The position numbers were made by a program, and so were the translations under genes. The notes under the pieces were generated by a model that was given only the letters and a program-made list of their open reading frames with translations, ran no database searches and was not told where the DNA came from. A stretch of 64,000 nt of DNA from Dehalococcoidia bacterium (GTDB taxonomy: Bacteria > Chloroflexota > Dehalococcoidia > Lucifugimonadales > QGNO01): positions 959,042 to 1,023,041 of the forward strand of contig OZ252212.1 in assembly GCA_965248955.1 (NCBI GenBank). The letters are read 5' to 3'. How positions within the stretch are numbered: the first letter of the stretch is position 1; each line of letters begins with the position of its first letter. Of this stretch, positions 1 to 64,000 are shown piece by piece.

Positions 1-1164
1 CTATCGATATTCGGCTCTGAGTTGTTCGGCAGCTTGGACAATTGCCAGCATCTTCCTGGAGGCAATCTCATGGGTGTTGACGTTTCTTTCGGCGAAGGTG
101 CCAAATCCACAGTCGGGATTGAGGTAGATTTTGTCCGGATCGAAGTATGGCAGGAGCTCCTTTACCCTGGCGACAATCTGCTCCGGAGGTTCTATGTCGT
201 CGGTCCGGGGATTCACCACTCCAAAGCCGATTTCTTTCTCATTGCCGTATTCCTTGAAGACTTCCATCTCGCCAGCCCTAGGCGTAGCGCATTCCAGCAC
301 TAGCTGGTCAATGTTCATCTGGATAAGGTAGGGAAGCATCGGCCCGTAGTTGCCCGTGAGCAGCACCTCTTCCCGCCGGCTCCAGTTGCCGCGGCAGATG
401 TGGACCCCGGTCCTGATTCCAGTGATTCCCTCCGTGGTCTGGTTCATCAGCCGAACCGCAAACTCAAGTTCGTCGGTGGGGTCTCGGCGGTTGGGCAGGG
501 CAGCGCACATGAAGGTCTCTGTGCTTTCCTCTCCAAATACCACCTGGCTGAGGATGGGTTCGTCCAACTGAACAAAGTCGCAGCCCTGGTCCCGTAGGGC
601 GATTATCTCTTCCCGGAGGATGGCCACAACGTCGGCGGCCAAGTCTTCGGGATCAGGGTACACCCGGTCGGAGAGGCCTTCGAACCAGCTGGAGCGGGTC
701 AGCATATAGGGGCCGGGAAGAGGGACCTTGATTTGCCGGTCAGTGTGTTCTCGCATGAAGGCCAATTCATCAAGGGCCAAGCCATGGCGTCTCCCGAGGC
801 GGTCAACCACGATGGCGCTCTTGATGGCAAAGGATGGCACGTCAAGGGCCCGCAACATCTCCTCCATCCTGGCCCGGTCCCGAGAGTGGTCCAGCAACTC
901 TGAGACCTTCATCAGTTGCATCCCGGTCAGCTTGTCCACGGTGAAGGAGTAAAAGTTGTCTCGGCGCTGCTCTCCGTCGCTTATGATATCCACTCCTACC
1001 TCTTCCTGCGCACGGATGCAGGCCAACACTTCGCCGTTGGCCACGGAGTTGAAATCATCCAGTGTGATTTCGCCAGCTTGCCTTCGGCGGAGGGCTCGGA
1101 CTAACTCAGTGGAACGGGGCCAACTTCCAACGACCGTTACTGGGAACAATGGAGCGTATGCCAT
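1..1164 (-). CDS. Cobalamin-independent methionine synthase-like methyltransferase (MetE C-terminal-domain family, short form)
   Basis: Complete 387-aa ORF with its TAG stop at positions 1-3. The N-terminus PVTVVGSWPRS...ISDGEQRR and the C-terminal NPDCGF match the short MetE-type family. Confidence 0.8.
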   Translation of the reverse strand: MAYAPLFPVTVVGSWPRSTELVRALRRRQAGEITLDDFNSVANGEVLACIRAQEEVGVDIISDGEQRRDNFYSFTVDKLTGMQLMKVSELLDHSRDRARMEEMLRALDVPSFAIKSAIVVDRLGRRHGLALDELAFMREHTDRQIKVPLPGPYMLTRSSWFEGLSDRVYPDPEDLAADVVAILREEIIALRDQGCDFVQLDEPILSQVVFGEESTETFMCAALPNRRDPTDELEFAVRLMNQTTEGITGIRTGVHICRGNWSRREEVLLTGNYGPMLPYLIQMNIDQLVLECATPRAGEMEVFKEYGNEKEIGFGVVNPRTDDIEPPEQIVARVKELLPYFDPDKIYLNPDCGFGTFAERNVNTHEIASRKMLAIVQAAEQLRAEYR

Positions 1165-1428
1165 TCGGGTTCCTCCCGGATTCGGGCGCTAAGAAAGTTT
1201 TAGGCCTACCGTAGTGTATCCCAATTTGGAATCCAGGACAAATTGGTAAATCTGCGGGTTCGAGAAGGCAGTGATTGAGAGCGGATGCAGTTCTGGTTCC
1301 GGCCCATCTTTGTAACAGTCCTAATGAAAGTCCCCCAATAAAATGGTGGTCCTCACGCTACAAACTCAGTCCAACTTGGATGTCAGTTTTCGGGGTGTGA
1401 CACTGAGCGATGACCGCTCTGCCTCAGC

Positions 1429-2217
1429 TTAGTCCCACCTAAAAAATCGTGCGCTGGCGGCGACGCAGACCGCCGCTAGTCCTCCCAGATAGGCAAACGA
1501 GACCCAGATAGGCGTGCCGGTAGTCGTCTCCACCTCCCAGGTCCCACCCAGCCAGAGGTAAGTGAGCAGGTCATAGGAGTGCGTCAGCGGCAGCCAGTCA
1601 CCTACGGCGCGGAGGCCAGCGGGGAACGTCTCCCTTGGACCGAATGCCCCGCTCAGCACGAACATGGGGGCGAACAGCGCAAGCCCCAGCCCCAGGGCCG
1701 TTCGAATGTTGCGGATGCGGGCTGTAATGGCCGTACCCAGGGCGGCAAACGCCATGTACGAGACCGCTATCGCCAGCGCCACCATCGACGGGTTGCCGGC
1801 GAAGCGTATCTCGAACACCTGCCATCCCACGACTAGCATGAGAGCCAGAGACGCCACTATTACCGCCGCGCCCACTGCCAGTGGCGCAGCTATGAGCATG
1901 TAGGACGGCATGGGCGTAACCCTATAGCGCCGGAACACCCCGTGTTGGCGGAACTCCACCAGCGTCTGCGGCAACGAGACGATGCCGAAGATCGCCGTCA
2001 CCCAGGCGATGTTCCCCGCGAGCAGAACGTCCCGCACATGGAATAGCTCAGCGACGCCAATGTCCCTGTCCACCTCGATCTCCACGGTGCCAACCGAGAA
2101 TCCCAAGGCCAGAAAGACCGCCAGAGGCAGTACCACCGACAAGAACATTGCGGCAGGCTCGCGCACCGCCAGGAGCAGCTCTGTGTAGATCAGCCAGCGC
2201 ATGGCAGTAGAGTTCAT
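1429..2217 (-). CDS. ABC-2 type exporter permease
   Basis: 262-aa polytopic membrane ORF. Its start overlaps the stop of the upstream ABC ATPase by 4 nt, the typical ABC-2 pair layout. Confidence 0.75.
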   Translation of the reverse strand: MNSTAMRWLIYTELLLAVREPAAMFLSVVLPLAVFLALGFSVGTVEIEVDRDIGVAELFHVRDVLLAGNIAWVTAIFGIVSLPQTLVEFRQHGVFRRYRVTPMPSYMLIAAPLAVGAAVIVASLALMLVVGWQVFEIRFAGNPSMVALAIAVSYMAFAALGTAITARIRNIRTALGLGLALFAPMFVLSGAFGPRETFPAGLRAVGDWLPLTHSYDLLTYLWLGGTWEVETTTGTPIWVSFAYLGGLAAVCVAASARFFRWD

Positions 2218-3155
2218 TCCTGTCCTCCTAGCGGGCCTTCGCTTCCAACGGAGAGAAAGTAGATGTCGTCCAGATTCACGGGCCGCGTCTCGACTACGCC
2301 AGGCGAAACCCCGATCTCGCTCAGGAAGTCAGCGACGGTACCCACAACATTGTCATCCCCATATACGTAGAAGCTCGTCTCAGCTGCGCGGACATGGGCG
2401 ACACCTGTCAATGTCGCAAGTTCGTCCGTTCCTGCGGTCCCGAGTGCCGCTCTCGGCAGGGCGACCCTTGCCGCCAGACCCGACTCAGCTATGAGGCGCT
2501 CCGGGGAGCCGGCCGCCGCGACCCTGCCGTCGTTCATCAGCAGCACCTCGTCACAGTATTCACGCGCTTCCTCCATGTAGTGCGTGGTTGCAACAACCGT
2601 CATGCCGCGGGAGTTCCGCCGCCTGAGGTACTCCCAGAACCGGAATCGGTACTCCGGGTCGAGACCGGTGGTGGGTTCGTCCAGGAACACGATCTCGGGG
2701 TCGCCCACAAGAGCGAGCGCTATGTTGACGCGCCGCTTCTGGCCACCCGATAGCGAGCCGTAGGACTTGGAGACACAGTTATCGAGCCCCAGCTCGTCGC
2801 TGAGCTCCGACAGGGAGATGGATGTCCAGTAGAGTGCGGCGAATAGGCGCAGCGCCTCCCGCACCCTCATACGCGGGGGGACTCCTATCTCCTGCAGTTG
2901 CACTCCAATCCTGTGGACGAACTTGGCGCGGTCGGCTATGGGATCCAGTCCGCCGACGAGGACCGAGCCGTCATCTGGCTGGCGCAACCCTTCAAGACAC
3001 TCGATCGTGGTGGTCTTGCCAGCGCCATTTGGACCGATCATGCAGAAGATACTCCCGCGCTCTACCGTGAAGCTCACGTCGTCCACAGCCACCACGTGTC
3101 CATACGTCTTTCGCAGTGACGCCACCTGGACCGCGAGGTCATGCGAAGTCCCCAT
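2214..3155 (-). CDS. ABC transporter ATP-binding protein
   Basis: Walker A GPNGAGKTT, signature LSGGQKRR and Walker B IVFLDEP. I placed the start at MGTSHD because GGAGG lies 9 nt upstream; the ORF track extends to 3182. Confidence 0.9.
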   Translation of the reverse strand: MGTSHDLAVQVASLRKTYGHVVAVDDVSFTVERGSIFCMIGPNGAGKTTTIECLEGLRQPDDGSVLVGGLDPIADRAKFVHRIGVQLQEIGVPPRMRVREALRLFAALYWTSISLSELSDELGLDNCVSKSYGSLSGGQKRRVNIALALVGDPEIVFLDEPTTGLDPEYRFRFWEYLRRRNSRGMTVVATTHYMEEAREYCDEVLLMNDGRVAAAGSPERLIAESGLAARVALPRAALGTAGTDELATLTGVAHVRAAETSFYVYGDDNVVGTVADFLSEIGVSPGVVETRPVNLDDIYFLSVGSEGPLGGQE

Positions 3156-3343
3156 GTTGATGTACCTCCTTACAAGTTCCAAGAGATGTTGCTGTACAAA
3201 CTACTTTGCGATACAATCATATCCTCGGGACACGGGGAGAGTCAACACGGATGACGTCGGGGCTTCAAGTCATTCAAATTGATTAGTAGAGCAAATTAAA
3301 CCGCTAGATCCCGAACCGAGCACTGGAAGGCAGGAGGTGCTGC

Positions 3344-3979
3344 ATGCAAAGATCGGACAGCGAGAATACCGCGCTCACACCACAGGAGAGCTGGCGAACG
3401 ATCCACGAGTCGATGGACAGATCCCGGAGCTCCATGTATGTCGCCGGGTCAGCGACGATATTGCTTTTATGGGCCTCTATTGTAGCGGTGGGATCCGGAT
3501 CTCAGTACGCCATCATAACGCTGGCATCCGAGTTCGCCGATCGCAACCCATGGATCTTCGGGGCACTATGGGGGGTCCTGATGGTGCCGGGCATGGTCGG
3601 GAGCGCGATCATAGGACGCCGCGCCGGCAGGAAGATCGCAGCCGGCGACGCCGCTCGCAGCGCTGGCATTCGGGTGTTCCTCTACTGGCTCGCAGTGGTT
3701 GTGGCGGTGTTCCTCATCCCGGCGGCAGCGGGAATGTGGAATGCCGAAGCCGGGGACAACATACCGGGCGTCGCCGTGGGCATAGTGTCCCTGGCATACA
3801 TCCTGTTCGGCATCATGCATCGCCCGGTGTTGGCGGCGGTGGGCGCGGGGTTCGCGGCAGCGTTCTACATTCCCAACTACCTCGTGGACGGCAACGAGGC
3901 TATGTTGGTGTCGGGGGCATTGATGCTGGTAGTGGTGGTCCTAGGTGCGTGGTGGATACGCACGAGCGGGGTCCATTGA
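3344..3979 (+). CDS. Hypothetical integral membrane protein
   Basis: 211-aa ORF with about five hydrophobic helices. It overlaps the start of the downstream wHTH regulator. Confidence 0.55.
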   Translation: MQRSDSENTALTPQESWRTIHESMDRSRSSMYVAGSATILLLWASIVAVGSGSQYAIITLASEFADRNPWIFGALWGVLMVPGMVGSAIIGRRAGRKIAAGDAARSAGIRVFLYWLAVVVAVFLIPAAAGMWNAEAGDNIPGVAVGIVSLAYILFGIMHRPVLAAVGAGFAAAFYIPNYLVDGNEAMLVSGALMLVVVVLGAWWIRTSGVH

Positions 3980-4290
3980 CCGACGAACCCATCGTCCTCG
4001 ACGAGACCATTCATCAGTCCACTCGGCTGCGAATAATGACTATGCTGGTCTCCCAGCCGGAAACGGGCCGGCTCGCCTACGGGTTCGTTCAGAAGACTCT
4101 CGACCTGACCGGGGGAAACCTGACCACCCACCTGCGCAAGCTTGAAGACGCCGGCTATCTGGTCATCACGAAAGAGTTCCAGGACTTGAAGCCGCGCACG
4201 TGGCTTAAGGCGACACCGATGGGACGCCGCGCATTCGCCGAATACCTCTCCAACCTGGAGAAGGCCCTGAGCTGGCAGCCTTGGGCATAG
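3949..4290 (+). CDS. Winged-helix transcriptional regulator (ArsR/MarR-like)
   Basis: The C-terminal ~113 aa of the 3337..4290 frame read as a wHTH: STRLRIMTMLV...LTGGNLTTHLRKLEDAGYLVITKE. A GTG start is available at 3949 or 3952. The upstream part of that frame is a shadow of the membrane protein ORF. Confidence 0.7.
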   Translation: MVDTHERGPLTDEPIVLDETIHQSTRLRIMTMLVSQPETGRLAYGFVQKTLDLTGGNLTTHLRKLEDAGYLVITKEFQDLKPRTWLKATPMGRRAFAEYLSNLEKALSWQPWA

Positions 4291-4315
4291 ACCACCCAGA
4301 ATGTACTGTGCCCAT

Positions 4316-4452
4316 GACTCCACCTGAGAAGGTTCGAACCGCTGATCAAAGCCCAGACTGCATACTAGTTGTCGATCCGCGTATACTTGGCTGCCGCATC
4401 CAAATCGACCGCCCACGAGTACCGCAGTTTTTCGTTGCGATCAATTCGTTAA
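4316..4452 (-). repeat. Dispersed repeat family, copy 1 (long form, ~135 nt)
   Basis: Plus strand reads ccacctgagaaggttcgaacc ... gtcgatccgc-loop-gcatccaaatcgac cgcccacgagtaccgcagtttttcg. A 37-nt stretch is identical to copy 2 in inverted orientation. It lies directly 3' of the agmatinase-family stop codon. Confidence 0.85.
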
Positions 4453-4469
4453 TCGTACAACAGGCGCGG

Positions 4470-5474
4470 CTACACCTTGACCGTGTCAAACAGCCAGGGA
4501 TGCAGGATCTTGAGCAGACCTGAGGCAGCAATCTTAACTGTCTGTGCAGAAGAGTCCCACTCGGGAGATACCTCGCAGAGATCAATCGCTCCCATAGCCT
4601 TGTAAAGGCTCAACATATCCATGGCCTCGAAGAACTCCGGCACGGTGATACCGCCAAACTCAGGGGCGCCGGTTCCCGGCGATTCATGGGCGTCTATCAC
4701 GTCGATATCAATGCTCACGTACACCGCGTCTACCCCGTCTGCCGCCACGTCCATGGCTTCCTTCATAACTTCGGCTATTCCTCTTTCACGGACACTCTTC
4801 GCCGTGAGCATCTTCAAGGAATGTTCCCTCTTTAGGCGGTGTTGGTCTATGGTTAACCCAGAATTGAGGCCGACCCAACTCAGGTTCTTATACGAGACTA
4901 TAGGATTCTCGCTTACGCGTCGCACCATTGTCCCGTGGTGGTATCGGCCTCCCAAAGAGTTGCCATCCTGAAAATCGGAATGCGCATCGATGTGGATGTA
5001 GCCGAGGCGTGCTCCTTCCGTTCTCTCGGCGATGCCTTTGGCGAATCCCTCAAAGGAGGGATAAGCAACGTAGTGGTCTCCTCCCATTACCACCGAAAAG
5101 CCGCCTCGTCTTACGACCTCGTACACTCCCTCCTTAACCGACTCCGTTGTCTTCATCAGGTCTGTGGGGTAGATGTTGAAATCACCAATATCCGCTATCA
5201 TGGGCAGGTTCTTGAGGTGGGTTCCAACCCCAGTATCCACATCCACTCGCGTGTTTTCCGGTGAAACGTCATAGCCTGCTCTGTTGTGCAGGGATGCCTC
5301 TCGAATGGACCTGGGGCCAAACCGGGCTCCAGGTCTTCCTGAGTATATCCCGTTGTCGATAGGCACCCCCGACACCACGGCAGTACCCTCAACGATTTCG
5401 TCGAACTCGACTTGGGGCGCTCGAAAGAAGGAGACGGGGCCCCCGTAATATGGCATGGCATCTCTCTCGTACAT
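4470..5474 (-). CDS. Agmatinase/arginase-family ureohydrolase
   Basis: 334-aa ORF with the Mn-binding motifs GGDH, IHIDAHSD and SIDIDVID. Confidence 0.85.
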   Translation of the reverse strand: MYERDAMPYYGGPVSFFRAPQVEFDEIVEGTAVVSGVPIDNGIYSGRPGARFGPRSIREASLHNRAGYDVSPENTRVDVDTGVGTHLKNLPMIADIGDFNIYPTDLMKTTESVKEGVYEVVRRGGFSVVMGGDHYVAYPSFEGFAKGIAERTEGARLGYIHIDAHSDFQDGNSLGGRYHHGTMVRRVSENPIVSYKNLSWVGLNSGLTIDQHRLKREHSLKMLTAKSVRERGIAEVMKEAMDVAADGVDAVYVSIDIDVIDAHESPGTGAPEFGGITVPEFFEAMDMLSLYKAMGAIDLCEVSPEWDSSAQTVKIAASGLLKILHPWLFDTVKV

Positions 5475-5800
5475 AAGGTCATCTCCCTTCCCTGTCCACT
5501 ATAGCGTCGAGTCCTGACATTAGCACCGGTAATTGGGCAGGGTCAACGTGGCTTGGGTCTGAAACTGCTGACATCTTGCGAGAAATAGTTCAGGTGGTGT
5601 CGTAGTTGGGCTGGCAGGACGTGAGGAAGCATCTCCCTGCATTGTGGTTAGACGCGGGGGATTGGCGCAGTTTCTGCGATGGACAGAACCATCTTCGAGA
5701 TGTGGATGGGGCTTTCAAGCCACCGACCCCCTGATTTCAATCATATTCGCATAGTTCGTACCCTAGACAGACGCAGGAAGCCGGAGGATCATCTCTCCAC

Positions 5801-7600
5801 TCAGTGGGAGAGGTGATCGGCTTCCTGCTCGCAGAAGAGCCGCCGCTCGCTTGGGTAAACGCCGTCAATCAGCACTCTGTGAACGTGGCTGTTAACGCAG
5901 TTATTCTGAGGGTAGACACCGTGCGAAAAGTGAGAGGTCTCCAGCAGATAGCCATTGCTGAGCGTGTCGGATACGAGCTCTTCGGATTCGCTGAAGGGAG
6001 TAAATGGATCGGAGTGGTTGCCGATCACCAGTATCGGCACTCCTCCACCGTCAAGAGGCACCTCCAGAGGGTCGGGGGCGAACTGGTCGTAGAACGGGCA
6101 GGGGCTGGGGAACTGGGGGTCTACTAACGCCAGTAAGGGGAACATTTCCTCTATAGTGGCGTTAATGACTACAGAGTCATCCAGCAGGGTGGTGCGGTCC
6201 AATTCCGGGTACAAGACCCAGTGATCCAGGCAATTGACGTGGGAAGTAAACCTTGCAGCCGTGGGTTCCGAGCCCAGTTGTATCCTGGCAAAATCTAGAA
6301 GAGTAGATGGGTCATCTCTCTCTTTGAGTTCAAACAGACCCCGCCACAGATCAGGCCATGTCTCTTCACTGTACAGGGTCGAGATCACCCCATAAAAGCC
6401 TGCCAGTGGATGATTATCCGCCACAGCATTGACAAGGCCCAGTTTCGCAACGGCCTGCCTGAAGTAGCCAACCGGGTCTCCGTCGTTGTATATGGGGCAC
6501 AGCGGATCAGTGCAAGCGATGAGCGCTTGTTCGAGAGAGTCTTCAATGGGTACGACCTCCTCGATTACCTCGTCAATCCGTTCCTGCTGAGTAGTGGCGG
6601 GGTCGACCGAGTTGTCGGCGCCGTCAACAACCATTGCCCTAACTGACTCGGGGAAGAGGGTTGCGTACCAGACCCCCAACGCCGATCCATAGGAGAATCC
6701 CAGGTAGGAGATCTGATCAGCACCCAGAGCCTTGCGTATTTCATCCATGTCTTTGGCGACGTATTGGCTGTGTAGCAGGCCGCCGATCGGCCCCATTGAT
6801 TGAATGCACAGGTTGGCCGCCGCTTCGCCGGCCGCTATCTCGTGGGGAGTATCTATGTTCCCGTCAATCGCGGCAAGCAGCCCTATCTGCTGACCGGGGT
6901 CGCCGCAGGCGAATGCAGGCTCGGACTCCCCTACCCCGCGTGGGTCGAAGCCGACGATGTCGAAGTGGGTGACGATTTCATCCGTGAACAGTCCGAATGG
7001 GAGATGGTGGACCAACTCTACACCGCTCGTGCCCGGACCGCCGGGATTAACGAACAGATAGCCTATCCGTTCGCGCGGCGACGTGGCTCGGTGCACGTTG
7101 ACCGCTATTCTGATGCTGCCTGCCTCTGGGTCCCTGTAGTCTGTGGGGACTTTTACAAATCCGCACTCGAGCTCGAATAATCCGCACCGGATCCAGTTTA
7201 TCCGCTCTCCTGCTGGGGTAGACTCAGGTTCGACTGCCGAGGTAGGAGCAGCTGGGAGAAGGGGTAGCCGAGTTGGCATTGGAGTAGCAGTTGGGTTGGA
7301 CGTGGGCATTGGAGTCGAAGCAGGTGTCGCCGTCGGCACCGCCGTAACCTCAGGCACTGGCGTGGGTGGCTGAGTTGGTGTTGGAGCAATGGACGGGACA
7401 GGCGAGGGCGTTTGGGTCAAAGCAAGTGTCGCCGTCTGCTCCGTGGTTAACTCCGGTATTGGTGTTTGAGATGGCTTGGGCATAGAGTCGCGACAGGCTA
7501 GATTAGCCGTTATAACCAGAGCCAAGATGCCGACGACGAAATACTTCTTCAATTCCTTACCCACAGCCTTCAGTGTCTCCTCTTCTTTGCAGCCCCGCAA
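5801..7600 (-). CDS. Secreted alpha/beta hydrolase (tripeptidyl-aminopeptidase-like) lipoprotein with Thr/Pro linker
   Basis: Signal peptide with lipobox ITANLAC, about 90 aa of TP-rich linker, and the nucleophile elbow GFSYGS. Confidence 0.75.
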   Translation of the reverse strand: MRGCKEEETLKAVGKELKKYFVVGILALVITANLACRDSMPKPSQTPIPELTTEQTATLALTQTPSPVPSIAPTPTQPPTPVPEVTAVPTATPASTPMPTSNPTATPMPTRLPLLPAAPTSAVEPESTPAGERINWIRCGLFELECGFVKVPTDYRDPEAGSIRIAVNVHRATSPRERIGYLFVNPGGPGTSGVELVHHLPFGLFTDEIVTHFDIVGFDPRGVGESEPAFACGDPGQQIGLLAAIDGNIDTPHEIAAGEAAANLCIQSMGPIGGLLHSQYVAKDMDEIRKALGADQISYLGFSYGSALGVWYATLFPESVRAMVVDGADNSVDPATTQQERIDEVIEEVVPIEDSLEQALIACTDPLCPIYNDGDPVGYFRQAVAKLGLVNAVADNHPLAGFYGVISTLYSEETWPDLWRGLFELKERDDPSTLLDFARIQLGSEPTAARFTSHVNCLDHWVLYPELDRTTLLDDSVVINATIEEMFPLLALVDPQFPSPCPFYDQFAPDPLEVPLDGGGVPILVIGNHSDPFTPFSESEELVSDTLSNGYLLETSHFSHGVYPQNNCVNSHVHRVLIDGVYPSERRLFCEQEADHLSH

Positions 7601-7883
7601 CCCTGCCTGATGTACGGTACACTCTGGCCCACCAGTTTATGCCTAAAGCCATAAAGCACTCGAACTCGTCCGCTGCGTTCACTCCAGCTTTCGCATTTCG
7701 CAGCTGGCATACTATTCGCGGAAGCCGCCGTCATTCGAGTTCTTCTCTGTATTCACACGGCGTAAACCGACTATCCGGCTGGCCTACTACGAGGAGTAGG
7801 GCGGCCCCGTCTACTGACTGTCGATCAGCGCCTCAATCCGCTCCAGTATGTCGGTCATTCGGGCAACTCCGTGTCGGATGTAC

Positions 7884-8573
7884 CTATACGGACCACTCTT
7901 CCATCCTGTACGCGGCGTCCCAGAACATGTACTCGTACTTGCTGTTCGAGACAAAAATCTGTGCCAGATGCTCCCGCTGCTCCTCGCCGAGGCCCTGCGC
8001 AGTGCGATCCATGAACGAACGAAGCCACTCGGCCAGTTCGCCGAATTCGGGCGAGCTGTACATCTCGATCCACCGGCAGTAGAGGGGATGATCCGCAGGC
8101 TTGCCCCGCGCCTCCAGGGCCTGCCCTATCTCCGCGTATCCCCAGGAGCATGGCAAGAGAGTAGCCGCAATCTCACCGATCGTGCCCGAGTGCGCATTGG
8201 AGAGCATGTGATTAGTGTACGCGAGGGTCGTGGGCGATAGTTGGGTTGCCAGGAGCTCAGATTCTGATATGCCAAAGTCCTGACAGAAGCTAACGTGTAG
8301 GGCCATCTCTGTGTTCAGCGTCTCGTGGAGCAGTCTCGCGAACCAGCCCATGTCGTCGAGAGAGTCTGCCTTGGCGGCGGCCATGGCAATAACGCGGCAG
8401 AAGTCGATCAGGAACAGGTAGTCCTGTCTCATATACCATTGGAATTTCTCCAGAGGAAGCGTACCATCTCCGAGCTCAACTACGAACGGGTGCCGATGCT
8501 CCATCTTCCAGATGCCCGAAGCGCGGTCTCTCAGAATGTCGCTGAACTTGGTCACTCGCAGATTGTTCCTCAT
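7884..8573 (-). CDS. tenA: TenA-family thiaminase II / aminopyrimidine aminohydrolase
   Basis: 229-aa ORF. HPFVVELGDGTLPLEKFQWYMRQDYLFL is typical of the TenA/PqqC-like fold. Confidence 0.85.
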   Translation of the reverse strand: MRNNLRVTKFSDILRDRASGIWKMEHRHPFVVELGDGTLPLEKFQWYMRQDYLFLIDFCRVIAMAAAKADSLDDMGWFARLLHETLNTEMALHVSFCQDFGISESELLATQLSPTTLAYTNHMLSNAHSGTIGEIAATLLPCSWGYAEIGQALEARGKPADHPLYCRWIEMYSSPEFGELAEWLRSFMDRTAQGLGEEQREHLAQIFVSNSKYEYMFWDAAYRMEEWSV

Positions 8574-8595
8574 CGGGGATTGCGGGGACGTCTAA

Positions 8596-8853
8596 TTATT
8601 CACCGATTCTGCTCGCATTGCAACGGGCCCGCAGGTCATCAATGGCGAAACGTACATCGATCCCTAGACCCCTACTCCATGCCGCCTCAGCTGCCCCCAG
8701 CGACATGGCACTACATCCACAGAACAAATATACTACTCCCAACTGAGGCCGAAGTTTCTCGAAAGGAGGACGTTCGGAGCGAAGCCAGGGATCTCTGTCT
8801 TGGGTTGTGCCTACATCTTTAGAGCTGGGCGGTAGGGCAGCGCTTCTAGTCAT
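8596..8853 (-). pseudogene. N-terminal fragment of a C5 DNA methyltransferase-like gene
   Basis: VVYLFCGCSAMSLGAAEA...RFAIDDLRARCNA resembles motif I and the start of Dcm-type MTases. Only about 50 aa are present, and the ORF runs into the tenA upstream region. Confidence 0.35.
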
Positions 8854-8897
8854 CTCGGGCTCTTCCTGTCTATGCTACTTCGGTCGAGCAAGCATAT

Positions 8898-9062
8898 ATG
8901 TTCGCGGAACGTGGGTGGACGCGATCCAGAGCATGTGACAGACTTACAGAGCCAAGCCCCGCCGAGCTGTGCGACGCCTTCTGTGCGGGACGGCGAGACT
9001 TCGAATTCTACCTGCCGATGGTGATGTCGGCCAACAGCGTACTCGACGTCGGCTGCGGGACC
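8898..9062 (+). pseudogene. N-terminal fragment of a class I SAM-dependent methyltransferase
   Basis: The sequence ends at the SAM-binding motif VLDVGCGT. Similarity stops abruptly at about 9062. Confidence 0.4.
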
Positions 9063-9076
9063 TCAGAAAAGAGGAT

Positions 9077-9193
9077 ATGGCCAAGCCTAATCCAGAATAT
9101 CAGCGGGGAGTCGTATGGACATCCGATCAGCAGATGAAGCTGATTGATTCAGTGATGCGAGGATATCAGCTGCCGATCATATACATGCACTGG
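9077..9193 (+). pseudogene. N-terminal fragment of a DUF262 (GmrSD/ParB-like nuclease) gene
   Basis: PEYQRGVVWTSDQQMKLIDSVMRGYQLPIIY matches the DUF262 signature. Only about 39 aa are present before the frame becomes a different protein. Confidence 0.5.
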
Positions 9194-9355
9194 GCCTTCA
9201 GCGAGCAGGACATGGCTGCGATGAAGCGGCTGCGGGCGGCCTTCTGCCCCGATGCAGGCTTCAACCCCGGCAATATTTTCCCTGACGAGGCTCAGCCGCA
9301 CCGGGAGTCGGAATTACATAAGCCCGTGCCCCAGGCCTCTGGGATGTATGTCTAG
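9194..9355 (+). pseudogene. C-terminal fragment of an FAD-linked oxidase (GlcD-like) gene
   Basis: MKRLRAAFCPDAGFNPGNIFP is the typical C-terminal tail of FAD-binding oxidases. It is fused in frame to the DUF262 fragment. Confidence 0.45.
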
Positions 9356-9399
9356 CGCCCGGATGGAACGGCAATTTCGGATTTCACCAGGAGAGAAAC

Positions 9400-10314
9400 A
9401 TGAGCAACTTTGAGAAATTGCAGGACCGCCTGGCAGCGGGGGAGACGATCTTGATGGACGGGGGTATGGGCTCGGAGTTCGAGAGGCGGGGGCTGGCAAG
9501 CCCCACCACGTGGTCGGGCGGTCCGATGCTCACCTATCCCGAGTTGGTGAGGGATATTCATCAGGAATACATAGAAGCGGGCGCCGAGATTATCATCACA
9601 AACACCTTTGGCACAGGGCGTGACATGCTGGAAGAGGGCGGCCTCGAGCACAAGGTAGCCGAGGCCAACAAGCTGGGAATCGAAGCGGCGGTACAGGCAA
9701 GGAGAAACGCCGGGACAGAGGACTCGGTGGTCATTGCGGCCTCCGTATCTACGATGGCTCCCAAGGAACACGCGGAAGTTCCGGTGCCCTATGAGAGAGC
9801 TCTAGAGACCTACCGGGAGCAGCTGGGAGAGCTGGCCAAAGGCGGCCCAGACGTGGCGGTGGGCGAGATGTTGGTCCGGATATCAGACGCGCTTGCGGTG
9901 ATAGAAGCGGCAGCGGAGTTGGGTCTCCCGGTGTGGGTCGGGCTCTCCCTGATCCGGGATGGAGACGGGCTTTACCTGGGCATCCAAGACAGGCATGGAA
10001 GCGAGACCCTTCAAGACGCCATGGACGCCATCAAGGACAAGGACATCGCATCGGTATTCATAATGCACACGCCGGTGGACGACACGGGGCCCGGGCTGGA
10101 GATAGTCAAGAAGAATTGGGCGGGAACCTTCGGCGCCTACGCCCATTTCCCCGGCCACGGCGGCCCAACCCCCAAGGCAAATGCCCTGGACCCACAGCAG
10201 TACCTGGAATACGCCAAGGGGTGGAGTGAGCAGGGGGCGCGAATAATTGGAGGGTGCTGCGGCACGAGACCCGACCACATCCGGGCACTCAGGGAGTGGT
10301 TGTCCGGCTCTTAG
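9400..10314 (+). CDS. mmuM: Homocysteine S-methyltransferase
   Basis: 304-aa ORF with LMDGGMGSE near the N-terminus and the zinc-binding GGCCGT near the C-terminus. Confidence 0.85.
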   Translation: MSNFEKLQDRLAAGETILMDGGMGSEFERRGLASPTTWSGGPMLTYPELVRDIHQEYIEAGAEIIITNTFGTGRDMLEEGGLEHKVAEANKLGIEAAVQARRNAGTEDSVVIAASVSTMAPKEHAEVPVPYERALETYREQLGELAKGGPDVAVGEMLVRISDALAVIEAAAELGLPVWVGLSLIRDGDGLYLGIQDRHGSETLQDAMDAIKDKDIASVFIMHTPVDDTGPGLEIVKKNWAGTFGAYAHFPGHGGPTPKANALDPQQYLEYAKGWSEQGARIIGGCCGTRPDHIRALREWLSGS

Positions 10315-10345
10315 CCCGGAGTCCGCCAACCTTCCGTATAACATC

Positions 10346-10492
10346 ATGGCCATCCCTCACTCCCTGCAATGGGAGATCGGTCGGGTCCCTCGCAACCGTA
10401 AGATTACTCACGGGCCGGGCCTCAGTGGGTTTGCCGTCGACGGCATCGAACCCGGGGCCGCGGTCTTCCCAAACACCATCGAGGAAGTGAGC
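10346..10492 (+). pseudogene. N-terminal fragment of an FAD-linked oxidase (GlcD-like) gene
   Basis: ITHGPGLSGFAVDGIEPGAAVFPNTIEEV resembles the ...y..D......P.aVv.P.s.eEV start of this family. Similarity ends at about 10492. Confidence 0.35.
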
Positions 10493-10704
10493 CTGCGATT
10501 ATCCCACCCGGGCTTCCCAAGCTCGGGCCTGACCTCAAATGGGACCGGCGCAATGCCCTCAACGGGTATTGGTTCACGTGGATTCCTGCTGCGACCTGGC
10601 CACTCCTCGTTGCTACAATGGCATTGCAAGCTATAAAGTGGTTCTGTCTACCGTCAAAATAGGCCCACCCAACTGGACAAAATCAAGAACCTTCATCCGT
10701 CAGG

Positions 10705-10835
10705 CACAATCGACACAAAAAACTGCGGTACTCGTGGGCGGTCGATTTGGATGCAATCAGGTAATGTTAGGGGATCGACGAATGGTTGTGACACCTCGGC
10801 CCTAATCACCCGTTCGAGCCTTCTCCAGTGGGTTG
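10705..10835 (+). repeat. Dispersed repeat family, copy 2 (long form, inverted relative to copy 1)
   Basis: cacaatcgacacaaaaaactgcggtactcgtgggcggtcgatttggatgc-loop-ggatcgac...cccgttcgagccttctccagtgg. It has the same architecture as copy 1, with a different hairpin loop. Confidence 0.85.
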
Positions 10836-10916
10836 GCCTGGGACGGCCTTCTCCGAGCAGGTGAGCCCCTGCTCAGAGAAGAGATCGAAAGCTGATCAGA
10901 GCGTCCTCATCCCCCA

Positions 10917-11161
10917 TCAGTGAGTAACCGTCATCGCGCCTCCAAGGGTCTCGCCACGATGCTCCGGACGATAGTACGAATAGACCTGGGAGACGACCTC
11001 TTTGGCCCGGACCGGGTACTTGGCCCGCGCCTGGAACCCGAATGAGACCGTCTCGCCCGGCATCATGTCCTCGATGTAGAGGATCACCTTCCGACCCGCG
11101 ATTTCGAATCGCTTGAGGCTCGCGGCCGTCATCGACAGAGCGCGCACTATCGCCCCAGACG
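10917..11161 (-). pseudogene. C-terminal fragment of a bacterial alpha-2-macroglobulin-family gene
   Basis: LKRFEIAGRKVILYIEDMMPGETVSFGFQARAKYPVRAKEVVSQVYSYYRPEHRGE matches the receptor-binding-type C-terminal domain. No upstream domains are present. Confidence 0.55.
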
Positions 11162-11585
11162 CCCGCAGCTTCGCAGTTCGAGTGACAAGGGTTCGGTGAC
11201 GGCACGGCTGGCAATTGCAATGTCGTATGCCAGACGAATCCCGCCAAGCCGGAAAGACCGATATGTGTGCTCCGGTCAGCAGGAAGGTTGTCAGGTAAGT
11301 CCGGTCACGATCTGTCCCGACACCACCCTCGCACACCTGTGAGGGAACGTTTTCTTGGCTCGAAACGTATTATCAAGTATGGGCTCGTTCGAAGGTGTCA
11401 AGAAGTCGCCGCAGTGGGTGCAGAGGAACATCGCGATGGGCTTCGTTGCTATCGGGGAACTTTTCCCTGTTCCGGTGCGTCTTACTCGTTGCAGGCTCAC
11501 ATTTTGGGCGGGACAATAAATGACGCACCAGGACGAGGCCATCCAGAGGCATTGCGATTCCAGATAGAGGAAGACGGTTTACACG

Positions 11586-12563
11586 ATGAGGCTTCACAGC
11601 AGAGCTTTAGGATTGAGAGGGCGCTTGGGGGTTCTAAAGCTTGGCATCGCTGGAGGACTACTGGTCCTCTTGATGGTAGTCACAGTCGGGTGCGACGACT
11701 CCCAGCCTGAGACGGCGAATCAACCCACCATTTCGTCACCTGGATCAACAGGTGATCCTGTGGGCAAGCCACCCCTCCCTGACCTCGACAAGCTCGTCAT
11801 GTCCTCCGACATCTCCATCATCGGCCGGGTCAAGGTCGTATCCGAACTCCAGACAGTCTCCCGTCGCGACCGTCCCGTGGACCGGGTGACCTACTACGAT
11901 GCCACCGTAGGGGTTGACCACATGCTGTTCGGTCGAGGACCCAACGAAGTCGATATCCGGGTTCCCGTCCGATATCTGACGGACGACGATCGGCATACTC
12001 CGGTACAGGCCCCGTCGCTGGAGGTGGGTGAGACGGTCCTGCTGTTCCTGACCCAGGACGATTCCTCTTTCGACCTAAGGGGCAACAGCTTCGTGATCGC
12101 CGGGGGCGGCGAAGCATGGGGGAAGCTCTTCGTTAGGGACGGACGCGTGACGACGCTGGATCCAGCAGTGGAGTCGAAGCCACTGGATGAGGTGACAGAG
12201 TGGGTCGACGCGTCCCGCCTCTCACTGGCCAAGCCCGGCCTACTGGCCGGAGAGACGTCCGGCCTCGATGGTGGAGACCGCGCAACCGTCCGTCTGCTCT
12301 ACCTTGGCAGCAGCCTCCGGGAGGAGGACGGCGTCCCGGTGGACGAGTGGACGGTGGGAAACGGACCATGGGAGCGACGTGGTCTGCGACTCTCGGAAGG
12401 GACCTACCACCTGGTCGCCGAGGCCGAGGGCTACCTTCCTGCCGGCAGTCTGATGTTCCAGGTGCCCGCCGAGGGGATGGACTGGAGAGAGAGGAACCTG
12501 GGTATTGGCCTCTTCCGACCCAGAGATGCGGACGACAAGCCCCGCGCCACCGGTATAGGCTGA
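11586..12563 (+). CDS. Hypothetical lipoprotein
   Basis: 325-aa ORF with a signal peptide and lipobox VTVGC. I recognised no domain. Confidence 0.55.
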   Translation: MRLHSRALGLRGRLGVLKLGIAGGLLVLLMVVTVGCDDSQPETANQPTISSPGSTGDPVGKPPLPDLDKLVMSSDISIIGRVKVVSELQTVSRRDRPVDRVTYYDATVGVDHMLFGRGPNEVDIRVPVRYLTDDDRHTPVQAPSLEVGETVLLFLTQDDSSFDLRGNSFVIAGGGEAWGKLFVRDGRVTTLDPAVESKPLDEVTEWVDASRLSLAKPGLLAGETSGLDGGDRATVRLLYLGSSLREEDGVPVDEWTVGNGPWERRGLRLSEGTYHLVAEAEGYLPAGSLMFQVPAEGMDWRERNLGIGLFRPRDADDKPRATGIG

Positions 12564-12668
12564 CGTCCTGAGCGGAGCGTCCGGGGACGGATCGTCGGCA
12601 TACCGGATGGGGTTGATGCCCGAGTCCGGATCCAACGCCTGCCGCCGGCGCCAAACGAGGTTTATGCC

Positions 12669-13844
12669 ATGGGTCCAACTCTGCCGAAGGATACTCAGTT
12701 CTATTTCCCTCCCGAGCTCACCTGCCTGGAGGGGATAGGCCATCTGGAGCCTGAAGAAACGGTGGCAGCGGTGGAGGTACATAACGGACGGTGGGGGTTG
12801 TCCGGCCACTCTCTGCAGGGTAACCGTTACCTCATCACCATTGAGGCGCCCGGTCTCCGTCTCGAGCCTGCGGGCTACGTGGCCGTGGTCTTCTCGAGCA
12901 AGACCCGCCATCGAGTGCGGGGCGTCGACTTCTATATTGGCGACGCGGAGGCGCCAGACTGCGATACTAGCCCAGGGGTTGTGGAACCTGCCGCCCGCGA
13001 GGCGCTGAGGAACATGGCCAAGGACCCCATGGCCCGTATTGCGGAGCAAGTCCCCGGATTTGGCGGGGCCTTTCGGGATTCGGACCAGAAGGTCGTGTAC
13101 ATCTACCTTCAGGATGCCTCCCTGAAAGAGGAGGCGGAGCGCGCTCTAGAGGAGGAGTTTGGCTCCGATTTCCTCGCGGGCCGCGAGGTCCAGGTCCTGA
13201 AGGGCGACTACAGCATGGACCACCTGAATGCTTGGTATAGGGCTCTGAGTGGTGCCATATCTCAGGTCCCAGGCATCGTGTACACCGACCTGGACGAGGG
13301 GAAGAACCGCATCGAGATCGTCATGTACCCACGGCGCGGGGGGCGCGAGGAGATGGAGGCTGCCATAGCGACGGTGGACGTCCCAAGGGGAGCCATCCTC
13401 ATCGAGGTCGGATGTGAGGGCAAATGGCCCCGTGACCTTGGGGAGCCTCCGGAGGAGGCGTTCCTCCAGGCCATCGAATACTCGCTGGAGGTGGTGTCCC
13501 AGGCCCCTTACGGAGAGACGGTGGAGATGAAGCTAACCTTGCGGAACGTCAGTGATGGGCCGGTGAGCTTTTATCTCGGGGGGTCGCCCGCCTATGACTT
13601 CGTGGTCTCGACGGCTGACGAAGAGTTGGTATGGCACTGGAAGTGCGCCAAGTTGACCCTCTTGATGCTGGGTATCAAGACCCTGGAACCTGGTGAAGAG
13701 TTGGGATTCGTTGGTGAGTGGGAACAGATAGACAACCGGGGGGAGCCCGTTCCCCCTGGCACATACCTGTTGCGTGCTGTGTTGAATTTGGAATCGCCGG
13801 AGAAGCTCGTAACCGAGGTCCAGAAGGTGGAGGTGGTCCAGTGA
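12669..13844 (+). CDS. Hypothetical protein with C-terminal BsuPI-like (protease-inhibitor fold) domain
   Basis: The C-terminal ~100 aa (LTLRNVSDGPVSFYLGGSPAYDFVV...LEPGEE...PPGTYLL) fit the BsuPI pattern. The N-terminal start is uncertain. Confidence 0.55.
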   Translation: MGPTLPKDTQFYFPPELTCLEGIGHLEPEETVAAVEVHNGRWGLSGHSLQGNRYLITIEAPGLRLEPAGYVAVVFSSKTRHRVRGVDFYIGDAEAPDCDTSPGVVEPAAREALRNMAKDPMARIAEQVPGFGGAFRDSDQKVVYIYLQDASLKEEAERALEEEFGSDFLAGREVQVLKGDYSMDHLNAWYRALSGAISQVPGIVYTDLDEGKNRIEIVMYPRRGGREEMEAAIATVDVPRGAILIEVGCEGKWPRDLGEPPEEAFLQAIEYSLEVVSQAPYGETVEMKLTLRNVSDGPVSFYLGGSPAYDFVVSTADEELVWHWKCAKLTLLMLGIKTLEPGEELGFVGEWEQIDNRGEPVPPGTYLLRAVLNLESPEKLVTEVQKVEVVQ

Positions 13845-14029
13845 GATGCATCGTCCTCATTGGGCCGCTGGCCATTCTCCTGTTCCTCGTGGCTGCCTGC
13901 TCCAATGGGACGCCATCGGCTCCTGATGCACCGCCGCCTTCGGAAGAGGCCACGCCAACGGTCGCGCCGACCTCGACGGTCATCTCAGGTCCACCAGACT
14001 GGATTCGAACCGTGGCTTCGACTGGTTAG
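13841..14029 (+). pseudogene. Truncated lipoprotein gene (signal peptide plus ~40 aa only)
   Basis: The GTG start overlaps the upstream stop (GTGA). Signal peptide with lipobox LFLVAAC is followed by a short TP-rich stretch. The frame then runs straight into repeat copy 3 (ccaccagactggattcgaacc) and terminates. Confidence 0.4.
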
Positions 14030-14181
14030 GCGCGCCTGCCTTACCGCGGCCGGAGGCTGGCTCCCGTGGACTCTTAGTCAATGGTGCCGTCCGCCGGGGG
14101 GGTGCTTCCTACTACGTACTGGCGTCAGTCCCACCAACTATGAGTAGCGCAGTTTTACGTGTCTTTTGTGTATTGTGAATG
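13988..14181 (-). repeat. Dispersed repeat family, copy 3 (long, diverged, ~190 nt)
   Basis: Outer box ccaccagactggattcgaacc and inner core cccaccaactatgagtagcgcagttttacgtgtcttttgtgtattgtgaatg. The right flank matches copy 11. Confidence 0.7.
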
Positions 14182-14200
14182 TTTTAAATGTGGTGCTGGC

Positions 14201-14228
14201 TTTACTGCAGAGTTTTCGTTGCGATTAC
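14201..14228 (-). repeat. Dispersed repeat family, copy 3b (core-only fragment)
   Basis: tttactgcagagttttcgttgcgatta matches the copy 1 core and flank ccgcagtttttcgttgcgatca. Confidence 0.5.
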
Positions 14229-14239
14229 TTCTTCGCTAT

Positions 14240-14352
14240 GCAGACTCCCCCTTACATCACAAACCGACTGGCTGGGAGATTCAGCTTCATTTCTACCCGA
14301 AATCTTCAGATCGACCGTCCAAGAGTAGCTCAGTTTATTGTGTCGATTGAGA
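14240..14352 (-). repeat. Dispersed repeat family, copy 4
   Basis: aaccgactggct...atcttcagatcgaccgtccaagagtagctcagtttattgtgtcgattgagaaatgggg. The right flank gtcgattgagaaatggggatggtgtat is shared with copies 7 and 10, next to a recombinase 3' remnant. Confidence 0.7.
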
Positions 14353-14629
14353 AATGGGGATGGTGTATCTTGGCCTCTTCATCCACTGGTGAAAGTAGGC
14401 TTTTTCAGCCACCTGCTGATGGCCGTGTGATTGGCCAGCCTCTTATTCACATCATACGTGCTTGGCCCCGATTCTGGCGAGTGAGATAGGAACGCCAAAC
14501 CGATAGGGAAGGGACCGACGTGTCGGCGACTCGATGGTCCCCTATGAGGGGGTGCTTCTATAGTCTGCAATACGGTACGTGTAGGCACAAACCCCCGCCA
14601 GTATCTTGCACTCTCATCCTGCAGATAAG

Positions 14630-16633
14630 ATGATAGTTCCGGCAGAACGTATGATATTTGCATCCGACATCAGCAAAGGCTACTCAACCAGGACACTGTT
14701 CAGTGGGCTCACATTGAGCTTATCCACTGGGGACCGTATTGCGCTGGTAGGCCCAAACGGCTCCGGGAAGACCACCCTCCTGGACGTTCTGGCAGGCGAT
14801 ATCGCCCCCGACACAGGGAAGGTATCCAAACAGCGAAACGTAACTATTGGCTATCTTAAGCAGGAACCCGGTCTTTTTGCCGGTAAGTCTCTGCTCCAGG
14901 AAGTATTGGACGCCGCCTCCGAAGTGAATGCACTGGTGGACGAGATTATCGCTGCACAGGAGGCTCTGTCAGCGGAATCCGACCCTGCCCAACAGGGCCA
15001 TCTGATGGGTCGACTCAGCAGGCTTGACATGGCGTTGGAGGCCGCTGGCGGAGCGGATCGCGAGCACGAGGCCAAGGCGATCCTCTCAGGCCTCGGTTTC
15101 AAGCAGAGGGACTTTCTCCGGCCCATGAGCGAGTTCAGCGGTGGCTGGGTCATGCGGGCAAGCCTTGCCAGGATTCTGTTCAGGAAGCCCAACCTGTTGC
15201 TCCTTGACGAGCCAACTAACCACCTTGACCTTGATGCAAACCTGTGGTTTGAGAAGTACCTGGCCTCCTTTCAGGGCGGTGTGCTAGTCACATCTCACGA
15301 CCGCACTTTTCTGAACCAGACCGCAACCAGGGTTCTTGCCATTGAACCGGACGAGGTGGTGCTTCACAGGGGCAACTATGACGATTACCTGGTTGCACGC
15401 GAGCGCGCACTTCAGGTCAAGCAGGCTGCCTCCGCCAGGCAGGAGCGCGAGATCCAAAAGCAAATGCAATTCATAGATCGTTTTCGCTCTAAGGCTAGAA
15501 AAGCCAGCCAGGTGCAAAGCCGTTTGAAGCAACTTAAGAAGATGGAGATCATCAGGTTGCCAAGGGCCACCAAGAAGGTTCGCTACTCGTTCCCGAAACC
15601 CCCGCGCAGCGGTTCCGATGTCATATCGCTGATCAACGTAAGCAAGTCCTACGGAGATAACGTGGTGTACCGTGGAATGAATCTCACGCTTTCACGCGGA
15701 GACCGTGTTGCGTTGGTAGGGCCGAACGGCGCCGGCAAGTCCACGCTACTGAAGATACTCGCAGGCGTCATTCCAATTGATAAGGGCGAAAGAAAGACCG
15801 GTCACAACGTGATCACGACCTATTACGCGCAGCACGTGCTTGAACTCCTCAACCCGAACAATACAATCATTGAGGAGTTGCAACAGTCGGCGCCAATGGA
15901 ATCGGAGCAGAATCTGCGCACTACTCTCGGTGGCTTCCTGTTCAGCGACGATGATGTAAATAAGCCTATTGCCGTGCTGTCCGGCGGTGAAAAGGCCCGG
16001 GTGGCCTTGGCCAAACTGCTACTCCAGCCTAGCAACCTGCTCCTCATGGATGAACCTACCAACCACCTTGATATCGCTTCCAGGGAGATCCTCTCGGACG
16101 CCCTCGGCGATTATCAGGGGACTATATGTTTCATAACCCACGATCGGACTTTAATAAGCCAGGTTGCAAACAAGATTGTAGAGATAGATGGCGGTCGACC
16201 GACTGTTTTCCCTGGGAGCTACGACAGTTATCTCTACCAAAAGCAAACTGAGACCAATAAGAGAGACACCAATTCAACGGCCAACGGCGGCCCCGCCGAC
16301 GTTTTGGAACAAGCTCCGGCTACGAGCCGTAACGGCAATTCAGTCAGCCCCAAGGAACAGCAGCGCCGGTCGCTTAGCAAAGAGGCCCGCAAACTCGCGG
16401 TCCGGATAGAGAATATATACGTTTCCCTCACTGACTATGAGAACCGGATAGCAAAGTTGGAGACCATGTTCTCCAACCCAGGCCAGTTTAATGAGCCGGC
16501 TCAGATTGCTGCCTCAGGAGAGCAATATCGTGTGCTCAAAGAGGAGGCGGAATCGCTCTGGGAAGAGTGGGAGAGATTGTCGTTGGAAGCAGAAACCATC
16601 GGCGTCAAGCTGACAGAATTGAAAGCCGGCTAG
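14630..16633 (+). CDS. ABC-F family ATPase (two ABC domains, no transmembrane domain)
   Basis: Two Walker A sites ([18 protein letters not shown]), two signature motifs (FSGGW, LSGGEK) and a C-terminal coiled coil. The start is ambiguous between ATG 14630 and ATG 14651; the ORF track uses TTG 14606. Confidence 0.9.
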
Positions 16634-16654
16634 CCCCGTGCCGACGGTGTCGCT

Positions 16655-17027
16655 TAGCAGCCCTCAACAATCAAGTCAAGAGCGAGGCCAACATCGCCGC
16701 TGAACATGGCCTCTCGCCGGTCTTCTTTGCTATCTATGAGCTAATCGAAGGCCGCCTAGAGGAGGTGCCGCCATGTCCGTAAGTGAAGAGAGAGTGACCT
16801 ACAGAACCACGTTCGACGAGGATACCAAGTGCGTTGTGCGGCAGGTGGAGTCGGTGGTCGTCCGCCACAGCGGGGTCGTCGACTGGCAGTCCAATGAAGA
16901 AGTCAAGCGGCTGATGCGTCTAGACATCAAGCGCGAGCTCAGACAGACCGACGATTACACGGAAGACCAACTGAAGGAGCTAGCGAGTCGGGTCGTAGAG
17001 CTGGCGCAGCGGAGGAACGGGCGGTGA
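16655..17027 (+). pseudogene. C-terminal remnant of a type I restriction enzyme R subunit (HsdR), frameshifted
   Basis: AAEHGLSPVFFAIYELI in one frame is followed by VVDWQSNEEVKRLMRLDIKRELRQTDDYTEDQLKELASRVVELAQ in the next. This resembles the HsdR C-terminal domain. No helicase or nuclease part is present. Confidence 0.55.
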
Positions 17028-17752
17028 CCCTGGTGGACAGCGTCCGCTACGGCGACACGACTATCGACTACGAGGTGCGCCGCAGCGCACGGCGCAGGAA
17101 GACGGTGCAGATAACCGTGGACGGCGGGGCCGTGCGGGTTGCGGCGCCCATGGCAACGCCCGCCAGTGAGTTGCAGGCCATCGTGCGGAAGCGGGCTCCC
17201 TGGATACTGAGCCACGCTTCCCAATCGACGTTGGAGGCCGCACCTAAGCGTTTCGTGAGCGGCGAGACGTTGCCCTACCTGGGCCGCAACGTCCACATAC
17301 TCGTCGAAACCGCTAACGTGGGCCGCCCAATCGTCCGTTTCGACCACTGGCGCTTCAGGGTTGCTGTACCGGAGACCCTGAGTGGTGAGGACCGCTACCA
17401 ATCGATTCGCAGGGCCGTTGTCCGGTGGTATCGGGACCGCGCCGCAGAGCGGCTGGTGGAGACTGTGGAACGCTGGTGGCCTCGGTTAGGCCGTGGAGAG
17501 ATGTCACGTGTGCTCATTCGTGACCAGCACCAGAGCTGGGGGAGCTGCGCACCCGATGGCACTCTGCGTTTCAACTGGCGTGCCGTCATGCTGAAGCCGG
17601 CCCTCATTGAGTACGTGGTCATACACGAGTTGGCGCATCTGACTCACCGCAACCACTCGACGGACTTCTGGGACTTGGTGTCCAAGGCGATGCCGGACGC
17701 TAAGCAGCGACGCCTGTGCTTGCGGGAGGAAGGCCGTAGGCTTCCCTTGTAA
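17024..17752 (+). CDS. DUF45/YgjP-like zinc metallohydrolase (M48 superfamily)
   Basis: 242-aa ORF with IDYEVRRSARRRKTVQITV at the N-terminus and HELAHLTHRNHSTDFW (HExxH) near the C-terminus. The GTG start overlaps the stop of the HsdR remnant (GTGA). Confidence 0.85.
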   Translation: MTLVDSVRYGDTTIDYEVRRSARRRKTVQITVDGGAVRVAAPMATPASELQAIVRKRAPWILSHASQSTLEAAPKRFVSGETLPYLGRNVHILVETANVGRPIVRFDHWRFRVAVPETLSGEDRYQSIRRAVVRWYRDRAAERLVETVERWWPRLGRGEMSRVLIRDQHQSWGSCAPDGTLRFNWRAVMLKPALIEYVVIHELAHLTHRNHSTDFWDLVSKAMPDAKQRRLCLREEGRRLPL

Positions 17753-17782
17753 TCCCCTGGCCGTGTACGTTCTTACGCTCCC

Positions 17783-18415
17783 TCATTTGATCCGAGGTAA
17801 TGGGGCGGTGTACTGCCCGATGCACCGTTGACTTCCTTCCCTGCGGGCGTGCCTCATCCGCACCTCGTCGGGCGCGAGGATGAGGACGGCGCTGGGGCGG
17901 GGCACATCCTCCCTGAGCCTCCAGAGCCGCTTGGAGAAGCTCGTCCTGTCGGAGGTGAGTCCCTGCCTGACGACGGCGACGGTTCGCCCGTCGGCCAGGA
18001 CGATAGCGGCGTCCATAGGCATGGCCCGGTACCAGCGGAACCGGATGGGGTGGGCGATGTTGGAGATAGTGGCAGCGAGCCGGTAGATGACTGCGGCGGC
18101 ATCCAGCCGCTCCAGCAGGACGCGCTGCCACCGGGCCGAGACGGGATAAAGTCTTAGGAGCTCGTCCACGGTCATGCCCTCGTCCCCGGCCAGCCGGTGC
18201 AGCCCAGATGGGGTGAGATAGAAGCGGCGCGTTGGCGGCGTGACGTCCGTGGCGTGGGGGACGGAGGCGGCGAGGCCCTCGACCTCAAATTTCTCGACGC
18301 TCTCGTAGACCGAGCCCCGAGACCAGCCGGAGACGGCGACCAGCTCCAGCCGGTCGAGAAAGGGCATGGCTGCCAGATGTCCCAGTAGCTCTTCCTGGCA
18401 CTCGGTGAGGGTCAT
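17783..18415 (-). CDS. Hypothetical wHTH protein (replication-relaxation-like, mobile-element type)
   Basis: 210-aa ORF. The N-terminal LLGHLAAMPFLDRLELVAVSGWSRGSVYESVEKFEVEGL...RRFYLTPSGLHRLA resembles MarR-like replication-relaxation proteins. The family assignment is tentative. Confidence 0.45.
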   Translation of the reverse strand: MTLTECQEELLGHLAAMPFLDRLELVAVSGWSRGSVYESVEKFEVEGLAASVPHATDVTPPTRRFYLTPSGLHRLAGDEGMTVDELLRLYPVSARWQRVLLERLDAAAVIYRLAATISNIAHPIRFRWYRAMPMDAAIVLADGRTVAVVRQGLTSDRTSFSKRLWRLREDVPRPSAVLILAPDEVRMRHARREGSQRCIGQYTAPLPRIK

Positions 18416-18633
18416 GCGCCCTGCTCCTCTTCAGGAGCGTCTTGCTCCTTCTTCGTCTCGGTTGCGCCAGCCGCCTTGTCCCGCTTGGTTCGCTGATTGC
18501 GCCGCTTGGAGGGCTTGTCCCGTTTCTTGGGAGCCGCGCCATTGCTGGGCGGGGTCTTATTGCCCCTCTCCAGGGCCGCAATCGCCGCCCGGTACTGCTC
18601 CAACAGCCGCTCCGTGCCCCAGGCGGCGTCCAT
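18412..18633 (-). CDS. Small basic/acidic-tailed hypothetical protein
   Basis: The stop overlaps the next gene's start (ATGA). I placed the start at the internal Met (MDAAWG) because the longer ORF, which runs to 18747, overlaps a better-supported HTH on the other strand. Confidence 0.3.
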   Translation of the reverse strand: MDAAWGTERLLEQYRAAIAALERGNKTPPSNGAAPKKRDKPSKRRNQRTKRDKAAGATETKKEQDAPEEEQGA

Positions 18634-18787
18634 TCTCAATGTGAGTGAGGAGACCGTTCGCCGGAACATCAGGTCGAAGCGCCTGGTGGCTTTGCGACGG
18701 GGAACCCAATGGTTTGTCCAGCACGCAGTCCTTGTGCGCTTCGCCAAAAACTATGATCCCAAGACGGGCAATATAAAGGAGGAGTGA
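18614..18787 (+). CDS. Excisionase-family helix-turn-helix DNA-binding protein
   Basis: 57 aa from a GTG start. PQAASILNVSEETVRRNIRSKRLVALRRGTQWFV fits the MerR-like excisionase HTH pattern. Confidence 0.5.
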   Translation: MPQAASILNVSEETVRRNIRSKRLVALRRGTQWFVQHAVLVRFAKNYDPKTGNIKEE

Positions 18788-18959
18788 TAGGGACCTGGGT
18801 GACGATGTGCTTACGATTCTCTCTAGGACTCCGAGCCTCACAGTTTGTCGGGCTCGTCGAAATGAGGCCGCTCAAGCTCGATGCGGACTTGTGGAGGCTG
18901 CTGAAAGAGGTTCTGGAGCAGACGCTCCAGAACTGTGTTCGGCTTAGGTCCCTCGCGCC

Positions 18960-20354
18960 ATGAGCAGCCACCGGACTGTGCCGATGCGCGATGATGCCTG
19001 GCGGGCCGGTGGTGACAACCTTGCGCCGACCCCCGTGACTGACTGGCCCCAACCCTGGTTGGGACGCCTGCTGCTCGTCTCCCTGCTGGTGATGCTGAAC
19101 CTGCCGATGACCTTCACCTTGATTACCCGAACAGACCCATACGGGTTCTTCGCACTGAAGTCCGTATCGGCCTATCCTCTGCCGCTGGTTCTGTCTACCG
19201 GACTGAGTTCGGCTCTTGCCTTGGTGGGGTACGTTTGCTATCGCTGGCTCCGGGGGCGACAGTGGTGGTTCACGGGAGGTCATTGGAGTCCGCTGACCAG
19301 GGGCGTGGTTTTGTGTGTTCCGCCTGTGCTTCTCGCATACCTACCGATCATCGTCCTATCGAGCCACGGGTGGAAGGGAACGCATCTGGCGTTGGGAGCG
19401 GTGATTGCCGGAGCGCTGTGCGTCATCCACGCCCTCAGAGACCCGGAGATGAGCCTTGATCCGGCTCAGGCTCGGTACTGGTTCATCTGTGCCCTGGGCT
19501 CGATCCTTGTGTTCCTCGTCCTCTGCATCGGCGCGATGGTCGTGCTGTACAAGGTCGAGCAGTTCCCCGCGTCCGGCAATATGCTGTGGACATGGGAATA
19601 CCGCTGGCCGGAACTGGGATATCCCCCCGAAGAGTATGACACCTGGCACCGCGACGGCCTCCTGGCCTTTACGGCGATAGGAGTGGCTTTCATGATCGCG
19701 GCGCTGGGTGGAAGCATGTTGGGGTCGATTCTAAGGTGGACGCGGTCGGCGGAGGGCGGCGGCATTGCCCGTCGTACACCGGCCACCAGGCAGCAGAATC
19801 CGGACGCACCTCCTTGGGTCGCCCGAATCGCTCGGCAGATTGAGTCCCTGAGCCCATCCACTGGGAATGAAGCGGAGTATGTCGCCGTGTTCAATGGGTA
19901 CGAGATTGAAATCACGGGCGGCCAATATCAGGGTTTGGTCGGTGCCAAGTTCGATTTGCTCCATGACGTTGACCTGCTTGTAGACAAGGCTGCTGGCAAC
20001 GTGTTCCTTCATACTGATGGGACGTGGGCCAAGCTCGACTTTCGCGTTCGCGACAAAGCCTCGGCCATCCGCAGCGGTCCCTTCTCCCTGTTGTGCATCT
20101 ACGCCCGCAGTCCCGGTAGGCGTTTCGCCAACGGCGAGTTGAGGACCCTTCTGGATAGGGAGTTAGGCAATCACGTGGAGCTCAATGTACGAGACTTCGT
20201 ATTTCAGCTTCAGAGGAGAACTCCCCGGCTGCCCGTAGGACGTGATGCAACGGGGTCTTTCTTGGACGCAGGGGCGAACGTGTGCTTCCTGGACCTGCAG
20301 CGATCGCCAACGGACAACGGCGGCGCTCAGGCCAACGGGCCGCAGCTCCTCTGA
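18960..20354 (+). CDS. Polytopic membrane protein with C-terminal OmpR/PhoB-type winged-helix domain
   Basis: About 270 aa with 6-7 hydrophobic helices. A cytoplasmic domain follows, ending in FSLLCIYARSPGRRFANGELRTLLD...NVRDFVFQLQRR (Trans_reg_C-like pattern). Confidence 0.55.
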   Translation: MSSHRTVPMRDDAWRAGGDNLAPTPVTDWPQPWLGRLLLVSLLVMLNLPMTFTLITRTDPYGFFALKSVSAYPLPLVLSTGLSSALALVGYVCYRWLRGRQWWFTGGHWSPLTRGVVLCVPPVLLAYLPIIVLSSHGWKGTHLALGAVIAGALCVIHALRDPEMSLDPAQARYWFICALGSILVFLVLCIGAMVVLYKVEQFPASGNMLWTWEYRWPELGYPPEEYDTWHRDGLLAFTAIGVAFMIAALGGSMLGSILRWTRSAEGGGIARRTPATRQQNPDAPPWVARIARQIESLSPSTGNEAEYVAVFNGYEIEITGGQYQGLVGAKFDLLHDVDLLVDKAAGNVFLHTDGTWAKLDFRVRDKASAIRSGPFSLLCIYARSPGRRFANGELRTLLDRELGNHVELNVRDFVFQLQRRTPRLPVGRDATGSFLDAGANVCFLDLQRSPTDNGGAQANGPQLL

Positions 20355-20697
20355 ATGCTGCTGTGCCATCGCTGGCAGCCGGGGCTAGTCGACGGGGTAG
20401 ACCCTCCGATGGAGATTTACCCCTCTGAACGCCTGCAGTTCTACGTTTTGCGACGTACACGCTCACTATCCGACGCCTACTCCACTAGGCAACTAGAGGA
20501 TCGCGCGAGAGAATGTAGTGTCGGGCGAGCGCAATTCGGAGAACCGGTCTGAAGGCCCGGCATGCGGGGTTAGGTCGCGGCCTCGCCCGCACCCATGTGC
20601 GGCCGCGGTAGACTTCGCCGGAGACGGCGGTCAGTTCCGGCCGGTACAGGAAGGGCACTAACGCAGGGTGCAGTAGAAGCTGGATGGAGGTAGGCGC

Positions 20698-21093
20698 TTG
20701 GCAAGTTGGCGAAGCTCTCTTGTGATGGCGGGGTTGACTGCGGCGGGCTGTAGCCTATTTGAACAGGACCGGGAGCCTTCTCCGGCTCCGACGGATGTAC
20801 CTACGCCACAGCTCACAGCTGATGTGCAGGGAGAGACCACACCCGAATCTGCGGAGGGGCTGGCTCTTCCTCGTGCAGCTCAGTATCAGTTCGTGGCCTT
20901 AGTGCCCGTCAGCGTTGGAGGAGCGCGCAAAACGTACCGAGACTTAGGGTGCACGCGATGCTCCAATGTGCTAGCAGATAGCCCATACCAAGAGTTTGTG
21001 CTAATTGGCGACCGCCTCTATGACGAGAGAAAGCCGCATGCCGAACGTGAGTTGGGAATATGGAGGGCAATTTGTATAAGGCGGCGCACATGA
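20698..21093 (+). CDS. Small hypothetical lipoprotein
   Basis: Lipobox LTAAGC. Its stop overlaps the ATG of the downstream giant gene (ATGA at 21090-21093), which suggests translational coupling. Confidence 0.5.
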   Translation: MASWRSSLVMAGLTAAGCSLFEQDREPSPAPTDVPTPQLTADVQGETTPESAEGLALPRAAQYQFVALVPVSVGGARKTYRDLGCTRCSNVLADSPYQEFVLIGDRLYDERKPHAERELGIWRAICIRRRT

Positions 21094-24000
21094 CACGATG
21101 GTTGGCTTACGGGATATTGACCGTTGCGCTCGCATGTCTTCTTGGGGGCTGCAACGGGGACTCAGGCGCACCTGAGCCAACCCCTACCGGAGCTGAGTCG
21201 AGGGGGCTCACGGCCACGACGGAACCGAGCTCCACACTGACGCCAGAACCAACCCCCACGGTGGAACCAACTCCCACACCGACGCCAGAACCAACCCCCA
21301 CGGTGGAACCAACTCCCACACCGACGCCAGAACCAACCCCCACGCCTACTCCAGAGCCTACGCTCAAACCCATCGATCCGAATCTATCCATCCTGGACCA
21401 GTTCCCAGCGATAGAGCGTAGCTGTCTGTTACTCGATATGGAAGAGAACCGCTTGTACCGGATCTTCAACCAGGAATCCAGTGCGACGGCCGAAGAATTC
21501 GAGGCCATAGCAGGTTGCATAAGCAGGGACACCGTGACCGCCATGTATATCGGTGCGCTTGCGGAGGGGTTGAGTGTGAGCGGCGAGACGTCGGCCTGTG
21601 CGGTGGGCCGACTGGAGAAGATGGACAAGGACCTCCTAATGCTAGCGTCGATAAACTCCGAGCATGAAACCGCGGTTTACCTTGGCCTTGGTTATGACGA
21701 TGAGGCGCTGCAAGACTTGGGGGCGTCTATTTCGTTGTCTGTGCTCCTCTGCATGGACAAGGAAGAGTGGACGGCCCTCAGCCCATGGGGTCTCAATGTC
21801 GATGATGTGAGCATAGATGCACTCAGATGCTTCCTGAACGAATTGGGGCCGCGGGGCCTCTACGAGTTGGATGCTGCTACCGAGGGCGCAACGCCATCGC
21901 TTGAGCTGTTCTCAGCGGCGGGGAGTTGCGGGATAGACCTGGAGTCGTTGCTGTCAAAACAAACGAGGCCAGAACCCGCACCGACGGTGAGGCCAGCAGT
22001 TCCCGTGCCAACCGCAACCCCCGTGCCGACGGCTGCACCACAGAGGGAACCCGAGGCGACTCCCACCGCAGCGCCAGCGGCTACGGCAGTACCAGAGCCC
22101 ACAGCTGCTCCGACCGCCACTCCAACGGACACGCCCGAGCCGACTCCTACGGACACGCCTACGCCCGCCGCAGTTGATAGGGCCGCGCTGGTGGCGCTCT
22201 ACGAAGCGACGGACGGAGCTAACTGGACGAGCAACCACAACTGGCTGAGCGACAGGCCAATCGGAGAATGGCGCGGCGTAATCGCTGACCTCAGCGGGCG
22301 CGTCACCGAGCTGCTCCTCTCTGAGAACCAGTTGAGCGGCGAGATACCGGCCGAGTTGGGCAACCTCGCCAACCTTCAATACCTGTTCCTCTCTAAGAAC
22401 CAGTTGAGCGGCGAGATACCGGCCGAGCTGGGCAACCTCGCCAACCTTCAATACCTGTTCCTCTCTAAGAACCAGTTGAGCGGCGAGATACCGGCCGAGC
22501 TGGGCAACCTCGCCAACCTTCAATACCTGTTCCTCTCTAAGAACCAGTTGAGCGGCGAGATACCGGCCGAGCTGGGCAACCTCGCCAACCTTCATTCCCT
22601 GCTCCTCTCTGAGAACCAGTTGACCAGGTGCCTACCCGAAGGGTTGCGAGAGATACAGGAAAGTGATTTCAACATCATGTCCATTCGTCCGCCCTTGTGC
22701 GGAACAACCCCGGCGAGCATGATCGCGGCGGGCGGCACAATCGCAGTCCTCCAGTCTCTTGAGTCACTGTCGGGCGCTCATCGGAGAGATGGCACAGAGT
22801 TTGAGTGGTCGCAGGTGTCGGGTCCGCCCGTTGAACTCCTCAATGCGAATGCTGAGTATGCTCGGTTCACGGCCCCGGTGGTCGTTGAAGACACCATCTT
22901 GGTGTTTGTGCTGAAAGCCGAATATCAGAACGACGTCACGGTGATCGATACTGTGCCGATACGCGTCGTTCCCATGAGAACGGAGAGGGTGTTGGCTGCT
23001 TTGGTGGACTTTCTTGACGTGGACCCCAGAGAAAGACCCTTCACCAGAGAAGATATCGTCAAGCTCCTTGAGGCTAATGACGATTCATTGAGCAATTTCA
23101 TTGCTCAGACCTCGCGCAATTTGGTGAGCGTTGACTTTGACGTCCTGGACTGGATCACTGTCGACAAGAACAGGACGGACTACCCGTTAGGTGGTGGCAC
23201 CGTGGTGAAGGACGTCGTCAGCAGGATGTCCGACTTTGCCGACTTGAGTCAGTATGACAAGGTGATGCCGTTAATCTTTCCTCTCGAAAAAGGATATCCC
23301 GGATGCCAGGCTTACCTGTATAAGGACCACTGGAACACGCCAAACGGCCGCTTCCGATTGGGTGCCTTGTGGCTGAGCGGCTATGACATGGGTTGTGTAC
23401 GAAAAGGTAGGATTGCACACGAGTTTGGACACACATTCGCGTTCGTACACTCATATGTGATTCTCTGCCACAGAGAGCCGCCCTTGCCGGCGAGCATGAC
23501 TGACCCCACTGACAAGAACAGCTCCTGCTATACCGTATATGCCGGGGAGAAAGAGGAAGCTAGCATTATCGCCAACCAAGACTTTGACATGCTGGGCGGC
23601 GACCATCGATACGAGAGCTTCTTTCCGGTTCACTTCCACGCAACATGGCAGGATCGAGCCGGATGGTTGGCCGAGGCCCAGGTCGTTGCTGCGAACAGCG
23701 CCGGCGAGTACTGGCTCACCGCTTTGGAATCCCTTACTCCCACACCGAAGGCTGTGAGGATATTCTTGGGAACCGATCACGAGGGAAACTCCCTATACTA
23801 TCTGATCCAACATCGTGAGTTCAGCCCGTGGTCCATGGGTAGCCAGGCGGGGTCTTCGTGCCAAGCCGATGTGAGGCTTGAAGCCTCCAACATATTTAAG
23901 CGTGGGCAATTCAATACTTACTTTTTCAATGGGTATATCGATGGCGTGAGAGTGGATTCCATATCACGCCCGGGTAAGCCGTTATGGGACCCTTACCGTG

Positions 24001-24425
24001 GCATTCGTATCGAAATACTTGACTGCATAGATACTCCAATAGGTGAGGTTGTCAGGATGCAAGTCAACTTTTCCAAACTGGATATTGACCCGCGGGTAGT
24101 CGCCATTTTCGATACTGCCGGAAAAGCGACGATAAAGATGACAAACAACGGCAGCGTACCGATTGACGTTGGCTCTGCCTCGATCGGGGGCAGACATCCG
24201 ACCGCATTTGTCGTTGATTCTGACGAATGCAGTGATTCCACACTGAAATCGAAAGCATCGTGCGAGATCATCCTGTCGCATGTCCCAACCGACACTGAGG
24301 ACGATGAACCCAGCAATCACGGTGTGTTGAAGATCCCGAACAATGACGCATTGGCACCCGAGATGACGGTGAGTCTATTTGCGGCGAATGCAAACCGATC
24401 ACAGCTTCCGCCGACCCGGAAGTGA
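21090..24425 (+). CDS. Large surface lipoprotein: Thr/Pro repeats, leucine-rich repeats, C-terminal HExxH metalloprotease-like domain
   Basis: Signal peptide with lipobox LLGGC and EPTPTVEPTPTPTP tandem repeats. NQLSGEIPAELGNLANLQYLFLSK occurs four times (plant-type LRR). IAHEFGHTFAF lies in the C-terminal region. I placed the start at ATG 21090; the ORF track uses 21060. Confidence 0.85.
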   Translation: MTRWLAYGILTVALACLLGGCNGDSGAPEPTPTGAESRGLTATTEPSSTLTPEPTPTVEPTPTPTPEPTPTVEPTPTPTPEPTPTPTPEPTLKPIDPNLSILDQFPAIERSCLLLDMEENRLYRIFNQESSATAEEFEAIAGCISRDTVTAMYIGALAEGLSVSGETSACAVGRLEKMDKDLLMLASINSEHETAVYLGLGYDDEALQDLGASISLSVLLCMDKEEWTALSPWGLNVDDVSIDALRCFLNELGPRGLYELDAATEGATPSLELFSAAGSCGIDLESLLSKQTRPEPAPTVRPAVPVPTATPVPTAAPQREPEATPTAAPAATAVPEPTAAPTATPTDTPEPTPTDTPTPAAVDRAALVALYEATDGANWTSNHNWLSDRPIGEWRGVIADLSGRVTELLLSENQLSGEIPAELGNLANLQYLFLSKNQLSGEIPAELGNLANLQYLFLSKNQLSGEIPAELGNLANLQYLFLSKNQLSGEIPAELGNLANLHSLLLSENQLTRCLPEGLREIQESDFNIMSIRPPLCGTTPASMIAAGGTIAVLQSLESLSGAHRRDGTEFEWSQVSGPPVELLNANAEYARFTAPVVVEDTILVFVLKAEYQNDVTVIDTVPIRVVPMRTERVLAALVDFLDVDPRERPFTREDIVKLLEANDDSLSNFIAQTSRNLVSVDFDVLDWITVDKNRTDYPLGGGTVVKDVVSRMSDFADLSQYDKVMPLIFPLEKGYPGCQAYLYKDHWNTPNGRFRLGALWLSGYDMGCVRKGRIAHEFGHTFAFVHSYVILCHREPPLPASMTDPTDKNSSCYTVYAGEKEEASIIANQDFDMLGGDHRYESFFPVHFHATWQDRAGWLAEAQVVAANSAGEYWLTALESLTPTPKAVRIFLGTDHEGNSLYYLIQHREFSPWSMGSQAGSSCQADVRLEASNIFKRGQFNTYFFNGYIDGVRVDSISRPGKPLWDPYRGIRIEILDCIDTPIGEVVRMQVNFSKLDIDPRVVAIFDTAGKATIKMTNNGSVPIDVGSASIGGRHPTAFVVDSDECSDSTLKSKASCEIILSHVPTDTEDDEPSNHGVLKIPNNDALAPEMTVSLFAANANRSQLPPTRK
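21243..21345 (+). repeat. 42-bp tandem repeat (about 2.4 copies) encoding PEPTPTVEPTPTPT
   Basis: ccagaaccaacccccacggtggaaccaactcccacaccgacg is repeated identically at 21243 and 21285, and a partial third copy follows. Confidence 0.9.
22317..22604 (+). repeat. 72-bp tandem repeat, 4 copies (LRR units)
   Basis: Units start at 22317, 22389, 22461 and 22533. Units 2 and 3 are identical over 72/72 nt. Units 1 and 4 differ at a few positions. Confidence 0.95.
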
Positions 24426-24485
24426 AGCCGATGCTCTCGGCCCATCGGGAGTCGAAGTTCCGGTGAGGATATTATCATTTATGTC

Positions 24486-24812
24486 ATGGGAAATACCTTT
24501 AGATATAACGAGAGAGTGACTCCTAATGAATTGGGTGATGGTCGAATAGTTTTTGATCCTGAGGCTTGGGGTGTAATGTATGTAACTTCCGATGGTAGAG
24601 ATCCTGGAGGAGATTTTGCTGCGTCTGCTGACTACACTGTAGATAAAAACGGGAGGAGATTTACTTTTGGAGAGCCAAAACTCGTTTCCCTTGACGAAAT
24701 AAAGTTTCCATTTAGGGTCAGGCCGAGCGTCGAGCTCGCCTATGGACCGGCCACGACACCGCCAACGGCCAGCGACGAGACCCCGGAGCCGCAGCAGACG
24801 CTGTTCTCCTAG
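24486..24812 (+). CDS. Hypothetical small protein in a low-GC islet
   Basis: 108-aa ORF. The AT-rich segment at about 24440-24720 contrasts with its flanks. I recognised no domain. Confidence 0.3.
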   Translation: MGNTFRYNERVTPNELGDGRIVFDPEAWGVMYVTSDGRDPGGDFAASADYTVDKNGRRFTFGEPKLVSLDEIKFPFRVRPSVELAYGPATTPPTASDETPEPQQTLFS

Positions 24813-25244
24813 GCCGAGTTCATGGCCGAGGAGCCGGTGAAGCCCAAGGGCCGGAGCCGCAATGGAGGCGTCTTTGCTCGAACTCCATGTCGCTGTGGCC
24901 ACTACGAGCCCTCCAACCCTGGCGGGCTGGAGGCTCGTGGGCCAAGCCGGGTACTGTGTGACTCGCGCCTGTTTTGTTACAGCGAGACCTCCCATCGAAA
25001 AGTTCGCAGTACAGTACACGTAGGCCCGCCAAGGAAGGCTCGAACCATCATGCGGTCCGACGTTGAGGTGGATTACCGGACATCGTGAAGAATGAGATGT
25101 TCTAGGGGCTCGACTGGAATCGGGTGTTACAGAGGCATGGAGCGTAGCGAGCACTAAGACCGACGGTATTGCCCTCACAGCGGTTGTATCGCTAGCCGTG
25201 ACCTTCACTTGCCCAAGGCTCTAGCGCTACCCATCGCTAGCTAC

Positions 25245-25285
25245 GCTCACCGCCCACGAGTACCGCATTTTCTGTTTCTATTGCC
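25245..25285 (-). repeat. Dispersed repeat family, copy 5 (core; long form about 25024-25290)
   Basis: ctcaccgcccacgagtaccgcattttctgtttctattgcc. It is preceded by a long-range stem (gagcgtagc...gctacgctc) and an outer box ccaaggaaggctcgaacc at about 25030. Confidence 0.75.
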
Positions 25286-25530
25286 TCTCACCCATGAGCA
25301 GTGGAGAGTAACATACGTGCGCATTGCGGGAGGAAGGCTGTGCTGGGGCAGCAAGCTGGATGGTCATGAAGCCTCGCCCGGAGAGGATTATAAGTTCACG
25401 TCCGTCAGCAGCAGCCGCTCTCACGGGTGCGTTTTGCGGGACGATGGCGCGGTCCAGTGTTGGCGATGGCCATAAACGAGGGAGCTGGAGTCGCTCTGGT
25501 TGGACCATGACATCGACAACGGTATTCAAG

Positions 25531-25570
25531 TTCACCGCCCACGAGCACCGCAATCTTCTGTGTCGTTGCC
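25531..25570 (-). repeat. Dispersed repeat family, copy 6 (core)
   Basis: ttcaccgcccacgagcaccgcaatcttctgtgtcgttgcc. Confidence 0.7.
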
Positions 25571-25783
25571 CTCAACACCGGATACCGGGTGGGCGGCGAC
25601 ACCGAGCGGACACGATTACCAGCGCTACCCACGCCGTAGACGAACTGGTGCGCAACACGTCTTATGAGTTCCGCGTGAGCGCATACGCGGACGGCGACAC
25701 CTACAAAGACGAGTAGGGTGGCGCAGAGGTATCCGCAACGACCGGAGTCTGAAGCTAAGCCCTAGAGAAGCGACTCTGCCCAT

Positions 25784-26007
25784 TCAGGGAATTAGCCGCC
25801 AACTCCAGTTCCACCACTCCCAGCGGCATCCAAGTCCACCGCCCAAGAGTACCTCAGTTTTTGTAGTCGATTGAGAAATGGGGATGGTGTATGTCAGAAC
25901 GGCCTCTTCTCCCACCACTTCGATGCCCTCCACGAAGTTGCGGATGAGCGCCTTGTGCTCAGGGAATGTCCCTTCCTTTAGAAACTCACGGAAGTCCGCC
26001 ACGTACC
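25784..26007 (-). pseudogene. C-terminal fragment of a large serine recombinase gene (copy A)
   Basis: YVADFREFLKEGTFPEHKALIRNFVEGIEVVGEEAVLTYTIP is the typical extreme C-terminus of large serine recombinases. No catalytic or zinc-ribbon part is present. Confidence 0.55.
25826..25875 (-). repeat. Dispersed repeat family, copy 7 (core)
   Basis: gcatccaagtccaccgcccaagagtacctcagtttttgtagtcgattgag. It overlaps the 3' tail of the recombinase fragment ORF. Confidence 0.75.
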
Positions 26008-26022
26008 TATTCACTAGTGGTG

Positions 26023-26332
26023 GAGCGTCCTGAGTGTGTTGGTGAAAGGATCCAGCACCTGTGTTTGGACAAGGGGTACGACAATCCACCGGGCCATGGT
26101 GGCTCACGGGTACCTGGGACACGTCCGGCGCATAGGGGAGGAGAAACTGGACTCTCAGAGTGTGAAGCGCCATCCGGCGCGGCGGTGGGTTGTGGAGTGC
26201 ACCTTGGCCTGGTTATCCAAATGCCGGGCCATATTGGTGCGCTACGACAAGAGGGTATCCAACTACATCGGCCTGATTCAATTGGCGTGTGCCCTTTTCT
26301 GGTACCGCCGCCAGTGGCAACTGAAGTGTTGA
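26023..26332 (+). mobile_element. 3' fragment of an IS5-family DDE transposase gene, frameshifted
   Basis: HLCLDKGYDNP in one frame is followed by GYLGHVRRIGEEKL...ARRWVVECTLAWLSKCRAILVRYDKRVSNYIGLIQLACALFWYRR in the next. It starts exactly where direct repeat A ends. Confidence 0.75.
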
Positions 26333-26341
26333 GATAGTATT

Positions 26342-27376
26342 TTAGTTCGTAGCAGGACGCCCAGAGACGTCCACCTGGCCGTAGATATCCTCTAGGGCCG
26401 CAAATATCTCGGCTTGAATGCCATCTGCGCCTTCACTGTACAGGTCTTTGGGCCCGCCTATCTCGTTGTTCACCCCCAGGTAAGACTGCGACATCTCAGC
26501 AAAGAACTCCCGTCCGCCTTCCACCCTCATTCCAAATGCGTTCGGCCATAACCCGGCTTCCCGGGCCCTGCCATACAGCCCCAGCCACACTTGGCGAGTC
26601 TCATCATCGAATCCAAGGTTCTCAATGGCGTGGGCCCATTCGTGCACGGTAATATCCTCCGCCCAGAAACGGGTCTGGTCTTCAACCAAATCAAGCAGAT
26701 TTTCCTCTGAGGTCACGGTGGTGGTTTGCTCCGGAACGCCGCCTGCTCCCCGCACCCTGAACGAGTCGTACGGATTGCCGTTGAGGTCCAGCCTCCCTCG
26801 AAGGAACGCCAATTCCGGGATTTCGGTGATATAGCCGTCCTTGGGGATTATTGCCAGTGAGGCTCCCGCTTCCGCCATCCGCTGGGCGATGTCCGGCCGG
26901 TGGGACAGCATTGTGCGGACGATGTCGGCAGCGACCTCCAAGGCCTCTGGCGCCACCGCCCCGGAGGCCTTGACCCGAATGCCATCCACATCTACAACCT
27001 GTGTGTAGTACTGCCCAGGAGTAGCCGTAGGCGCGGAAGCAGGCGTGGGAGTTGGAGTGACAGTCGGAGTCGGTGTTGCCGTAGCTGTAGGGTCAGGAGT
27101 GTTGGTTGGTGTAGGTGTTGCAGTAGGCGTAGGAGTAGGAGTAACAGTTGGCGTCGGTGTTGCCGTAGCTGTAGGGTCAGGAGTGTTGGTTGGTGTAGGT
27201 GTTGCAGTAGGCGTAAGAGAAGAAGGAAGAGATGCAGGTATAGTTAGAGTTACGTCAGGTGTCGGTACAGGGACTTCAGACTCCCTACTTTGGTAACAGG
27301 CAGCCGATGCTGCTAACGCGAGCAGTGCTAGCGCAGTGTTCCTTATCCCAGCTCCGCTCAACCAGCGGGGGTTCAT
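26342..27376 (-). CDS. Secreted lipoprotein with Thr/Pro linker and HExxH zinc-metallopeptidase-like domain
   Basis: I placed the start at MNPRWLSG. Lipobox ASAAC, a duplicated TP-rich linker, and VHEWAHAIEN in the C-terminal domain. Confidence 0.7.
   Translation of the reverse strand: MNPRWLSGAGIRNTALALLALAASAACYQSRESEVPVPTPDVTLTIPASLPSSLTPTATPTPTNTPDPTATATPTPTVTPTPTPTATPTPTNTPDPTATATPTPTVTPTPTPASAPTATPGQYYTQVVDVDGIRVKASGAVAPEALEVAADIVRTMLSHRPDIAQRMAEAGASLAIIPKDGYITEIPELAFLRGRLDLNGNPYDSFRVRGAGGVPEQTTTVTSEENLLDLVEDQTRFWAEDITVHEWAHAIENLGFDDETRQVWLGLYGRAREAGLWPNAFGMRVEGGREFFAEMSQSYLGVNNEIGGPKDLYSEGADGIQAEIFAALEDIYGQVDVSGRPATN
27045..27220. repeat. 84-bp tandem duplication inside the Thr/Pro linker coding region
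   Basis: gtcggtgttgccgtagctgtagggtcaggagtgttggttggtgtaggtgttgcagtaggcgta occurs at 27069 and again at 27153. Confidence 0.85.
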
Positions 27377-27484
27377 TTTTACCTCGTATAAAACTAAGGT
27401 CACGTCCCATAGAGTGGTGTAAGAGTACGTCATCCTGTTGATATCGTCTAGGCCGCTGCCTCTGCGAGTTCAGCTCTGGGTAGA

Positions 27485-28374
27485 GGAGCGTAGCGAGCAC
27501 TAAGACCGACGGTATTGCCCTCACAGCGGTTGTATCGCTGGCCGTGACCTTCATGCCCAAGGCCCTAGCGCTACCCATCGCTAGCTACGCTCACCACCCA
27601 CGAGTACCGCATTTTCTGTTTCTATTGCCTCTCACCCATGAGCAGTGGAGAGTACCATACGTGCGCATTGCGGGAGGAAGGCACTGTGCTGTGCTAGGGC
27701 AGCAAGCTGGATGGTCATCAAGCCTCGCCCGGAGAGGATTATAAGTTCACGTCCGTCAGCAGCGGCCGCTCTCACGGGTGCGTTTTGCGGGACGATGACG
27801 CGGTCCAGTGTTGGCGATGGCCATAAACGAGGGAGCAGGAGTCGCTCTGGTTGGACCATGACATCGACAACGGTATTCAAGTTCACCGCCCACGAGCACC
27901 GCAATCTTCTGTGTCGTTGCCCTCAACACCGGATACCGGGTGGGCGGCGACACCGAGCGGACACGATTACCAGCGCTACCCACGCCGTAGACGAACTGGT
28001 GTGCAACACGTCTTATGAGTTCCGCGTGAGCGCATACGCGGACGGCAACACCTACAAAGACGAGTAGGGTGGCGCAGAGGTATCCGCAACGACCGGAGTC
28101 TGAAGCTAAGCCCTAGAGAAGCGACTCTGCCCATTCAGGGGATTAGCCGCCAACTTCAGTTCCACCACTCCCAGCGGCATCCAAGTCCACCGCCCAAGAG
28201 TACCTCAGTTTTTGTAGTCGATTGAGAAATGGGTATGGTGTATGTCAGAACGGCCTCTTCTCCCACCACTTCGATGCCCTCCACGAAGTTGCGGATGAGC
28301 GCCTTGTGCTCAGGGAACGTCCCTTCCTGTAGAAACTCACGGAAGTCCGCCACTTACCTATGCACTAGTAGGTG
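27485..28374. repeat. Direct repeat B (~890 bp), partner of 25139-26022
   Basis: See repeat A. It contains family copies 8-10 (cores at 27590-27629, 27882-27921 and 28177-28226). Confidence 0.9.
28156..28353 (-). pseudogene. C-terminal fragment of a large serine recombinase gene (copy B)
   Basis: MADFREFLQEGTFPEHKALIRNFVEGIEVVGEEAVLTYTIP. A stop codon immediately upstream replaces the Tyr codon seen in copy A. Confidence 0.55.
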
Positions 28375-28499
28375 TCGGTAGTATCGCAGGCGCTGAGATA
28401 GCGGCTTTCACGCAAAGAACGAGAATCTCGCGGCCATGAATGCAACCTGCAGCTGCAGGCCGCCTAACACTGTGGCGATACCGCCGAAAGGAAGAAGCG

Positions 28500-28851
28500 G
28501 GGGGTCGGCGCGCACGCTCTTTCCCATGCCCAATGCCGAGCATGCCGCAATGACGATGGTCAGCAACGTTCGGGTCGGCTGCTATATTCAAGTACCACGC
28601 TGGATGGTAGTCCTAGCCGTAGTTCGAAGCAACGATAATTGGTCGCCTGACTCTTCAAACTGGAAGTACATCAAGGGCGACGACCGCGGCTTGCCGCTCC
28701 TGCGTCCCTTAGTCACCAGGATAAGGATTCTGTGCCCTTCCAAGCGGCTCAGAAGGCGTCCGTTGGAGAGGCGAAACAAGAGCCGATGCACCGGGACGAA
28801 GAACCATGTGATGATGAGGCGTCTATAGGTCAGTACGGCGGGCTCATTCAC
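28500..28851 (-). pseudogene. DUF385 / deazaflavin-dependent nitroreductase-family gene, disrupted
   Basis: ILILVTKGRRSGKPRSSPLMYF is followed, after a frameshift, by IIVASNYG-stop-DYHPAWYLNIAADPNV. There is one frameshift plus an in-frame TAG. Confidence 0.5.
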
Positions 28852-29112
28852 GGGATTACAACTATGTCAGCATTGTTGCAGGACACTGTCAAGGTGACCG
28901 GTCGCCGCATGATTACCGTTTGAGGTGGTGTCGCTGTGAGGATCGTCCCGGTCAGCCCTCTACAATAGCTACGGTGTGGTGCATGACGATGCCCACACCG
29001 TGGGATACGATAGTCGAGGCGTTGGGCAGGGCGACGCTGAGGCCATCTCTATTCTAGACCAGGGGGTAGGCGACCTCAGCGGTGAACACTGCTAGACGGA
29101 AGGCAGGGGTAC

Positions 29113-30276
29113 CTACTTGCACAGGCAGGAGGCAGCGTCTAGGTCGAAACGGCTAAGGCGGAGGAACGAGATGTCATGGCCCGTCTCGCCCCGTGTGGCC
29201 AAATCGGCCATGATCTCGCCCACAACGCTACAGAACTTGAAACCGTGGCCAGAGAACCCTGCTGCAAAGAAGACATTCGGAGATCCAGGTAAAGCATCAA
29301 TTATAAAGTGCCCGTCGGGTGTATTCGTGAACATGCAGGGCTTCAGGGATACCGTCGGCCCGTTTGCATCAGGAAAGTAGCGGACCAAAGCCTTCCGCAA
29401 CACTGCCTCGTCCTCATCCCGGCAGTCTCTCTCCAGGCCATCGGCGGTCGTCACCTCATTCAAGTGGTGGAACCTGCCGATCTTGAACCCCGGGATGCCG
29501 AATACAGGGAAGGAATAGTATTGCCCTTCCTCGAACTCGCCGATCACCACCGGGCAGTTTCCAAGCGCAAAGAGATGCGGGCGTAGCGGCTGGAACCAGC
29601 CGAGGACCTGACGTTCAGGTACCAGCAGGTGGCTCAACGACGGCAATAGCGGCCCCGCCCAGGCGCCGGCCGTAATGACCAGCGCCCCTGCCTCGTATAG
29701 TCCGCGGTTAGTCTCTACTCTCACGGCGCCCCCAGCGCTGCTCCATTCCCGCACCGCCTCATGGGCCCTCACTTCGCCGCCGCGCTCTAGTGCAGCGAAG
29801 ACGTGGTTGACTATGCACCGCTCCGACAGCACGAACCCGCCGTCAGGCTGGTATATCCCCATCCAGTTCTCCGGGAACCGGAATCCCGGGAAGCGCCGAG
29901 TCAGCTCGGCACTGGTGAGCGCCTCGTGCGGCAGGTCATGCTCGCGGCAGGACCGCAGGGATCCGGTAAAGACCCTGCCTTCCTCATGACTGGTGTCCAC
30001 CGAGCCGGTGATGTACAACAGCTTCTCGCCGCTCGCCTCCTCCAGCTCGCGCCACCGCTCGTACGAGCGCCGCAGGAGCGGCACGTAGGACGAGTCCTCG
30101 TAGTAGGCCAGCCGGATAATGCGGTTTATGCCGTGCGACGATCCGGAGTCGTTCGGTATACTGAAACGTTCAAGGCCTAGCACGCGCATGCCGCGACTTG
30201 CGAGCTCGTACACGGTGGCGGAGCCCATTCCCCCGACACCAATGACTATTACATCGTATGTACCGCTTGTCCTCAT
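29113..30276 (-). CDS. Monomeric sarcosine oxidase / N-methyl-L-tryptophan oxidase family flavoenzyme
   Basis: YDVIVIGVGGMGSA (FAD fold), CMFTNTPDGHFIID (covalent-flavin Cys context) and GFSGHGFKF. Confidence 0.85.
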   Translation of the reverse strand: MRTSGTYDVIVIGVGGMGSATVYELASRGMRVLGLERFSIPNDSGSSHGINRIIRLAYYEDSSYVPLLRRSYERWRELEEASGEKLLYITGSVDTSHEEGRVFTGSLRSCREHDLPHEALTSAELTRRFPGFRFPENWMGIYQPDGGFVLSERCIVNHVFAALERGGEVRAHEAVREWSSAGGAVRVETNRGLYEAGALVITAGAWAGPLLPSLSHLLVPERQVLGWFQPLRPHLFALGNCPVVIGEFEEGQYYSFPVFGIPGFKIGRFHHLNEVTTADGLERDCRDEDEAVLRKALVRYFPDANGPTVSLKPCMFTNTPDGHFIIDALPGSPNVFFAAGFSGHGFKFCSVVGEIMADLATRGETGHDISFLRLSRFDLDAASCLCK

Positions 30277-30352
30277 CCAGTTCCCGGCCTCGGTTCAGCA
30301 GGGCTTGCTTGCCCATCTTCTGTGACCACTACAGACGGCGTGGTCCCCTGCA

Positions 30353-31501
30353 ATGAAGGAATTATATACAATGCCGCCACGTTTCCCACAGCGAGCCGAT
30401 TCGGTGGTACTATTGCCGCGTATGTCGTGGGAAACGTTCAGTAACGCCGGGTACGTAGGCGCGGCTATTGGTGGAGCCGTCTTCGCTATGTCGCTCGCCA
30501 TAGCCGCGGCAACTGCTTTTGTGGTTCGATTTGTCGCTGCCCGCCTGGACTCGAGCACCCCTTACGGCGTCGGAGGCATCGCCCTCAGATCGATTCGAAA
30601 CTCTCTCTCGGCCTTCGTGGTCGTTGTCGGCGCATATGTCGGACTGGGCTTCGTCGAACAGTTGGACCAGTGGCACGCCGAAGTGCAACAAGGCTTCACC
30701 GTTCTCGTCATCCTGATCGGTGCCCACGCTCTCTCGGCTGTTAGCGGCGCGACGCTCAATTGGTACATGGTCAACATCGCGGCACGGACGGAGACATCTT
30801 TCGACGACCGGAGCCTACCGCTGCTGCGTCGCTTCCTGCGGGTGGCCATCTACGGCCTAGCGCTCGTCCTCATCCTCGACACCCTTGGCTACTCCGTCGG
30901 GCTGCTACTCGGTGGCCTCGGTATCACTGGGCTCGCAGTCGCACTGGCATTGCAGCCTACGCTGACAAACTACTTCGCCGGCACCTACGTTATGTCGGAT
31001 CAGGCCATCAAGTCTGGAGACTACATTGAACTCCAAGGCGGGCCGGCCGGGTACGTGGTTGAAGTGGGCTGGCGCACCACGAAAATCAGAACCTGGTTGA
31101 ACACCCTGGTTATCATCCCGAACTCGGTCATGGCCGATACGATCATTACCAACTACCAGGGGCCCGACCCAGCACTCAACATCCTCGTCTCGGGCGGCGT
31201 CAGCTATGCGAGCGACCTCCAGCAGGTCGAGGAAGTGTCGCTAGATGTGACCCGGAGCGTCATTGCCGACAACGCCGAAGCCGTGAAGAGCATGGACCCG
31301 TGGTTCGGCTTCGACTCTTTTGGCGACTCGAACGTGAATTTCTGGATATTCCTGCAGGCCACAGACCGCGTTGGTTCGTTTGTGGTGAGCAACGACCTCA
31401 TCAAGCGGCTCCACGCCAGGTTCGCCGCGGAGGGCATCGAGATCAACTACCCGGTTCGCAAGATCGTCTTCAGTGAGGAAGCCCCCAGCACATCCCCCTG
31501 A
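30353..31501 (+). CDS. Mechanosensitive ion channel (MscS family)
   Basis: Transmembrane helices followed by ALQPTLTNYFAGTYVMSDQAIKSGDYIEL...GYVVEVGWRTTKIRT. The start may lie at a downstream Met. Confidence 0.85.
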   Translation: MKELYTMPPRFPQRADSVVLLPRMSWETFSNAGYVGAAIGGAVFAMSLAIAAATAFVVRFVAARLDSSTPYGVGGIALRSIRNSLSAFVVVVGAYVGLGFVEQLDQWHAEVQQGFTVLVILIGAHALSAVSGATLNWYMVNIAARTETSFDDRSLPLLRRFLRVAIYGLALVLILDTLGYSVGLLLGGLGITGLAVALALQPTLTNYFAGTYVMSDQAIKSGDYIELQGGPAGYVVEVGWRTTKIRTWLNTLVIIPNSVMADTIITNYQGPDPALNILVSGGVSYASDLQQVEEVSLDVTRSVIADNAEAVKSMDPWFGFDSFGDSNVNFWIFLQATDRVGSFVVSNDLIKRLHARFAAEGIEINYPVRKIVFSEEAPSTSP

Positions 31502-31560
31502 GGGCACTAACCGAGATGACCTGCCTCCTGATCACCACATAAGCTGGTCCCTTGGACGCT

Positions 31561-32091
31561 TCACTTCCCTGTTTCACTGGTCGCCCGTAACGTCTGCTCA
31601 AGGCTTTCCAGTTTTTCGCGCAGTTCTGAAACGCTTTCCTCGACATGCTGTCCCGCCGTGTCTATGACGATACCGGCTTCCCAAGGTTCATACTCCCGTT
31701 CGCAGACCTCCTGCCACGTAGGTAATCGGTGTCCCGCGATGTCGGCTATCCGTGTTTCCACTCTGCGCTGGTGCTCCGCCTGGTCGGAACAGACGATCCC
31801 GATCTCGATGCACCGCTCGCCTGCTCGTTTGGCGACATCCCGCCAAGCGGCTCGGGTTGACCCCACTGGGTTCACGGAATCGGCTATCACGGTGCGGCCC
31901 AGTCTCAGATTGTCTTCGGCAATCGCATAGGCTACCACGTACCCCTCGGGCCCGGATACTGTTATGTTGGAGTTGCGCAGCGTCTGCTCGATGGAATCGA
32001 TGCGCAGATGAACAGCCTCTATGTCGCGTGCCAGTCCGGTGGCAATCGCTGTTTTCCCCACCGCCGGAAGGCCTCCGAAGATCAATAACAT
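31561..32091 (-). CDS. P-loop kinase (AAA_33-like ATP-binding protein)
   Basis: 176-aa ORF with Walker A GGLPAVGKT at the N-terminus. Confidence 0.7.
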   Translation of the reverse strand: MLLIFGGLPAVGKTAIATGLARDIEAVHLRIDSIEQTLRNSNITVSGPEGYVVAYAIAEDNLRLGRTVIADSVNPVGSTRAAWRDVAKRAGERCIEIGIVCSDQAEHQRRVETRIADIAGHRLPTWQEVCEREYEPWEAGIVIDTAGQHVEESVSELREKLESLEQTLRATSETGK

Positions 32092-32119
32092 CAGATCGTG
32101 GTTTCCAAGACTTCGTTAG

Positions 32120-32245
32120 ACAATCGACTGGCTCTCCAAGTGGCCACGCCTTCTACTACATCCATTCCAACTGCCCGCGGGTCGACTGTCCATAAACTCC
32201 TGAGTTTTTCGTGTCTATTGTGTATTGCGAACGTTCTACCAGAAC
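32120..32245 (-). repeat. Dispersed repeat family, copy 11
   Basis: caatcgactggct...gggtcgactgtccataaactcctgagtttttcgtgtctattgtgtattgcgaacg. The flank matches copy 3. It sits at the left edge of a low-GC islet. Confidence 0.7.
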
Positions 32246-32336
32246 ATCGTACATGAGAGTGTCACCCATGTTTCTTTAACATAAGACCTCTTATATTCAC
32301 TTTGACACAACATGGCAGGTGGTTTAGCATCAGTGG

Positions 32337-32948
32337 ATGCGTTGGCTTCGCACCCAATTGTCCCCAACATTGGCTGGCTTCGTTATTCTTGTTACGTCCT
32401 TGGGTTTTCTCGCTGATTTTCCTGTTGGGCGTTCCCGTCTGGAGGATAGTGTGAGTTCTATCTTCCCAATAGGTGCAGCATTGTTGCCATACATTGCTCT
32501 GGCCGGTGTTATCTTTGGTGGTGGGCAAGTGAGTCAATGGATAATCCGGAAAAGCATAGACTTATTGCATAATGGCCCAAGTGTTCGTAAATTTCGAGCT
32601 TTGGAAGGTCCTCTACGGCAGTGCAAGCATCACCTGATCGAGTACGTTGAAACGCCCTCCTCCTCCTCCTCCTCCTCCTCCTCCTCCTCCTCCTCCTCCT
32701 CCTCCTCCTCCTCCTCCTCCTCCTCCTCCTCCTTAGGTAGAGTATCCGACCGCTCTGCGCTGATAGTCGAGTTAAACTTGGTAATAAGACAACTTATAGA
32801 ACTCGACATACAAGTGCCTGACTTTGGTTACCTTATCAATCAGGAGCGGTCGCAGTCTTGGGTGGCCTACTTAGCAGCAACGGAAGAGTTAGCAAAAAGT
32901 GGCAGATTGCAAGATGCCCGAGAAGGCAATATTTACAAAGAACGTTAG
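32337..32948 (+). CDS. Hypothetical membrane protein with poly-serine tract
   Basis: 203-aa ORF in low-GC DNA. It has two N-terminal hydrophobic helices, about 25 consecutive Ser residues and a helical C-terminus. Confidence 0.45.
   Translation: MRWLRTQLSPTLAGFVILVTSLGFLADFPVGRSRLEDSVSSIFPIGAALLPYIALAGVIFGGGQVSQWIIRKSIDLLHNGPSVRKFRALEGPLRQCKHHLIEYVETPSSSSSSSSSSSSSSSSSSSSSSSSSLGRVSDRSALIVELNLVIRQLIELDIQVPDFGYLINQERSQSWVAYLAATEELAKSGRLQDAREGNIYKER
32658..32732 (+). repeat. (TCC)n trinucleotide microsatellite, about 25 uninterrupted units
   Basis: Read directly from the sequence. It lies in frame inside the 32337..32948 ORF and encodes the poly-Ser tract. Confidence 0.95.
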
Positions 32949-33118
32949 ACAATCCGCCTTTCGTAAGAAAGGTGCTTGGTCTTGACGATACGGCAAAGGT
33001 GTAAACAAAGATATGGACGTTGTCCCGATTGCTGACAGGCGGGACGATTAGCTGTCTTGCCGTTCAAGTCCTCCAGCTCTGTACTTCTTCTGAGTAACCG
33101 ACATCCTCAGCCACCCCC

Positions 33119-34084
33119 TCACCCCCTATACCCGCTTTCAGCGCGCCACTTGAAGTAATCCTTCAGGCCGCTCAGCAGATCAGTGGTCGCCTCAAAGCCG
33201 AAGTCCTCTCTCATCCGGGAGACGTCCATGTGCGGGGTGTCATCGCTGACCGGGTCCGGAGGTATGGGCTCGACAAACTCAGCGTCGGGGTAAGCCTTGC
33301 GGAACGCATCGATAACCCGGCTGGTTGGGGTGGCGGCGCCTCTAGCCAGATTGTACAGCCGGTGCGGCAAACGGGGCGCATCCAGAACGGTGGCAAGGCC
33401 GCTCGCAATATCCAGAACGTAGGTGTAATCGCCAGGCGCTTGAGGCATAATCTCTATCGGTTCGCCCCGCACCGCCTTCCCTGTCCAGTCGTGCAGGAGG
33501 GACATGTTGGCACGGTAGCCAGTAGTGCGCTCCATAGGGCCGTACGGGCCGCCGAGTCGTACGCTCACCGTGTCAAGACCATGCAGCTCCATGTATCGCT
33601 CCGCAATGCGCTCACAGGCGTATTTGGAGATGCGATAGAGGGCTTTGGGGTGGACAAATGTCTCCTCGTTCAGAGGCCTGGGCGCAGTCACTCCCTCATA
33701 GACTGCGCCGGAACTGACGAAGAGAAAGCGCCGCACGGATATCCGCCTGGCAAGGTCAAGCAGGTTGACGGTACCCATGACGTTCACCTCCACTATGCTC
33801 CGGCTGTGGTCGTTCTCCACGGGACCGCGAGACCCGGGAGTGTACGCAACGGCGTGAACGATTTTATCGATGGAGTGATCCCTGGCAAGCTCACCCAGGG
33901 CGTCGACGTCAAGAGCGTCCGCCGTGTAGAAGGTTGTGCGGTCGCGCCAGGGACTCAAGTAAGCCTTTAGCATGCCGTCAGGCTCCGATATATCGAGCGA
34001 TACCACCTGGTGGCCGCGTTCAGCGAGGACTCTCACTATGTTGGAAGCAACGAAACCGTTGCCGCCTGTGACCAAGGTGACCAT
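33119..34084 (-). CDS. NAD-dependent epimerase/dehydratase (extended SDR)
   Basis: VTGGNGFVASNIV Rossmann motif and YRISK (YxxxK). Confidence 0.85.
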   Translation of the reverse strand: MVTLVTGGNGFVASNIVRVLAERGHQVVSLDISEPDGMLKAYLSPWRDRTTFYTADALDVDALGELARDHSIDKIVHAVAYTPGSRGPVENDHSRSIVEVNVMGTVNLLDLARRISVRRFLFVSSGAVYEGVTAPRPLNEETFVHPKALYRISKYACERIAERYMELHGLDTVSVRLGGPYGPMERTTGYRANMSLLHDWTGKAVRGEPIEIMPQAPGDYTYVLDIASGLATVLDAPRLPHRLYNLARGAATPTSRVIDAFRKAYPDAEFVEPIPPDPVSDDTPHMDVSRMREDFGFEATTDLLSGLKDYFKWRAESGYRG

Positions 34085-34096
34085 GCCCTAACCTCT

Positions 34097-35443
34097 CTAC
34101 ACCTTCCACCTTGGCGCCGCGGTAAACGTGCGGACCAGAATGTATCCCACCAAGCCGGAGATGATGGATGCAGTGAGTATGCCTATCTTAGAGGTACTGA
34201 CCAGGTCGCTACCGCCGAATGCCAGTGTGGATATGAAGAGGGACATGGTGAAGCCTATACCCGCCAGCCAGCCTACGGCATAGATCTGGGGCCAGGTGAC
34301 ACCGGCAGGGAGGGCGCCCCAATCAAATCTAACGGCCAGCCAGGCGGCGAAGGTGATGCCCACCTGTTTACCTATGACGAGACCGACGATGATCCCCAGG
34401 CTTATGGGATCGAAGAGGTGAGAGGTAAAGTCAGCGCCAAGGTTAACGCCGGCGTTTGACAAGGCGAAGAGGGGTACAATCCCGAAGGCTATCCAGGGAT
34501 GAAGTGTATGCTCCAACCGATACAGGGGCATCCAAACGTGGGCGATAGCCCTTTCCATCTGCTGCAGAGCCACCTGCCGCGCTTGTCGGACAGGCACGGC
34601 GCCACCTAAATCGCCTGCTTCTTCGTATTCAGCCAGGATTACACGGCCAGTTCCAAGAAATTCGCCAACATTTATGCGCGAGCGCGCCGGGATAGTGGCA
34701 GCAAGAAGGATCCCTGCGATGGTGGCGTGAACGCCGGACTGCAGGAAAGCAAGCCAGAGAAAGACTCCCATGATTACATATGGCAATGGGTTACGTATTC
34801 CCACGCGATTGAAGACAAAGAGCAAACCGAAAATACCGAGACCAATGAGTAAGCTAACAATGGATATCTCTTCTGTGTAGAAGATGGCTATGACAAGCAC
34901 TGCGCCAATGTCATCAACGATGGCGACGGCAACGAGGAATGACTTGAGTGCGAGGGGAACACGAGAACCAAGTAGAGCAAGGATACCCAGGGCAAATGCA
35001 ATATCGGTGGCCATGGGTATGCCCCAACCAATGGAGCCCTCTGAGCTAAAGTTGAAGGCAGTATAGATAAGTGCGGGGACTGCCATGCCGCCGACGGCGG
35101 CAATCATGGGCAAGGCAGCTTGTCTGGAAGATGACAACTCACCCACTATCAATTCCCGCTTTATTTCCAGACCAACGACAAAGAAGAAAACCACCATGAC
35201 ACCATCGTTGATCCAGTGCACCAGGGCATCAGAGAGATGAAAAGCGCCCACTTGAATAGAGATTTCAGTGTGCCAGAAGTCGTTATAGGTCTCTGACCAG
35301 GGGGAATTGGCCCAAACCAGAGCAACGACAGCGGAAGCAAGCAGGACAATACCACTGGAGGCCTGTTCGTGAATAAAATCCCGCAACGGGCGCAAGAACT
35401 GCTCAAAAGGCCCTTGGCGAACTTTGGAGTAACCGTGCCGCAT
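34097..35443 (-). CDS. nhaA: Na+/H+ antiporter NhaA
   Basis: WINDGVMVVFFFVVGLEIKRE and overall NhaA architecture, 448 aa. Confidence 0.9.
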   Translation of the reverse strand: MRHGYSKVRQGPFEQFLRPLRDFIHEQASSGIVLLASAVVALVWANSPWSETYNDFWHTEISIQVGAFHLSDALVHWINDGVMVVFFFVVGLEIKRELIVGELSSSRQAALPMIAAVGGMAVPALIYTAFNFSSEGSIGWGIPMATDIAFALGILALLGSRVPLALKSFLVAVAIVDDIGAVLVIAIFYTEEISIVSLLIGLGIFGLLFVFNRVGIRNPLPYVIMGVFLWLAFLQSGVHATIAGILLAATIPARSRINVGEFLGTGRVILAEYEEAGDLGGAVPVRQARQVALQQMERAIAHVWMPLYRLEHTLHPWIAFGIVPLFALSNAGVNLGADFTSHLFDPISLGIIVGLVIGKQVGITFAAWLAVRFDWGALPAGVTWPQIYAVGWLAGIGFTMSLFISTLAFGGSDLVSTSKIGILTASIISGLVGYILVRTFTAAPRWKV

Positions 35444-35593
35444 CGGATGAATTATATCTTAAATCTCGTGGCAAAAGCGCCAGTGGCTCAGTCCACAATA
35501 CTCCACGGCAAGAAGAAAACGGTCCAACACGCCTTCATCACCTACGCATTTTTTGGGGATTATTTTTGCAGCTGAGTGGACGGGTAATGGGGT

Positions 35594-36289
35594 TCAATCC
35601 AGCCCGGACCGTTTCAGCAGTTCAGGCAGAGAAAACTCTTTGCTCTGAAGGAAGGAGATCTGGCCGGCTTCACGCTGATGAAGCTCTTCCACCTTGGATG
35701 GGAGGTCCTCAACCACTTCGTGCGGAATGGTTATTACGCCTATTTTGTCGGCGAACACCAGATCCCCGGGGCGGATGAGCTGATCGCTGATGGTGACGGG
35801 GTTGCCGGTGTCCACCATGTTGACGAATGCGCCGGTGCCGTGGGCAGAGACCGTGCCCGGCGCAAACATGTGAAACCCAATCTCGTAGACGTCATCCGGG
35901 TCGCGGACGCCGCCGTCGGTGACGAGCCCGATTGCACCCAGAGACCGGGCGGTGTTGGCCATAATGCCGCCAAAGACCAGGCTGCGGACTCTGTTGTGGC
36001 CCCCCGCCTTTATCACGATCACGGCGGGTTTGGGCGAGGCCTCTATGGATTCAAGGTAGCGGCGCTGCACGTCAGGGCGCGCGGGCCGGTCCGGGGTGAG
36101 GTTGTCCAGAATAGCTGTGACCGCAAAGCCGACCATGGGCCCCAGGTCGGGGAAGAGGCAACGGATGTCATAGCCCAGGTAGCCCTCAGTAGCGGGACGG
36201 ACGCCCATCATGCGAATGGTATCCGATATTTCAGGGGAGGTGTACTTCTTGAGGGCGTCTAGTTGAGCTTGGCTGACCTGCTCAGGCAT
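35594..36289 (-). CDS. RraA-family protein (HMG/oxaloacetate aldolase-like)
   Basis: FGGIMANTARSLGAIGLVTDGGVRD is the RraA/DlpA-family core. Confidence 0.8.
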   Translation of the reverse strand: MPEQVSQAQLDALKKYTSPEISDTIRMMGVRPATEGYLGYDIRCLFPDLGPMVGFAVTAILDNLTPDRPARPDVQRRYLESIEASPKPAVIVIKAGGHNRVRSLVFGGIMANTARSLGAIGLVTDGGVRDPDDVYEIGFHMFAPGTVSAHGTGAFVNMVDTGNPVTISDQLIRPGDLVFADKIGVITIPHEVVEDLPSKVEELHQREAGQISFLQSKEFSLPELLKRSGLD

Positions 36290-36480
36290 GTTGTGCTCCT
36301 TTCAAGGTGGCTACAGATGGTCCCGTTCCTTGTTTTACATGGTAGCGGTTGCCGGTGTCTAGGCCAACCGGGGATACCAAACGTCTTTGAGTAAGCACTT
36401 TTGAATCCCTCCTGTAAACGCTGTAATCCACGTTCGTTAGCCTTTATGATACCCCAAAGCCATAAACCAGCAGGGGGAAA

Positions 36481-37047
36481 GTGCCTATTCAGCCTGAAAT
36501 AGAGACGGAGAGACTGGTCCTTCGACCGTTTACCCAGGCAGACGCGCCGGCAGTTCAGCGGATGGCAAGCTCGGTGGAGATTGCGAGTACTACACGCTTG
36601 ATACCACATCCTTACAAAGATGGGATGGCGGGAGATTGGATCAGCAGCCATTCGAGTGATTTTGCCAGCCAAAAAGCCGTCCATTACGCCATAGTGGTTA
36701 AAGAACGTGATGTGCTGTGCTGCGCAATCTCCGTGACGCTACATATGGAGCATAAGCGCGGTGATCTGGGGTACTGGATAGGCGAGGAACACTGGAACCG
36801 TGGTTACGCCACTGAGGCTACTGAAAGTATAATCGAATTCTGTTTTGCTCACCTGAATCTGAACAAGATATTTGCTCAATACATGAAGCATAACCTAGCC
36901 TCAGAACGAGTGCTGGAGAAGTGTGGCATGAAGTACGAAGGCATACTGCGGCAGCACTACGTCAAGTGGGGTCAGTACGTCGATATGGGCGCGTTCGGGT
37001 TGCTTGCTGAGGAATGGCGTCAATCCAAAGCACGTGAGCAGCCATGA
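36481..37047 (+). CDS. GNAT family N-acetyltransferase (RimJ/RimL-like)
   Basis: IETERLVLRPFTQADA start and YWIGEEHWNRGYATEA core. The stop overlaps the chrA start. Confidence 0.85.
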   Translation: MPIQPEIETERLVLRPFTQADAPAVQRMASSVEIASTTRLIPHPYKDGMAGDWISSHSSDFASQKAVHYAIVVKERDVLCCAISVTLHMEHKRGDLGYWIGEEHWNRGYATEATESIIEFCFAHLNLNKIFAQYMKHNLASERVLEKCGMKYEGILRQHYVKWGQYVDMGAFGLLAEEWRQSKAREQP

Positions 37048-38249
37048 CGACTGACACACCAAAAGGCTGGCTCCCGCGCATGTGGGAAGTGCTTTTCGTA
37101 ACGACGCGGCTGGGGCTGACCTCGTTCGGCGGGCCCGTGGCTCACCTGGGTTACTTTCGAGAAGAGTACGTGCAGCGTCGGAAGTGGCTGGACGAACATG
37201 CCTACGCCGACATAGTCGCCCTCTGCCAGTTCCTGCCGGGTCCCGCAAGCAGCCAGGTGGGCATCGCGGTGGGCATGATGCGCGCCGGGCTGCTGGGCGG
37301 TTTCGTTGCCTGGCTTGGTTTTACACTGCCCTCCGCCGCTGCGCTCATCCTATTCGCCTACGGGGTCACCTCGTTTGATATAGCCGATGCGGGTTGGCTG
37401 CACGGCCTGAAGGTTGTGGCGGTTGCGGTGGTTGCCCTGGCGGTTTGGGGAATGGCGAGAAATCTCTGCCCGGACAGGCCCCGTGTTACCCTTGCCGTTC
37501 TGGCGGCCATAGCTATACTGGCTGCACCCAATGCCTTGCTCCAGGTGGCGGTTATCGCGGCGGGCGGGATGCTGGGATGGCTGTTTCTCCGCGGCGAACA
37601 ATCCGAGACGGCGACGGGAAGCAGACCCCCCATTGCTCGCGGCCTGGCCATCGCCTCGCTGGCGGTTTTCACCGTCTTGCTGATCGGCCTTCCCCTGCTT
37701 CGACAGGTGATATCGTACGAAGCTCTGGAGATTTTCGACAGCTTCTTCCGCGCCGGGTCGCTGGTGTTCGGCGGCGGGCACGTGGTCCTGCCGCTGCTCC
37801 AGGCAGAGGTGGTGCCGCCGGGCTGGATCAGCAACGACGCATTCATTGCGGGATACGGCGCGGCGCAGGCGGTGCCGGGGCCTCTGTTCACCTTTGCCGC
37901 CTACCTGGGAACGGTCATGGAGGATACGCCTGCCCGCTGGATGGGGGGCGTCTTTACCCTGGCCGCCATCTTCCTGCCATCGTTCTTTCTAGTCACGGCG
38001 GTTTTGCCCTTCTGGGACAGGCTGCGGAGCATGGGCAATTTCCGGAGGGCGCTGATGGGCATCAACGCCGCCGTGGTGGGTCTGTTGCTAGCTGCGCTGT
38101 ACGACCCTGTGTGGACGAGCGCCATCCTTGGACCCGCCGACTTTGCACTGGGCCTGGCCTCCTTCTTGCTGCTTGCCTTCTGGAAGTTCCCGCCGTGGCT
38201 GGTGGTGATACTCGCCGCCCTGGGGGGTCAGCTGATCAGCCTTCTGTAG
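37044..38249 (+). CDS. chrA: Chromate transporter ChrA (two CHR domains)
   Basis: SFGGPVAHLGYFREE...FLPGPASSQ, and a second half with FGGGHVVLPLL...AVPGPLFTFAAYLG. Confidence 0.85.
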   Translation: MTTDTPKGWLPRMWEVLFVTTRLGLTSFGGPVAHLGYFREEYVQRRKWLDEHAYADIVALCQFLPGPASSQVGIAVGMMRAGLLGGFVAWLGFTLPSAAALILFAYGVTSFDIADAGWLHGLKVVAVAVVALAVWGMARNLCPDRPRVTLAVLAAIAILAAPNALLQVAVIAAGGMLGWLFLRGEQSETATGSRPPIARGLAIASLAVFTVLLIGLPLLRQVISYEALEIFDSFFRAGSLVFGGGHVVLPLLQAEVVPPGWISNDAFIAGYGAAQAVPGPLFTFAAYLGTVMEDTPARWMGGVFTLAAIFLPSFFLVTAVLPFWDRLRSMGNFRRALMGINAAVVGLLLAALYDPVWTSAILGPADFALGLASFLLLAFWKFPPWLVVILAALGGQLISLL

Positions 38250-38472
38250 CAGTGCCCGCCCGCAGAATGAATAGGAGCCTAATAACCCATTGACCTGCCA
38301 CTCACACCTCTAGCCTTGAAAGAAACATAACGTTGGAAACAAATCCCTTATCACCAAAAATTTCCTTCTCTATAACATCCAAGCAAGGGGGCTGGTCTGG
38401 CCATATACATCAGGACAAGAGAAGACGTATACTCACTGGCTGAAATGACTTCTAGCAACTAGGAGAACCTAT

Positions 38473-39060
38473 ATGCAGAGCGGTACCAGGCACATGACTC
38501 TAGTAGATGCACTAATTCCACGGAGCACGCCCTGGCTAGACTACTCAATCGACGTTTTACTGGTTGTAGGGTACGCGGCCTTGACAGGGCTTTCCGCCCA
38601 AGTAGCGTACTATATCAATCCGGCGGTACCAATCACGGGACAAACGTTCGCTGTGCTGCTTTCCGGGGCGGCGCTGGGCAGTAGGCGTGGCATGGCCAGT
38701 ATGTTGGTCTACTTAGGAGCGGGCATAGCTGGCCTGCCGGTATTCGCTCCAAGCGGGGCGATTCCAGATGCCAGTCGGGGGTACTTGATTGGCTTCGTAC
38801 TGGCGGCGGCAATAGTAGGTTACCTCGTGGAACGTGGCTGGGGGCGCAACCCGCTAAAATTGCTGGGCGCCATGTTTCTAGGCGAAGTGGCCATATACGC
38901 AGCGGGGCTGCCCTGGCTTGCGTTTTACGTGCCGGGTGACAAGGTCCTTGAGTGGGGACTGACCCCGTTTATTCCAGGGGACGCCATAAAAATGGTGATG
39001 GCGGCGTTGGCAGTACCAACGGCGTGGATAGCGATACGCAAGATCAAGGGAGGGGGTTGA
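38473..39060 (+). CDS. bioY: Biotin transporter BioY
   Basis: VPITGQTFAVLLSGAALGSRRG...GLPVFA and FIPGDAIK motifs. Confidence 0.85.
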   Translation: MQSGTRHMTLVDALIPRSTPWLDYSIDVLLVVGYAALTGLSAQVAYYINPAVPITGQTFAVLLSGAALGSRRGMASMLVYLGAGIAGLPVFAPSGAIPDASRGYLIGFVLAAAIVGYLVERGWGRNPLKLLGAMFLGEVAIYAAGLPWLAFYVPGDKVLEWGLTPFIPGDAIKMVMAALAVPTAWIAIRKIKGGG

Positions 39061-39216
39061 CACAATGGTCTACACCAGCAGGGGGCCAATAGAGACATAG
39101 TCCTTGTCCCTACAGCCAGGGGAAAGTCCTTAACAGGCGTTCGCAATAAATTAAGAACAACAGCTCTGCAGCAATGAGAGCTTGTGCAGGGCTGTCCTCG
39201 TCTAGCCCAGATAACT

Positions 39217-40317
39217 TCAGGAAGACCCCTGTTGCTGCGGTCTGAAAGCGCCGCGCCAGTCTCGCGATGAGTCCAACTGAGGAATCTCCGGTTTGGGAAC
39301 GGAACTCTCCACAGTACCCGCCCACTCCTTGGCGGAGGCAATCAGTTGGTCCTCTATATCGTAGGCAAGGGGGTCCGCCATGAGAACCTGCATCTGTTCA
39401 TGGTCAAGGCTGGACCAGCTGTCCACCATCCACCTGGCCGAGCGCCGCATACCTTCATCTGGCGGGACAAGGTCCGTGTAGCCCAGCAGCTTCTTCATGC
39501 TGTAGACGCTGAGCTGACCGGTGCGCCGCGTAGAATAGCCGCCGGCTAGATCATACGCCATGGGATGACTTATCTCTATCATCTCGAACTCATGATCAAG
39601 CGCCTCAGCAACAATGCGAACCGTGTCCCTGACGGTATATCCCACTTCGTCGACGGAGTTGAAGATATGGCCGTCGCCTTCCGATTTGTCGCAGCCAAGG
39701 AGAACCATGTGGGCGGCGTTCTCGGCATAGCAGGTGAGGCGGAGCTGGCTTCCATCGCCGGGGATTATGATACGCTTGCGCCCGTCCAGTACGCGCTTGA
39801 CAATTGACCACATCCACTGTCGGGGTGCCCTTGGCCCGTACACCGAAGTATAACGGAACATAACGGCGGCAAAATCGCCGTTGCGGTGGTGATCCATTAC
39901 CTGCCGCTCGGTGTGCGCAATAGCGAAACCATATGGGTTGAGGTCGCGCTCCGTGTAGGTGGGGAACTCCTCAGGAAGGGGTAGCTCCAACCCCTGGGGG
40001 AAGGTCAAATGCTCCGGGCGGATGAAGCTGGGACCGCCTGCGCCAACCAGTTTGTGAGTACGGCCCGCAACCACGTCGGCGATATGGCGAAGGCGGCCAT
40101 ACATCGATACGACTATGTCCCAGGCCTGGCCTTCTACGTCTCTTTCAAAGGTCTCCTTGGTGAAGGGGTCGCCGTGCACGTGGCTATGGACTTGGGGAAG
40201 GTCGTCAGGCTCATGGAAGCCGCGATGATACATGGTGACCTCATAGCCACGATCCAGGAGCCCCTGAACGATCAATGGCCCGGTGGGGCCCGTGCCGCCC
40301 ACAACTAAAGCCTTCAT
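39217..40317 (-). CDS. NAD(P)-binding epimerase/dehydratase-family protein
   Basis: I placed the start at MKALVVGGTGPTG because GGAGG lies 8 nt upstream; the ORF track extends to 40419. Confidence 0.8.
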   Translation of the reverse strand: MKALVVGGTGPTGPLIVQGLLDRGYEVTMYHRGFHEPDDLPQVHSHVHGDPFTKETFERDVEGQAWDIVVSMYGRLRHIADVVAGRTHKLVGAGGPSFIRPEHLTFPQGLELPLPEEFPTYTERDLNPYGFAIAHTERQVMDHHRNGDFAAVMFRYTSVYGPRAPRQWMWSIVKRVLDGRKRIIIPGDGSQLRLTCYAENAAHMVLLGCDKSEGDGHIFNSVDEVGYTVRDTVRIVAEALDHEFEMIEISHPMAYDLAGGYSTRRTGQLSVYSMKKLLGYTDLVPPDEGMRRSARWMVDSWSSLDHEQMQVLMADPLAYDIEDQLIASAKEWAGTVESSVPKPEIPQLDSSRDWRGAFRPQQQGSS

Positions 40318-40589
40318 CTTGCCACCTCCTTCAATACTCTGGGACATCGAGAGTGACATAGGCATAACACCGCCACGGAACACTGTCAAGGAGCGAGTTG
40401 AGAGGTGGCTCATGGTCATTCTTGCAAATTCCGGAACGGAGCGGGACCCCGTTTCCGTTCATGGCGTGGGTGAGGAGAGGAATTGTTTCTAACGTTATGC
40501 CTACTCCAAAGCTAGGAAATGAGTTTTTTTGAGAAATATGGGAAACAAATCCGACATTCGACGTTTGATGGCATGATTTCGCAACGTTT

Positions 40590-40886
40590 CTAGCGGCGGA
40601 TGTTATTGATAATCTCATTGATCTCCATTGTGCGGACGAGAGTGTTGATGGCCCGGAACAGCAGGTCCGGGGGAGCATCGGGATTGGAGACAAGGCGGCG
40701 GATCTTGAGCCGGAGCAAGGCTATCTCACCCTGGAGGTCTTTGAGATAGACGGCGTTCTGAAGGGGCTCCCGCTCTTTCTCCCTGAGGGAGGATGAGTAG
40801 AAGCCGTGGGTGCGGGCGTTCTGGTTGCCGAGCGGCGCGCCACGCCGACGTTGTACGGGCTGCTCAGTGCTTTTCTGCAAGTCCAT
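40590..40886 (-). CDS. Hypothetical small protein with GNQNARTHG motif
   Basis: 98-aa ORF. The APLGNQNARTHGFY motif recurs in small phage- or mobile-element-associated proteins. Function is unknown. Confidence 0.4.
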   Translation of the reverse strand: MDLQKSTEQPVQRRRGAPLGNQNARTHGFYSSSLREKEREPLQNAVYLKDLQGEIALLRLKIRRLVSNPDAPPDLLFRAINTLVRTMEINEIINNIRR

Positions 40887-41008
40887 AAGCTAACGGTATA
40901 GGGTGCAGAGGGGTGTGGGGAAGGAGGAGGTGTCAGGGGTCTCCGGAGGCTCCGTCACCGGGGGCTCAAATGGGGCTGAAGAGGCCAGAGGTTAAGGAAC
41001 TAGACGAG

Positions 41009-41242
41009 CTACCTGCGCTGAATTAGCTTTACAAGCCCATCTCTGCCAAGAGCGGTTTGTTTGGGGCCTAGAATGGATTGGAGTGTACCCATAGGGAGGC
41101 TAGCGCTGGTGTCCTTAACTACAGTCGTTCTAGCCTCCTTTTGTAGAAAGACACCGTGATTGCTACGTCGGACTATCTCCCAGCCATCTGCTAACAATAG
41201 CTTGATAAGCTCTCTGCCAGAGATAGCCGAGAGAGATGGCAT
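41009..41242 (-). CDS. hicA: HicA-family toxin (YcfA-like mRNA interferase)
   Basis: 77 aa. SGRELIKLLLADGWEIVRRSNHGVFL fits the HicA pattern. It lies 3 nt downstream of the HicB-like gene. Confidence 0.65.
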   Translation of the reverse strand: MPSLSAISGRELIKLLLADGWEIVRRSNHGVFLQKEARTTVVKDTSASLPMGTLQSILGPKQTALGRDGLVKLIQRR

Positions 41243-41245
41243 TTT

Positions 41246-41635
41246 TCAAACGCCTAGGAGAGCTTGTTCCCCTTCGGCCCGGTCGATTGGAAAGCCACGT
41301 GGCTGGAGTAGCAAGTCATGGTCAGGCTCGATGATTCCTCTAATCAAGTCATCCCAAGTAGGATCGCCGTCACTGCGAAGCACAATCTCCTTTGGAGAGG
41401 TATTAGCGGGATGGAGCTTGATGCCCCACTCATTGAAAAAGCGCTCTCGTTGTCCAGTCTCATCCAGCACATTGAGATGCTCTGTCACCAACTCGGTTAA
41501 TTCCTGCTGGCATTGCTCCAGTGTGTCAGCAAATGTACTGGTGCTTAACTCCAGACAGACGCCGACCCAGTTGGCGCCCTCACGAGAGTATTGCAAAGTG
41601 AGGATAACGTGACCCGCTACTGTGCCTGGCTCCAT
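41246..41635 (-). CDS. hicB: HicB-like antitoxin (N-terminal HicB fold, unassigned C-terminus)
   Basis: NWVGVCLELSTSTFADTLEQCQQELTELVTEHL fits the HicB/UPF0150 fold. I recognised no RHH or HTH in the C-terminal ~60 aa. Confidence 0.55.
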   Translation of the reverse strand: MEPGTVAGHVILTLQYSREGANWVGVCLELSTSTFADTLEQCQQELTELVTEHLNVLDETGQRERFFNEWGIKLHPANTSPKEIVLRSDGDPTWDDLIRGIIEPDHDLLLQPRGFPIDRAEGEQALLGV

Positions 41636-41734
41636 AGCACCCTCCTAGTCTCAACTAATGCGTTCTATAGGCATTTTGTGCTCTTTTGGCCTATTGTACA
41701 AGGCCTAGACCCCCGCTGCTGGTTTGCGTCGGTT

Positions 41735-41895
41735 CCTCGCAATGACGTAGGGGGTGTGCTCCTCAGAATGATGACGCCCACAGCCAGATTGCTTCGCCAT
41801 GTGATTGGCTCGCAATGACGAAGGGGGTGCTTCTCAGAATGACGGAGGGGCGATGGATTCCCGTGTCGAGCACGGGAATGACGGTGTGGGGAACG
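41735..41895. repeat. Five copies of AATGA(TGA)CG-N(1-4)-GGGG in the hicBA/pepN divergent intergenic region
   Basis: Motifs lie at about 41741, 41766, 41814, 41838 and 41877. A ~40-nt unit ctcgcaatgacgNagggggtg..ctcagaatga..cg is duplicated at 41737 and 41809. Confidence 0.7.
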
Positions 41896-41905
41896 TACGG
41901 GGTGA

Positions 41906-41939
41906 GCGGGGCATCCCCCGCCTGCGGGGGATGCCCCGC
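41906..41939. other. Perfect GC-rich inverted repeat (16-bp arms)
   Basis: gcggggcatcccccgc-ct-gcgggggatgccccgc. No T-tract follows on either strand, so it is not an obvious intrinsic terminator. Confidence 0.8.
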
Positions 41940-42013
41940 GTCTGTCCTCAACTATGGCATTGTGTTACCTTAACTCCTGCCCTAAACGACTTAGCGAGAC
42001 GAGGTAGAACCCC

Positions 42014-44602
42014 ATGGCAAATACGCAAGACCGTGTGATACTGCCCCAGCATTCACATCCCTTGAAATATGACATCACACTGTCTCCCGACCTGGAGAAA
42101 TTCACTTTCACCGGCAATGAGGCCATAGACGTTGAAATTACAGAGCCCACCGCCACTTTGTCCCTAAACGCAGCCGATTTAGAGGTGCAATCGGCGTCCG
42201 TTACGCCGGCCGACGGCGGAATGAAGCAGGCAAGCGGCATAAGCTACAACGAAGAAGCTCAGACGGTTACCTTCAATTTTAGAGAGGAACTGCCCACCGG
42301 CCGCGCCAAACTCGAACTGAGCTTCAGCGGAGAGCTGAACGATAGGCTGCACGGCTTCTACCGCAGCACATACCAGCCGGCAAATGGCGAAACGCGGGTC
42401 CTGGCGGCCACACAGTTTGAGCCGACAGACGCAAGGCGGGCCTTCCCCTGCTGGGATGAGCCCAACAAGAAAGCCACCTTCAACATAACGCTGGTCATTC
42501 CGTCGCACCTCACCGCCGTGTGCAATACGTCGATATCCAGCGAGTCGGCGGAAGGCAACGACAAGAAGCGAGTTCAGTTTGCCGAAACGCCGCCGATGTC
42601 CACATACCTGCTGGCCTTTGTGGTTGGCGAATTGGAATCTATAGAGGACACGGCGGACAGCGGGACGCTGTTGAGGATATGGACGACACCGGGGAAATCG
42701 GAACAGGGGCGTTTTGCACTGGAGGCGGCTAAACGGTTGCTGGCCTACTATAACGACTACTTCGGGATCCCGTATCCACTGGAGAAGCTGGATCAACTGG
42801 CGATACCGGACTTCGCGGCAGGGGCAATGGAGAACTGGGGCGCCATCACATACCGGGAGGTGGCCCTGCTGTTCGACGCAGAGAACTCCTCCCCAAGGGC
42901 GCGCCAGCTCATTGCGGAGGTGGTTGCTCACGAAATGGCGCACATGTGGTTCGGCGACCTGGTAACCATGGACTGGTGGAACGATCTATGGCTCAACGAA
43001 AGCTTTGCTTCATGGATGGCAACCAAGGCGGTAGACCATCTCTACCCGGAATGGGACCTGTGGACGCAATTTGTATCGTCGGACGTGAATGCGGGGTTGG
43101 GACTAGACGGCCTGGAGAGTTCACACCCCATAGAGCAAGAGGTAAAGGACCCCGCCGAAATCAACCAGCTCTTTGACGCCATCAGCTACCAGAAAGGAGC
43201 CTCCATCCTACGGATGCTGGAACAGTTCCTTGGCCCGGAGCAGTTCAGAAAAGGGCTGCGCCGGTACATCTCAGAGCATATCTACAAAAACGCCACGGGT
43301 ACGGACCTCTGGTCGGCAATGCAAGAAGAAACGGGACAGCCGGTGGTGGCAATGATGGAAAGCTGGATCAACCAGGTGGGATACCCCGTCCTCAACGTGG
43401 ACGTAAACCGCGCAGATACGGCGTCCATAGGGCTGACCCAGCAACGCTTCCTCTACTCCGGGCCAAACCAGGACCCCACACTATGGCAGATCCCGGTAAG
43501 AGCAACCGTTCAAGGCATGACGGAGCCGGTGTCCATGGTGATGAGCAACAGGGAAGCTGCCTTGGAAGCCCAGCCGCCACACGGAATCAGCGATTTTTGG
43601 GTGAAGGTCAATTCCGAACAGACCGGCTTCTACAGAGTCCAGTACAAGCAGGAAGACCTGGACATGCTGATACCGGCGGTGGAGTCTCTGGAGCTGCCCA
43701 GCGCCGACCGGCTGGGGTTGCAGGCGGACGCCTACGCACTGGCAAGGGCGGGGCTGATCCCGGCGACACGGTTCTTGGACCTAGTCAGTGCCTATGGACA
43801 GGAGACCGAGTACCCAGTATGGGCCGATCTCACGGCCAATCTACGCGGCCTGGCATCGCTCATTGCCCAAGAGCCCTACTACCAGCGATACCAGGAGTTC
43901 GGCAGAGGCCTGCTCAGCGACATAGCTCACAAAGTGGGCTGGGAGAAAGAAGTGGAAGAAGGGCATCTGCGAACCCTGCTGCGCAGCACCGTCCTAGGGC
44001 AGATGGGAGCATTCGGTGACATGGAGGCACTGGAAGAGGCACAACAACGGTTCCACCGCTACCTGGAGGACCCATCTTCGCTGTCACCGGACATGCGCGG
44101 TGCAGTGTACAACCTGGCGGCATACGGGGGAGACGGCAATACGTACACGTCCCTGGAGCGCCTCCACGACGAGGCGGACTTACAGGAAGAGAAGGTGCGC
44201 CTGCTGATGGCCCTGTCCAGCTTCCAAGACCAGGAACTGCTGCAAAAAACCATCGAGATGTCGCTGTCGGAAAAGGTGCGATCGCAGGACAGCGTAGCCC
44301 TGGTCAATTTCGTGGCCAGCAACCCCAAAAACGGCAGAGAGACCGCCTGGGACTATGCCAAAAGGAACTGGCAAGAGCTCGACAGACGGTACGGGGCGGG
44401 TGGCTTCGCCATGATGCGACTCGTGCAGATCACGGGCGGTTTCACCACGCCTGAGGCGCGCCAAGACGTGGAGGATTTCTTCCAACAGCACCCCACGCCC
44501 TCGGCAAGCCGCACGATTCAGCAGTCTCTGGAGCGGATAGGGCTGAATATACGCTGGCTGGAGCAGAACAAGGCGGGCCTGGCGGAGTGGTCTGGGATGT
44601 GA
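42014..44602 (+). CDS. pepN: Aminopeptidase N (M1 family)
   Basis: GAMENWG exopeptidase motif and HEMAHMWFGDLVTMDWWNDLWLNESFA zinc site, 862 aa. Confidence 0.95.
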   Translation: MANTQDRVILPQHSHPLKYDITLSPDLEKFTFTGNEAIDVEITEPTATLSLNAADLEVQSASVTPADGGMKQASGISYNEEAQTVTFNFREELPTGRAKLELSFSGELNDRLHGFYRSTYQPANGETRVLAATQFEPTDARRAFPCWDEPNKKATFNITLVIPSHLTAVCNTSISSESAEGNDKKRVQFAETPPMSTYLLAFVVGELESIEDTADSGTLLRIWTTPGKSEQGRFALEAAKRLLAYYNDYFGIPYPLEKLDQLAIPDFAAGAMENWGAITYREVALLFDAENSSPRARQLIAEVVAHEMAHMWFGDLVTMDWWNDLWLNESFASWMATKAVDHLYPEWDLWTQFVSSDVNAGLGLDGLESSHPIEQEVKDPAEINQLFDAISYQKGASILRMLEQFLGPEQFRKGLRRYISEHIYKNATGTDLWSAMQEETGQPVVAMMESWINQVGYPVLNVDVNRADTASIGLTQQRFLYSGPNQDPTLWQIPVRATVQGMTEPVSMVMSNREAALEAQPPHGISDFWVKVNSEQTGFYRVQYKQEDLDMLIPAVESLELPSADRLGLQADAYALARAGLIPATRFLDLVSAYGQETEYPVWADLTANLRGLASLIAQEPYYQRYQEFGRGLLSDIAHKVGWEKEVEEGHLRTLLRSTVLGQMGAFGDMEALEEAQQRFHRYLEDPSSLSPDMRGAVYNLAAYGGDGNTYTSLERLHDEADLQEEKVRLLMALSSFQDQELLQKTIEMSLSEKVRSQDSVALVNFVASNPKNGRETAWDYAKRNWQELDRRYGAGGFAMMRLVQITGGFTTPEARQDVEDFFQQHPTPSASRTIQQSLERIGLNIRWLEQNKAGLAEWSGM

Positions 44603-44661
44603 CGGGCTGCACAGGTCATGTCACATCGACCAGCACGGTTCAAGCGGACGTTAGCCCGGCC

Positions 44662-44952
44662 TCACACAGAAGCAATAATACTCTGGTACTCGTCTTCCGT
44701 GAATGCCTTCAAGGTGGTGGTTCGGATATTGCCCTGGGCGCCCAGCTTGAGCAATATTGCTGCCGCGGCTTCATCGCTGGGGAGTTCCACCAAGCACGCG
44801 AAGTCGTATTGCCCCATGGTTAGGTAGAAGAAGATCACACTGCCCCCCGCATCCTTCACAGCTTGATCAGCTGCCTGAAGACGGTTGGGAGAATCCTTGA
44901 TGTTCCGTATCCCCTGGTCCGTATAGTTGCCCAACACCAGATAGCTTGCCAT
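44662..44952 (-). CDS. GYD domain-containing protein
   Basis: 96 aa. YLVLGNYTDQG...TMGQYDFACLVELPSDEAA is typical of the GYD family. Confidence 0.8.
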   Translation of the reverse strand: MASYLVLGNYTDQGIRNIKDSPNRLQAADQAVKDAGGSVIFFYLTMGQYDFACLVELPSDEAAAAILLKLGAQGNIRTTTLKAFTEDEYQSIIASV

Positions 44953-45028
44953 AGCCCACCCCTATTCTAATTTCGAGACAGACTGAGAATATCTCCGGCC
45001 CATTGATGTGTCAATTTCCCGCGTTGCT

Positions 45029-45322
45029 TCAGACGCTCCAGCGCAGATCGCAAGAGCTGCACCGGTAACCGCGAACGCTCCTGTAGATGAGAACGGCAGC
45101 AATCACGGTTATGACTACATAAACAGCAATGGCGCCCAGCCAGAGAATGCCCCCATGCAACAGTCCTACTATGAGCCACAATATAGAGGTCAGCCAGAGC
45201 AAAGTCAGCCACAGCCCTGCCCGCCTGCGCCAAGCCACCGCCTGGGGACGCCAGGGTACATACACAGCAGGACTATGGCAACGTGGACATTCGGCAAACC
45301 GCTTTGGACTGGATGGCTGCAT
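45029..45322 (-). CDS. Small membrane protein with split CxxC...CxxC zinc-ribbon
   Basis: 97 aa. CPRC at the N-terminus, two hydrophobic helices, and CSSC at the C-terminus. Confidence 0.4.
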   Translation of the reverse strand: MQPSSPKRFAECPRCHSPAVYVPWRPQAVAWRRRAGLWLTLLWLTSILWLIVGLLHGGILWLGAIAVYVVITVIAAVLIYRSVRGYRCSSCDLRWSV

Positions 45323-45337
45323 GCCTTGATTGTACAG

Positions 45338-46624
45338 CTACAGGCCCTGAACGGGACGTCCGCGGAACGCGCCAGCAACGTGAGTTGCCAGATCTCTAAT
45401 ACCGTCTCTGCGCCGTCCGTCGACAATCAACAGGAGCAAAGCCAGAGATAGGAGTAGCGCTGATACGGCTAACCGTTGCTCGGTACCGGAGAAGACAAGC
45501 TGGGTAATGAATAAAGCCAGCAGTAGGCCCATACCCCTCCAGGAAGCATACAAGCGAAGCACCAGAACAACAGCAAAAACGGTTTGAGCCATGGTCAGAA
45601 TAAGCTCCACCTGCTGCCTGTGGCCTGAGACTCCAAGAAGAGTGATCGATTCGCCGGTCGTCAAGGGGAGTGCGGCAACGCCTCCAAAACCAAGGCTGTA
45701 GGCAATGGGCAAACTGCCTAGCAAGAGGGTCCACTGGTTAACCGTGGCCGACACCAGCATGATCAACGCCGCACCGGGCGCCCCTCTCAGCGCAAAGTAG
45801 CTGGCAATAAGCATTTCAGGCGCCTCGGAAGCAAGCGGGGCCAGCCACTGGATGAGGACGAATTCATCTATTCCAAACTGGGTGCCGGTATCTATCAGTC
45901 CTTCGGCGAATAGCTCCGTGGAAAAGATGATCACTCCTATGGCATATAGGAATATGAGAACAATGGCTACCCTGCGTCCGGTCACCCCGAAAGAGGCTAT
46001 GGCGCGTGAAGGGCCAATGAGGTCCGGCTCGGAGTGATCGCCTCGGCCACTGAGCCAGATGTATACGCCGAAAAGGGGAAGGAGAACGGCAGTGTCCCAC
46101 AAAGAGATCTCGCCCTTCATCACAATGAACATTGCATACAGGGCGCCGACGACAAGGAAGGCAATCTCTGGCGATACGCCAGTGGTCAGGGACACGTTTT
46201 GCTTGCGCTTGAACCAGAAGAGCAAAACAACCAGGGGCCAGCCCAATCCCACGATGAGCCTGTTTCCTCCCGTCATGTTGGCGGTGGCGTACGAAGAGTA
46301 GAGGGATGACGGATCATTACCGGCCTGCCAGGCAAGGAATAAGTCCACCGCTAATTCGGGGAGCACGGCCACCAGGGCAACAATGGCCAGGGCCAGCCCT
46401 TGGGATATGTCGATCTCGGCGACTTCCGAAGCCCAGGCAAGCAAAGCGGCGGCTCCTACTATGCCGACCCCGAAAACGATGCTACCTATCCATGGAAGGA
46501 GGTCCGGCTTCCCTGTAAGAATGACCAGCCAGCTGATGACAACCGCGGGGATACCCATACCAATGGCAACAGCAAGCAATGCCCAGTTGTGCATGCCGGT
46601 CCCGGTCGAGGAGCTTTCTTCCAC
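45338..46624 (-). CDS. Cation/proton (Ca2+/Na+) antiporter, CaCA-like
   Basis: Polytopic, 428 aa. Two alpha-repeat-like segments (AVLPELAVDL and LASEAPEMLIA). Confidence 0.65.
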   Translation of the reverse strand: MEESSSTGTGMHNWALLAVAIGMGIPAVVISWLVILTGKPDLLPWIGSIVFGVGIVGAAALLAWASEVAEIDISQGLALAIVALVAVLPELAVDLFLAWQAGNDPSSLYSSYATANMTGGNRLIVGLGWPLVVLLFWFKRKQNVSLTTGVSPEIAFLVVGALYAMFIVMKGEISLWDTAVLLPLFGVYIWLSGRGDHSEPDLIGPSRAIASFGVTGRRVAIVLIFLYAIGVIIFSTELFAEGLIDTGTQFGIDEFVLIQWLAPLASEAPEMLIASYFALRGAPGAALIMLVSATVNQWTLLLGSLPIAYSLGFGGVAALPLTTGESITLLGVSGHRQQVELILTMAQTVFAVVLVLRLYASWRGMGLLLALFITQLVFSGTEQRLAVSALLLSLALLLLIVDGRRRDGIRDLATHVAGAFRGRPVQGL

Positions 46625-46640
46625 TGACCCTACCTCACAA

Positions 46641-46665
46641 GAAAAAGCCCGCTCTACGGGCTTCT
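46641..46665 (-). terminator. Rho-independent terminator downstream of the greA-like gene
   Basis: On the minus strand the hairpin gaagcccg-tagag-cgggcttc is followed by TTTTTCTTG. Confidence 0.75.
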
Positions 46666-46691
46666 TATTTATAAACGTAGGGTCTGAGTAA

Positions 46692-47516
46692 TCAGCCCAC
46701 CCGTGTCACTTTATAGGTCACCGCGCCCTTGGGGGTGACCACCTCTACCTGGTCTCCTTCAGAGCGGTACAACACAGCCTGACCTACAGGAGAGGCGGTA
46801 GAAAGCTTGCCGGAAGAGGGGTCAGCCTCACTGGGCTCAACTAGAAGATAGCTAATCTCTTTCCCGGTCTGAAGGTGTTGCAAAACTACGCGTGAGCCAA
46901 CGCCAATGGAAGCGCCTCCGATTCCATTGGAAGCGCCATCCATAATCACCACATTCTTCAGAATGCTTTCCAACTCTCTGATCCGCGCTTCCGTCTGGCC
47001 TTGATGCTCTCTAGCCGCATCCAGGGGCGAGTTCTCGCTGAAGTCCCCGGTTGAAGCAGCCTGGCGGATCTCATCTGCTATCTTGCCCCTTTCCGCCTTC
47101 AAGGAATCGAGTTCCTCCAGAAGTTTCTTGTGACCCTCCGGTGTTATCTTCTTGGGTGCCTCCAATGCAACCCTGTTAGCCTGCGCCACACCCCTTCTCT
47201 TGCCGTTGCGTCTAATCCTAGCGAACGACGCAAGCTTGGTCTCGGTCATGCCATGGTTGCGGAGGAAATTAAGGAACCGCTTGGTTATAGCCAGTCTGAC
47301 ATTGCCGCTGTCCCCGGAGTACTCCAAGGTGGCGCTGTACTCCTCAACCTGAATGGGTAGAATTGCATTGACCTGGCGGTCCCGTCCGCACCATTGGACA
47401 AAGCGAGAGAGTTCCCTTTGAGCCGCATGCGCATCCTTCTCTTTCTGCGTTTCCAGGTACTGCGCAACAGCGTCTGAAAGGGTGGTTGGTTGCACCAATC
47501 CTTCCTTAGCTATCAT
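46692..47516 (-). CDS. GreA/GreB-family transcript cleavage factor with ~120-aa N-terminal extension
   Basis: The C-terminal ~150 aa read as GreA: ITPEGHKKLLEELDSLK, SENSPLDAAREHQG and GKLSTASPVGQAV. The N-terminal extension resembles an integrase SAM-like core-binding domain. Confidence 0.8.
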   Translation of the reverse strand: MIAKEGLVQPTTLSDAVAQYLETQKEKDAHAAQRELSRFVQWCGRDRQVNAILPIQVEEYSATLEYSGDSGNVRLAITKRFLNFLRNHGMTETKLASFARIRRNGKRRGVAQANRVALEAPKKITPEGHKKLLEELDSLKAERGKIADEIRQAASTGDFSENSPLDAAREHQGQTEARIRELESILKNVVIMDGASNGIGGASIGVGSRVVLQHLQTGKEISYLLVEPSEADPSSGKLSTASPVGQAVLYRSEGDQVEVVTPKGAVTYKVTRVG

Positions 47517-47664
47517 CTGACACTGATTTTAGGTGTGAAGTACGGGAGTGTCAACATTCAATCCACCATGCACATCAAGACCGTACTTCCTTTGAAATGG
47601 CACTTCAGGTACAATGAAAGTACAGCTTCAATATTCAGTGGCAGATAAACCATTGGAGAAGTTT

Positions 47665-49518
47665 ATGGGATCCCACTGGCTGCGCAATACAATAATTTAT
47701 GCTGTGGTGGCTATTGCCATCATCTTGGTCTTCTACAACTTCACTTCCGGCGCTCGCGGGGAGCAGAAAGATATAGCGAGTGTTGTCCAAATGGCCCGGG
47801 AGAACCGTCTGAGGTCCATTGTGGTAGACGGAGACAACCTCACCGTTAGCCCGCGTGAAGGAGCGGATTTCAATTCTCGCAAGGAGCCCGGCACCAGCAT
47901 CCTTGAGGTGCTCACCCAGGCTGGAGTGGAGACGGGTGAAGGCGGCGTCCAACTCACCGTCAAGGGCTCCAGCGGTCTGTCCAACATATTCGGGTTGCTG
48001 TTCAATTTCCTACCGCTGCTGTTCTTTGGCGCTATTCTGCTGTTCATGATGCGCCAGGCTCAGGGCAGCAACAATCAAACCCTGAGCTTTGGCCGCAGTA
48101 GGGCCAGAATGCTGGTTGGCAACAAACCCAGCGTTACTTTTTCCGACGTGGCCGGTGTGGAAGAGTCCAAAGCCGAGTTGCAGGAAATCGTGGAGTTCCT
48201 CACGTACCCGGAGCGGTTTGTGTCGCTGGGGGCGCGCATACCCAAGGGAGTGCTTCTGGTAGGGCCTCCCGGCACAGGCAAGACCCTGCTGGCAAAAGCA
48301 GTGGCAGGCGAAGCGGGTGTGCCATTCTTCTCGATAAGCGGCAGCGAGTTCGTTGAGATGTTCGTGGGCGTAGGAGCAGCAAGAGTGCGCGACCTGTTTG
48401 ACCAGGCAAAGCGCAACGCACCCTGCATTATCTTTGTCGATGAGATAGACGCCGTTGGCAGACACCGCGGCGCCGGCCTTGGCGGCGGTCATGACGAGCG
48501 CGAACAAACGCTAAACCAGATTCTTGTGGAGATAGACGGGTTTGATTCCAGTACCAACGTAATTGTGGTGGCGGCTACCAACCGCCCGGACATACTGGAC
48601 CCGGCCCTGCTCCGTCCCGGCCGGTTCGATAGGCGGGTGGTACTCGATTTGCCGGACATCGCAGGGCGAGAGGCCATCCTAAGCGTTCACACCAAAGGGA
48701 AGCCCATAGACGCGGACGTAAATCTGGAAGTGGTAGCAAAAGAGACCCCGGGGTTCAGCGGGGCGGATCTGGCGAATCTGGTTAACGAAGCGGCTATTCT
48801 GGCGGCGCGGCGCAGCAAGAAGACCGTCATGTTCGATGAGTTCGGTGAGGCAATAGACAGGGTGATCGCAGGGCCGGAGCGGAAAAGCCGAGTGATCAGC
48901 CACAAGGAGAAGGAGATCACCGCCTACCACGAAGGTGGCCACGCCCTGGTGGGCCATAAGCTTACTCATGCCGACCCTGTACAGAAGGTGTCCATAGTGG
49001 CGCGCGGAGGTATGGGCGGGTATACCCGGTTCTTGCCTGAAGAAGACAGGCACCTGTTCAGCAAAGCACAGTTCAAAGATATGCTGGCCGCGGCGCTGGG
49101 AGGACGTGTTGCGGAGGAGCAGATATTCGGAGAGGTCACTACGGGAGCCAGCAACGACCTAGAGAGCGCAACACAGATAGCCCGCAACATGGTGACCCGC
49201 TACGGCATGAGCGAGAAGCTGGGACCGCGCACCTTTGGAAAGCGTGAGGAGCTTGTCTTCCTGGGCAGAGAGATATCTGAGCAGAGTGACTACAGCGACA
49301 GTACGGCACAGCAAATCGACGAAGAGGTGCACCGCCTTATCCAGGAGGCCCACGACAGGGCCGAAGAGATACTGGAAACAAATAAGGCAAAGCTGGTGCA
49401 ACTGGCGCGCCACCTGATAACAAACGAAACTATTGAAGGCGACGCGCTTAACAAGCTCCTGGAATCGGAGGCGCCTCCACTGGTGGTCGAGCCCCTAGCG
49501 GCACCAACCACGGACTAG
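47665..49518 (+). CDS. ftsH: ATP-dependent zinc metalloprotease FtsH
   Basis: [13 protein letters not shown], the second region of homology, and HEGGHAL. I placed the start at MGSHW because GGAG lies 8 nt upstream; the ORF track start is 47614. Confidence 0.95.
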
Positions 49519-49538
49519 TCCACGTGGATTGACGATAT

Positions 49539-49579
49539 AAGAGAAGGCGGCCCCATCATTAATGGGGCCGCCTTCTCTT
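49539..49579. terminator. Bidirectional hairpin between convergent ftsH and the 49578..49841 ORF
   Basis: A 17-bp perfect stem aagagaaggcggcccca / tggggccgccttctctt with a 7-nt loop. The T-tracts are weak. The 3' arm overlaps the stop codon of the minus-strand ORF. Confidence 0.55.
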
Positions 49580-49841
49580 ATGGGGACTCGCCATCCTCAC
49601 TGTCAAGGGGCCGTTCCCTGAAATAGAGGCCCCACTTCTGCATAAGCCCCTTAATGCGGGGCTCTCCCAAGCCCGTCAACTCCTTGAAGAACCCTGCTAG
49701 GGCGTGGGCGTGTATGTGCTCTTCAGAGCATACCCAGCTTGCCTCGCTGGGCACCACGTAGACCACGCCGTTCTGGTGTGCGCACTGCACTTCCAGGCGC
49801 TTGCCGGAACGGTCGTGCTTTATAGTCAGGCCGTACGGCAT
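49578..49841 (-). CDS. Hypothetical small protein downstream of fumC
   Basis: 87 aa from ATG (MPYGLTIKHD). It lies immediately after the fumC stop. I recognised no domain. Confidence 0.4.
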   Translation of the reverse strand: MPYGLTIKHDRSGKRLEVQCAHQNGVVYVVPSEASWVCSEEHIHAHALAGFFKELTGLGEPRIKGLMQKWGLYFRERPLDSEDGESP

Positions 49842-49852
49842 ATTGAACGTCC

Positions 49853-51265
49853 TCAACCGCCGGCAGCTATTTTTGCTGTCGGTTCAGTCATAGCTTCGGC
49901 ATCCAAAAGCTCGTCAAGCTGGGCTTCGCTTAGATCGGTGCTCTCGCGGGCTACCTCACGTACTGTTTTACCAGTACGCTGGGCTTCCTGAGCTATCTTG
50001 GCCGCCGCATCGTAGCCTATGGCAGGAACTAGGCCGGTACAGATAGCGAGGCCCTGTTCGACCATTGCAGGACCCTTGCTGGTGGCGTTGATGCCGTCAA
50101 TGCACTGCTCCACGAAGTTCTTGGTCACGGAGGCCAGAAGCTCAATGGATTGAACCAAATTATAAGCGGCGACAGGCATCATGACGTTGATCTCGAAGTT
50201 GCCCGACTGGCCGGACACCGTAACTGCGACGTGGTTGCCCATCACCTGGGCACAGACCTGGCAGACCGACTCCGGAATAACTGGGTTGACCTTGCCAGGC
50301 ATGATGGAGCTGCCAGGTTGCACCTCCGGCAGTTCTATCTCACCTATGCCGGCGCGTGGGCCGGAGCCCAGCCATCGAAGATCGTTGGCAATCTTCATCA
50401 GGCTGACGGCGATGGTATTCGTGGCGCCGCTGGCCGCTACGATGTTGTCCAGGGTGCTCTGCGCCTGGAAATGGTTGCTGGTCTCGCGGAGCTTGAGGCC
50501 GGTAAGCTGGCTAAGCTTCTCTATGACCTTGGGAGCGAACTGCTGGTTGGTGCCGACGCCGGTGCCCACAGCCGTACCGCCCAAGGCGACTTCAGCGAGC
50601 TCGTCAAGGGCTTCTCGGGCGCGCTCTATGGAACGCTCGGCCTGTCCCACAAAGCCAAGGAACTGCTGTCCAAGCCGGATGGGCGTGGCGTCCTGCAGGT
50701 GGGTACGTCCCGTCTTGATGATGCCCCAATACTCGTCGGTCTTCTTCTGCATGGAGTCGCGCAGCATCTCCAGGGCGGGGATGAGCTCGTTCTGGATGGC
50801 CTGCGCAGCGGTGACGTGGATGGCGGTGGGTATAACGTCGTTGGAGGACTGGCCCTTGTTTACGTGGTCGTTGGGGTGAACGGGACCACGGGTTCCTTTG
50901 GGATTGCCAAGAAGCTCCGCGGCGCGGTTGGCAATGACCTCGTTGGCGTTCATGTTGGTGGAGGTGCCAGAGCCGGTCTGGAAGATGTCGACAACGAAGT
51001 GGTCTTCCAGCTTGCCGTCGATGACGTCCTGTGCGGCCTTGACGATTATGTCGCCGGTGTCTTTGTCGAGCAGGCCAAGCTCCATGTTGACCTGTGCCGC
51101 CGCCTGCTTGATCTGGGCCAGGCCCCTGTTGAAGTTGCGGGAGAATCGCAGGTTGGAGATGGGGAAGTTGAGGACGGCGCGCTGCGTGGAAGCGCCGTAG
51201 TAAGCGTCTTCAGGGACCTCCATCTCTCCCATGGAGTCCCGTTCAATGCGAGTCTTGCCTGTCAT
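49853..51265 (-). CDS. fumC: Class II fumarate hydratase
   Basis: GSSIMPGKVNP signature and FQTGSGTSTNMNANEV, 470 aa. Aspartase is the alternative call, but QTGSGT favours FumC. Confidence 0.85.
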   Translation of the reverse strand: MTGKTRIERDSMGEMEVPEDAYYGASTQRAVLNFPISNLRFSRNFNRGLAQIKQAAAQVNMELGLLDKDTGDIIVKAAQDVIDGKLEDHFVVDIFQTGSGTSTNMNANEVIANRAAELLGNPKGTRGPVHPNDHVNKGQSSNDVIPTAIHVTAAQAIQNELIPALEMLRDSMQKKTDEYWGIIKTGRTHLQDATPIRLGQQFLGFVGQAERSIERAREALDELAEVALGGTAVGTGVGTNQQFAPKVIEKLSQLTGLKLRETSNHFQAQSTLDNIVAASGATNTIAVSLMKIANDLRWLGSGPRAGIGEIELPEVQPGSSIMPGKVNPVIPESVCQVCAQVMGNHVAVTVSGQSGNFEINVMMPVAAYNLVQSIELLASVTKNFVEQCIDGINATSKGPAMVEQGLAICTGLVPAIGYDAAAKIAQEAQRTGKTVREVARESTDLSEAQLDELLDAEAMTEPTAKIAAGG

Positions 51266-51408
51266 GTGTACCTCCTGAGCACTGAGTATACAGGGGACTT
51301 ATCCGGGGCACAGTTTATCACGGTTGCGCCAAGATGGGGATGGTGGGGTCAAGTAGACCGCAAATCCATTTGGGCCGTATTTGAAGGCTTCAGGCTTCCA
51401 CACCACCC

Positions 51409-53979
51409 TCAATCAGCAGGCGCTCTGGCCTGTGCCAGCGAAGCCGCGCCGCCGGGCTGGCGACGGTCGCGGCGGAGGAAACTGTAGACCACGGGAATTA
51501 CCAAGAGGGTGAGGAACGTAGAGCTGAGTAGACCGCCAATGACCACCGTGGCCAGTTCAGCGCCGATGATGGTAGCCTCCTCGGTGGCGAAAGTAAGGGG
51601 AATCAGGGCAAAGATGGTAGTCAAAGCCGTCATTAGGATGGGCCGCACCCGGATGCGCCCGCCTTGGACCAGTGCCTCGTAGACGCGGTAGCCCCTGCTG
51701 CGCAGTTGTTCTACAAAGGAGATGAGCACAATAGCGTTGGTGACAACCAGTCCAATGAGCATGAGTGTGCCTATAAGGGCGGGTAGTCCAAGGGTGCGCT
51801 GGGTGATGAAAAGCGCGACCAAAGCACCGATGGAGGCAAGTGGCAGGCTGAAGATGATGACCAACGGGTTGATGAATGAGCGCATGGTTAGAACCATTAC
51901 CACGCCAACCAGCACTATGCCGGCAATCATGGCGATGCCCATACGGACGAACGCCTCTTGGATATCGGCGAAGACACCGCTCGTCTTTAACTCCACACCT
52001 TCAGGTAAGCCCAGCTCCTGTACTTTCTGGTCCACGGCAAGATTCACGCTCTGTGTGTTCTGGTCGATGATGGCGCCGGTGATACGCACCGACTGCCGGC
52101 GGTCAAAGCGGTATATCCTCTCGAGGCCTGCGCCGGTGCTGTCGGCGATGCCACTCCTGACGTTGACCAATCCGTCGATATCCTGCAAGGCCGTTGCGAT
52201 GGCGTCGGCAGACTCGGCGACCTTGGCGTAGTCCTCTCCGCTGAGGATCAGTTCCATATCGTTGGCGGACGGGCCGTTGGTCTGCACCGTTTCGACGAAA
52301 ACGGTGCGCCCTTCACCGGCAAAATCACGTCGGAGCATATCGGCGATTTCCTGGGCATCCGTATCTTCGGTAAGACTGAGGAACACGCTTATGATGTCGC
52401 CCCCGCCGGTGTTGAACCCGCTCAAAGCATCGTCGCCGCCGCCAGCGGTGACACGGAACAAATCAACCTTCCCATCTTCACTCAAGCCGCCAAGCACGTC
52501 TTCTATCTGCTCTACGTAACCATTTGGGGCAAGCATCTGGTCCAGGGTGGTGGGCTGGTCCAGAGACACCTCGGCGGAAAGGAGGTTCTCAGAACCTCCG
52601 GGAAGGAAGGTCTGGGGAATACGCGTGAGCAGGCCAAGGCTGGCTACAAAGAGAAAAGAGGCCAGAGCTATGGCGATTATCCTATGCGCAAGGGCCCACC
52701 TCAGAGCCGGCCAGTACAGGCGTTGGATCCACCTCTCCAGCACCTCAGAGGGTGCGCCGGACGTGACGAGAAAGCTGCCGAGGACGGGCACTATGGTCAG
52801 CGAGACGACTAGGGAGGCAAGCAAGGCGAAGGTGACGGTGAGTGCAAAGGGGAGGAAAAAAGCGCCGATGACGCCCCCAATGAAGGCCAGCGGCACAAAG
52901 ACGGCAACCGTAGTCAGGGTGGAAGATATGATAGCACGCGAGACCTCTTTGGTTGCGGTCAACGCTGCGACAATCCTGTTTCCATTGAAGTCCCCCATCT
53001 TGACGTGCCGGTAGATGTTTTCCAAGACAACTATGCTATCGTCAACCACGCGTCCTACGGCAATTGCCAGGCCGCCAAGGGTCATTACGTTGAGGCTCAT
53101 GTCCTGCCAGTTCATCAGGATGAACCCAACCAGGATGCTCAGGGGAATGGATACGGCGGCCACCAGTGTAGACCGGATGCTTATCAGAAAGAGGAAGATC
53201 ATGCCCATGGCAAACAGGCCGCCGAGTGCAGCTTCCCTCTGCAGGCTCCGGATGGATGTCTCTATTTCAGGCGCCTGGTTGGATACGATGACCCTTTCCA
53301 TATCGCTTGGCAGGTCAGGACTAATGGTCTCCAGCCGTTCCAACACGGCATTCACCACTTCCACGGTGTTCGCGTCGGGATCTTTGAGCACATTGATTGG
53401 TAGACTAGGTTCACCATTGGTACGGGTAATAGATGTTCCTGCCAAAGCAGTGATGGGGAGTTCAGCGCTGTCTACGCCTTCAACTCCGTTCAAGGCGGGA
53501 ACTATCTGCTCCTGCACTATTGGTATGAGGGTTTGTAATTCGCCGGGCCTGAGGATGCTGAGTTGCAAGACAGGGATTTCGTCCGGGCTGATACGGCTGA
53601 CCCTCGGAGGCGGGACGGCTCCGGGAAAGTCAAGGTTAGCAATTCTGCCGGAAAGCTGGCTTTCCACCTCCTCCATATCGGCGCCAAACTCGAACTCAGC
53701 TATGATCAAAGAGATGCTCTGGGAAGAGGTGGACTGCATGGTGCGCAGCCCACCGAAGTCAGCGATGGTCTTCTCTATGGGATCGGTAACGTCCTGCAGT
53801 ACTTGTTCGGAGGGAGCGCCCGGATAGATGGTAGCAACCGTGACCAGTGGAAAATCTATGTCGGGCAGAAGCTCAATCTGGAGACGTGTCAAGGAGTATA
53901 CGCCACCCGCAACAACGAGCAACGCAATGGCAATGGTGGCCCATCGCCAGCGAAGGGAAAGGCTAGTCAACAATGTCAA
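51409..53979 (-). CDS. RND-superfamily efflux transporter permease (short form, 856 aa)
   Basis: LPDIDFPLVTVATIYPGAPSEQV start, two transmembrane bundles, and VVDDSIVVLENIYRH. Confidence 0.85.
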   Translation of the reverse strand: MTLLTSLSLRWRWATIAIALLVVAGGVYSLTRLQIELLPDIDFPLVTVATIYPGAPSEQVLQDVTDPIEKTIADFGGLRTMQSTSSQSISLIIAEFEFGADMEEVESQLSGRIANLDFPGAVPPPRVSRISPDEIPVLQLSILRPGELQTLIPIVQEQIVPALNGVEGVDSAELPITALAGTSITRTNGEPSLPINVLKDPDANTVEVVNAVLERLETISPDLPSDMERVIVSNQAPEIETSIRSLQREAALGGLFAMGMIFLFLISIRSTLVAAVSIPLSILVGFILMNWQDMSLNVMTLGGLAIAVGRVVDDSIVVLENIYRHVKMGDFNGNRIVAALTATKEVSRAIISSTLTTVAVFVPLAFIGGVIGAFFLPFALTVTFALLASLVVSLTIVPVLGSFLVTSGAPSEVLERWIQRLYWPALRWALAHRIIAIALASFLFVASLGLLTRIPQTFLPGGSENLLSAEVSLDQPTTLDQMLAPNGYVEQIEDVLGGLSEDGKVDLFRVTAGGGDDALSGFNTGGGDIISVFLSLTEDTDAQEIADMLRRDFAGEGRTVFVETVQTNGPSANDMELILSGEDYAKVAESADAIATALQDIDGLVNVRSGIADSTGAGLERIYRFDRRQSVRITGAIIDQNTQSVNLAVDQKVQELGLPEGVELKTSGVFADIQEAFVRMGIAMIAGIVLVGVVMVLTMRSFINPLVIIFSLPLASIGALVALFITQRTLGLPALIGTLMLIGLVVTNAIVLISFVEQLRSRGYRVYEALVQGGRIRVRPILMTALTTIFALIPLTFATEEATIIGAELATVVIGGLLSSTFLTLLVIPVVYSFLRRDRRQPGGAASLAQARAPAD

Positions 53980-54052
53980 AGATCATCACCTTACTCGCTA
54001 TTGTAACGTTAAGAAACAGCATCTTTGTCATGCAACGCTAGCTCGGCAGTAT

Positions 54053-54826
54053 TCAAACACCCATAATATGGTAGCCGGCATCCACCGGAAGAACAGCGCC
54101 GGTAACGCCACTGGCAAGGTCGCTGCAAAGAAAAAGCGCCGCCTTGCCAACCTCGTCCCGTGTGACGTTGCGCCGCAGGGGGGCCCGTTGCTCATGGACG
54201 TGCTTCATGTCCATGAAACCACGGATACCCCTGGCGGCCAAGGTATCGATCGGGCCGGGCGACACGGCATTGACGCGAATTTTGCTTGGACCAAGCTCAG
54301 AGGCAAGCTGGCGCACCTCATTTTCCAGGGCGGCTTTGGCGGTGCCCATGACGTTGTAGCCCGGGTAGACCTTTTCCGAGGCGTGGAACGTGACGGTGAT
54401 AATGCTGCCCCCATCCCTCATCAGAGGGGCCGCATACCGGGCGATGGGCAGCAACGAGTAGGCGCTGACATCAAGGGCGATCTTGAACCCGTCACGGGAG
54501 GTCTTGGAAAAATCGCCTTCCAGGTCTTCGCGGTGAGCAAAGGCCACGCTGTGCACCACAAATGAGAGCGAGTCGTAGCGGTTGCTTAGCTCGGTGAAGA
54601 CAGCCTCTATCTGGTCGTCGTTGGTCACGTCGCATTCCCAAAGTGCAGCATCGTCCCAGCTCTCCACTAAACCGGCGACACGGCTCTTCAGTCGCTCGTT
54701 TTGGTAGGTCAACGCCAGCGTGGCTCCTGCATTGTGCAGTGTTTCCGCTATGGACCAGGCGATGCTTCGATCATTCGCCACACCGAAGACAACTCCATGC
54801 TTGCCCCTAAGATCTATTGGATACAC
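54053..54826 (-). CDS. fabI: Enoyl-ACP reductase FabI
   Basis: GVANDRSIAW, YNVMGTAKAALE (Y-x6-K) and NAVSPGPIDT. Confidence 0.9.
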   Translation of the reverse strand: MYPIDLRGKHGVVFGVANDRSIAWSIAETLHNAGATLALTYQNERLKSRVAGLVESWDDAALWECDVTNDDQIEAVFTELSNRYDSLSFVVHSVAFAHREDLEGDFSKTSRDGFKIALDVSAYSLLPIARYAAPLMRDGGSIITVTFHASEKVYPGYNVMGTAKAALENEVRQLASELGPSKIRVNAVSPGPIDTLAARGIRGFMDMKHVHEQRAPLRRNVTRDEVGKAALFLCSDLASGVTGAVLPVDAGYHIMGV

Positions 54827-54836
54827 TTGTCACACC

Positions 54837-55301
54837 TCATATTTCAATACTTCTACGGGGTTCAGCGTCGTTCTCCTCTTGTTCAGGGCTTCCATAGACA
54901 ACTCCGCTCTGTGACGCATAGTAGTCGTAAATGCGACGCATGGTCTGATAAGCCTCGCGCTCCACTTGACGATGGTGAACATGCACTCGTCTTGAAAACA
55001 GCCTGGAAACAAGATGGCGCCAGACGTAGGGAAGAAATCCCCACTGAAGCCTCTGATGGGCGTGGCAATACTGGTGTGCCAAAGGAGCCAGCCCTCTGTT
55101 ATCCGCCAACTCCCCATCCAACTGTCTGTCCAAATACTTCTTGCCAATAAGGATAACTGGCCGCACAAGAGGCAACGTTATGGTGAACCCCCCTAGATCA
55201 GGCCATGATAGAGCAAAAATGCTAGTCTTGGCCAAAGCCGTTGCGGGGACGCCATGCTTGCGCAGCCGCCTTCCGGTGACACTATCAGGAGCAAACCGCA
55301 T
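54837..55301 (-). CDS. Hypothetical protein
   Basis: 154-aa ORF located 10 nt upstream of fabI. I recognised no domain. Confidence 0.35.
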   Translation of the reverse strand: MRFAPDSVTGRRLRKHGVPATALAKTSIFALSWPDLGGFTITLPLVRPVILIGKKYLDRQLDGELADNRGLAPLAHQYCHAHQRLQWGFLPYVWRHLVSRLFSRRVHVHHRQVEREAYQTMRRIYDYYASQSGVVYGSPEQEENDAEPRRSIEI

Positions 55302-55471
55302 GGTTGAATATTAGTCGGATAGTTGAGGAAATCAGGAAAACACGTTGGTAGTATAGCACCTTGCATACGGTATTAGGCACATATGAGTGTTCCAAGATAC
55401 GCTGACCGGAGAAAGCTGTTAAACTAGACCCGCTATTGACCGGGAGATACGCGGACAAATTCCGGAGAGTC

Positions 55472-56458
55472 ATGCAAGCAGAAGATGTAGCCCGCATAGC
55501 TGAAACGGCGGCCAGGCTCCAGGAAAACATAGAAAAGGTGCTGGTTGGCAAGGGAGACGTGGTAGCGCTGGTGCTGGAAGCCGTACTTTGTGAAGGGCAC
55601 CTGCTCATCCAGGATGTTCCCGGCACCGGTAAAACCGTGCTGGCCAAGTCTATAGCACGCTCTCTGGGATGTACTTTCCGCCGCGTTCAGGGTACGCCCG
55701 ACCTGCTGCCGACCGATATCACGGGCACCTATGTCTTCAACCAGCAGACCTCTACCTTCGAGTTTCGCTCAGGGCCGATAATAGCCCAGGTTCTGCTGGT
55801 AGACGAGATAAACCGCGCCACCCCGCGTACGCAGTCCGCACTCCTGGAGGCAATGCAGGAGCGTCAAATCACAGTGGAAGGCGAAACAATGGCGCTGGCC
55901 AAGCCGTTTCTCACCATTGCCACCCAGAATCCAATAGAGTTGGAGGGCACCTTCCCCCTACCTGAGGCACAGCTGGACAGATTCCTCCTCCAGGTTAGTC
56001 TGGGTTACCCATCTCAAGAAGAGGACCTGCTTATACTCAGTCGATTCAAGGAAGACGACCCTCTTGAAAAGCTGGAGTCCGTGGTGGACAGCACTGAGCT
56101 TGTGGAACTCCAGCGGTTGGTGCGCAAAGTACACGTGGCCCTGCCGGTTGAAGAGTACCTAGTCTCTATCGTTCACGCCACCCGTTCGCATCCATGGGTA
56201 GACTTGGGGGCCAGTCCACGCGCCATGCTGGCCTTGTACAGAACATCGCAGGGGCTGGCTGCAATAAGGGGCCGCTCCTTTGTCATACCGGACGACGTTA
56301 AAGCACTGGCGCCTTACGTACTGACACATCGCATCATTCCCAAGGTACAGGGCCACGTCCGCGGCCATACGCCAGGCGACATCATACGGGAGGTGGTCAA
56401 CTCGGTGCCTGTGCCCGTAGAAGATGAGATGGGCGTTGCGGGTTTCCGGCACGTTTAG
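55472..56458 (+). CDS. MoxR-family AAA+ ATPase
   Basis: GHLLIQDVPGTGKT and LLVDEINRATPRTQSALLEAMQE. ATG at 55472; the ORF track start at 55436 is TTG. Confidence 0.9.
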   Translation: MQAEDVARIAETAARLQENIEKVLVGKGDVVALVLEAVLCEGHLLIQDVPGTGKTVLAKSIARSLGCTFRRVQGTPDLLPTDITGTYVFNQQTSTFEFRSGPIIAQVLLVDEINRATPRTQSALLEAMQERQITVEGETMALAKPFLTIATQNPIELEGTFPLPEAQLDRFLLQVSLGYPSQEEDLLILSRFKEDDPLEKLESVVDSTELVELQRLVRKVHVALPVEEYLVSIVHATRSHPWVDLGASPRAMLALYRTSQGLAAIRGRSFVIPDDVKALAPYVLTHRIIPKVQGHVRGHTPGDIIREVVNSVPVPVEDEMGVAGFRHV

Positions 56459-56463
56459 GAAAG

Positions 56464-57681
56464 ATGGGTGGGTTCTGGGTTTTTTCCGCCATAGTAATTG
56501 TGATTCTCAGCATTCTGATCAGCTCGCTCTCTTTGCTGCTGGTGGGAACGCTCCTGCTGCTCTTTGTTCTGATTTCCAGGTGGTGGGCCGACTATAGCCT
56601 TCAAGGGGTGGAGTACAAGCACCAACTGAACTCCAACCGCGTGTTCGCCGGTGAAGACGTTCAGCTAACCACGCAGACCACGAACAAGAAGTTTCTGCCC
56701 CTGCCCTGGATTCAGATCAACGACGAGCTACCAAAAGAGGTCTCACCCAGGCAGGGCCGAGTCATAGCGTCCACTGATCCCACACGGGTTGCACTGGCTA
56801 GCGTTCTCTCCATGAGCTGGTACCATCGTATTACGCGTACTTACGATATACGGTGCCCAAACAGAGGCCACTTCTTCATTGGGCCGACGCGAATTCGTTC
56901 CGGCGATCTGTTCGGCATGCATACCCGCGAGATGCGCTTGGGAAAAGACCAGACGCTTACCGTCTATCCACGAATCTTGCCCCTCAGGGTATCATCCCTG
57001 CCATCCCTGGAACCGTATGGTGACGTGCGGGTCAAGCGCAGGTTTCTAGACGACGTAACACGGCCAATGGGCAGCAGGCGATACCTCAGCGGCGATGCAC
57101 TGCGTCACATACACTGGAAAGCCACGGCACATACCGGTCTGCTCCAGACTCGCATCTTCGAGGCGTCCACAACTCCCAACTTCGCCGTGTTCTTGGGAGC
57201 GCGAACCATAGAGCCACCTCTGCAAGGCAGCCGTCCGCACCTTCTGGAACTGAGCGTGCTTACGGTAACAGCCCTGGTCAACTATGCTTTGAGCAGGCGC
57301 ATCCCGGCAGGGGTGTACGTAAACCAGACCTCTCGCGATTCCAGGCAAACCATGCAGGTGCCCCCGGCACGCCATCCGGACCAGCTGGCGCAGGTATTGG
57401 AGGTGATGGCGCACGTCCATCCCGAAGAATCCACGCCCCTAGCCAAACTGGTAGAGGAAAAGAGCCGCGGCTTGCCCTGGAGTACTACTATCCTTGTGGC
57501 CACCGCTGTGCCGGACCAAGCGACGATCAATACGCTGATGAGGCTGCGCAAAGCCGGCTGGACCACAGCCCTAATACACGTAGGCGGTGATGCCGTGGAT
57601 TACGCCAGGGAGGGAATTGCTAGGTACACGGTGGCCAATACTATTGAATGGCAAAGTCTAGAGGAGATAGTGATTCAGTGA
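56464..57681 (+). CDS. DUF58 domain protein (MoxR partner)
   Basis: N-terminal transmembrane pair, RRYLSGDALRHIHWKATAHTGLLQTRIFE. Confidence 0.85.
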   Translation: MGGFWVFSAIVIVILSILISSLSLLLVGTLLLLFVLISRWWADYSLQGVEYKHQLNSNRVFAGEDVQLTTQTTNKKFLPLPWIQINDELPKEVSPRQGRVIASTDPTRVALASVLSMSWYHRITRTYDIRCPNRGHFFIGPTRIRSGDLFGMHTREMRLGKDQTLTVYPRILPLRVSSLPSLEPYGDVRVKRRFLDDVTRPMGSRRYLSGDALRHIHWKATAHTGLLQTRIFEASTTPNFAVFLGARTIEPPLQGSRPHLLELSVLTVTALVNYALSRRIPAGVYVNQTSRDSRQTMQVPPARHPDQLAQVLEVMAHVHPEESTPLAKLVEEKSRGLPWSTTILVATAVPDQATINTLMRLRKAGWTTALIHVGGDAVDYAREGIARYTVANTIEWQSLEEIVIQ

Positions 57682-59234
57682 CCAACTTGTCACTGCCAAA
57701 GCAAGGAATGCTGACCGGAGTTCTAACCTGGGTGAGCTCGTCGAGCGCGCTGCTCTGGGCCACGTTTCTCATGGAAGCCATGTGGTTTTACCTTTGGATG
57801 ATATGGCTGGGTCAGTGGAACAGCTTTGGCATTGGCGAGATGCCTTTCACACTCTTTTCCATCCTTTTAATCCTCTGGGCAAGCTATTACGGGGTGCAGG
57901 TCATAGGGCAACAGAAATGGCACGCGGGCAGGACTCGTCTAACGGCCAGTCTCCTGGTAGTGGCGCTTCTGGGAGCGGTGGCAAGACTGGAAAACGGCGG
58001 CGGCTATGGCCTGCTGGATCCGGGCTGGTTGGGTTTCGCACGCGAGGGCCTGGCGGGGGGGTTCCCCACAGGCCTCCAGGTAACCCTTCTAGGCGGAGCT
58101 TATCTGTGGTGGAGAGGTTTCAAAATTGCCCAAGAAGGATTGGACAGAGAGCAGGTACTCTCCTCCTTCAAGGTAGGCCTGACGGCAATTGTCCTTGGTC
58201 TGCTGGTCTGGGAAACGGCGTTGCGCTCCGGTGTAGAATTCGGAGCGACGAGAACCCAGGCGATTGCCATTGCGTCTGTCTTCTTCTTGTCAGGCGTTTC
58301 CGCCCTAGCGTTAAGCCACATCATGCGAGCCAGGGCAGACCTGGCAAGGCATGAAGGCTTACAACAGAACTTCATAACTCAGTGGTCCGTGGTGCTTCTG
58401 TGTGTTGCAGGGGGAATGTTGCTGTTGGGATGGATCCTGGCAGGATTGCTGTCCCTGGACGTTTGGCAGCCCCTGTTAAACGTCTTGGCATTCGCCGCCA
58501 ACCTGATGGGGCTGCTGGTCTATGTAATACTGCTTCCAATTGCCTTTCTAGCCGCTGGCCTGGTCTTCGCCGTGCAATGGCTAGTCAGCCAGTTCGGGGG
58601 GGGAACCGTACCAAGGCTGGAGCTGCCCGACTTCAGCGCCCTTAGAAGGATACCGGAGGAGGGAGACCCAGTCACCGGTGCACCAGTATGGGTTGTGATA
58701 GTGAAGTGGGCAGTGCTTGTATTGGTGCTGGGCGCCCTGGTCTACTTGCTGGCAAGGCTGGTGCTTAGACGGCGCTCCGGTTTCACTGTTGGCGAGAGTG
58801 TACCTGAAGTCAATGAATCTATAGGGACATGGTCAAACGCGATTCGTGACCTTCTTACAGGACTTATCATGTTCGCCCTGTGGTTCAGACGCAAGGGAAG
58901 GGCTTTGCGCCGCAAGTTGCCCTTGCCCCGGACTTCTCCCGCACCCAGCTACCAAGGCGACATGGAAATTAGAAAGCTGTACAGCAGCCTTCTCTACGAA
59001 ACAAGGCAAGCCGGGTTCCCCAAGGAGGAAAGCGAGACCCCTTACGACTACCTACCTGAGTTGGAGCAGCGACTGGTTGAGGACAGAGAGGCTTTGCAGG
59101 CCATAACAAAGGACTACGTAGAGAGCCGCTACGGTGAGCGTCCTATTGCGGGCGCGGAACTGAGCATGCTGAACCGTTTATGGCGAACGCTGGTGCTGCA
59201 CATACGCAATCCGGGCAGCAAAAAAAAGAGCTAG
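57678..59234 (+). CDS. Polytopic membrane protein with C-terminal DUF4129 domain
   Basis: GTG overlaps the DUF58 stop (GTGA); an alternative ATG lies at 57648. The C-terminus ETPYDYLPELE...DYVESRYGERP fits the DUF4129 pattern. Confidence 0.7.
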   Translation: MTNLSLPKQGMLTGVLTWVSSSSALLWATFLMEAMWFYLWMIWLGQWNSFGIGEMPFTLFSILLILWASYYGVQVIGQQKWHAGRTRLTASLLVVALLGAVARLENGGGYGLLDPGWLGFAREGLAGGFPTGLQVTLLGGAYLWWRGFKIAQEGLDREQVLSSFKVGLTAIVLGLLVWETALRSGVEFGATRTQAIAIASVFFLSGVSALALSHIMRARADLARHEGLQQNFITQWSVVLLCVAGGMLLLGWILAGLLSLDVWQPLLNVLAFAANLMGLLVYVILLPIAFLAAGLVFAVQWLVSQFGGGTVPRLELPDFSALRRIPEEGDPVTGAPVWVVIVKWAVLVLVLGALVYLLARLVLRRRSGFTVGESVPEVNESIGTWSNAIRDLLTGLIMFALWFRRKGRALRRKLPLPRTSPAPSYQGDMEIRKLYSSLLYETRQAGFPKEESETPYDYLPELEQRLVEDREALQAITKDYVESRYGERPIAGAELSMLNRLWRTLVLHIRNPGSKKKS

Positions 59235-59291
59235 CCGCTGCGCTTCCGTTGTGCTGGAAAGCTGCGTGGCAGGCTTTAACTCTATGTGAAA

Positions 59292-59323
59292 GGGAGAGCC
59301 CATCCTCACGGGTGGGCTCTCCC
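59292..59323 (-). terminator. Hairpin terminator between convergent DUF4129 gene and rpoC
   Basis: An 11-bp stem gggagagccca / tgggctctccc with a 9-nt loop. On the minus strand it is followed by TTTCAC. Confidence 0.6.
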
Positions 59324-59345
59324 TTCAGGCGCCGACACCTATTTC

Positions 59346-63353
<4,008 letters not shown>

Positions 63354-63446
63354 GCTTTCCAGTTCTCCTTGATGTAATGGGCTCTAAGGCTTTCTAACCC
63401 CCTAAATCCTCCAGACCCTGTCCTTGGGCATATCCCAGGGTCTTCT

Positions 63447-64000
<554 letters not shown>

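Follow-up and report, generated by a model that had tools for sequence, protein, structure and literature searches.

A duplicated block of core repeats and recombinase-gene remnants around a protease gene in a Dehalococcoidia genome

The 64,000-nt stretch of Dehalococcoidia DNA analysed in this study (referred to below as the window) contains two direct repeats which enclose a fragment of an IS5 transposase gene and a gene for a predicted secreted protease. Each repeat carries short conserved sequences (cores) at regular intervals, separated by fragments of genes, and a previous reading based on the sequence only had proposed a cassette array. The question raised by this locus is whether it represents a functioning cassette system or the remains of some other mobile DNA. 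We consider, with a probability of roughly 55%, that the repeated block (R) is a remnant left by the recombination end of large serine recombinase (LSR) integrative elements, which was copied once around the IS5-protease segment. The duplication is real, yet it looks like mobile-DNA wreckage rather than a functioning cassette system.

Architecture of the locus

The features of the locus are listed below (window coordinates, strand, description).

24977-25138, minus: degenerate 3' end of an LSR gene, stop plus about 53 codons (reverse-strand translation, tblastn)
25139-26018, plus: repeat copy A, 880 nt, made up of the three-core array (25139-25889) and an antisense LSR stub of 127 nt
25236-25299, plus: core 1 of copy A (nhmmer E = 1.5e-12)
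25300-25475, plus: cassette 1, 5'-truncated RCC1-repeat gene fragment running to a stop codon (Pfam RCC1_2, E = 2.6e-5)
25519-25565, plus: core 2 of copy A, diverged (nhmmer E = 6e-11)
25590-25716, plus: cassette 2, C-terminal FN3-domain gene fragment running to a stop codon (weak fn3)
25819-25889, plus: core 3 of copy A (nhmmer E = 7e-18)
25877-26016, minus: antisense LSR body stub, LSR2 (L095) type
26017-26335, plus: 3' third of an IS5-family transposase gene, pseudogene (Pfam DDE_Tnp_1 / DDE_Tnp_1_2)
26342-27376, minus: predicted lipoprotein zinc metalloprotease, intact ORF (alternative start 27433)
27485-28369, plus: repeat copy B, 885 nt; three cores plus an antisense LSR stub (28228-28367)
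27580-27643, 27870-27916 and 28170-28240, plus: cores of copy B (nhmmer)
28588-28851, minus: context right of copy B, another fragmentary gene, encoding the N-terminal part of an F420H2-dependent quinone reductase (matches positions 8-50 of the 130 in the Pfam profile F420H2_quin_red, E = 1e-6)

Global alignment of the two copies (880 versus 885 nt) gave 97.95% identity over aligned bases, with 860 matches, 18 mismatches and 9 gap columns. The latter correspond to two indels (2 and 7 nt), and the longest identical run extends over 164 nt. A repeat search recovered three in-register pieces with start-to-start spacings of 2346, 2344 and 2351 nt, which corroborates the direct repeats of about 885 bp with a period of about 2346 bp described previously. 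A repeat of such length and identity cannot have arisen by chance. The base composition is uniform across the copies and the segment between them. The duplication is known from one assembly, and searches yielded no second assembly of the strain.

The segment between the copies (S, 26017-27484) is present once and R alone is repeated, which gives the layout R-S-R. A simple tandem duplication repeats a whole unit head to tail and creates one novel end-to-start junction. This explanation was rejected, since S occurs once and the locus contains three junctions instead of one; the earlier term “partial tandem duplication” does not apply in its simple sense.

Within R, the sequence ahead of each core is the 3' end of a truncated gene. 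The RCC1-like fragment recognised previously is cassette 1 (covered by an ORF at 25209-25475). The FN3-like tail was also recovered as cassette 2, though the fn3 match is weak: it covers profile positions 42-72 of 84, and its E-value of 0.006 falls short of the gathering cutoff.

The spacer S opens with the last ~105 codons of an IS5-family transposase gene (DDE_Tnp_1, E = 9e-6), which have lost the 5' part of the gene and contain one frameshift (three-frame translation). A complete insertion sequence of the IS5 family consists of an entire transposase gene bounded by terminal inverted repeats; in a composite transposon, two such copies enclose the cargo. Both were rejected, as only ~105 frameshifted codons are left, in a single copy in the window. 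The fragment had been reported to begin exactly where copy A ends, at 26023; the abutment holds, but comparison with a fuller copy at locus L097 places the first IS5 base at 26017, the bases between 26017 and 26023 being ambiguous microhomology. At this junction CACTA is joined to GTGGTGGAGCG, with a 4-nt microhomology (TAGT) common to both parents. Copy B starts, to the base, at the terminus of the array (GCTACGCTCC), where it departs from copy A, and its left flank is the upstream region of the protease gene, not an LSR tail. The IS5-protease block is 95% identical to that of L097, in which IS5 extends further upstream, and fuller IS5 copies adjoin the protease gene in both L097 and L098.

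The protease gene is intact, as had been claimed. The encoded protein combines a signal peptide, in which the lipobox reads LAASAAC, with a Pro/Thr-rich linker whose coding sequence contains a 42-nt repeat, and a catalytic domain modelled with AF2 pLDDT above 90. The HExxH motif and a Glu downstream of it hardly vary among 37 homologues (H245, E246, H249, E290 and E294 are conserved at 90% or more). Sequence searches of Pfam, NCBIfam and PDB gave no match. In Foldseek the top 29 matches were PPEP-1, PPEP-2 and PPEP-3, and anthrax lethal factor came next; E-values ranged from 3e-5 to 1e-3 and target-normalised TM-scores from 0.6 to 0.7. By its predicted zincin fold and ligand residues, not by sequence profile, the protein is an M34/PPEP-like zinc metalloprotease.

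Cores and recombinase remnants

Each copy of R contains three cores of ~75 nt, spaced by 285 and 304 nt in A and by 292 and 304 nt in B, in line with the earlier estimate of about 290 bp. Core 1 includes the 19-mer ACCGCCCACGAGTACCGCA (25248-25266) and is accompanied by ~95 nt of the left part of the unit, which starts at 25139 with GGAGCGTAGCGAG. A core 21-mer occurs 8 times in the window (0.00 expected in shuffled sequence), and nhmmer detected 10 firm copies there plus one weak match at 32180. The whole family comprises 72 nhmmer matches at E < 1e-5, and every locus with a record title shown belongs to a Dehalococcoidia MAG. A second array of like architecture lies at 13.99-14.39 kb in the window. 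The sequence-only reading had suggested a search for other arrays with ~300-bp spacing, and such arrays do exist, with cores 183-304 nt apart (window 14.1 kb, L049 and L057).

The cores mark discrete boundaries. They match neither Rfam families nor tRNAs; no tRNA, tmRNA or Rfam match was found within or close to them, and none of the core-family copies found has a genuine tRNA within 600 nt. The sole match to a tRNA acceptor end is an 8-mer (GGCCCACC / GGTGGGCC) at the unit edge. Folding of both strands of five cores revealed no shared hairpin (z-scores -2.0 to +1.5), the core consensus has no dyad symmetry, and we found no inverted repeats bounding any unit. The hallmarks of MITEs are terminal inverted repeats and a target-site duplication; a MITE or another IS-derived miniature element was rejected, since bounding inverted repeats are absent and the array inside the LSR gene is flanked by a 2-4 nt (CC)AT repeat only. 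The literature searched contained no description of the core sequence.

The array is embedded in LSR remnants. The tail on its left reads “..MPL-stop-HPIPVEPLEHLILH..RAFLGGPTCTVLRTFRWEVSL-stop” and is of the LSR1 (L055) type: residues 364-407 of L055 match 25138-24980 (tblastn, E = 8.8e-6), and the HSP stops at 25138, one base ahead of R, so that the first codons (“MP”) abut R. On the right, core 3 is fused to the antisense LSR codons “..YTIP” (ATGGGGATGGTGTA), and the stub that follows in copy A (“..YVADFREFLKEGTFPEHKALIRNFVEGIEVVGEEAVLTYTIP”) is 72% identical to residues 458-511 of LSR2 (tblastn, E = 8e-20). Across the stubs the identity to this part of the intact LSR is 72-78%, which confirms the serine recombinase tail noted previously. 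The 0.74-kb array is located exactly between codons P and M of “..YTIP-MP..” in an antisense LSR pseudogene; in an intact gene the junction reads TAC.C.ATCCCC ATG CC. The left tail is of the LSR1 type and the right stub of the LSR2 type, and a single insertion into a single gene is therefore too simple an account of this genome. The sequence-only reading had not placed the array inside the 3' end of an LSR pseudogene, nor had it described the 0.9-kb block as a dispersed module.

Intact LSRs (~544 aa, with Resolvase, Recombinase and Zn_ribbon domains) number thousands across these MAGs. They are located at the ends of elements with Replic_Relax, TrwB, toxin-antitoxin and restriction-modification genes, and the 3' ends of their genes abut tRNA genes. 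No intact recombinase is encoded anywhere within the 64 kb, and the core was not found within 10 kb of two intact LSR elements. At least 13 of the 72 cores abut LSR fragments at recurrent codons, and short YTIP-type stubs are additional to these. LSR-tail relics form 207 protein clusters (128 aa or less), some with a core-encoded extension. Such end relics far outnumber the thousands of LSR genes in these genomes. As the protein collection contains no full-length LSR with a core-encoded C-terminus, the link between the core and LSR activity is circumstantial.

The R block, with the same RCC1-like and FN3-like fragments, was identified in at least five other genomes (89-96% identity), with different flanks in each. 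Identity was 89-95% at L046, L068 and L093 and 95.6% at L102, where the block lies beside a nearly full-length LSR, and L042 is 99.3% identical to positions 27641-28240 of copy B. The cassette content is alike at all of these loci, and the array adjoins LSR1-type bodies in L046 and L093 and an LSR2-type body here and in L102. This conservation in different flanks points to a propagated relic of LSR integrative elements. Copies A and B each have derived substitutions of their own, and L042 is the sister of B. The LSR stub is truncated at the same base in A and B, while L102 runs on past this point, which indicates that an already decayed block was the thing copied.

Origin of the duplication

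According to the reading that we favour, R would be a relic derived from the LSR integrative elements which litter these Dehalococcoidia genomes, and the block, which occurs in unrelated contexts across several genomes, would spread as a unit. We infer that in this genome the block, together with the already truncated 127-nt LSR stub, was copied once, and that the copies came to bracket 1.47 kb from elsewhere, namely the 5'-truncated IS5 pseudogene and the intact gene of the putative secreted M34-like protease. The position of the left end of copy B on the array's own terminus would reflect a site-specific joining event, and the microhomology join between copy A and IS5 may reflect illegitimate recombination. 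One mechanism does not yet cover the exact reuse of the terminus at B, the common truncation point and the microhomology junction.

With no recombinase left in the window, the structure now appears to be passive. Its sole foreseeable activity would be RecA-dependent recombination between A and B, which could delete the IS5-protease segment or, by unequal exchange, amplify it. The longest identical run makes homologous recombination between the copies possible, and the amplification or loss of the protease gene suggested earlier is, judging from the repeat itself, mechanistically possible.

Alternatively, a CIME-like circle composed of one array, the IS5 fragment and, as its cargo, the protease gene might have entered a resident array, either through site-specific recombination involving a core or terminus or through one homologous crossover of the Campbell type. 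This seems rather unlikely. R-S-R is the exact product of single-crossover integration of an R+S circle, the left end of copy B coincides with the array's own terminus, and both this terminus and the right ends of cores form discrete junctions at many loci; moreover, tandem islands bounded by att repeats beside an LSR are known in Dehalococcoides (PMC3146451). However, donor and recipient would both have needed an R truncated at the identical base of the LSR stub, and the variants do not change at any point from a donor-like to a recipient-like half. In addition, the junction of copy A with IS5 resembles an illegitimate microhomology join made within a transposase gene rather than the end of an element, and L097 and L098 carry the protease-IS5 block with no cores near it.

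The cores themselves invite a more far-reaching interpretation. It is improbable, in our opinion, that the ~75-nt core is a fixed terminus or recognition site of an undescribed insertion system, perhaps driven by a serine recombinase, in sponge- or marine-associated Dehalococcoidia. More doubtful still is the proposal that the cores are the termini of such a mobile or recombination system and that the duplication is a by-product of its activity. The system would insert by a fixed end beside an existing core, preferring the CCCC-ATG boundary in the 3' ends of LSR genes, and would build arrays by picking up the 3' end of the upstream gene. It would represent either a counterpart of cassette capture based on a serine recombinase, or a parasite that disables the recombinase of integrative elements, and its activity would have left a mark in the exact reuse of the terminus at copy B. 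The core ends sharply on the right, where diverse truncated genes are joined to it (LSR at five positions, comM, an IS3 transposase, RCC1 and FN3), and the units have a fixed right end and left parts of varying extent. Each cassette runs from a 5'-truncated gene to a stop codon and then into the unit, the array at 13.99-14.39 kb is built alike, and the same array occurs on bodies of both LSR types. On the other hand, the only enzyme candidates linked to the cores are broken LSR genes, no empty counterpart of an occupied site was found, and terminal inverted repeats and hairpins are lacking. The array content is conserved across genomes, not variable, and the distance from ATTG to the junction is 4, 9 or 13 nt, so the cut is not base-exact.

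It is very unlikely that two strain variants of a single R locus, or of two separate R loci, were concatenated by a metagenome assembly into a false R-S-R. Small indels and a divergence of ~2% are commonly seen between co-occurring strains, the proteins of the window are absent from the public gene index, leaving the structure without an independent assembly, and searches for the junctions in metagenome contigs gave no match. Against this, both flanks of S are unique and biologically sensible junctions (the exact array terminus and the 4-nt microhomology), related long-read MAGs contain several copies of R in various contexts, L042 is a separate close relative of copy B, and R and S do not differ in base composition.

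Finally, an integron-like functional array shuffling expressed genes is hardly tenable: the regular spacing, the single orientation of the cores and the adjoining recombinase remnant would fit it, but there is no attC-like palindrome or structure (fold z-scores about 0), no attI and no tyrosine integrase (no Phage_integrase domain was found by Pfam in neighbouring ORFs), the cassettes are gene fragments without starts whose content is identical in five other genomes, and the only recombinase trace is a stub of a truncated serine recombinase pseudogene.

The relic reading is mostly a clarification, in which a supposed cassette system becomes the probable duplicated scar of serine-recombinase integrative elements. 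It also draws attention to the bracketed gene of a predicted secreted Pro-Pro-endopeptidase-like protease, whose copy number could shift by recombination between A and B. The core remains a lineage-specific, strongly conserved 75-nt sequence with sharp junctions to truncated genes, repeatedly at one LSR codon boundary. Were it indeed a recombination site or mobile terminus, it would account for much of the gene-fragment “junk” in these genomes and provide a handle on the target specificity of the very large serine integrase family.

Comparison with known systems

The closest comparison within the same bacterial class is offered by the ssrA islands of Dehalococcoides, integrative mobilizable elements with the LSR DsiB (McMurdie et al. 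2011, PMC3146451). These islands carry a ~540-aa serine recombinase at the element edge beside the att site and integrate at the 3' end of a tRNA-like gene; their att repeats, all in one orientation, are arranged in tandem, and ~85 nt around each repeat show additional conservation, while some units without an integration module are cis-mobilizable elements formed by accretion (PMC3146451). An LSR at the element edge is likewise found here, as the tail and stub flanking the array and as the intact homologues at element ends. Unlike in the islands, the repeats are not recognisable as tRNA or tmRNA 3' ends, and the intervals are 0.2-0.3 kb gene fragments rather than kb-sized islands with cargo or an integration module, only the 1.47-kb S containing a complete gene. 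Furthermore, the array lies inside the 3' end of the recombinase gene itself, all associated recombinase genes are broken, and the block occupies many loci instead of the region downstream of one gene.

Integrons possess an adjacent intI gene for a tyrosine recombinase, with attI and Pc, and their cassettes are complete, mostly promoterless ORFs whose content varies among strains. Their attC sites are imperfect palindromes (R''-L''...L'-R', GTTRRRY) which fold as single strands, and clusters of attC sites without an integrase are termed CALINs. The locus resembles both in its short same-orientation repeats, regular intervals, unrelated coding segments and discrete junctions. It differs from them in the absence of attC palindromes, IntI and attI, and in its 5'-truncated cassettes with content conserved between genomes.

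The predicted protease shares with PPEP-1/Zmp1, PPEP-2, PPEP-3 and anthrax lethal factor (MEROPS M34) the zincin fold, the HExxH motif with a downstream Glu, and secretion. It departs from them in sequence (14-18% identity, outside the Pfam and NCBIfam profiles), in its lipoprotein anchor and in its long Pro/Thr linker.

The repeated block is also comparable with relics of the solo-LTR or att-scar kind that a segmental rearrangement has duplicated, in which short element ends outnumber intact elements, as do the 207 clusters of LSR tails, and provide dispersed homology for rearrangements. What sets the relics described here apart is an extra conserved core and a defined terminus, put to use again at copy B.

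The duplicated block and its junctions

We confirmed that the locus contains a direct repeat, so the observation made in the sequence-only reading stands; the interpretation attached to it survives only in part. A repeat search of the window recovered the repeat as three in-register pieces (start-to-start distances of 2346, 2344 and 2351 nt), and global alignment of the copies gave 860 matched and 18 mismatched positions plus one indel of 2 nt and one of 7 nt, i.e. 97.95% identity over aligned bases, with identical runs of up to 164 nt. Each copy holds three members of the core family (a conserved repeat of ~75 nt), spaced by 285 and 304 nt in copy A and by 292 and 304 nt in copy B.

Features of the locus and of a second array
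25139-26018, copy A of the repeat (R)
26017-27484, unique spacer (S) with an IS5 3' fragment and a lipoprotein metalloprotease gene
27485-28369, copy B of R
25138-24977, minus strand, 3' end of a large serine recombinase (LSR) gene, ~53 last codons, '..MPL*HPIPVEPLEHLILH..RAFLGGPTCTVLRTFRWEVSL*' (translation, tblastn to the LSR of locus L055)
26014-25877, minus strand, LSR body stub '..YVADFREFLKEGTFPEHKALIRNFVEGIEVVGEEAVLTYTIP', 72-78% identical to residues 458-511 of intact LSR
13960-14400, second array: antisense LSR tail remnant (GGTCCACC... = '..ATVRIQSGGP'), then cores at 14120 and 14303

Domain and homology matches agree with the fragment identities proposed from the sequence: cassette 1 of the array is RCC1-like (RCC1_2, E = 2.6e-5), cassette 2 is FN3-like (a weak match, E = 0.006), the serine recombinase tail corresponds to the body stub, the IS5 transposase 3' fragment (DDE_Tnp_1) is frameshifted, and the protease is an intact ORF with a lipobox and an HExxH motif. 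The fragment-rich zone reaches beyond R, since a fragment of an F420H2-dependent quinone reductase gene, covering its N-terminal part (28588-28851), lies just right of copy B.

The LSR stub ends at one and the same base in both copies, and the related locus L102 from another genome runs on past it, which indicates that an already truncated block was copied. Polarisation with outgroups assigned ~11 derived changes to copy A, the 7-nt deletion among them, and ~9 to copy B, four of which are common to locus L042. A Campbell-type hybrid pattern was dropped, because the A/B variants contain no switch point of the kind expected of a recent single crossover between diverged parents.

Divergence between the copies starts exactly at the array terminus: GCTACGCTCC is followed by ATGCC in copy A and in loci L046 and L093, versus TCTACC in copy B. 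Since the chance of a random breakpoint falling within 2 nt of this terminus is ~0.5%, the left junction of copy B looks like the product of a site-specific event. The junction of copy A with IS5, between CACTA and GTGGTGGAGCG, looks illegitimate; the tetranucleotide TAGT is common to the parent carrying R with its right flank (as at copy B) and to the IS5 parent. We could not reduce these junction and truncation facts to a single event. What the evidence best supports is a rearrangement of serine-recombinase element relics around an IS5-protease block, which gave R-S-R.

No intact recombinase is present within the 64-kb window, and R-S-R is therefore passive now. If the two copies recombined by homology, S could be lost or amplified. 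Taken by itself, the duplication is commonplace genomic wreckage. It is known from one assembly: searches of metagenome contigs with the junction and R-end sequences gave no match, and exact-protein look-ups for three window proteins returned no record.

The spacer has its own history. Positions 26015-27067 are 95% identical to locus L097, in which the IS5 gene extends further upstream, and IS5 is also convergent with the protease gene in L098 and L099 (85% protein identity), which indicates that the IS5-protease adjacency is ancestral. No cores were found at these three protease loci. L097 is the closest relative, and homology to it breaks off within the protease's Pro/Thr linker, so that the N-terminal region of the gene differs between genomes; the linker (27027-27230) contains a 42-nt tandem repeat (three overlapping 84-nt copies, 63-88% identical). 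The protease family has ~40 members, with no Pfam or NCBIfam model, and its HExxH motif and a downstream Glu are almost invariant. In an AlphaFold model the catalytic domain reaches pLDDT > 90, and a structure search matched the model first to the Pro-Pro endopeptidases PPEP-1/Zmp1, PPEP-2 and PPEP-3 and next to anthrax lethal factor, with E values from 3e-5 upwards and target-normalised TM-scores of 0.6-0.7. Immediately upstream of the locus (21060-24425) lies the gene of another secreted metalloprotease, unrelated to the first and 1121 aa long, with Pro/Thr-rich linkers, four identical leucine-rich repeats, a PKD-like domain, an HEFGH motif and a weak match to the M6 metalloprotease domain.

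Position of the array within the recombinase gene

The tblastn match to the L055 recombinase begins one base short of copy A, at 25138. Intact LSR genes read ..TAC ACC ATC CCC ATG CC.. at this point; the window reads ..ACC ATC CCC AT, followed by the reverse complement of core 3, the rest of the array up to GCTACGCTCC, and ATG CCT... Comparison of these junctions places the 0.74-kb array exactly between codons P and M of '..YTIP/MP..', with (CC)AT on each side, and the junctions of L046 and L093 are identical to those of the window. A second, two-core array of like architecture occupies 13.99-14.39 kb: its cores are 183 nt apart and are followed by ATGGGGATGGTGTA (antisense YTIP) and an LSR stub of ~12 codons. 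In locus L049, two cores are spaced by 184 nt.

The core family and the recombinases it adjoins

A family 21-mer occurs eight times in the window, against 0.00 expected in shuffled sequence. A profile built from related copies identified ten firm copies (4393+, 10760-, 14120+, 14303+, three in A and three in B) and one weak match at 32180. The core consensus is ..atccAagtCc ACCGCCCACGAGTACCGCA gttTTtngTgtCtATTG, ~10 nt, AtGa; its right end forms a sharp junction, and the left part of the unit is less conserved and variable in length. A distribution scan covering a single genome per species yielded 94 stretches, of which those with conserved flanks all come from records named 'MAG: Dehalococcoidia bacterium', mostly long-read assemblies; the rest are bare 19-mer matches within genes of unrelated bacteria. 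The single match in viral contigs was not recovered as a family member by nhmmer.

Several identities for the core were considered and rejected. It is not coding sequence, as frames differ between copies and indels are present, and a search for terminal inverted repeats found none of those expected of a MITE. The intact LSR genes of L095, L096 and L101 have no upstream core, which removes an LSR promoter or 5' UTR. No dyad symmetry was detected, and neither strand of five cores folded better than shuffled sequence, which speaks against attC-like hairpins. A structured RNA found no support: eight long units, analysed on both strands with RNAalifold, showed weak folding energies and next to no covariation, and the core had no Rfam match, either at the gathering threshold or with the cut-off relaxed to E <= 10. 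A tRNA or pseudo-tRNA origin of the left part of the unit was suggested by the motif GGCTCGAACC and an 8-mer; ARAGORN and Rfam gave no match, the tRNA-like stretch in the window is clearly antisense LSR tail, and none of the core copies found has a genuine tRNA within 600 nt.

In at least 13 of the 72 copies, short YTIP-type stubs not counted, the right end of the core adjoins an LSR fragment, and the junction codons recur (~103, ~143 and ~245 sense; ~354 and ~505 antisense). A protein search with the window stub and its core-encoded extension yielded 207 clusters; the best 120 of the 207 are all of <=128 aa, with no full-length recombinase bearing a core-encoded end among them. The core thus seems tied to broken recombinase genes, and no core was found within 10 kb of the intact LSR genes examined.

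The LSR family is very large (3744 matches at E <= 1e-30 among the candidates scored); its typical members, ~544 aa long, combine Resolvase, Recombinase and Zn_ribbon domains. Two intact LSRs lie at the edge of integrative elements with Replic_Relax, TrwB-like, toxin-antitoxin and restriction-modification genes. The final LSR codons ('YGGP' = TGGTGGGCC) overlap the CCA/acceptor end of a convergent tRNA gene, which implies that the family would integrate at tRNA 3' ends.

tRNA genes overlapped by intact or long LSR genes
L096, 11578-11654, tRNA-Ile (GAT)
L025, 1678-1753, tRNA-Lys (TTT)
L060, 3117-3193, tRNA-Val (TAC)

At L095 (ENA ERZ26166491 contig_1, 11500-13400), two convergent intact LSR genes of different subtypes overlap in their last codons on one 8-mer, GGTGGGCC, and around it the two 3' ends are imperfectly palindromic. 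The arrangement may represent a composite att site or the tail-to-tail integration of two elements.

At 10689-11336 (minus strand), the C-terminal end of an alpha-2-macroglobulin gene (139 aa, A2M_recep) precedes a terminator hairpin, after which comes a long core unit. Fragment and unit recur in L028 and L055, where a 5'-truncated LSR gene lies to the right of the core; the window has only ~30 nt of LSR tail and the 8-mer there. A lone unit (4325-4441) lies in the 180 nt that separate two intact, convergent genes, one for a winged-helix regulator (3337-4290) on the left and one of the arginase family (4470-5474) on the right. A 130-263-nt variant of the unit, with two core-like motifs ~125 nt apart, has at least six copies within a single genome (L012, CBDHDD010000002.1, 4230-4640, and five other loci of that contig). 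Its right end is fixed and its left extent varies; in L012 the right end adjoins a truncated comM/YifB-like gene.

Dispersal of the module and likeness to known systems

The segment spanning the LSR tail, both cassettes and core 3 recurs with 89-95% identity in L046, L068 and L093; outside this ~1 kb the three loci are unrelated to one another and to the window. In L102 the shared part is 670 nt long (95.6% identity), and its LSR is almost full length, continuing far past the A/B end point; L101 shares 260 nt. In L042 the shared segment is precisely that from cassette 1 to core 3 inclusive (99.3% identity to B, 97% to A), flanked by an IS3 transposase fragment and another fragment. The stub beside core 3 is of the LSR1 type (as in L055) in L046, L068 and L093 and of the LSR2 type (as in L095) in the window, L101 and L102, and the window LSR tail on the opposite side of the array is LSR1, a mixture which suggests that different elements recombined at the array point.

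Core arrays, with spacings of 183-304 nt, also occur elsewhere (14.1 kb in the window, L049 and L057). The cassette-array interpretation of the sequence-only reading is not upheld: the constant cassette content argues against an active, shuffling array, and none of the integron criteria tested is satisfied by the structure. Literature searches turned up no account of the core family or of its exact placement at a single codon boundary of this very large recombinase family.

The nearest described system is that of the Dehalococcoides ssrA genomic islands, of which the window structure works like a decayed version. The islands carry a ~540-aa serine integrase at the element edge and occur in tandem, bounded by a tmRNA 3'-end repeat with ~85 nt of extra conservation, and some units lack integration modules (PMC3146451). 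It departs from them, however, in the features that define the ssrA islands: its repeat does not derive from the end of a tRNA or tmRNA gene, gene fragments make up the intervals, and the recombinase gene itself houses the array.

Follow-up and report, generated by a model that had tools for sequence, protein, structure and literature searches.

Probable lineage-specific slippage expansion of a coding TCC microsatellite in a long-resident gene for a putative membrane protein of Dehalococcoidia

Bacterial contingency loci hold short tandem repeats whose unit number changes by slipped-strand mispairing, and their general framework has been reviewed (PMC9990875). The same review states that prokaryotes generally have no more perfect short tandem repeats than chance would give and that, for most trinucleotide repeats in coding sequence, variation in length is slight or absent. 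At the DNA level, Mycobacterium leprae carries a (TTC)n tract at ML2334 that measures 63 bp, or 21 units, in the reference, and its copy number is used for strain typing (PMC2271132). At the protein level, polyserine linkers (PSL) of 25-58 residues are listed for proteins of Saccharophagus degradans (PMC2386152), and long runs of a single amino acid tend to be species-specific and disordered (PMC5125637).

We describe here a TCC tract in a Dehalococcoidia genome, in what we call the window, meaning the whole 64-kb stretch of DNA that was analysed. The tract and the open reading frame (ORF) that contains it are the following:

32658..32732, + strand: (TCC)25, encoding 25 consecutive serines, residues 108-132 (triplet scan, Tandem Repeats Finder, orthologue comparison)
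32337..32948, + strand: ORF of 203 aa with an ATG start, member of an uncharacterised family of ~180 aa (homologues, dN/dS)

The tract fills exactly these 75 positions, with CCC before it and TTA after it, and in Tandem Repeats Finder the array of period 3 extends over 32656-32733, comprising 26.0 copies of a CCT unit with 100% matches and no indels. A sequence-only reading of this DNA had noticed about 25 perfect TCC codons at 32658-32732 in a 203-aa ORF, and the present count is exactly 25 in a pure run. By triplet scan, no second run of at least four identical triplets exists in the 64-kb window, and the length of the tract is therefore far beyond chance; being a head-to-tail array of a 3-nt unit (within the range of 1-6 nt) that is longer than chance, it is a microsatellite. 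The tract begins 321 nt downstream of the ORF start and is read in frame, giving a protein that runs HHLIEYVETP-S25-LGRVSDRSALIV, the residues after the serines starting with LGRVS. Since the unit is 3 nt long and lies inside the ORF, any number of units preserves the frame, as the sequence-only reading had also maintained. TCC is a common serine codon in this DNA, accounting for 25.7% of serine codons in 36 window genes. Some gene callers take an internal GTG at 32451 as the start of the gene.

To avoid low-complexity matches, the serine run of the query was cut to two residues for the homologue search, and this shortened query recovered 12 homologous protein clusters with 46-95% identity and full-length coverage. 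A profile search against 1.84 billion cluster representatives yielded 105 representative clusters at E ≤ 1e-3, nearly all of them 150-210 aa long, and the window ORF resembles the family profile over its full length (hmmsearch E = 1.5e-64), which makes it a member of a family of ~180-aa proteins with two transmembrane segments. Among GTDB species-representative genomes, those that encode the protein are all Dehalococcoidia bacterium metagenome-assembled genomes. Neither the window ORF nor 63 family members could be assigned to a family in Pfam, NCBIfam, PADLOC or PHROG, and matches of the window ORF to Tarp and to a baseplate wedge protein were discarded as artefacts of the serine run; a small membrane-protein family, previously unnamed, is thereby defined here. 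With the family profile, hmmsearch found no second copy of the gene in the window. A candidate paralogue on a 3.91-Mb contig was rejected, as the whole syntenic block is duplicated there, for which the joining of two related genomes in a single contig is the likelier cause.

Comparison of the window ORF with seven orthologues gives dN/dS values of 0.21-0.34 (Nei-Gojobori), and the ORF is a real gene under purifying selection. Over the first 38 codons, dN is 0.13-0.15 and dS 0.42-0.60 against distant orthologues, a sign of purifying selection in this part as well, and because dN is so far below dS here, the frame from 32337, and not the one from the internal GTG, appears to be translated. The gene is flanked by two short elements:

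32302..32330, + strand: promoter-like site TTGACA-17 nt-TAGCAT (consensus scan, 10/12 matches)
32955..32974, + strand: terminator-like hairpin, 7 nt past the stop codon (consensus scan)

Both hexamers of the upstream site are invariant in the alignment with three of the orthologous loci (L001, L003 and L011), and the site may well function as a promoter. The site ends 7 nt short of the A of the ATG, which suggests a leaderless mRNA for the gene, and the downstream hairpin may act as a terminator.

In the encoded protein, two stretches near the N terminus exceed a Kyte-Doolittle value of 1.6 in 19-residue windows:

32358..32426, + strand: hydrophobic segment 1, residues ~8-30, putative transmembrane helix (Kyte-Doolittle, both models)
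32448..32531, + strand: hydrophobic segment 2, residues ~38-65, putative transmembrane helix (Kyte-Doolittle, both models)

Both segments are helical in the two predicted models, one of the window protein and one of a 182-aa orthologue (P0001), and they support the earlier view that the product is a membrane protein. Segment 2 is followed by a basic stretch (7 K/R against 2 D/E), and on the positive-inside rule this stretch would place the C-terminal helical domain of ~110 residues in the cytoplasm, where both termini probably lie as well. The AlphaFold2 model of the orthologue, built from 63 sequences, has a mean pLDDT of 85.2, with values above 90 across most of residues 80-175, and consists of helices at 10-26, 28-39, 44-77, 80-88, 90-105, 111-134, 148-167 and 170-175. 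In this model helices 90-105 and 111-134 are connected by a loop of five residues (106-110), which is where the P-SSSS-L motif lies. When the window protein itself is modelled (13 sequences, pLDDT 65), the same helices are retained and residues 109-130 come out unstructured, at pLDDT values under 50. The tract had been taken to change the length of a linker; it does set the length of a flexible segment, but that segment is a turn between helices of one domain and not an interdomain linker. In the family alignment, the region of the tract is variable in length and sequence. Foldseek searches against PDB and BFVD returned only generic helical bundles (best E = 0.6), and a PDB profile search returned only designer PPR repeats, matched through the C-terminal helix-turn-helix with no significant single stretch, so homology to them was rejected.

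The same site in the relatives is short. All 34 of them (cluster members counted) have exactly four residues between the P and the L, mostly SSSS and otherwise SSYS, SSSP, PSSS or SSPS, and none has the run of 25 serines. The number of units, which had been proposed as a check, is thus invariant among the relatives, yet the window allele is unlike every one of them. In the DNA of the 18 orthologous loci the site reads CCG TCG TCC TCC TCC TTA, CCG TCG TCC TCA TCC TTA or CCT TCG TCC TCA CCT TTA, so that these loci hold at most 3 pure TCC units against 25 in the window. The expectation that the length of the tract has evolved is borne out, since the closest relatives have one TCG and three pure TCC where the window has 25 units. 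The window allele thus has 21 units more than the others, and its 5' border has in addition become pure (CCC TCC in place of CCG TCG). Ten of the 18 loci, each listed under a metagenome assembly of its own, share an identical 182-aa protein, from which it follows that the short four-serine form is stable in nature. The closest two loci (L001 and L013) have ~95% DNA identity to the window on both flanks of the tract, with dS of ~0.08. Alleles of intermediate length (5-24 units) were not found among the relatives, and the window holds the only expanded allele found in the comparison with the 18 orthologous loci. JGI metagenome contigs, scanned both with the junction pattern and with the family alignment, gave no match.

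We consider that the tract grew by slippage in one lineage only, from 3 to 25 pure TCC units, in a long-resident, vertically inherited, single-copy gene of Dehalococcoidia, and we give this reading a probability of roughly 0.7. The ancestral state would have been a P-SSSS-L turn encoded by a short imperfect microsatellite, TCG (TCC)3, whose 5' border then became pure in the lineage of the window genome only. This could have happened by two G-to-C changes (CCG TCG to CCC TCC) or by a single 6-bp deletion of GTCGTC within ACGCC[GTCGTC]CTCC, and the sequence fits both routes alike. Slipped-strand mispairing is an established mechanism for repeat-length changes of this kind, and its action at replication would have let the tract grow to 25 pure units, enlarging the turn by 21 serines into a loop of ~25 serines that is predicted to be disordered, with the frame unchanged. 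We infer slippage as the mechanism of the expansion and a tolerance of the protein for the long serine loop. The tract has no interruption of any kind, which suggests that the expansion is recent, and since the flanks are ~95% identical to those of the closest loci at a dS of ~0.08, it would postdate the split from them. As the relatives lack alleles of 5-24 units, the expansion looks like a single jump. With 25 pure units, the tract is expected to slip much more readily than its short ancestor did.

Whether such a tract serves a purpose is a separate matter. One alternative holds that it is an adaptive 'tuning knob', a hypermutable tract kept by selection because its length variants alter the spacing or flexibility of the helices and so modulate activity or interactions. 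The codon run is indeed pure and uninterrupted, the loop falls in the length-variable region of the family, and variable and defence-type insertions (McrBC, GmrSD, IS) surround the locus in relatives. The strict retention of four residues in 34/34 relatives, however, indicates that the length of the loop is normally constrained, and with a single expanded allele known we regard this alternative as unlikely. A more far-reaching version of the expansion history would be a bacterial 'dynamic mutation', in which a conserved codon repeat of three units lost its interruptions, crossed a stability threshold and expanded eight-fold, leaving what is now a hypermutable in-frame length switch in the loop of a membrane-anchored protein. 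We hold this to be improbable; were it true, contingency-type variation would not be confined to host-adapted pathogens. On this version, the family would occupy a hot spot at which defence genes and mobile elements insert into the genomes of free-living Dehalococcoidia.

The second alternative is an artefact of assembly or consensus, in which the true allele would have four serine codons or a unit number other than 25, possibly a larger one. A de Bruijn assembler with k=77 that crosses a collapsed repeat loop once would emit 78 nt for any longer tract, and the pure run of 78 nt lies within k to k+2 for this value. We also found no other assembly with the 25-unit allele, and the gene is missing from the protein collection, in which a neighbouring kinase is apparently present. 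The poly-Ser ORF has no exact match among the 15 billion proteins of that collection, even with eight alternative starts, and there is likewise no exact-sequence record of the epimerase or of the kinase as read in the window; a collection protein, P0138, nevertheless begins at an alternative GTG start and from there on is identical to the window kinase, residue for residue. P0138 lies on a single contig of 2,006,147 bp, which implies a long-read assembly in which single reads span the 75 nt, and the window would derive from this same contig. Moreover, a seed of 9 nt is not something that assemblers turn into a pure tract on their own; reads with long (TCC)n must exist, and the 5' border is also unlike that of the relatives, as expected of a real allele. 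On these last two grounds a complete artefact is unlikely, and the alternative as a whole has a low probability in our estimation, while the figure of 25 units is provisional.

A third alternative sees the expansion as deleterious and the gene as heading for loss, because a loop of 25 serines, or the series of identical codons, impairs folding or translation. The four-residue turn is strictly conserved in relatives and the ORF is apparently unrecorded by the gene caller, both of which agree with this. The tract is in addition a mirror repeat of homopurine-homopyrimidine composition, a type able to form H-DNA, which can hinder replication and transcription. Against it, the remaining ORF is intact without a frameshift or stop, the promoter-like hexamers are unchanged, the insertion falls in a surface turn whose flanking helices are still predicted, and TCC is a well-used codon. 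We therefore find decay of the gene quite unlikely.

The last alternative concerns the gene and not the tract. The sequence-only reading had seen in the ORF an acquired cassette lying next to a copy of a repeat family, 'copy 11', beyond which the base composition drops. The drop is real, both in 200-nt windows, where GC falls from 0.56-0.64 in the surroundings to 0.44-0.52 within 32100-33100, and in the gene, which with the tract removed has a GC of 0.471 and a GC3 of 0.441, the lowest of the 37 window genes compared (GC3 of the others 0.556-0.834; mean GC of the window 0.575). The orthologues show the same trait, with gene GC of 0.49-0.53 in loci of 0.56-0.62, i.e. 5-10 points lower, and distant family members are likewise low in GC relative to their surroundings. 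Because it is common to orthologues and distant members, the low GC is an old trait of the gene family and gives no sign of recent acquisition.

Gene order points in the same direction. Synteny holds for the ORF, together with its promoter region and 3' flank, in all 18 orthologous loci, including lineages with only ~80-86% DNA identity, and every long orthologous locus has the order DAO - MscS - ORF - SDR epimerase - NhaA - RraA. DNA specific to the window does occur nearby, as a separate segment:

31530..32226, no strand: window-specific segment of 697 bp, separate from the poly-Ser gene (BLASTN alignments of relatives)
31561..32091, - strand: AAA_33 P-loop kinase gene, 176 aa (Pfam PF13671, E = 1.1e-11)
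32162..32237, + strand: repeat 'copy 11' of a ~75-nt family, at the right end of the window-specific segment (nhmmer E = 3.8e-14)

BLASTN alignments of all relatives stop at 31529, just past the MscS stop codon, and resume at 32227 (the group of L001 and L013) or at 32295 (other relatives), the segment standing in place of ~220 bp (L001) or ~407 bp (L013) of unrelated sequence. The kinase has 5732 homologues, and one locus (L024) carries a copy with 82% identical DNA in an unrelated context, where the homology ends at the gene. From these alignments, it is the kinase-plus-repeat segment, and not the poly-Ser gene, that appears to be recently acquired. The repeat family has 11 copies in the window by nhmmer, whereas the orthologous loci of relatives have none. 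DNA that relatives lack (8637-28565 and 31530-32226) contains ten of these copies, and the eleventh, at 4385-4457, is outside the region covered by the loci of the relatives. The idea that the repeats accompany strain-specific DNA fits these ten copies, but it does not extend to the poly-Ser ORF itself. The repeat family has no consensus RNA fold and no Rfam match above noise, an ORF remnant adjoining the repeat has no plasmid match by tblastn, Rfam gives no match in the window or around the locus, and the window contains no tRNA or tmRNA genes.

Several further features might suggest that the ORF arrived as a horizontally acquired cassette of low GC with its boundary marked by copy 11. Besides its GC and GC3, which no other compared gene of the window undercuts, and the location of ten of the 11 repeat copies in DNA absent from relatives, a repeat copy lies 100 nt upstream of the ORF, insertions cluster on both sides of the ORF in relatives, making hot spots of its flanks (GmrSD in L012, an IS in L003), distant family members adjoin IS1595 or IS3 transposases, and a 12-nt direct repeat, CGTTAGACAATC, is present at 32114 and 32943. 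Homology to relatives resumes at 32227, however, so copy 11 belongs with the kinase insertion, and a conserved promoter-like site and a terminator-like hairpin serve the ORF alone. We rejected an integron reading that started from GTTAGAC at both ends of the low-GC block, an integron-like GTTRRRY core contained in the 12-nt repeat. The downstream CGTTAGACAATC is the conserved region of the stop codon and the upstream one is inside the insertion and off any junction, no attC-like palindrome was found, the 32 window ORFs scanned contained neither an integrase nor a recombinase domain, and for these reasons the repeat was judged coincidental. There is also no inverted repeat flanking the ORF, and the marks of a mobile cassette (presence/absence or occurrence at other sites; a recombination site, a promoterless ORF and an integrase) were not seen in the 18 orthologous loci and the 32 window ORFs covered. 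Contradicted by synteny, by the shared low GC and by the position of copy 11 in a separate segment, acquisition of the gene as a cassette is highly improbable.

The cassette reading is thus corrected here in favour of vertical inheritance. The same gene, with flanks that are ~95% identical, is seen with 3 units and with 25, as a before-and-after pair. To our knowledge, bacterial genomes seldom contain perfect trinucleotide tracts of great length, and clear pairs of this kind are rarer still. If the tract is confirmed and shows heterogeneity in length, it would offer a natural marker for tracking strains of these uncultured Dehalococcoidia and a simple case for studying the birth of a coding microsatellite in a bacterium.

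Compared with the systems described so far, the tract shares with the contingency loci of Haemophilus, Neisseria and Campylobacter a pure short tandem repeat in a coding region, whose unit number would change by slippage as it does in those loci. It differs from them in its 3-nt unit, which causes no frameshift and no ON/OFF switch; phase variation operates through a shift of frame or of promoter spacing that turns expression ON or OFF, and (TCC)25 makes no such shift. The hosts differ too, as contingency loci are known from host-adapted pathogens whereas the present genome is that of an uncultured environmental member of Dehalococcoidia, with a single expanded allele known. That the short form is constant and the long one rare fits what has been stated for prokaryotic and coding trinucleotide repeats (PMC9990875).

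The nearest precedent at the DNA level is the (TTC)n of M. leprae, which is also a long homopurine-homopyrimidine trinucleotide tract in a bacterial chromosome; that tract is intergenic, whereas the one in the window is translated to polyserine within a conserved protein. The PSL of S. degradans and Cellvibrio japonicus resemble the present loop as long serine runs that form a flexible segment between structured parts. They separate a catalytic domain from a CBM and recur across many carbohydrate depolymerases of one genome, while the serine run described here occurs in one gene without a CAZy or Pfam domain, falls in a turn within one helical domain and is absent from the orthologues, so that it does not join two modules of a secreted carbohydrate-active enzyme. 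The eukaryotic trinucleotide-repeat expansions offer a parallel in course, with a short conserved codon repeat that is purified and expanded many-fold in one lineage, although here the genome is bacterial. The feature is an in-frame expansion of a coding microsatellite, ordinary in its mechanism and notable for its size and for the clean comparison with the ancestral form.

In the relatives, several defence and mobile genes are found directly 3' of the orthologue of the poly-Ser gene (window 32337-32948, forward strand) or close to it, which makes this locus a hot spot for such genes:

L012 10630-12423: GmrSD restriction-type gene, inserted directly 3' of the orthologue
L003 10631-11412: IS transposase, inserted directly 3' of the orthologue
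L001 16316-19931: McrBC genes, a few kb from the orthologue

Remoter homologues from the same protein family, in L017 (7222-8136), L018 (5096-5991) and L019 (1119-2012), have a GC content below that of their surroundings, and each directly adjoins a transposase gene of the IS1595 or IS3 type. Insertion sequences may thus carry the family along with them, or be drawn to it.

On the other side of the gene, the intergenic space 5' of it is a recurrent rearrangement point. The MscS channel gene (window 30353-31529) has the same orientation in the window and its two closest relatives, L001 and L013, but the opposite orientation in L011, L014, L016, L022 and L023, and the breakpoint of this inversion, at window 31529, coincides with the start of the window-specific insertion that carries the AAA_33 kinase gene. 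Two of these loci, L001 and L022, come from a single contig of 3.91 Mb (ENA ERZ25071132, ctg820265_38x_l), in which the whole syntenic block is present twice, at 2.23 Mb and 0.28 Mb, with the two copies matching the same window region at ~95% and ~88% identity. Because related single-contig genomes are only ~2.0-2.2 Mb in size, this contig probably represents two related genomes joined in one.

Further upstream, window 8637-28565 looks like a strain-specific island, with ~20 kb standing in place of ~1.5 kb in L001, the closest relative. Inside it we find the following features:

21060-24425: 1121-aa protein with PT-rich linkers and 72-nt LRR-type tandem repeats
ABC-F ATPase
26036-32: DDE transposase fragment
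25139-25892 and 27485-28243: 750-bp duplication, 98% identity

A repeat family with a unit of ~75 nt and the core ATCCAAGTCCACCGCCCACGAGTACCGCAGTTTTTTGTGTCGATTG is represented by 11 copies in the window, 10 of which fall in window-specific DNA:

4385-4457
10692-10764, reverse strand
14113-14183
14294-14366
25226-25299
25512-25594
25814-25890
27570-27643
27863-27945
28165-28241
32162-32237

No copy occurs in the orthologous loci of those relatives with flanks of ~95% identity, and the repeat showed neither a match in Rfam nor a consensus RNA fold. A single weak match was observed in L018, where it adjoins a resolvase gene fragment.

Opposite the TCC tract, the reverse strand of window 32630-32809 contains an ORF of 59 aa that includes a poly-Glu stretch; this ORF is almost certainly spurious, though it could mislead automatic gene calling at this locus. 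In the sense direction, an internal GTG (window 32451) lies 38 codons into the poly-Ser ORF and is preceded by a strong Shine-Dalgarno-like GGAGGA (32441-32446), and in several relatives gene callers chose the equivalent start, giving products of 144 aa. The gene might thus yield a shorter product as well, one without the first transmembrane helix.
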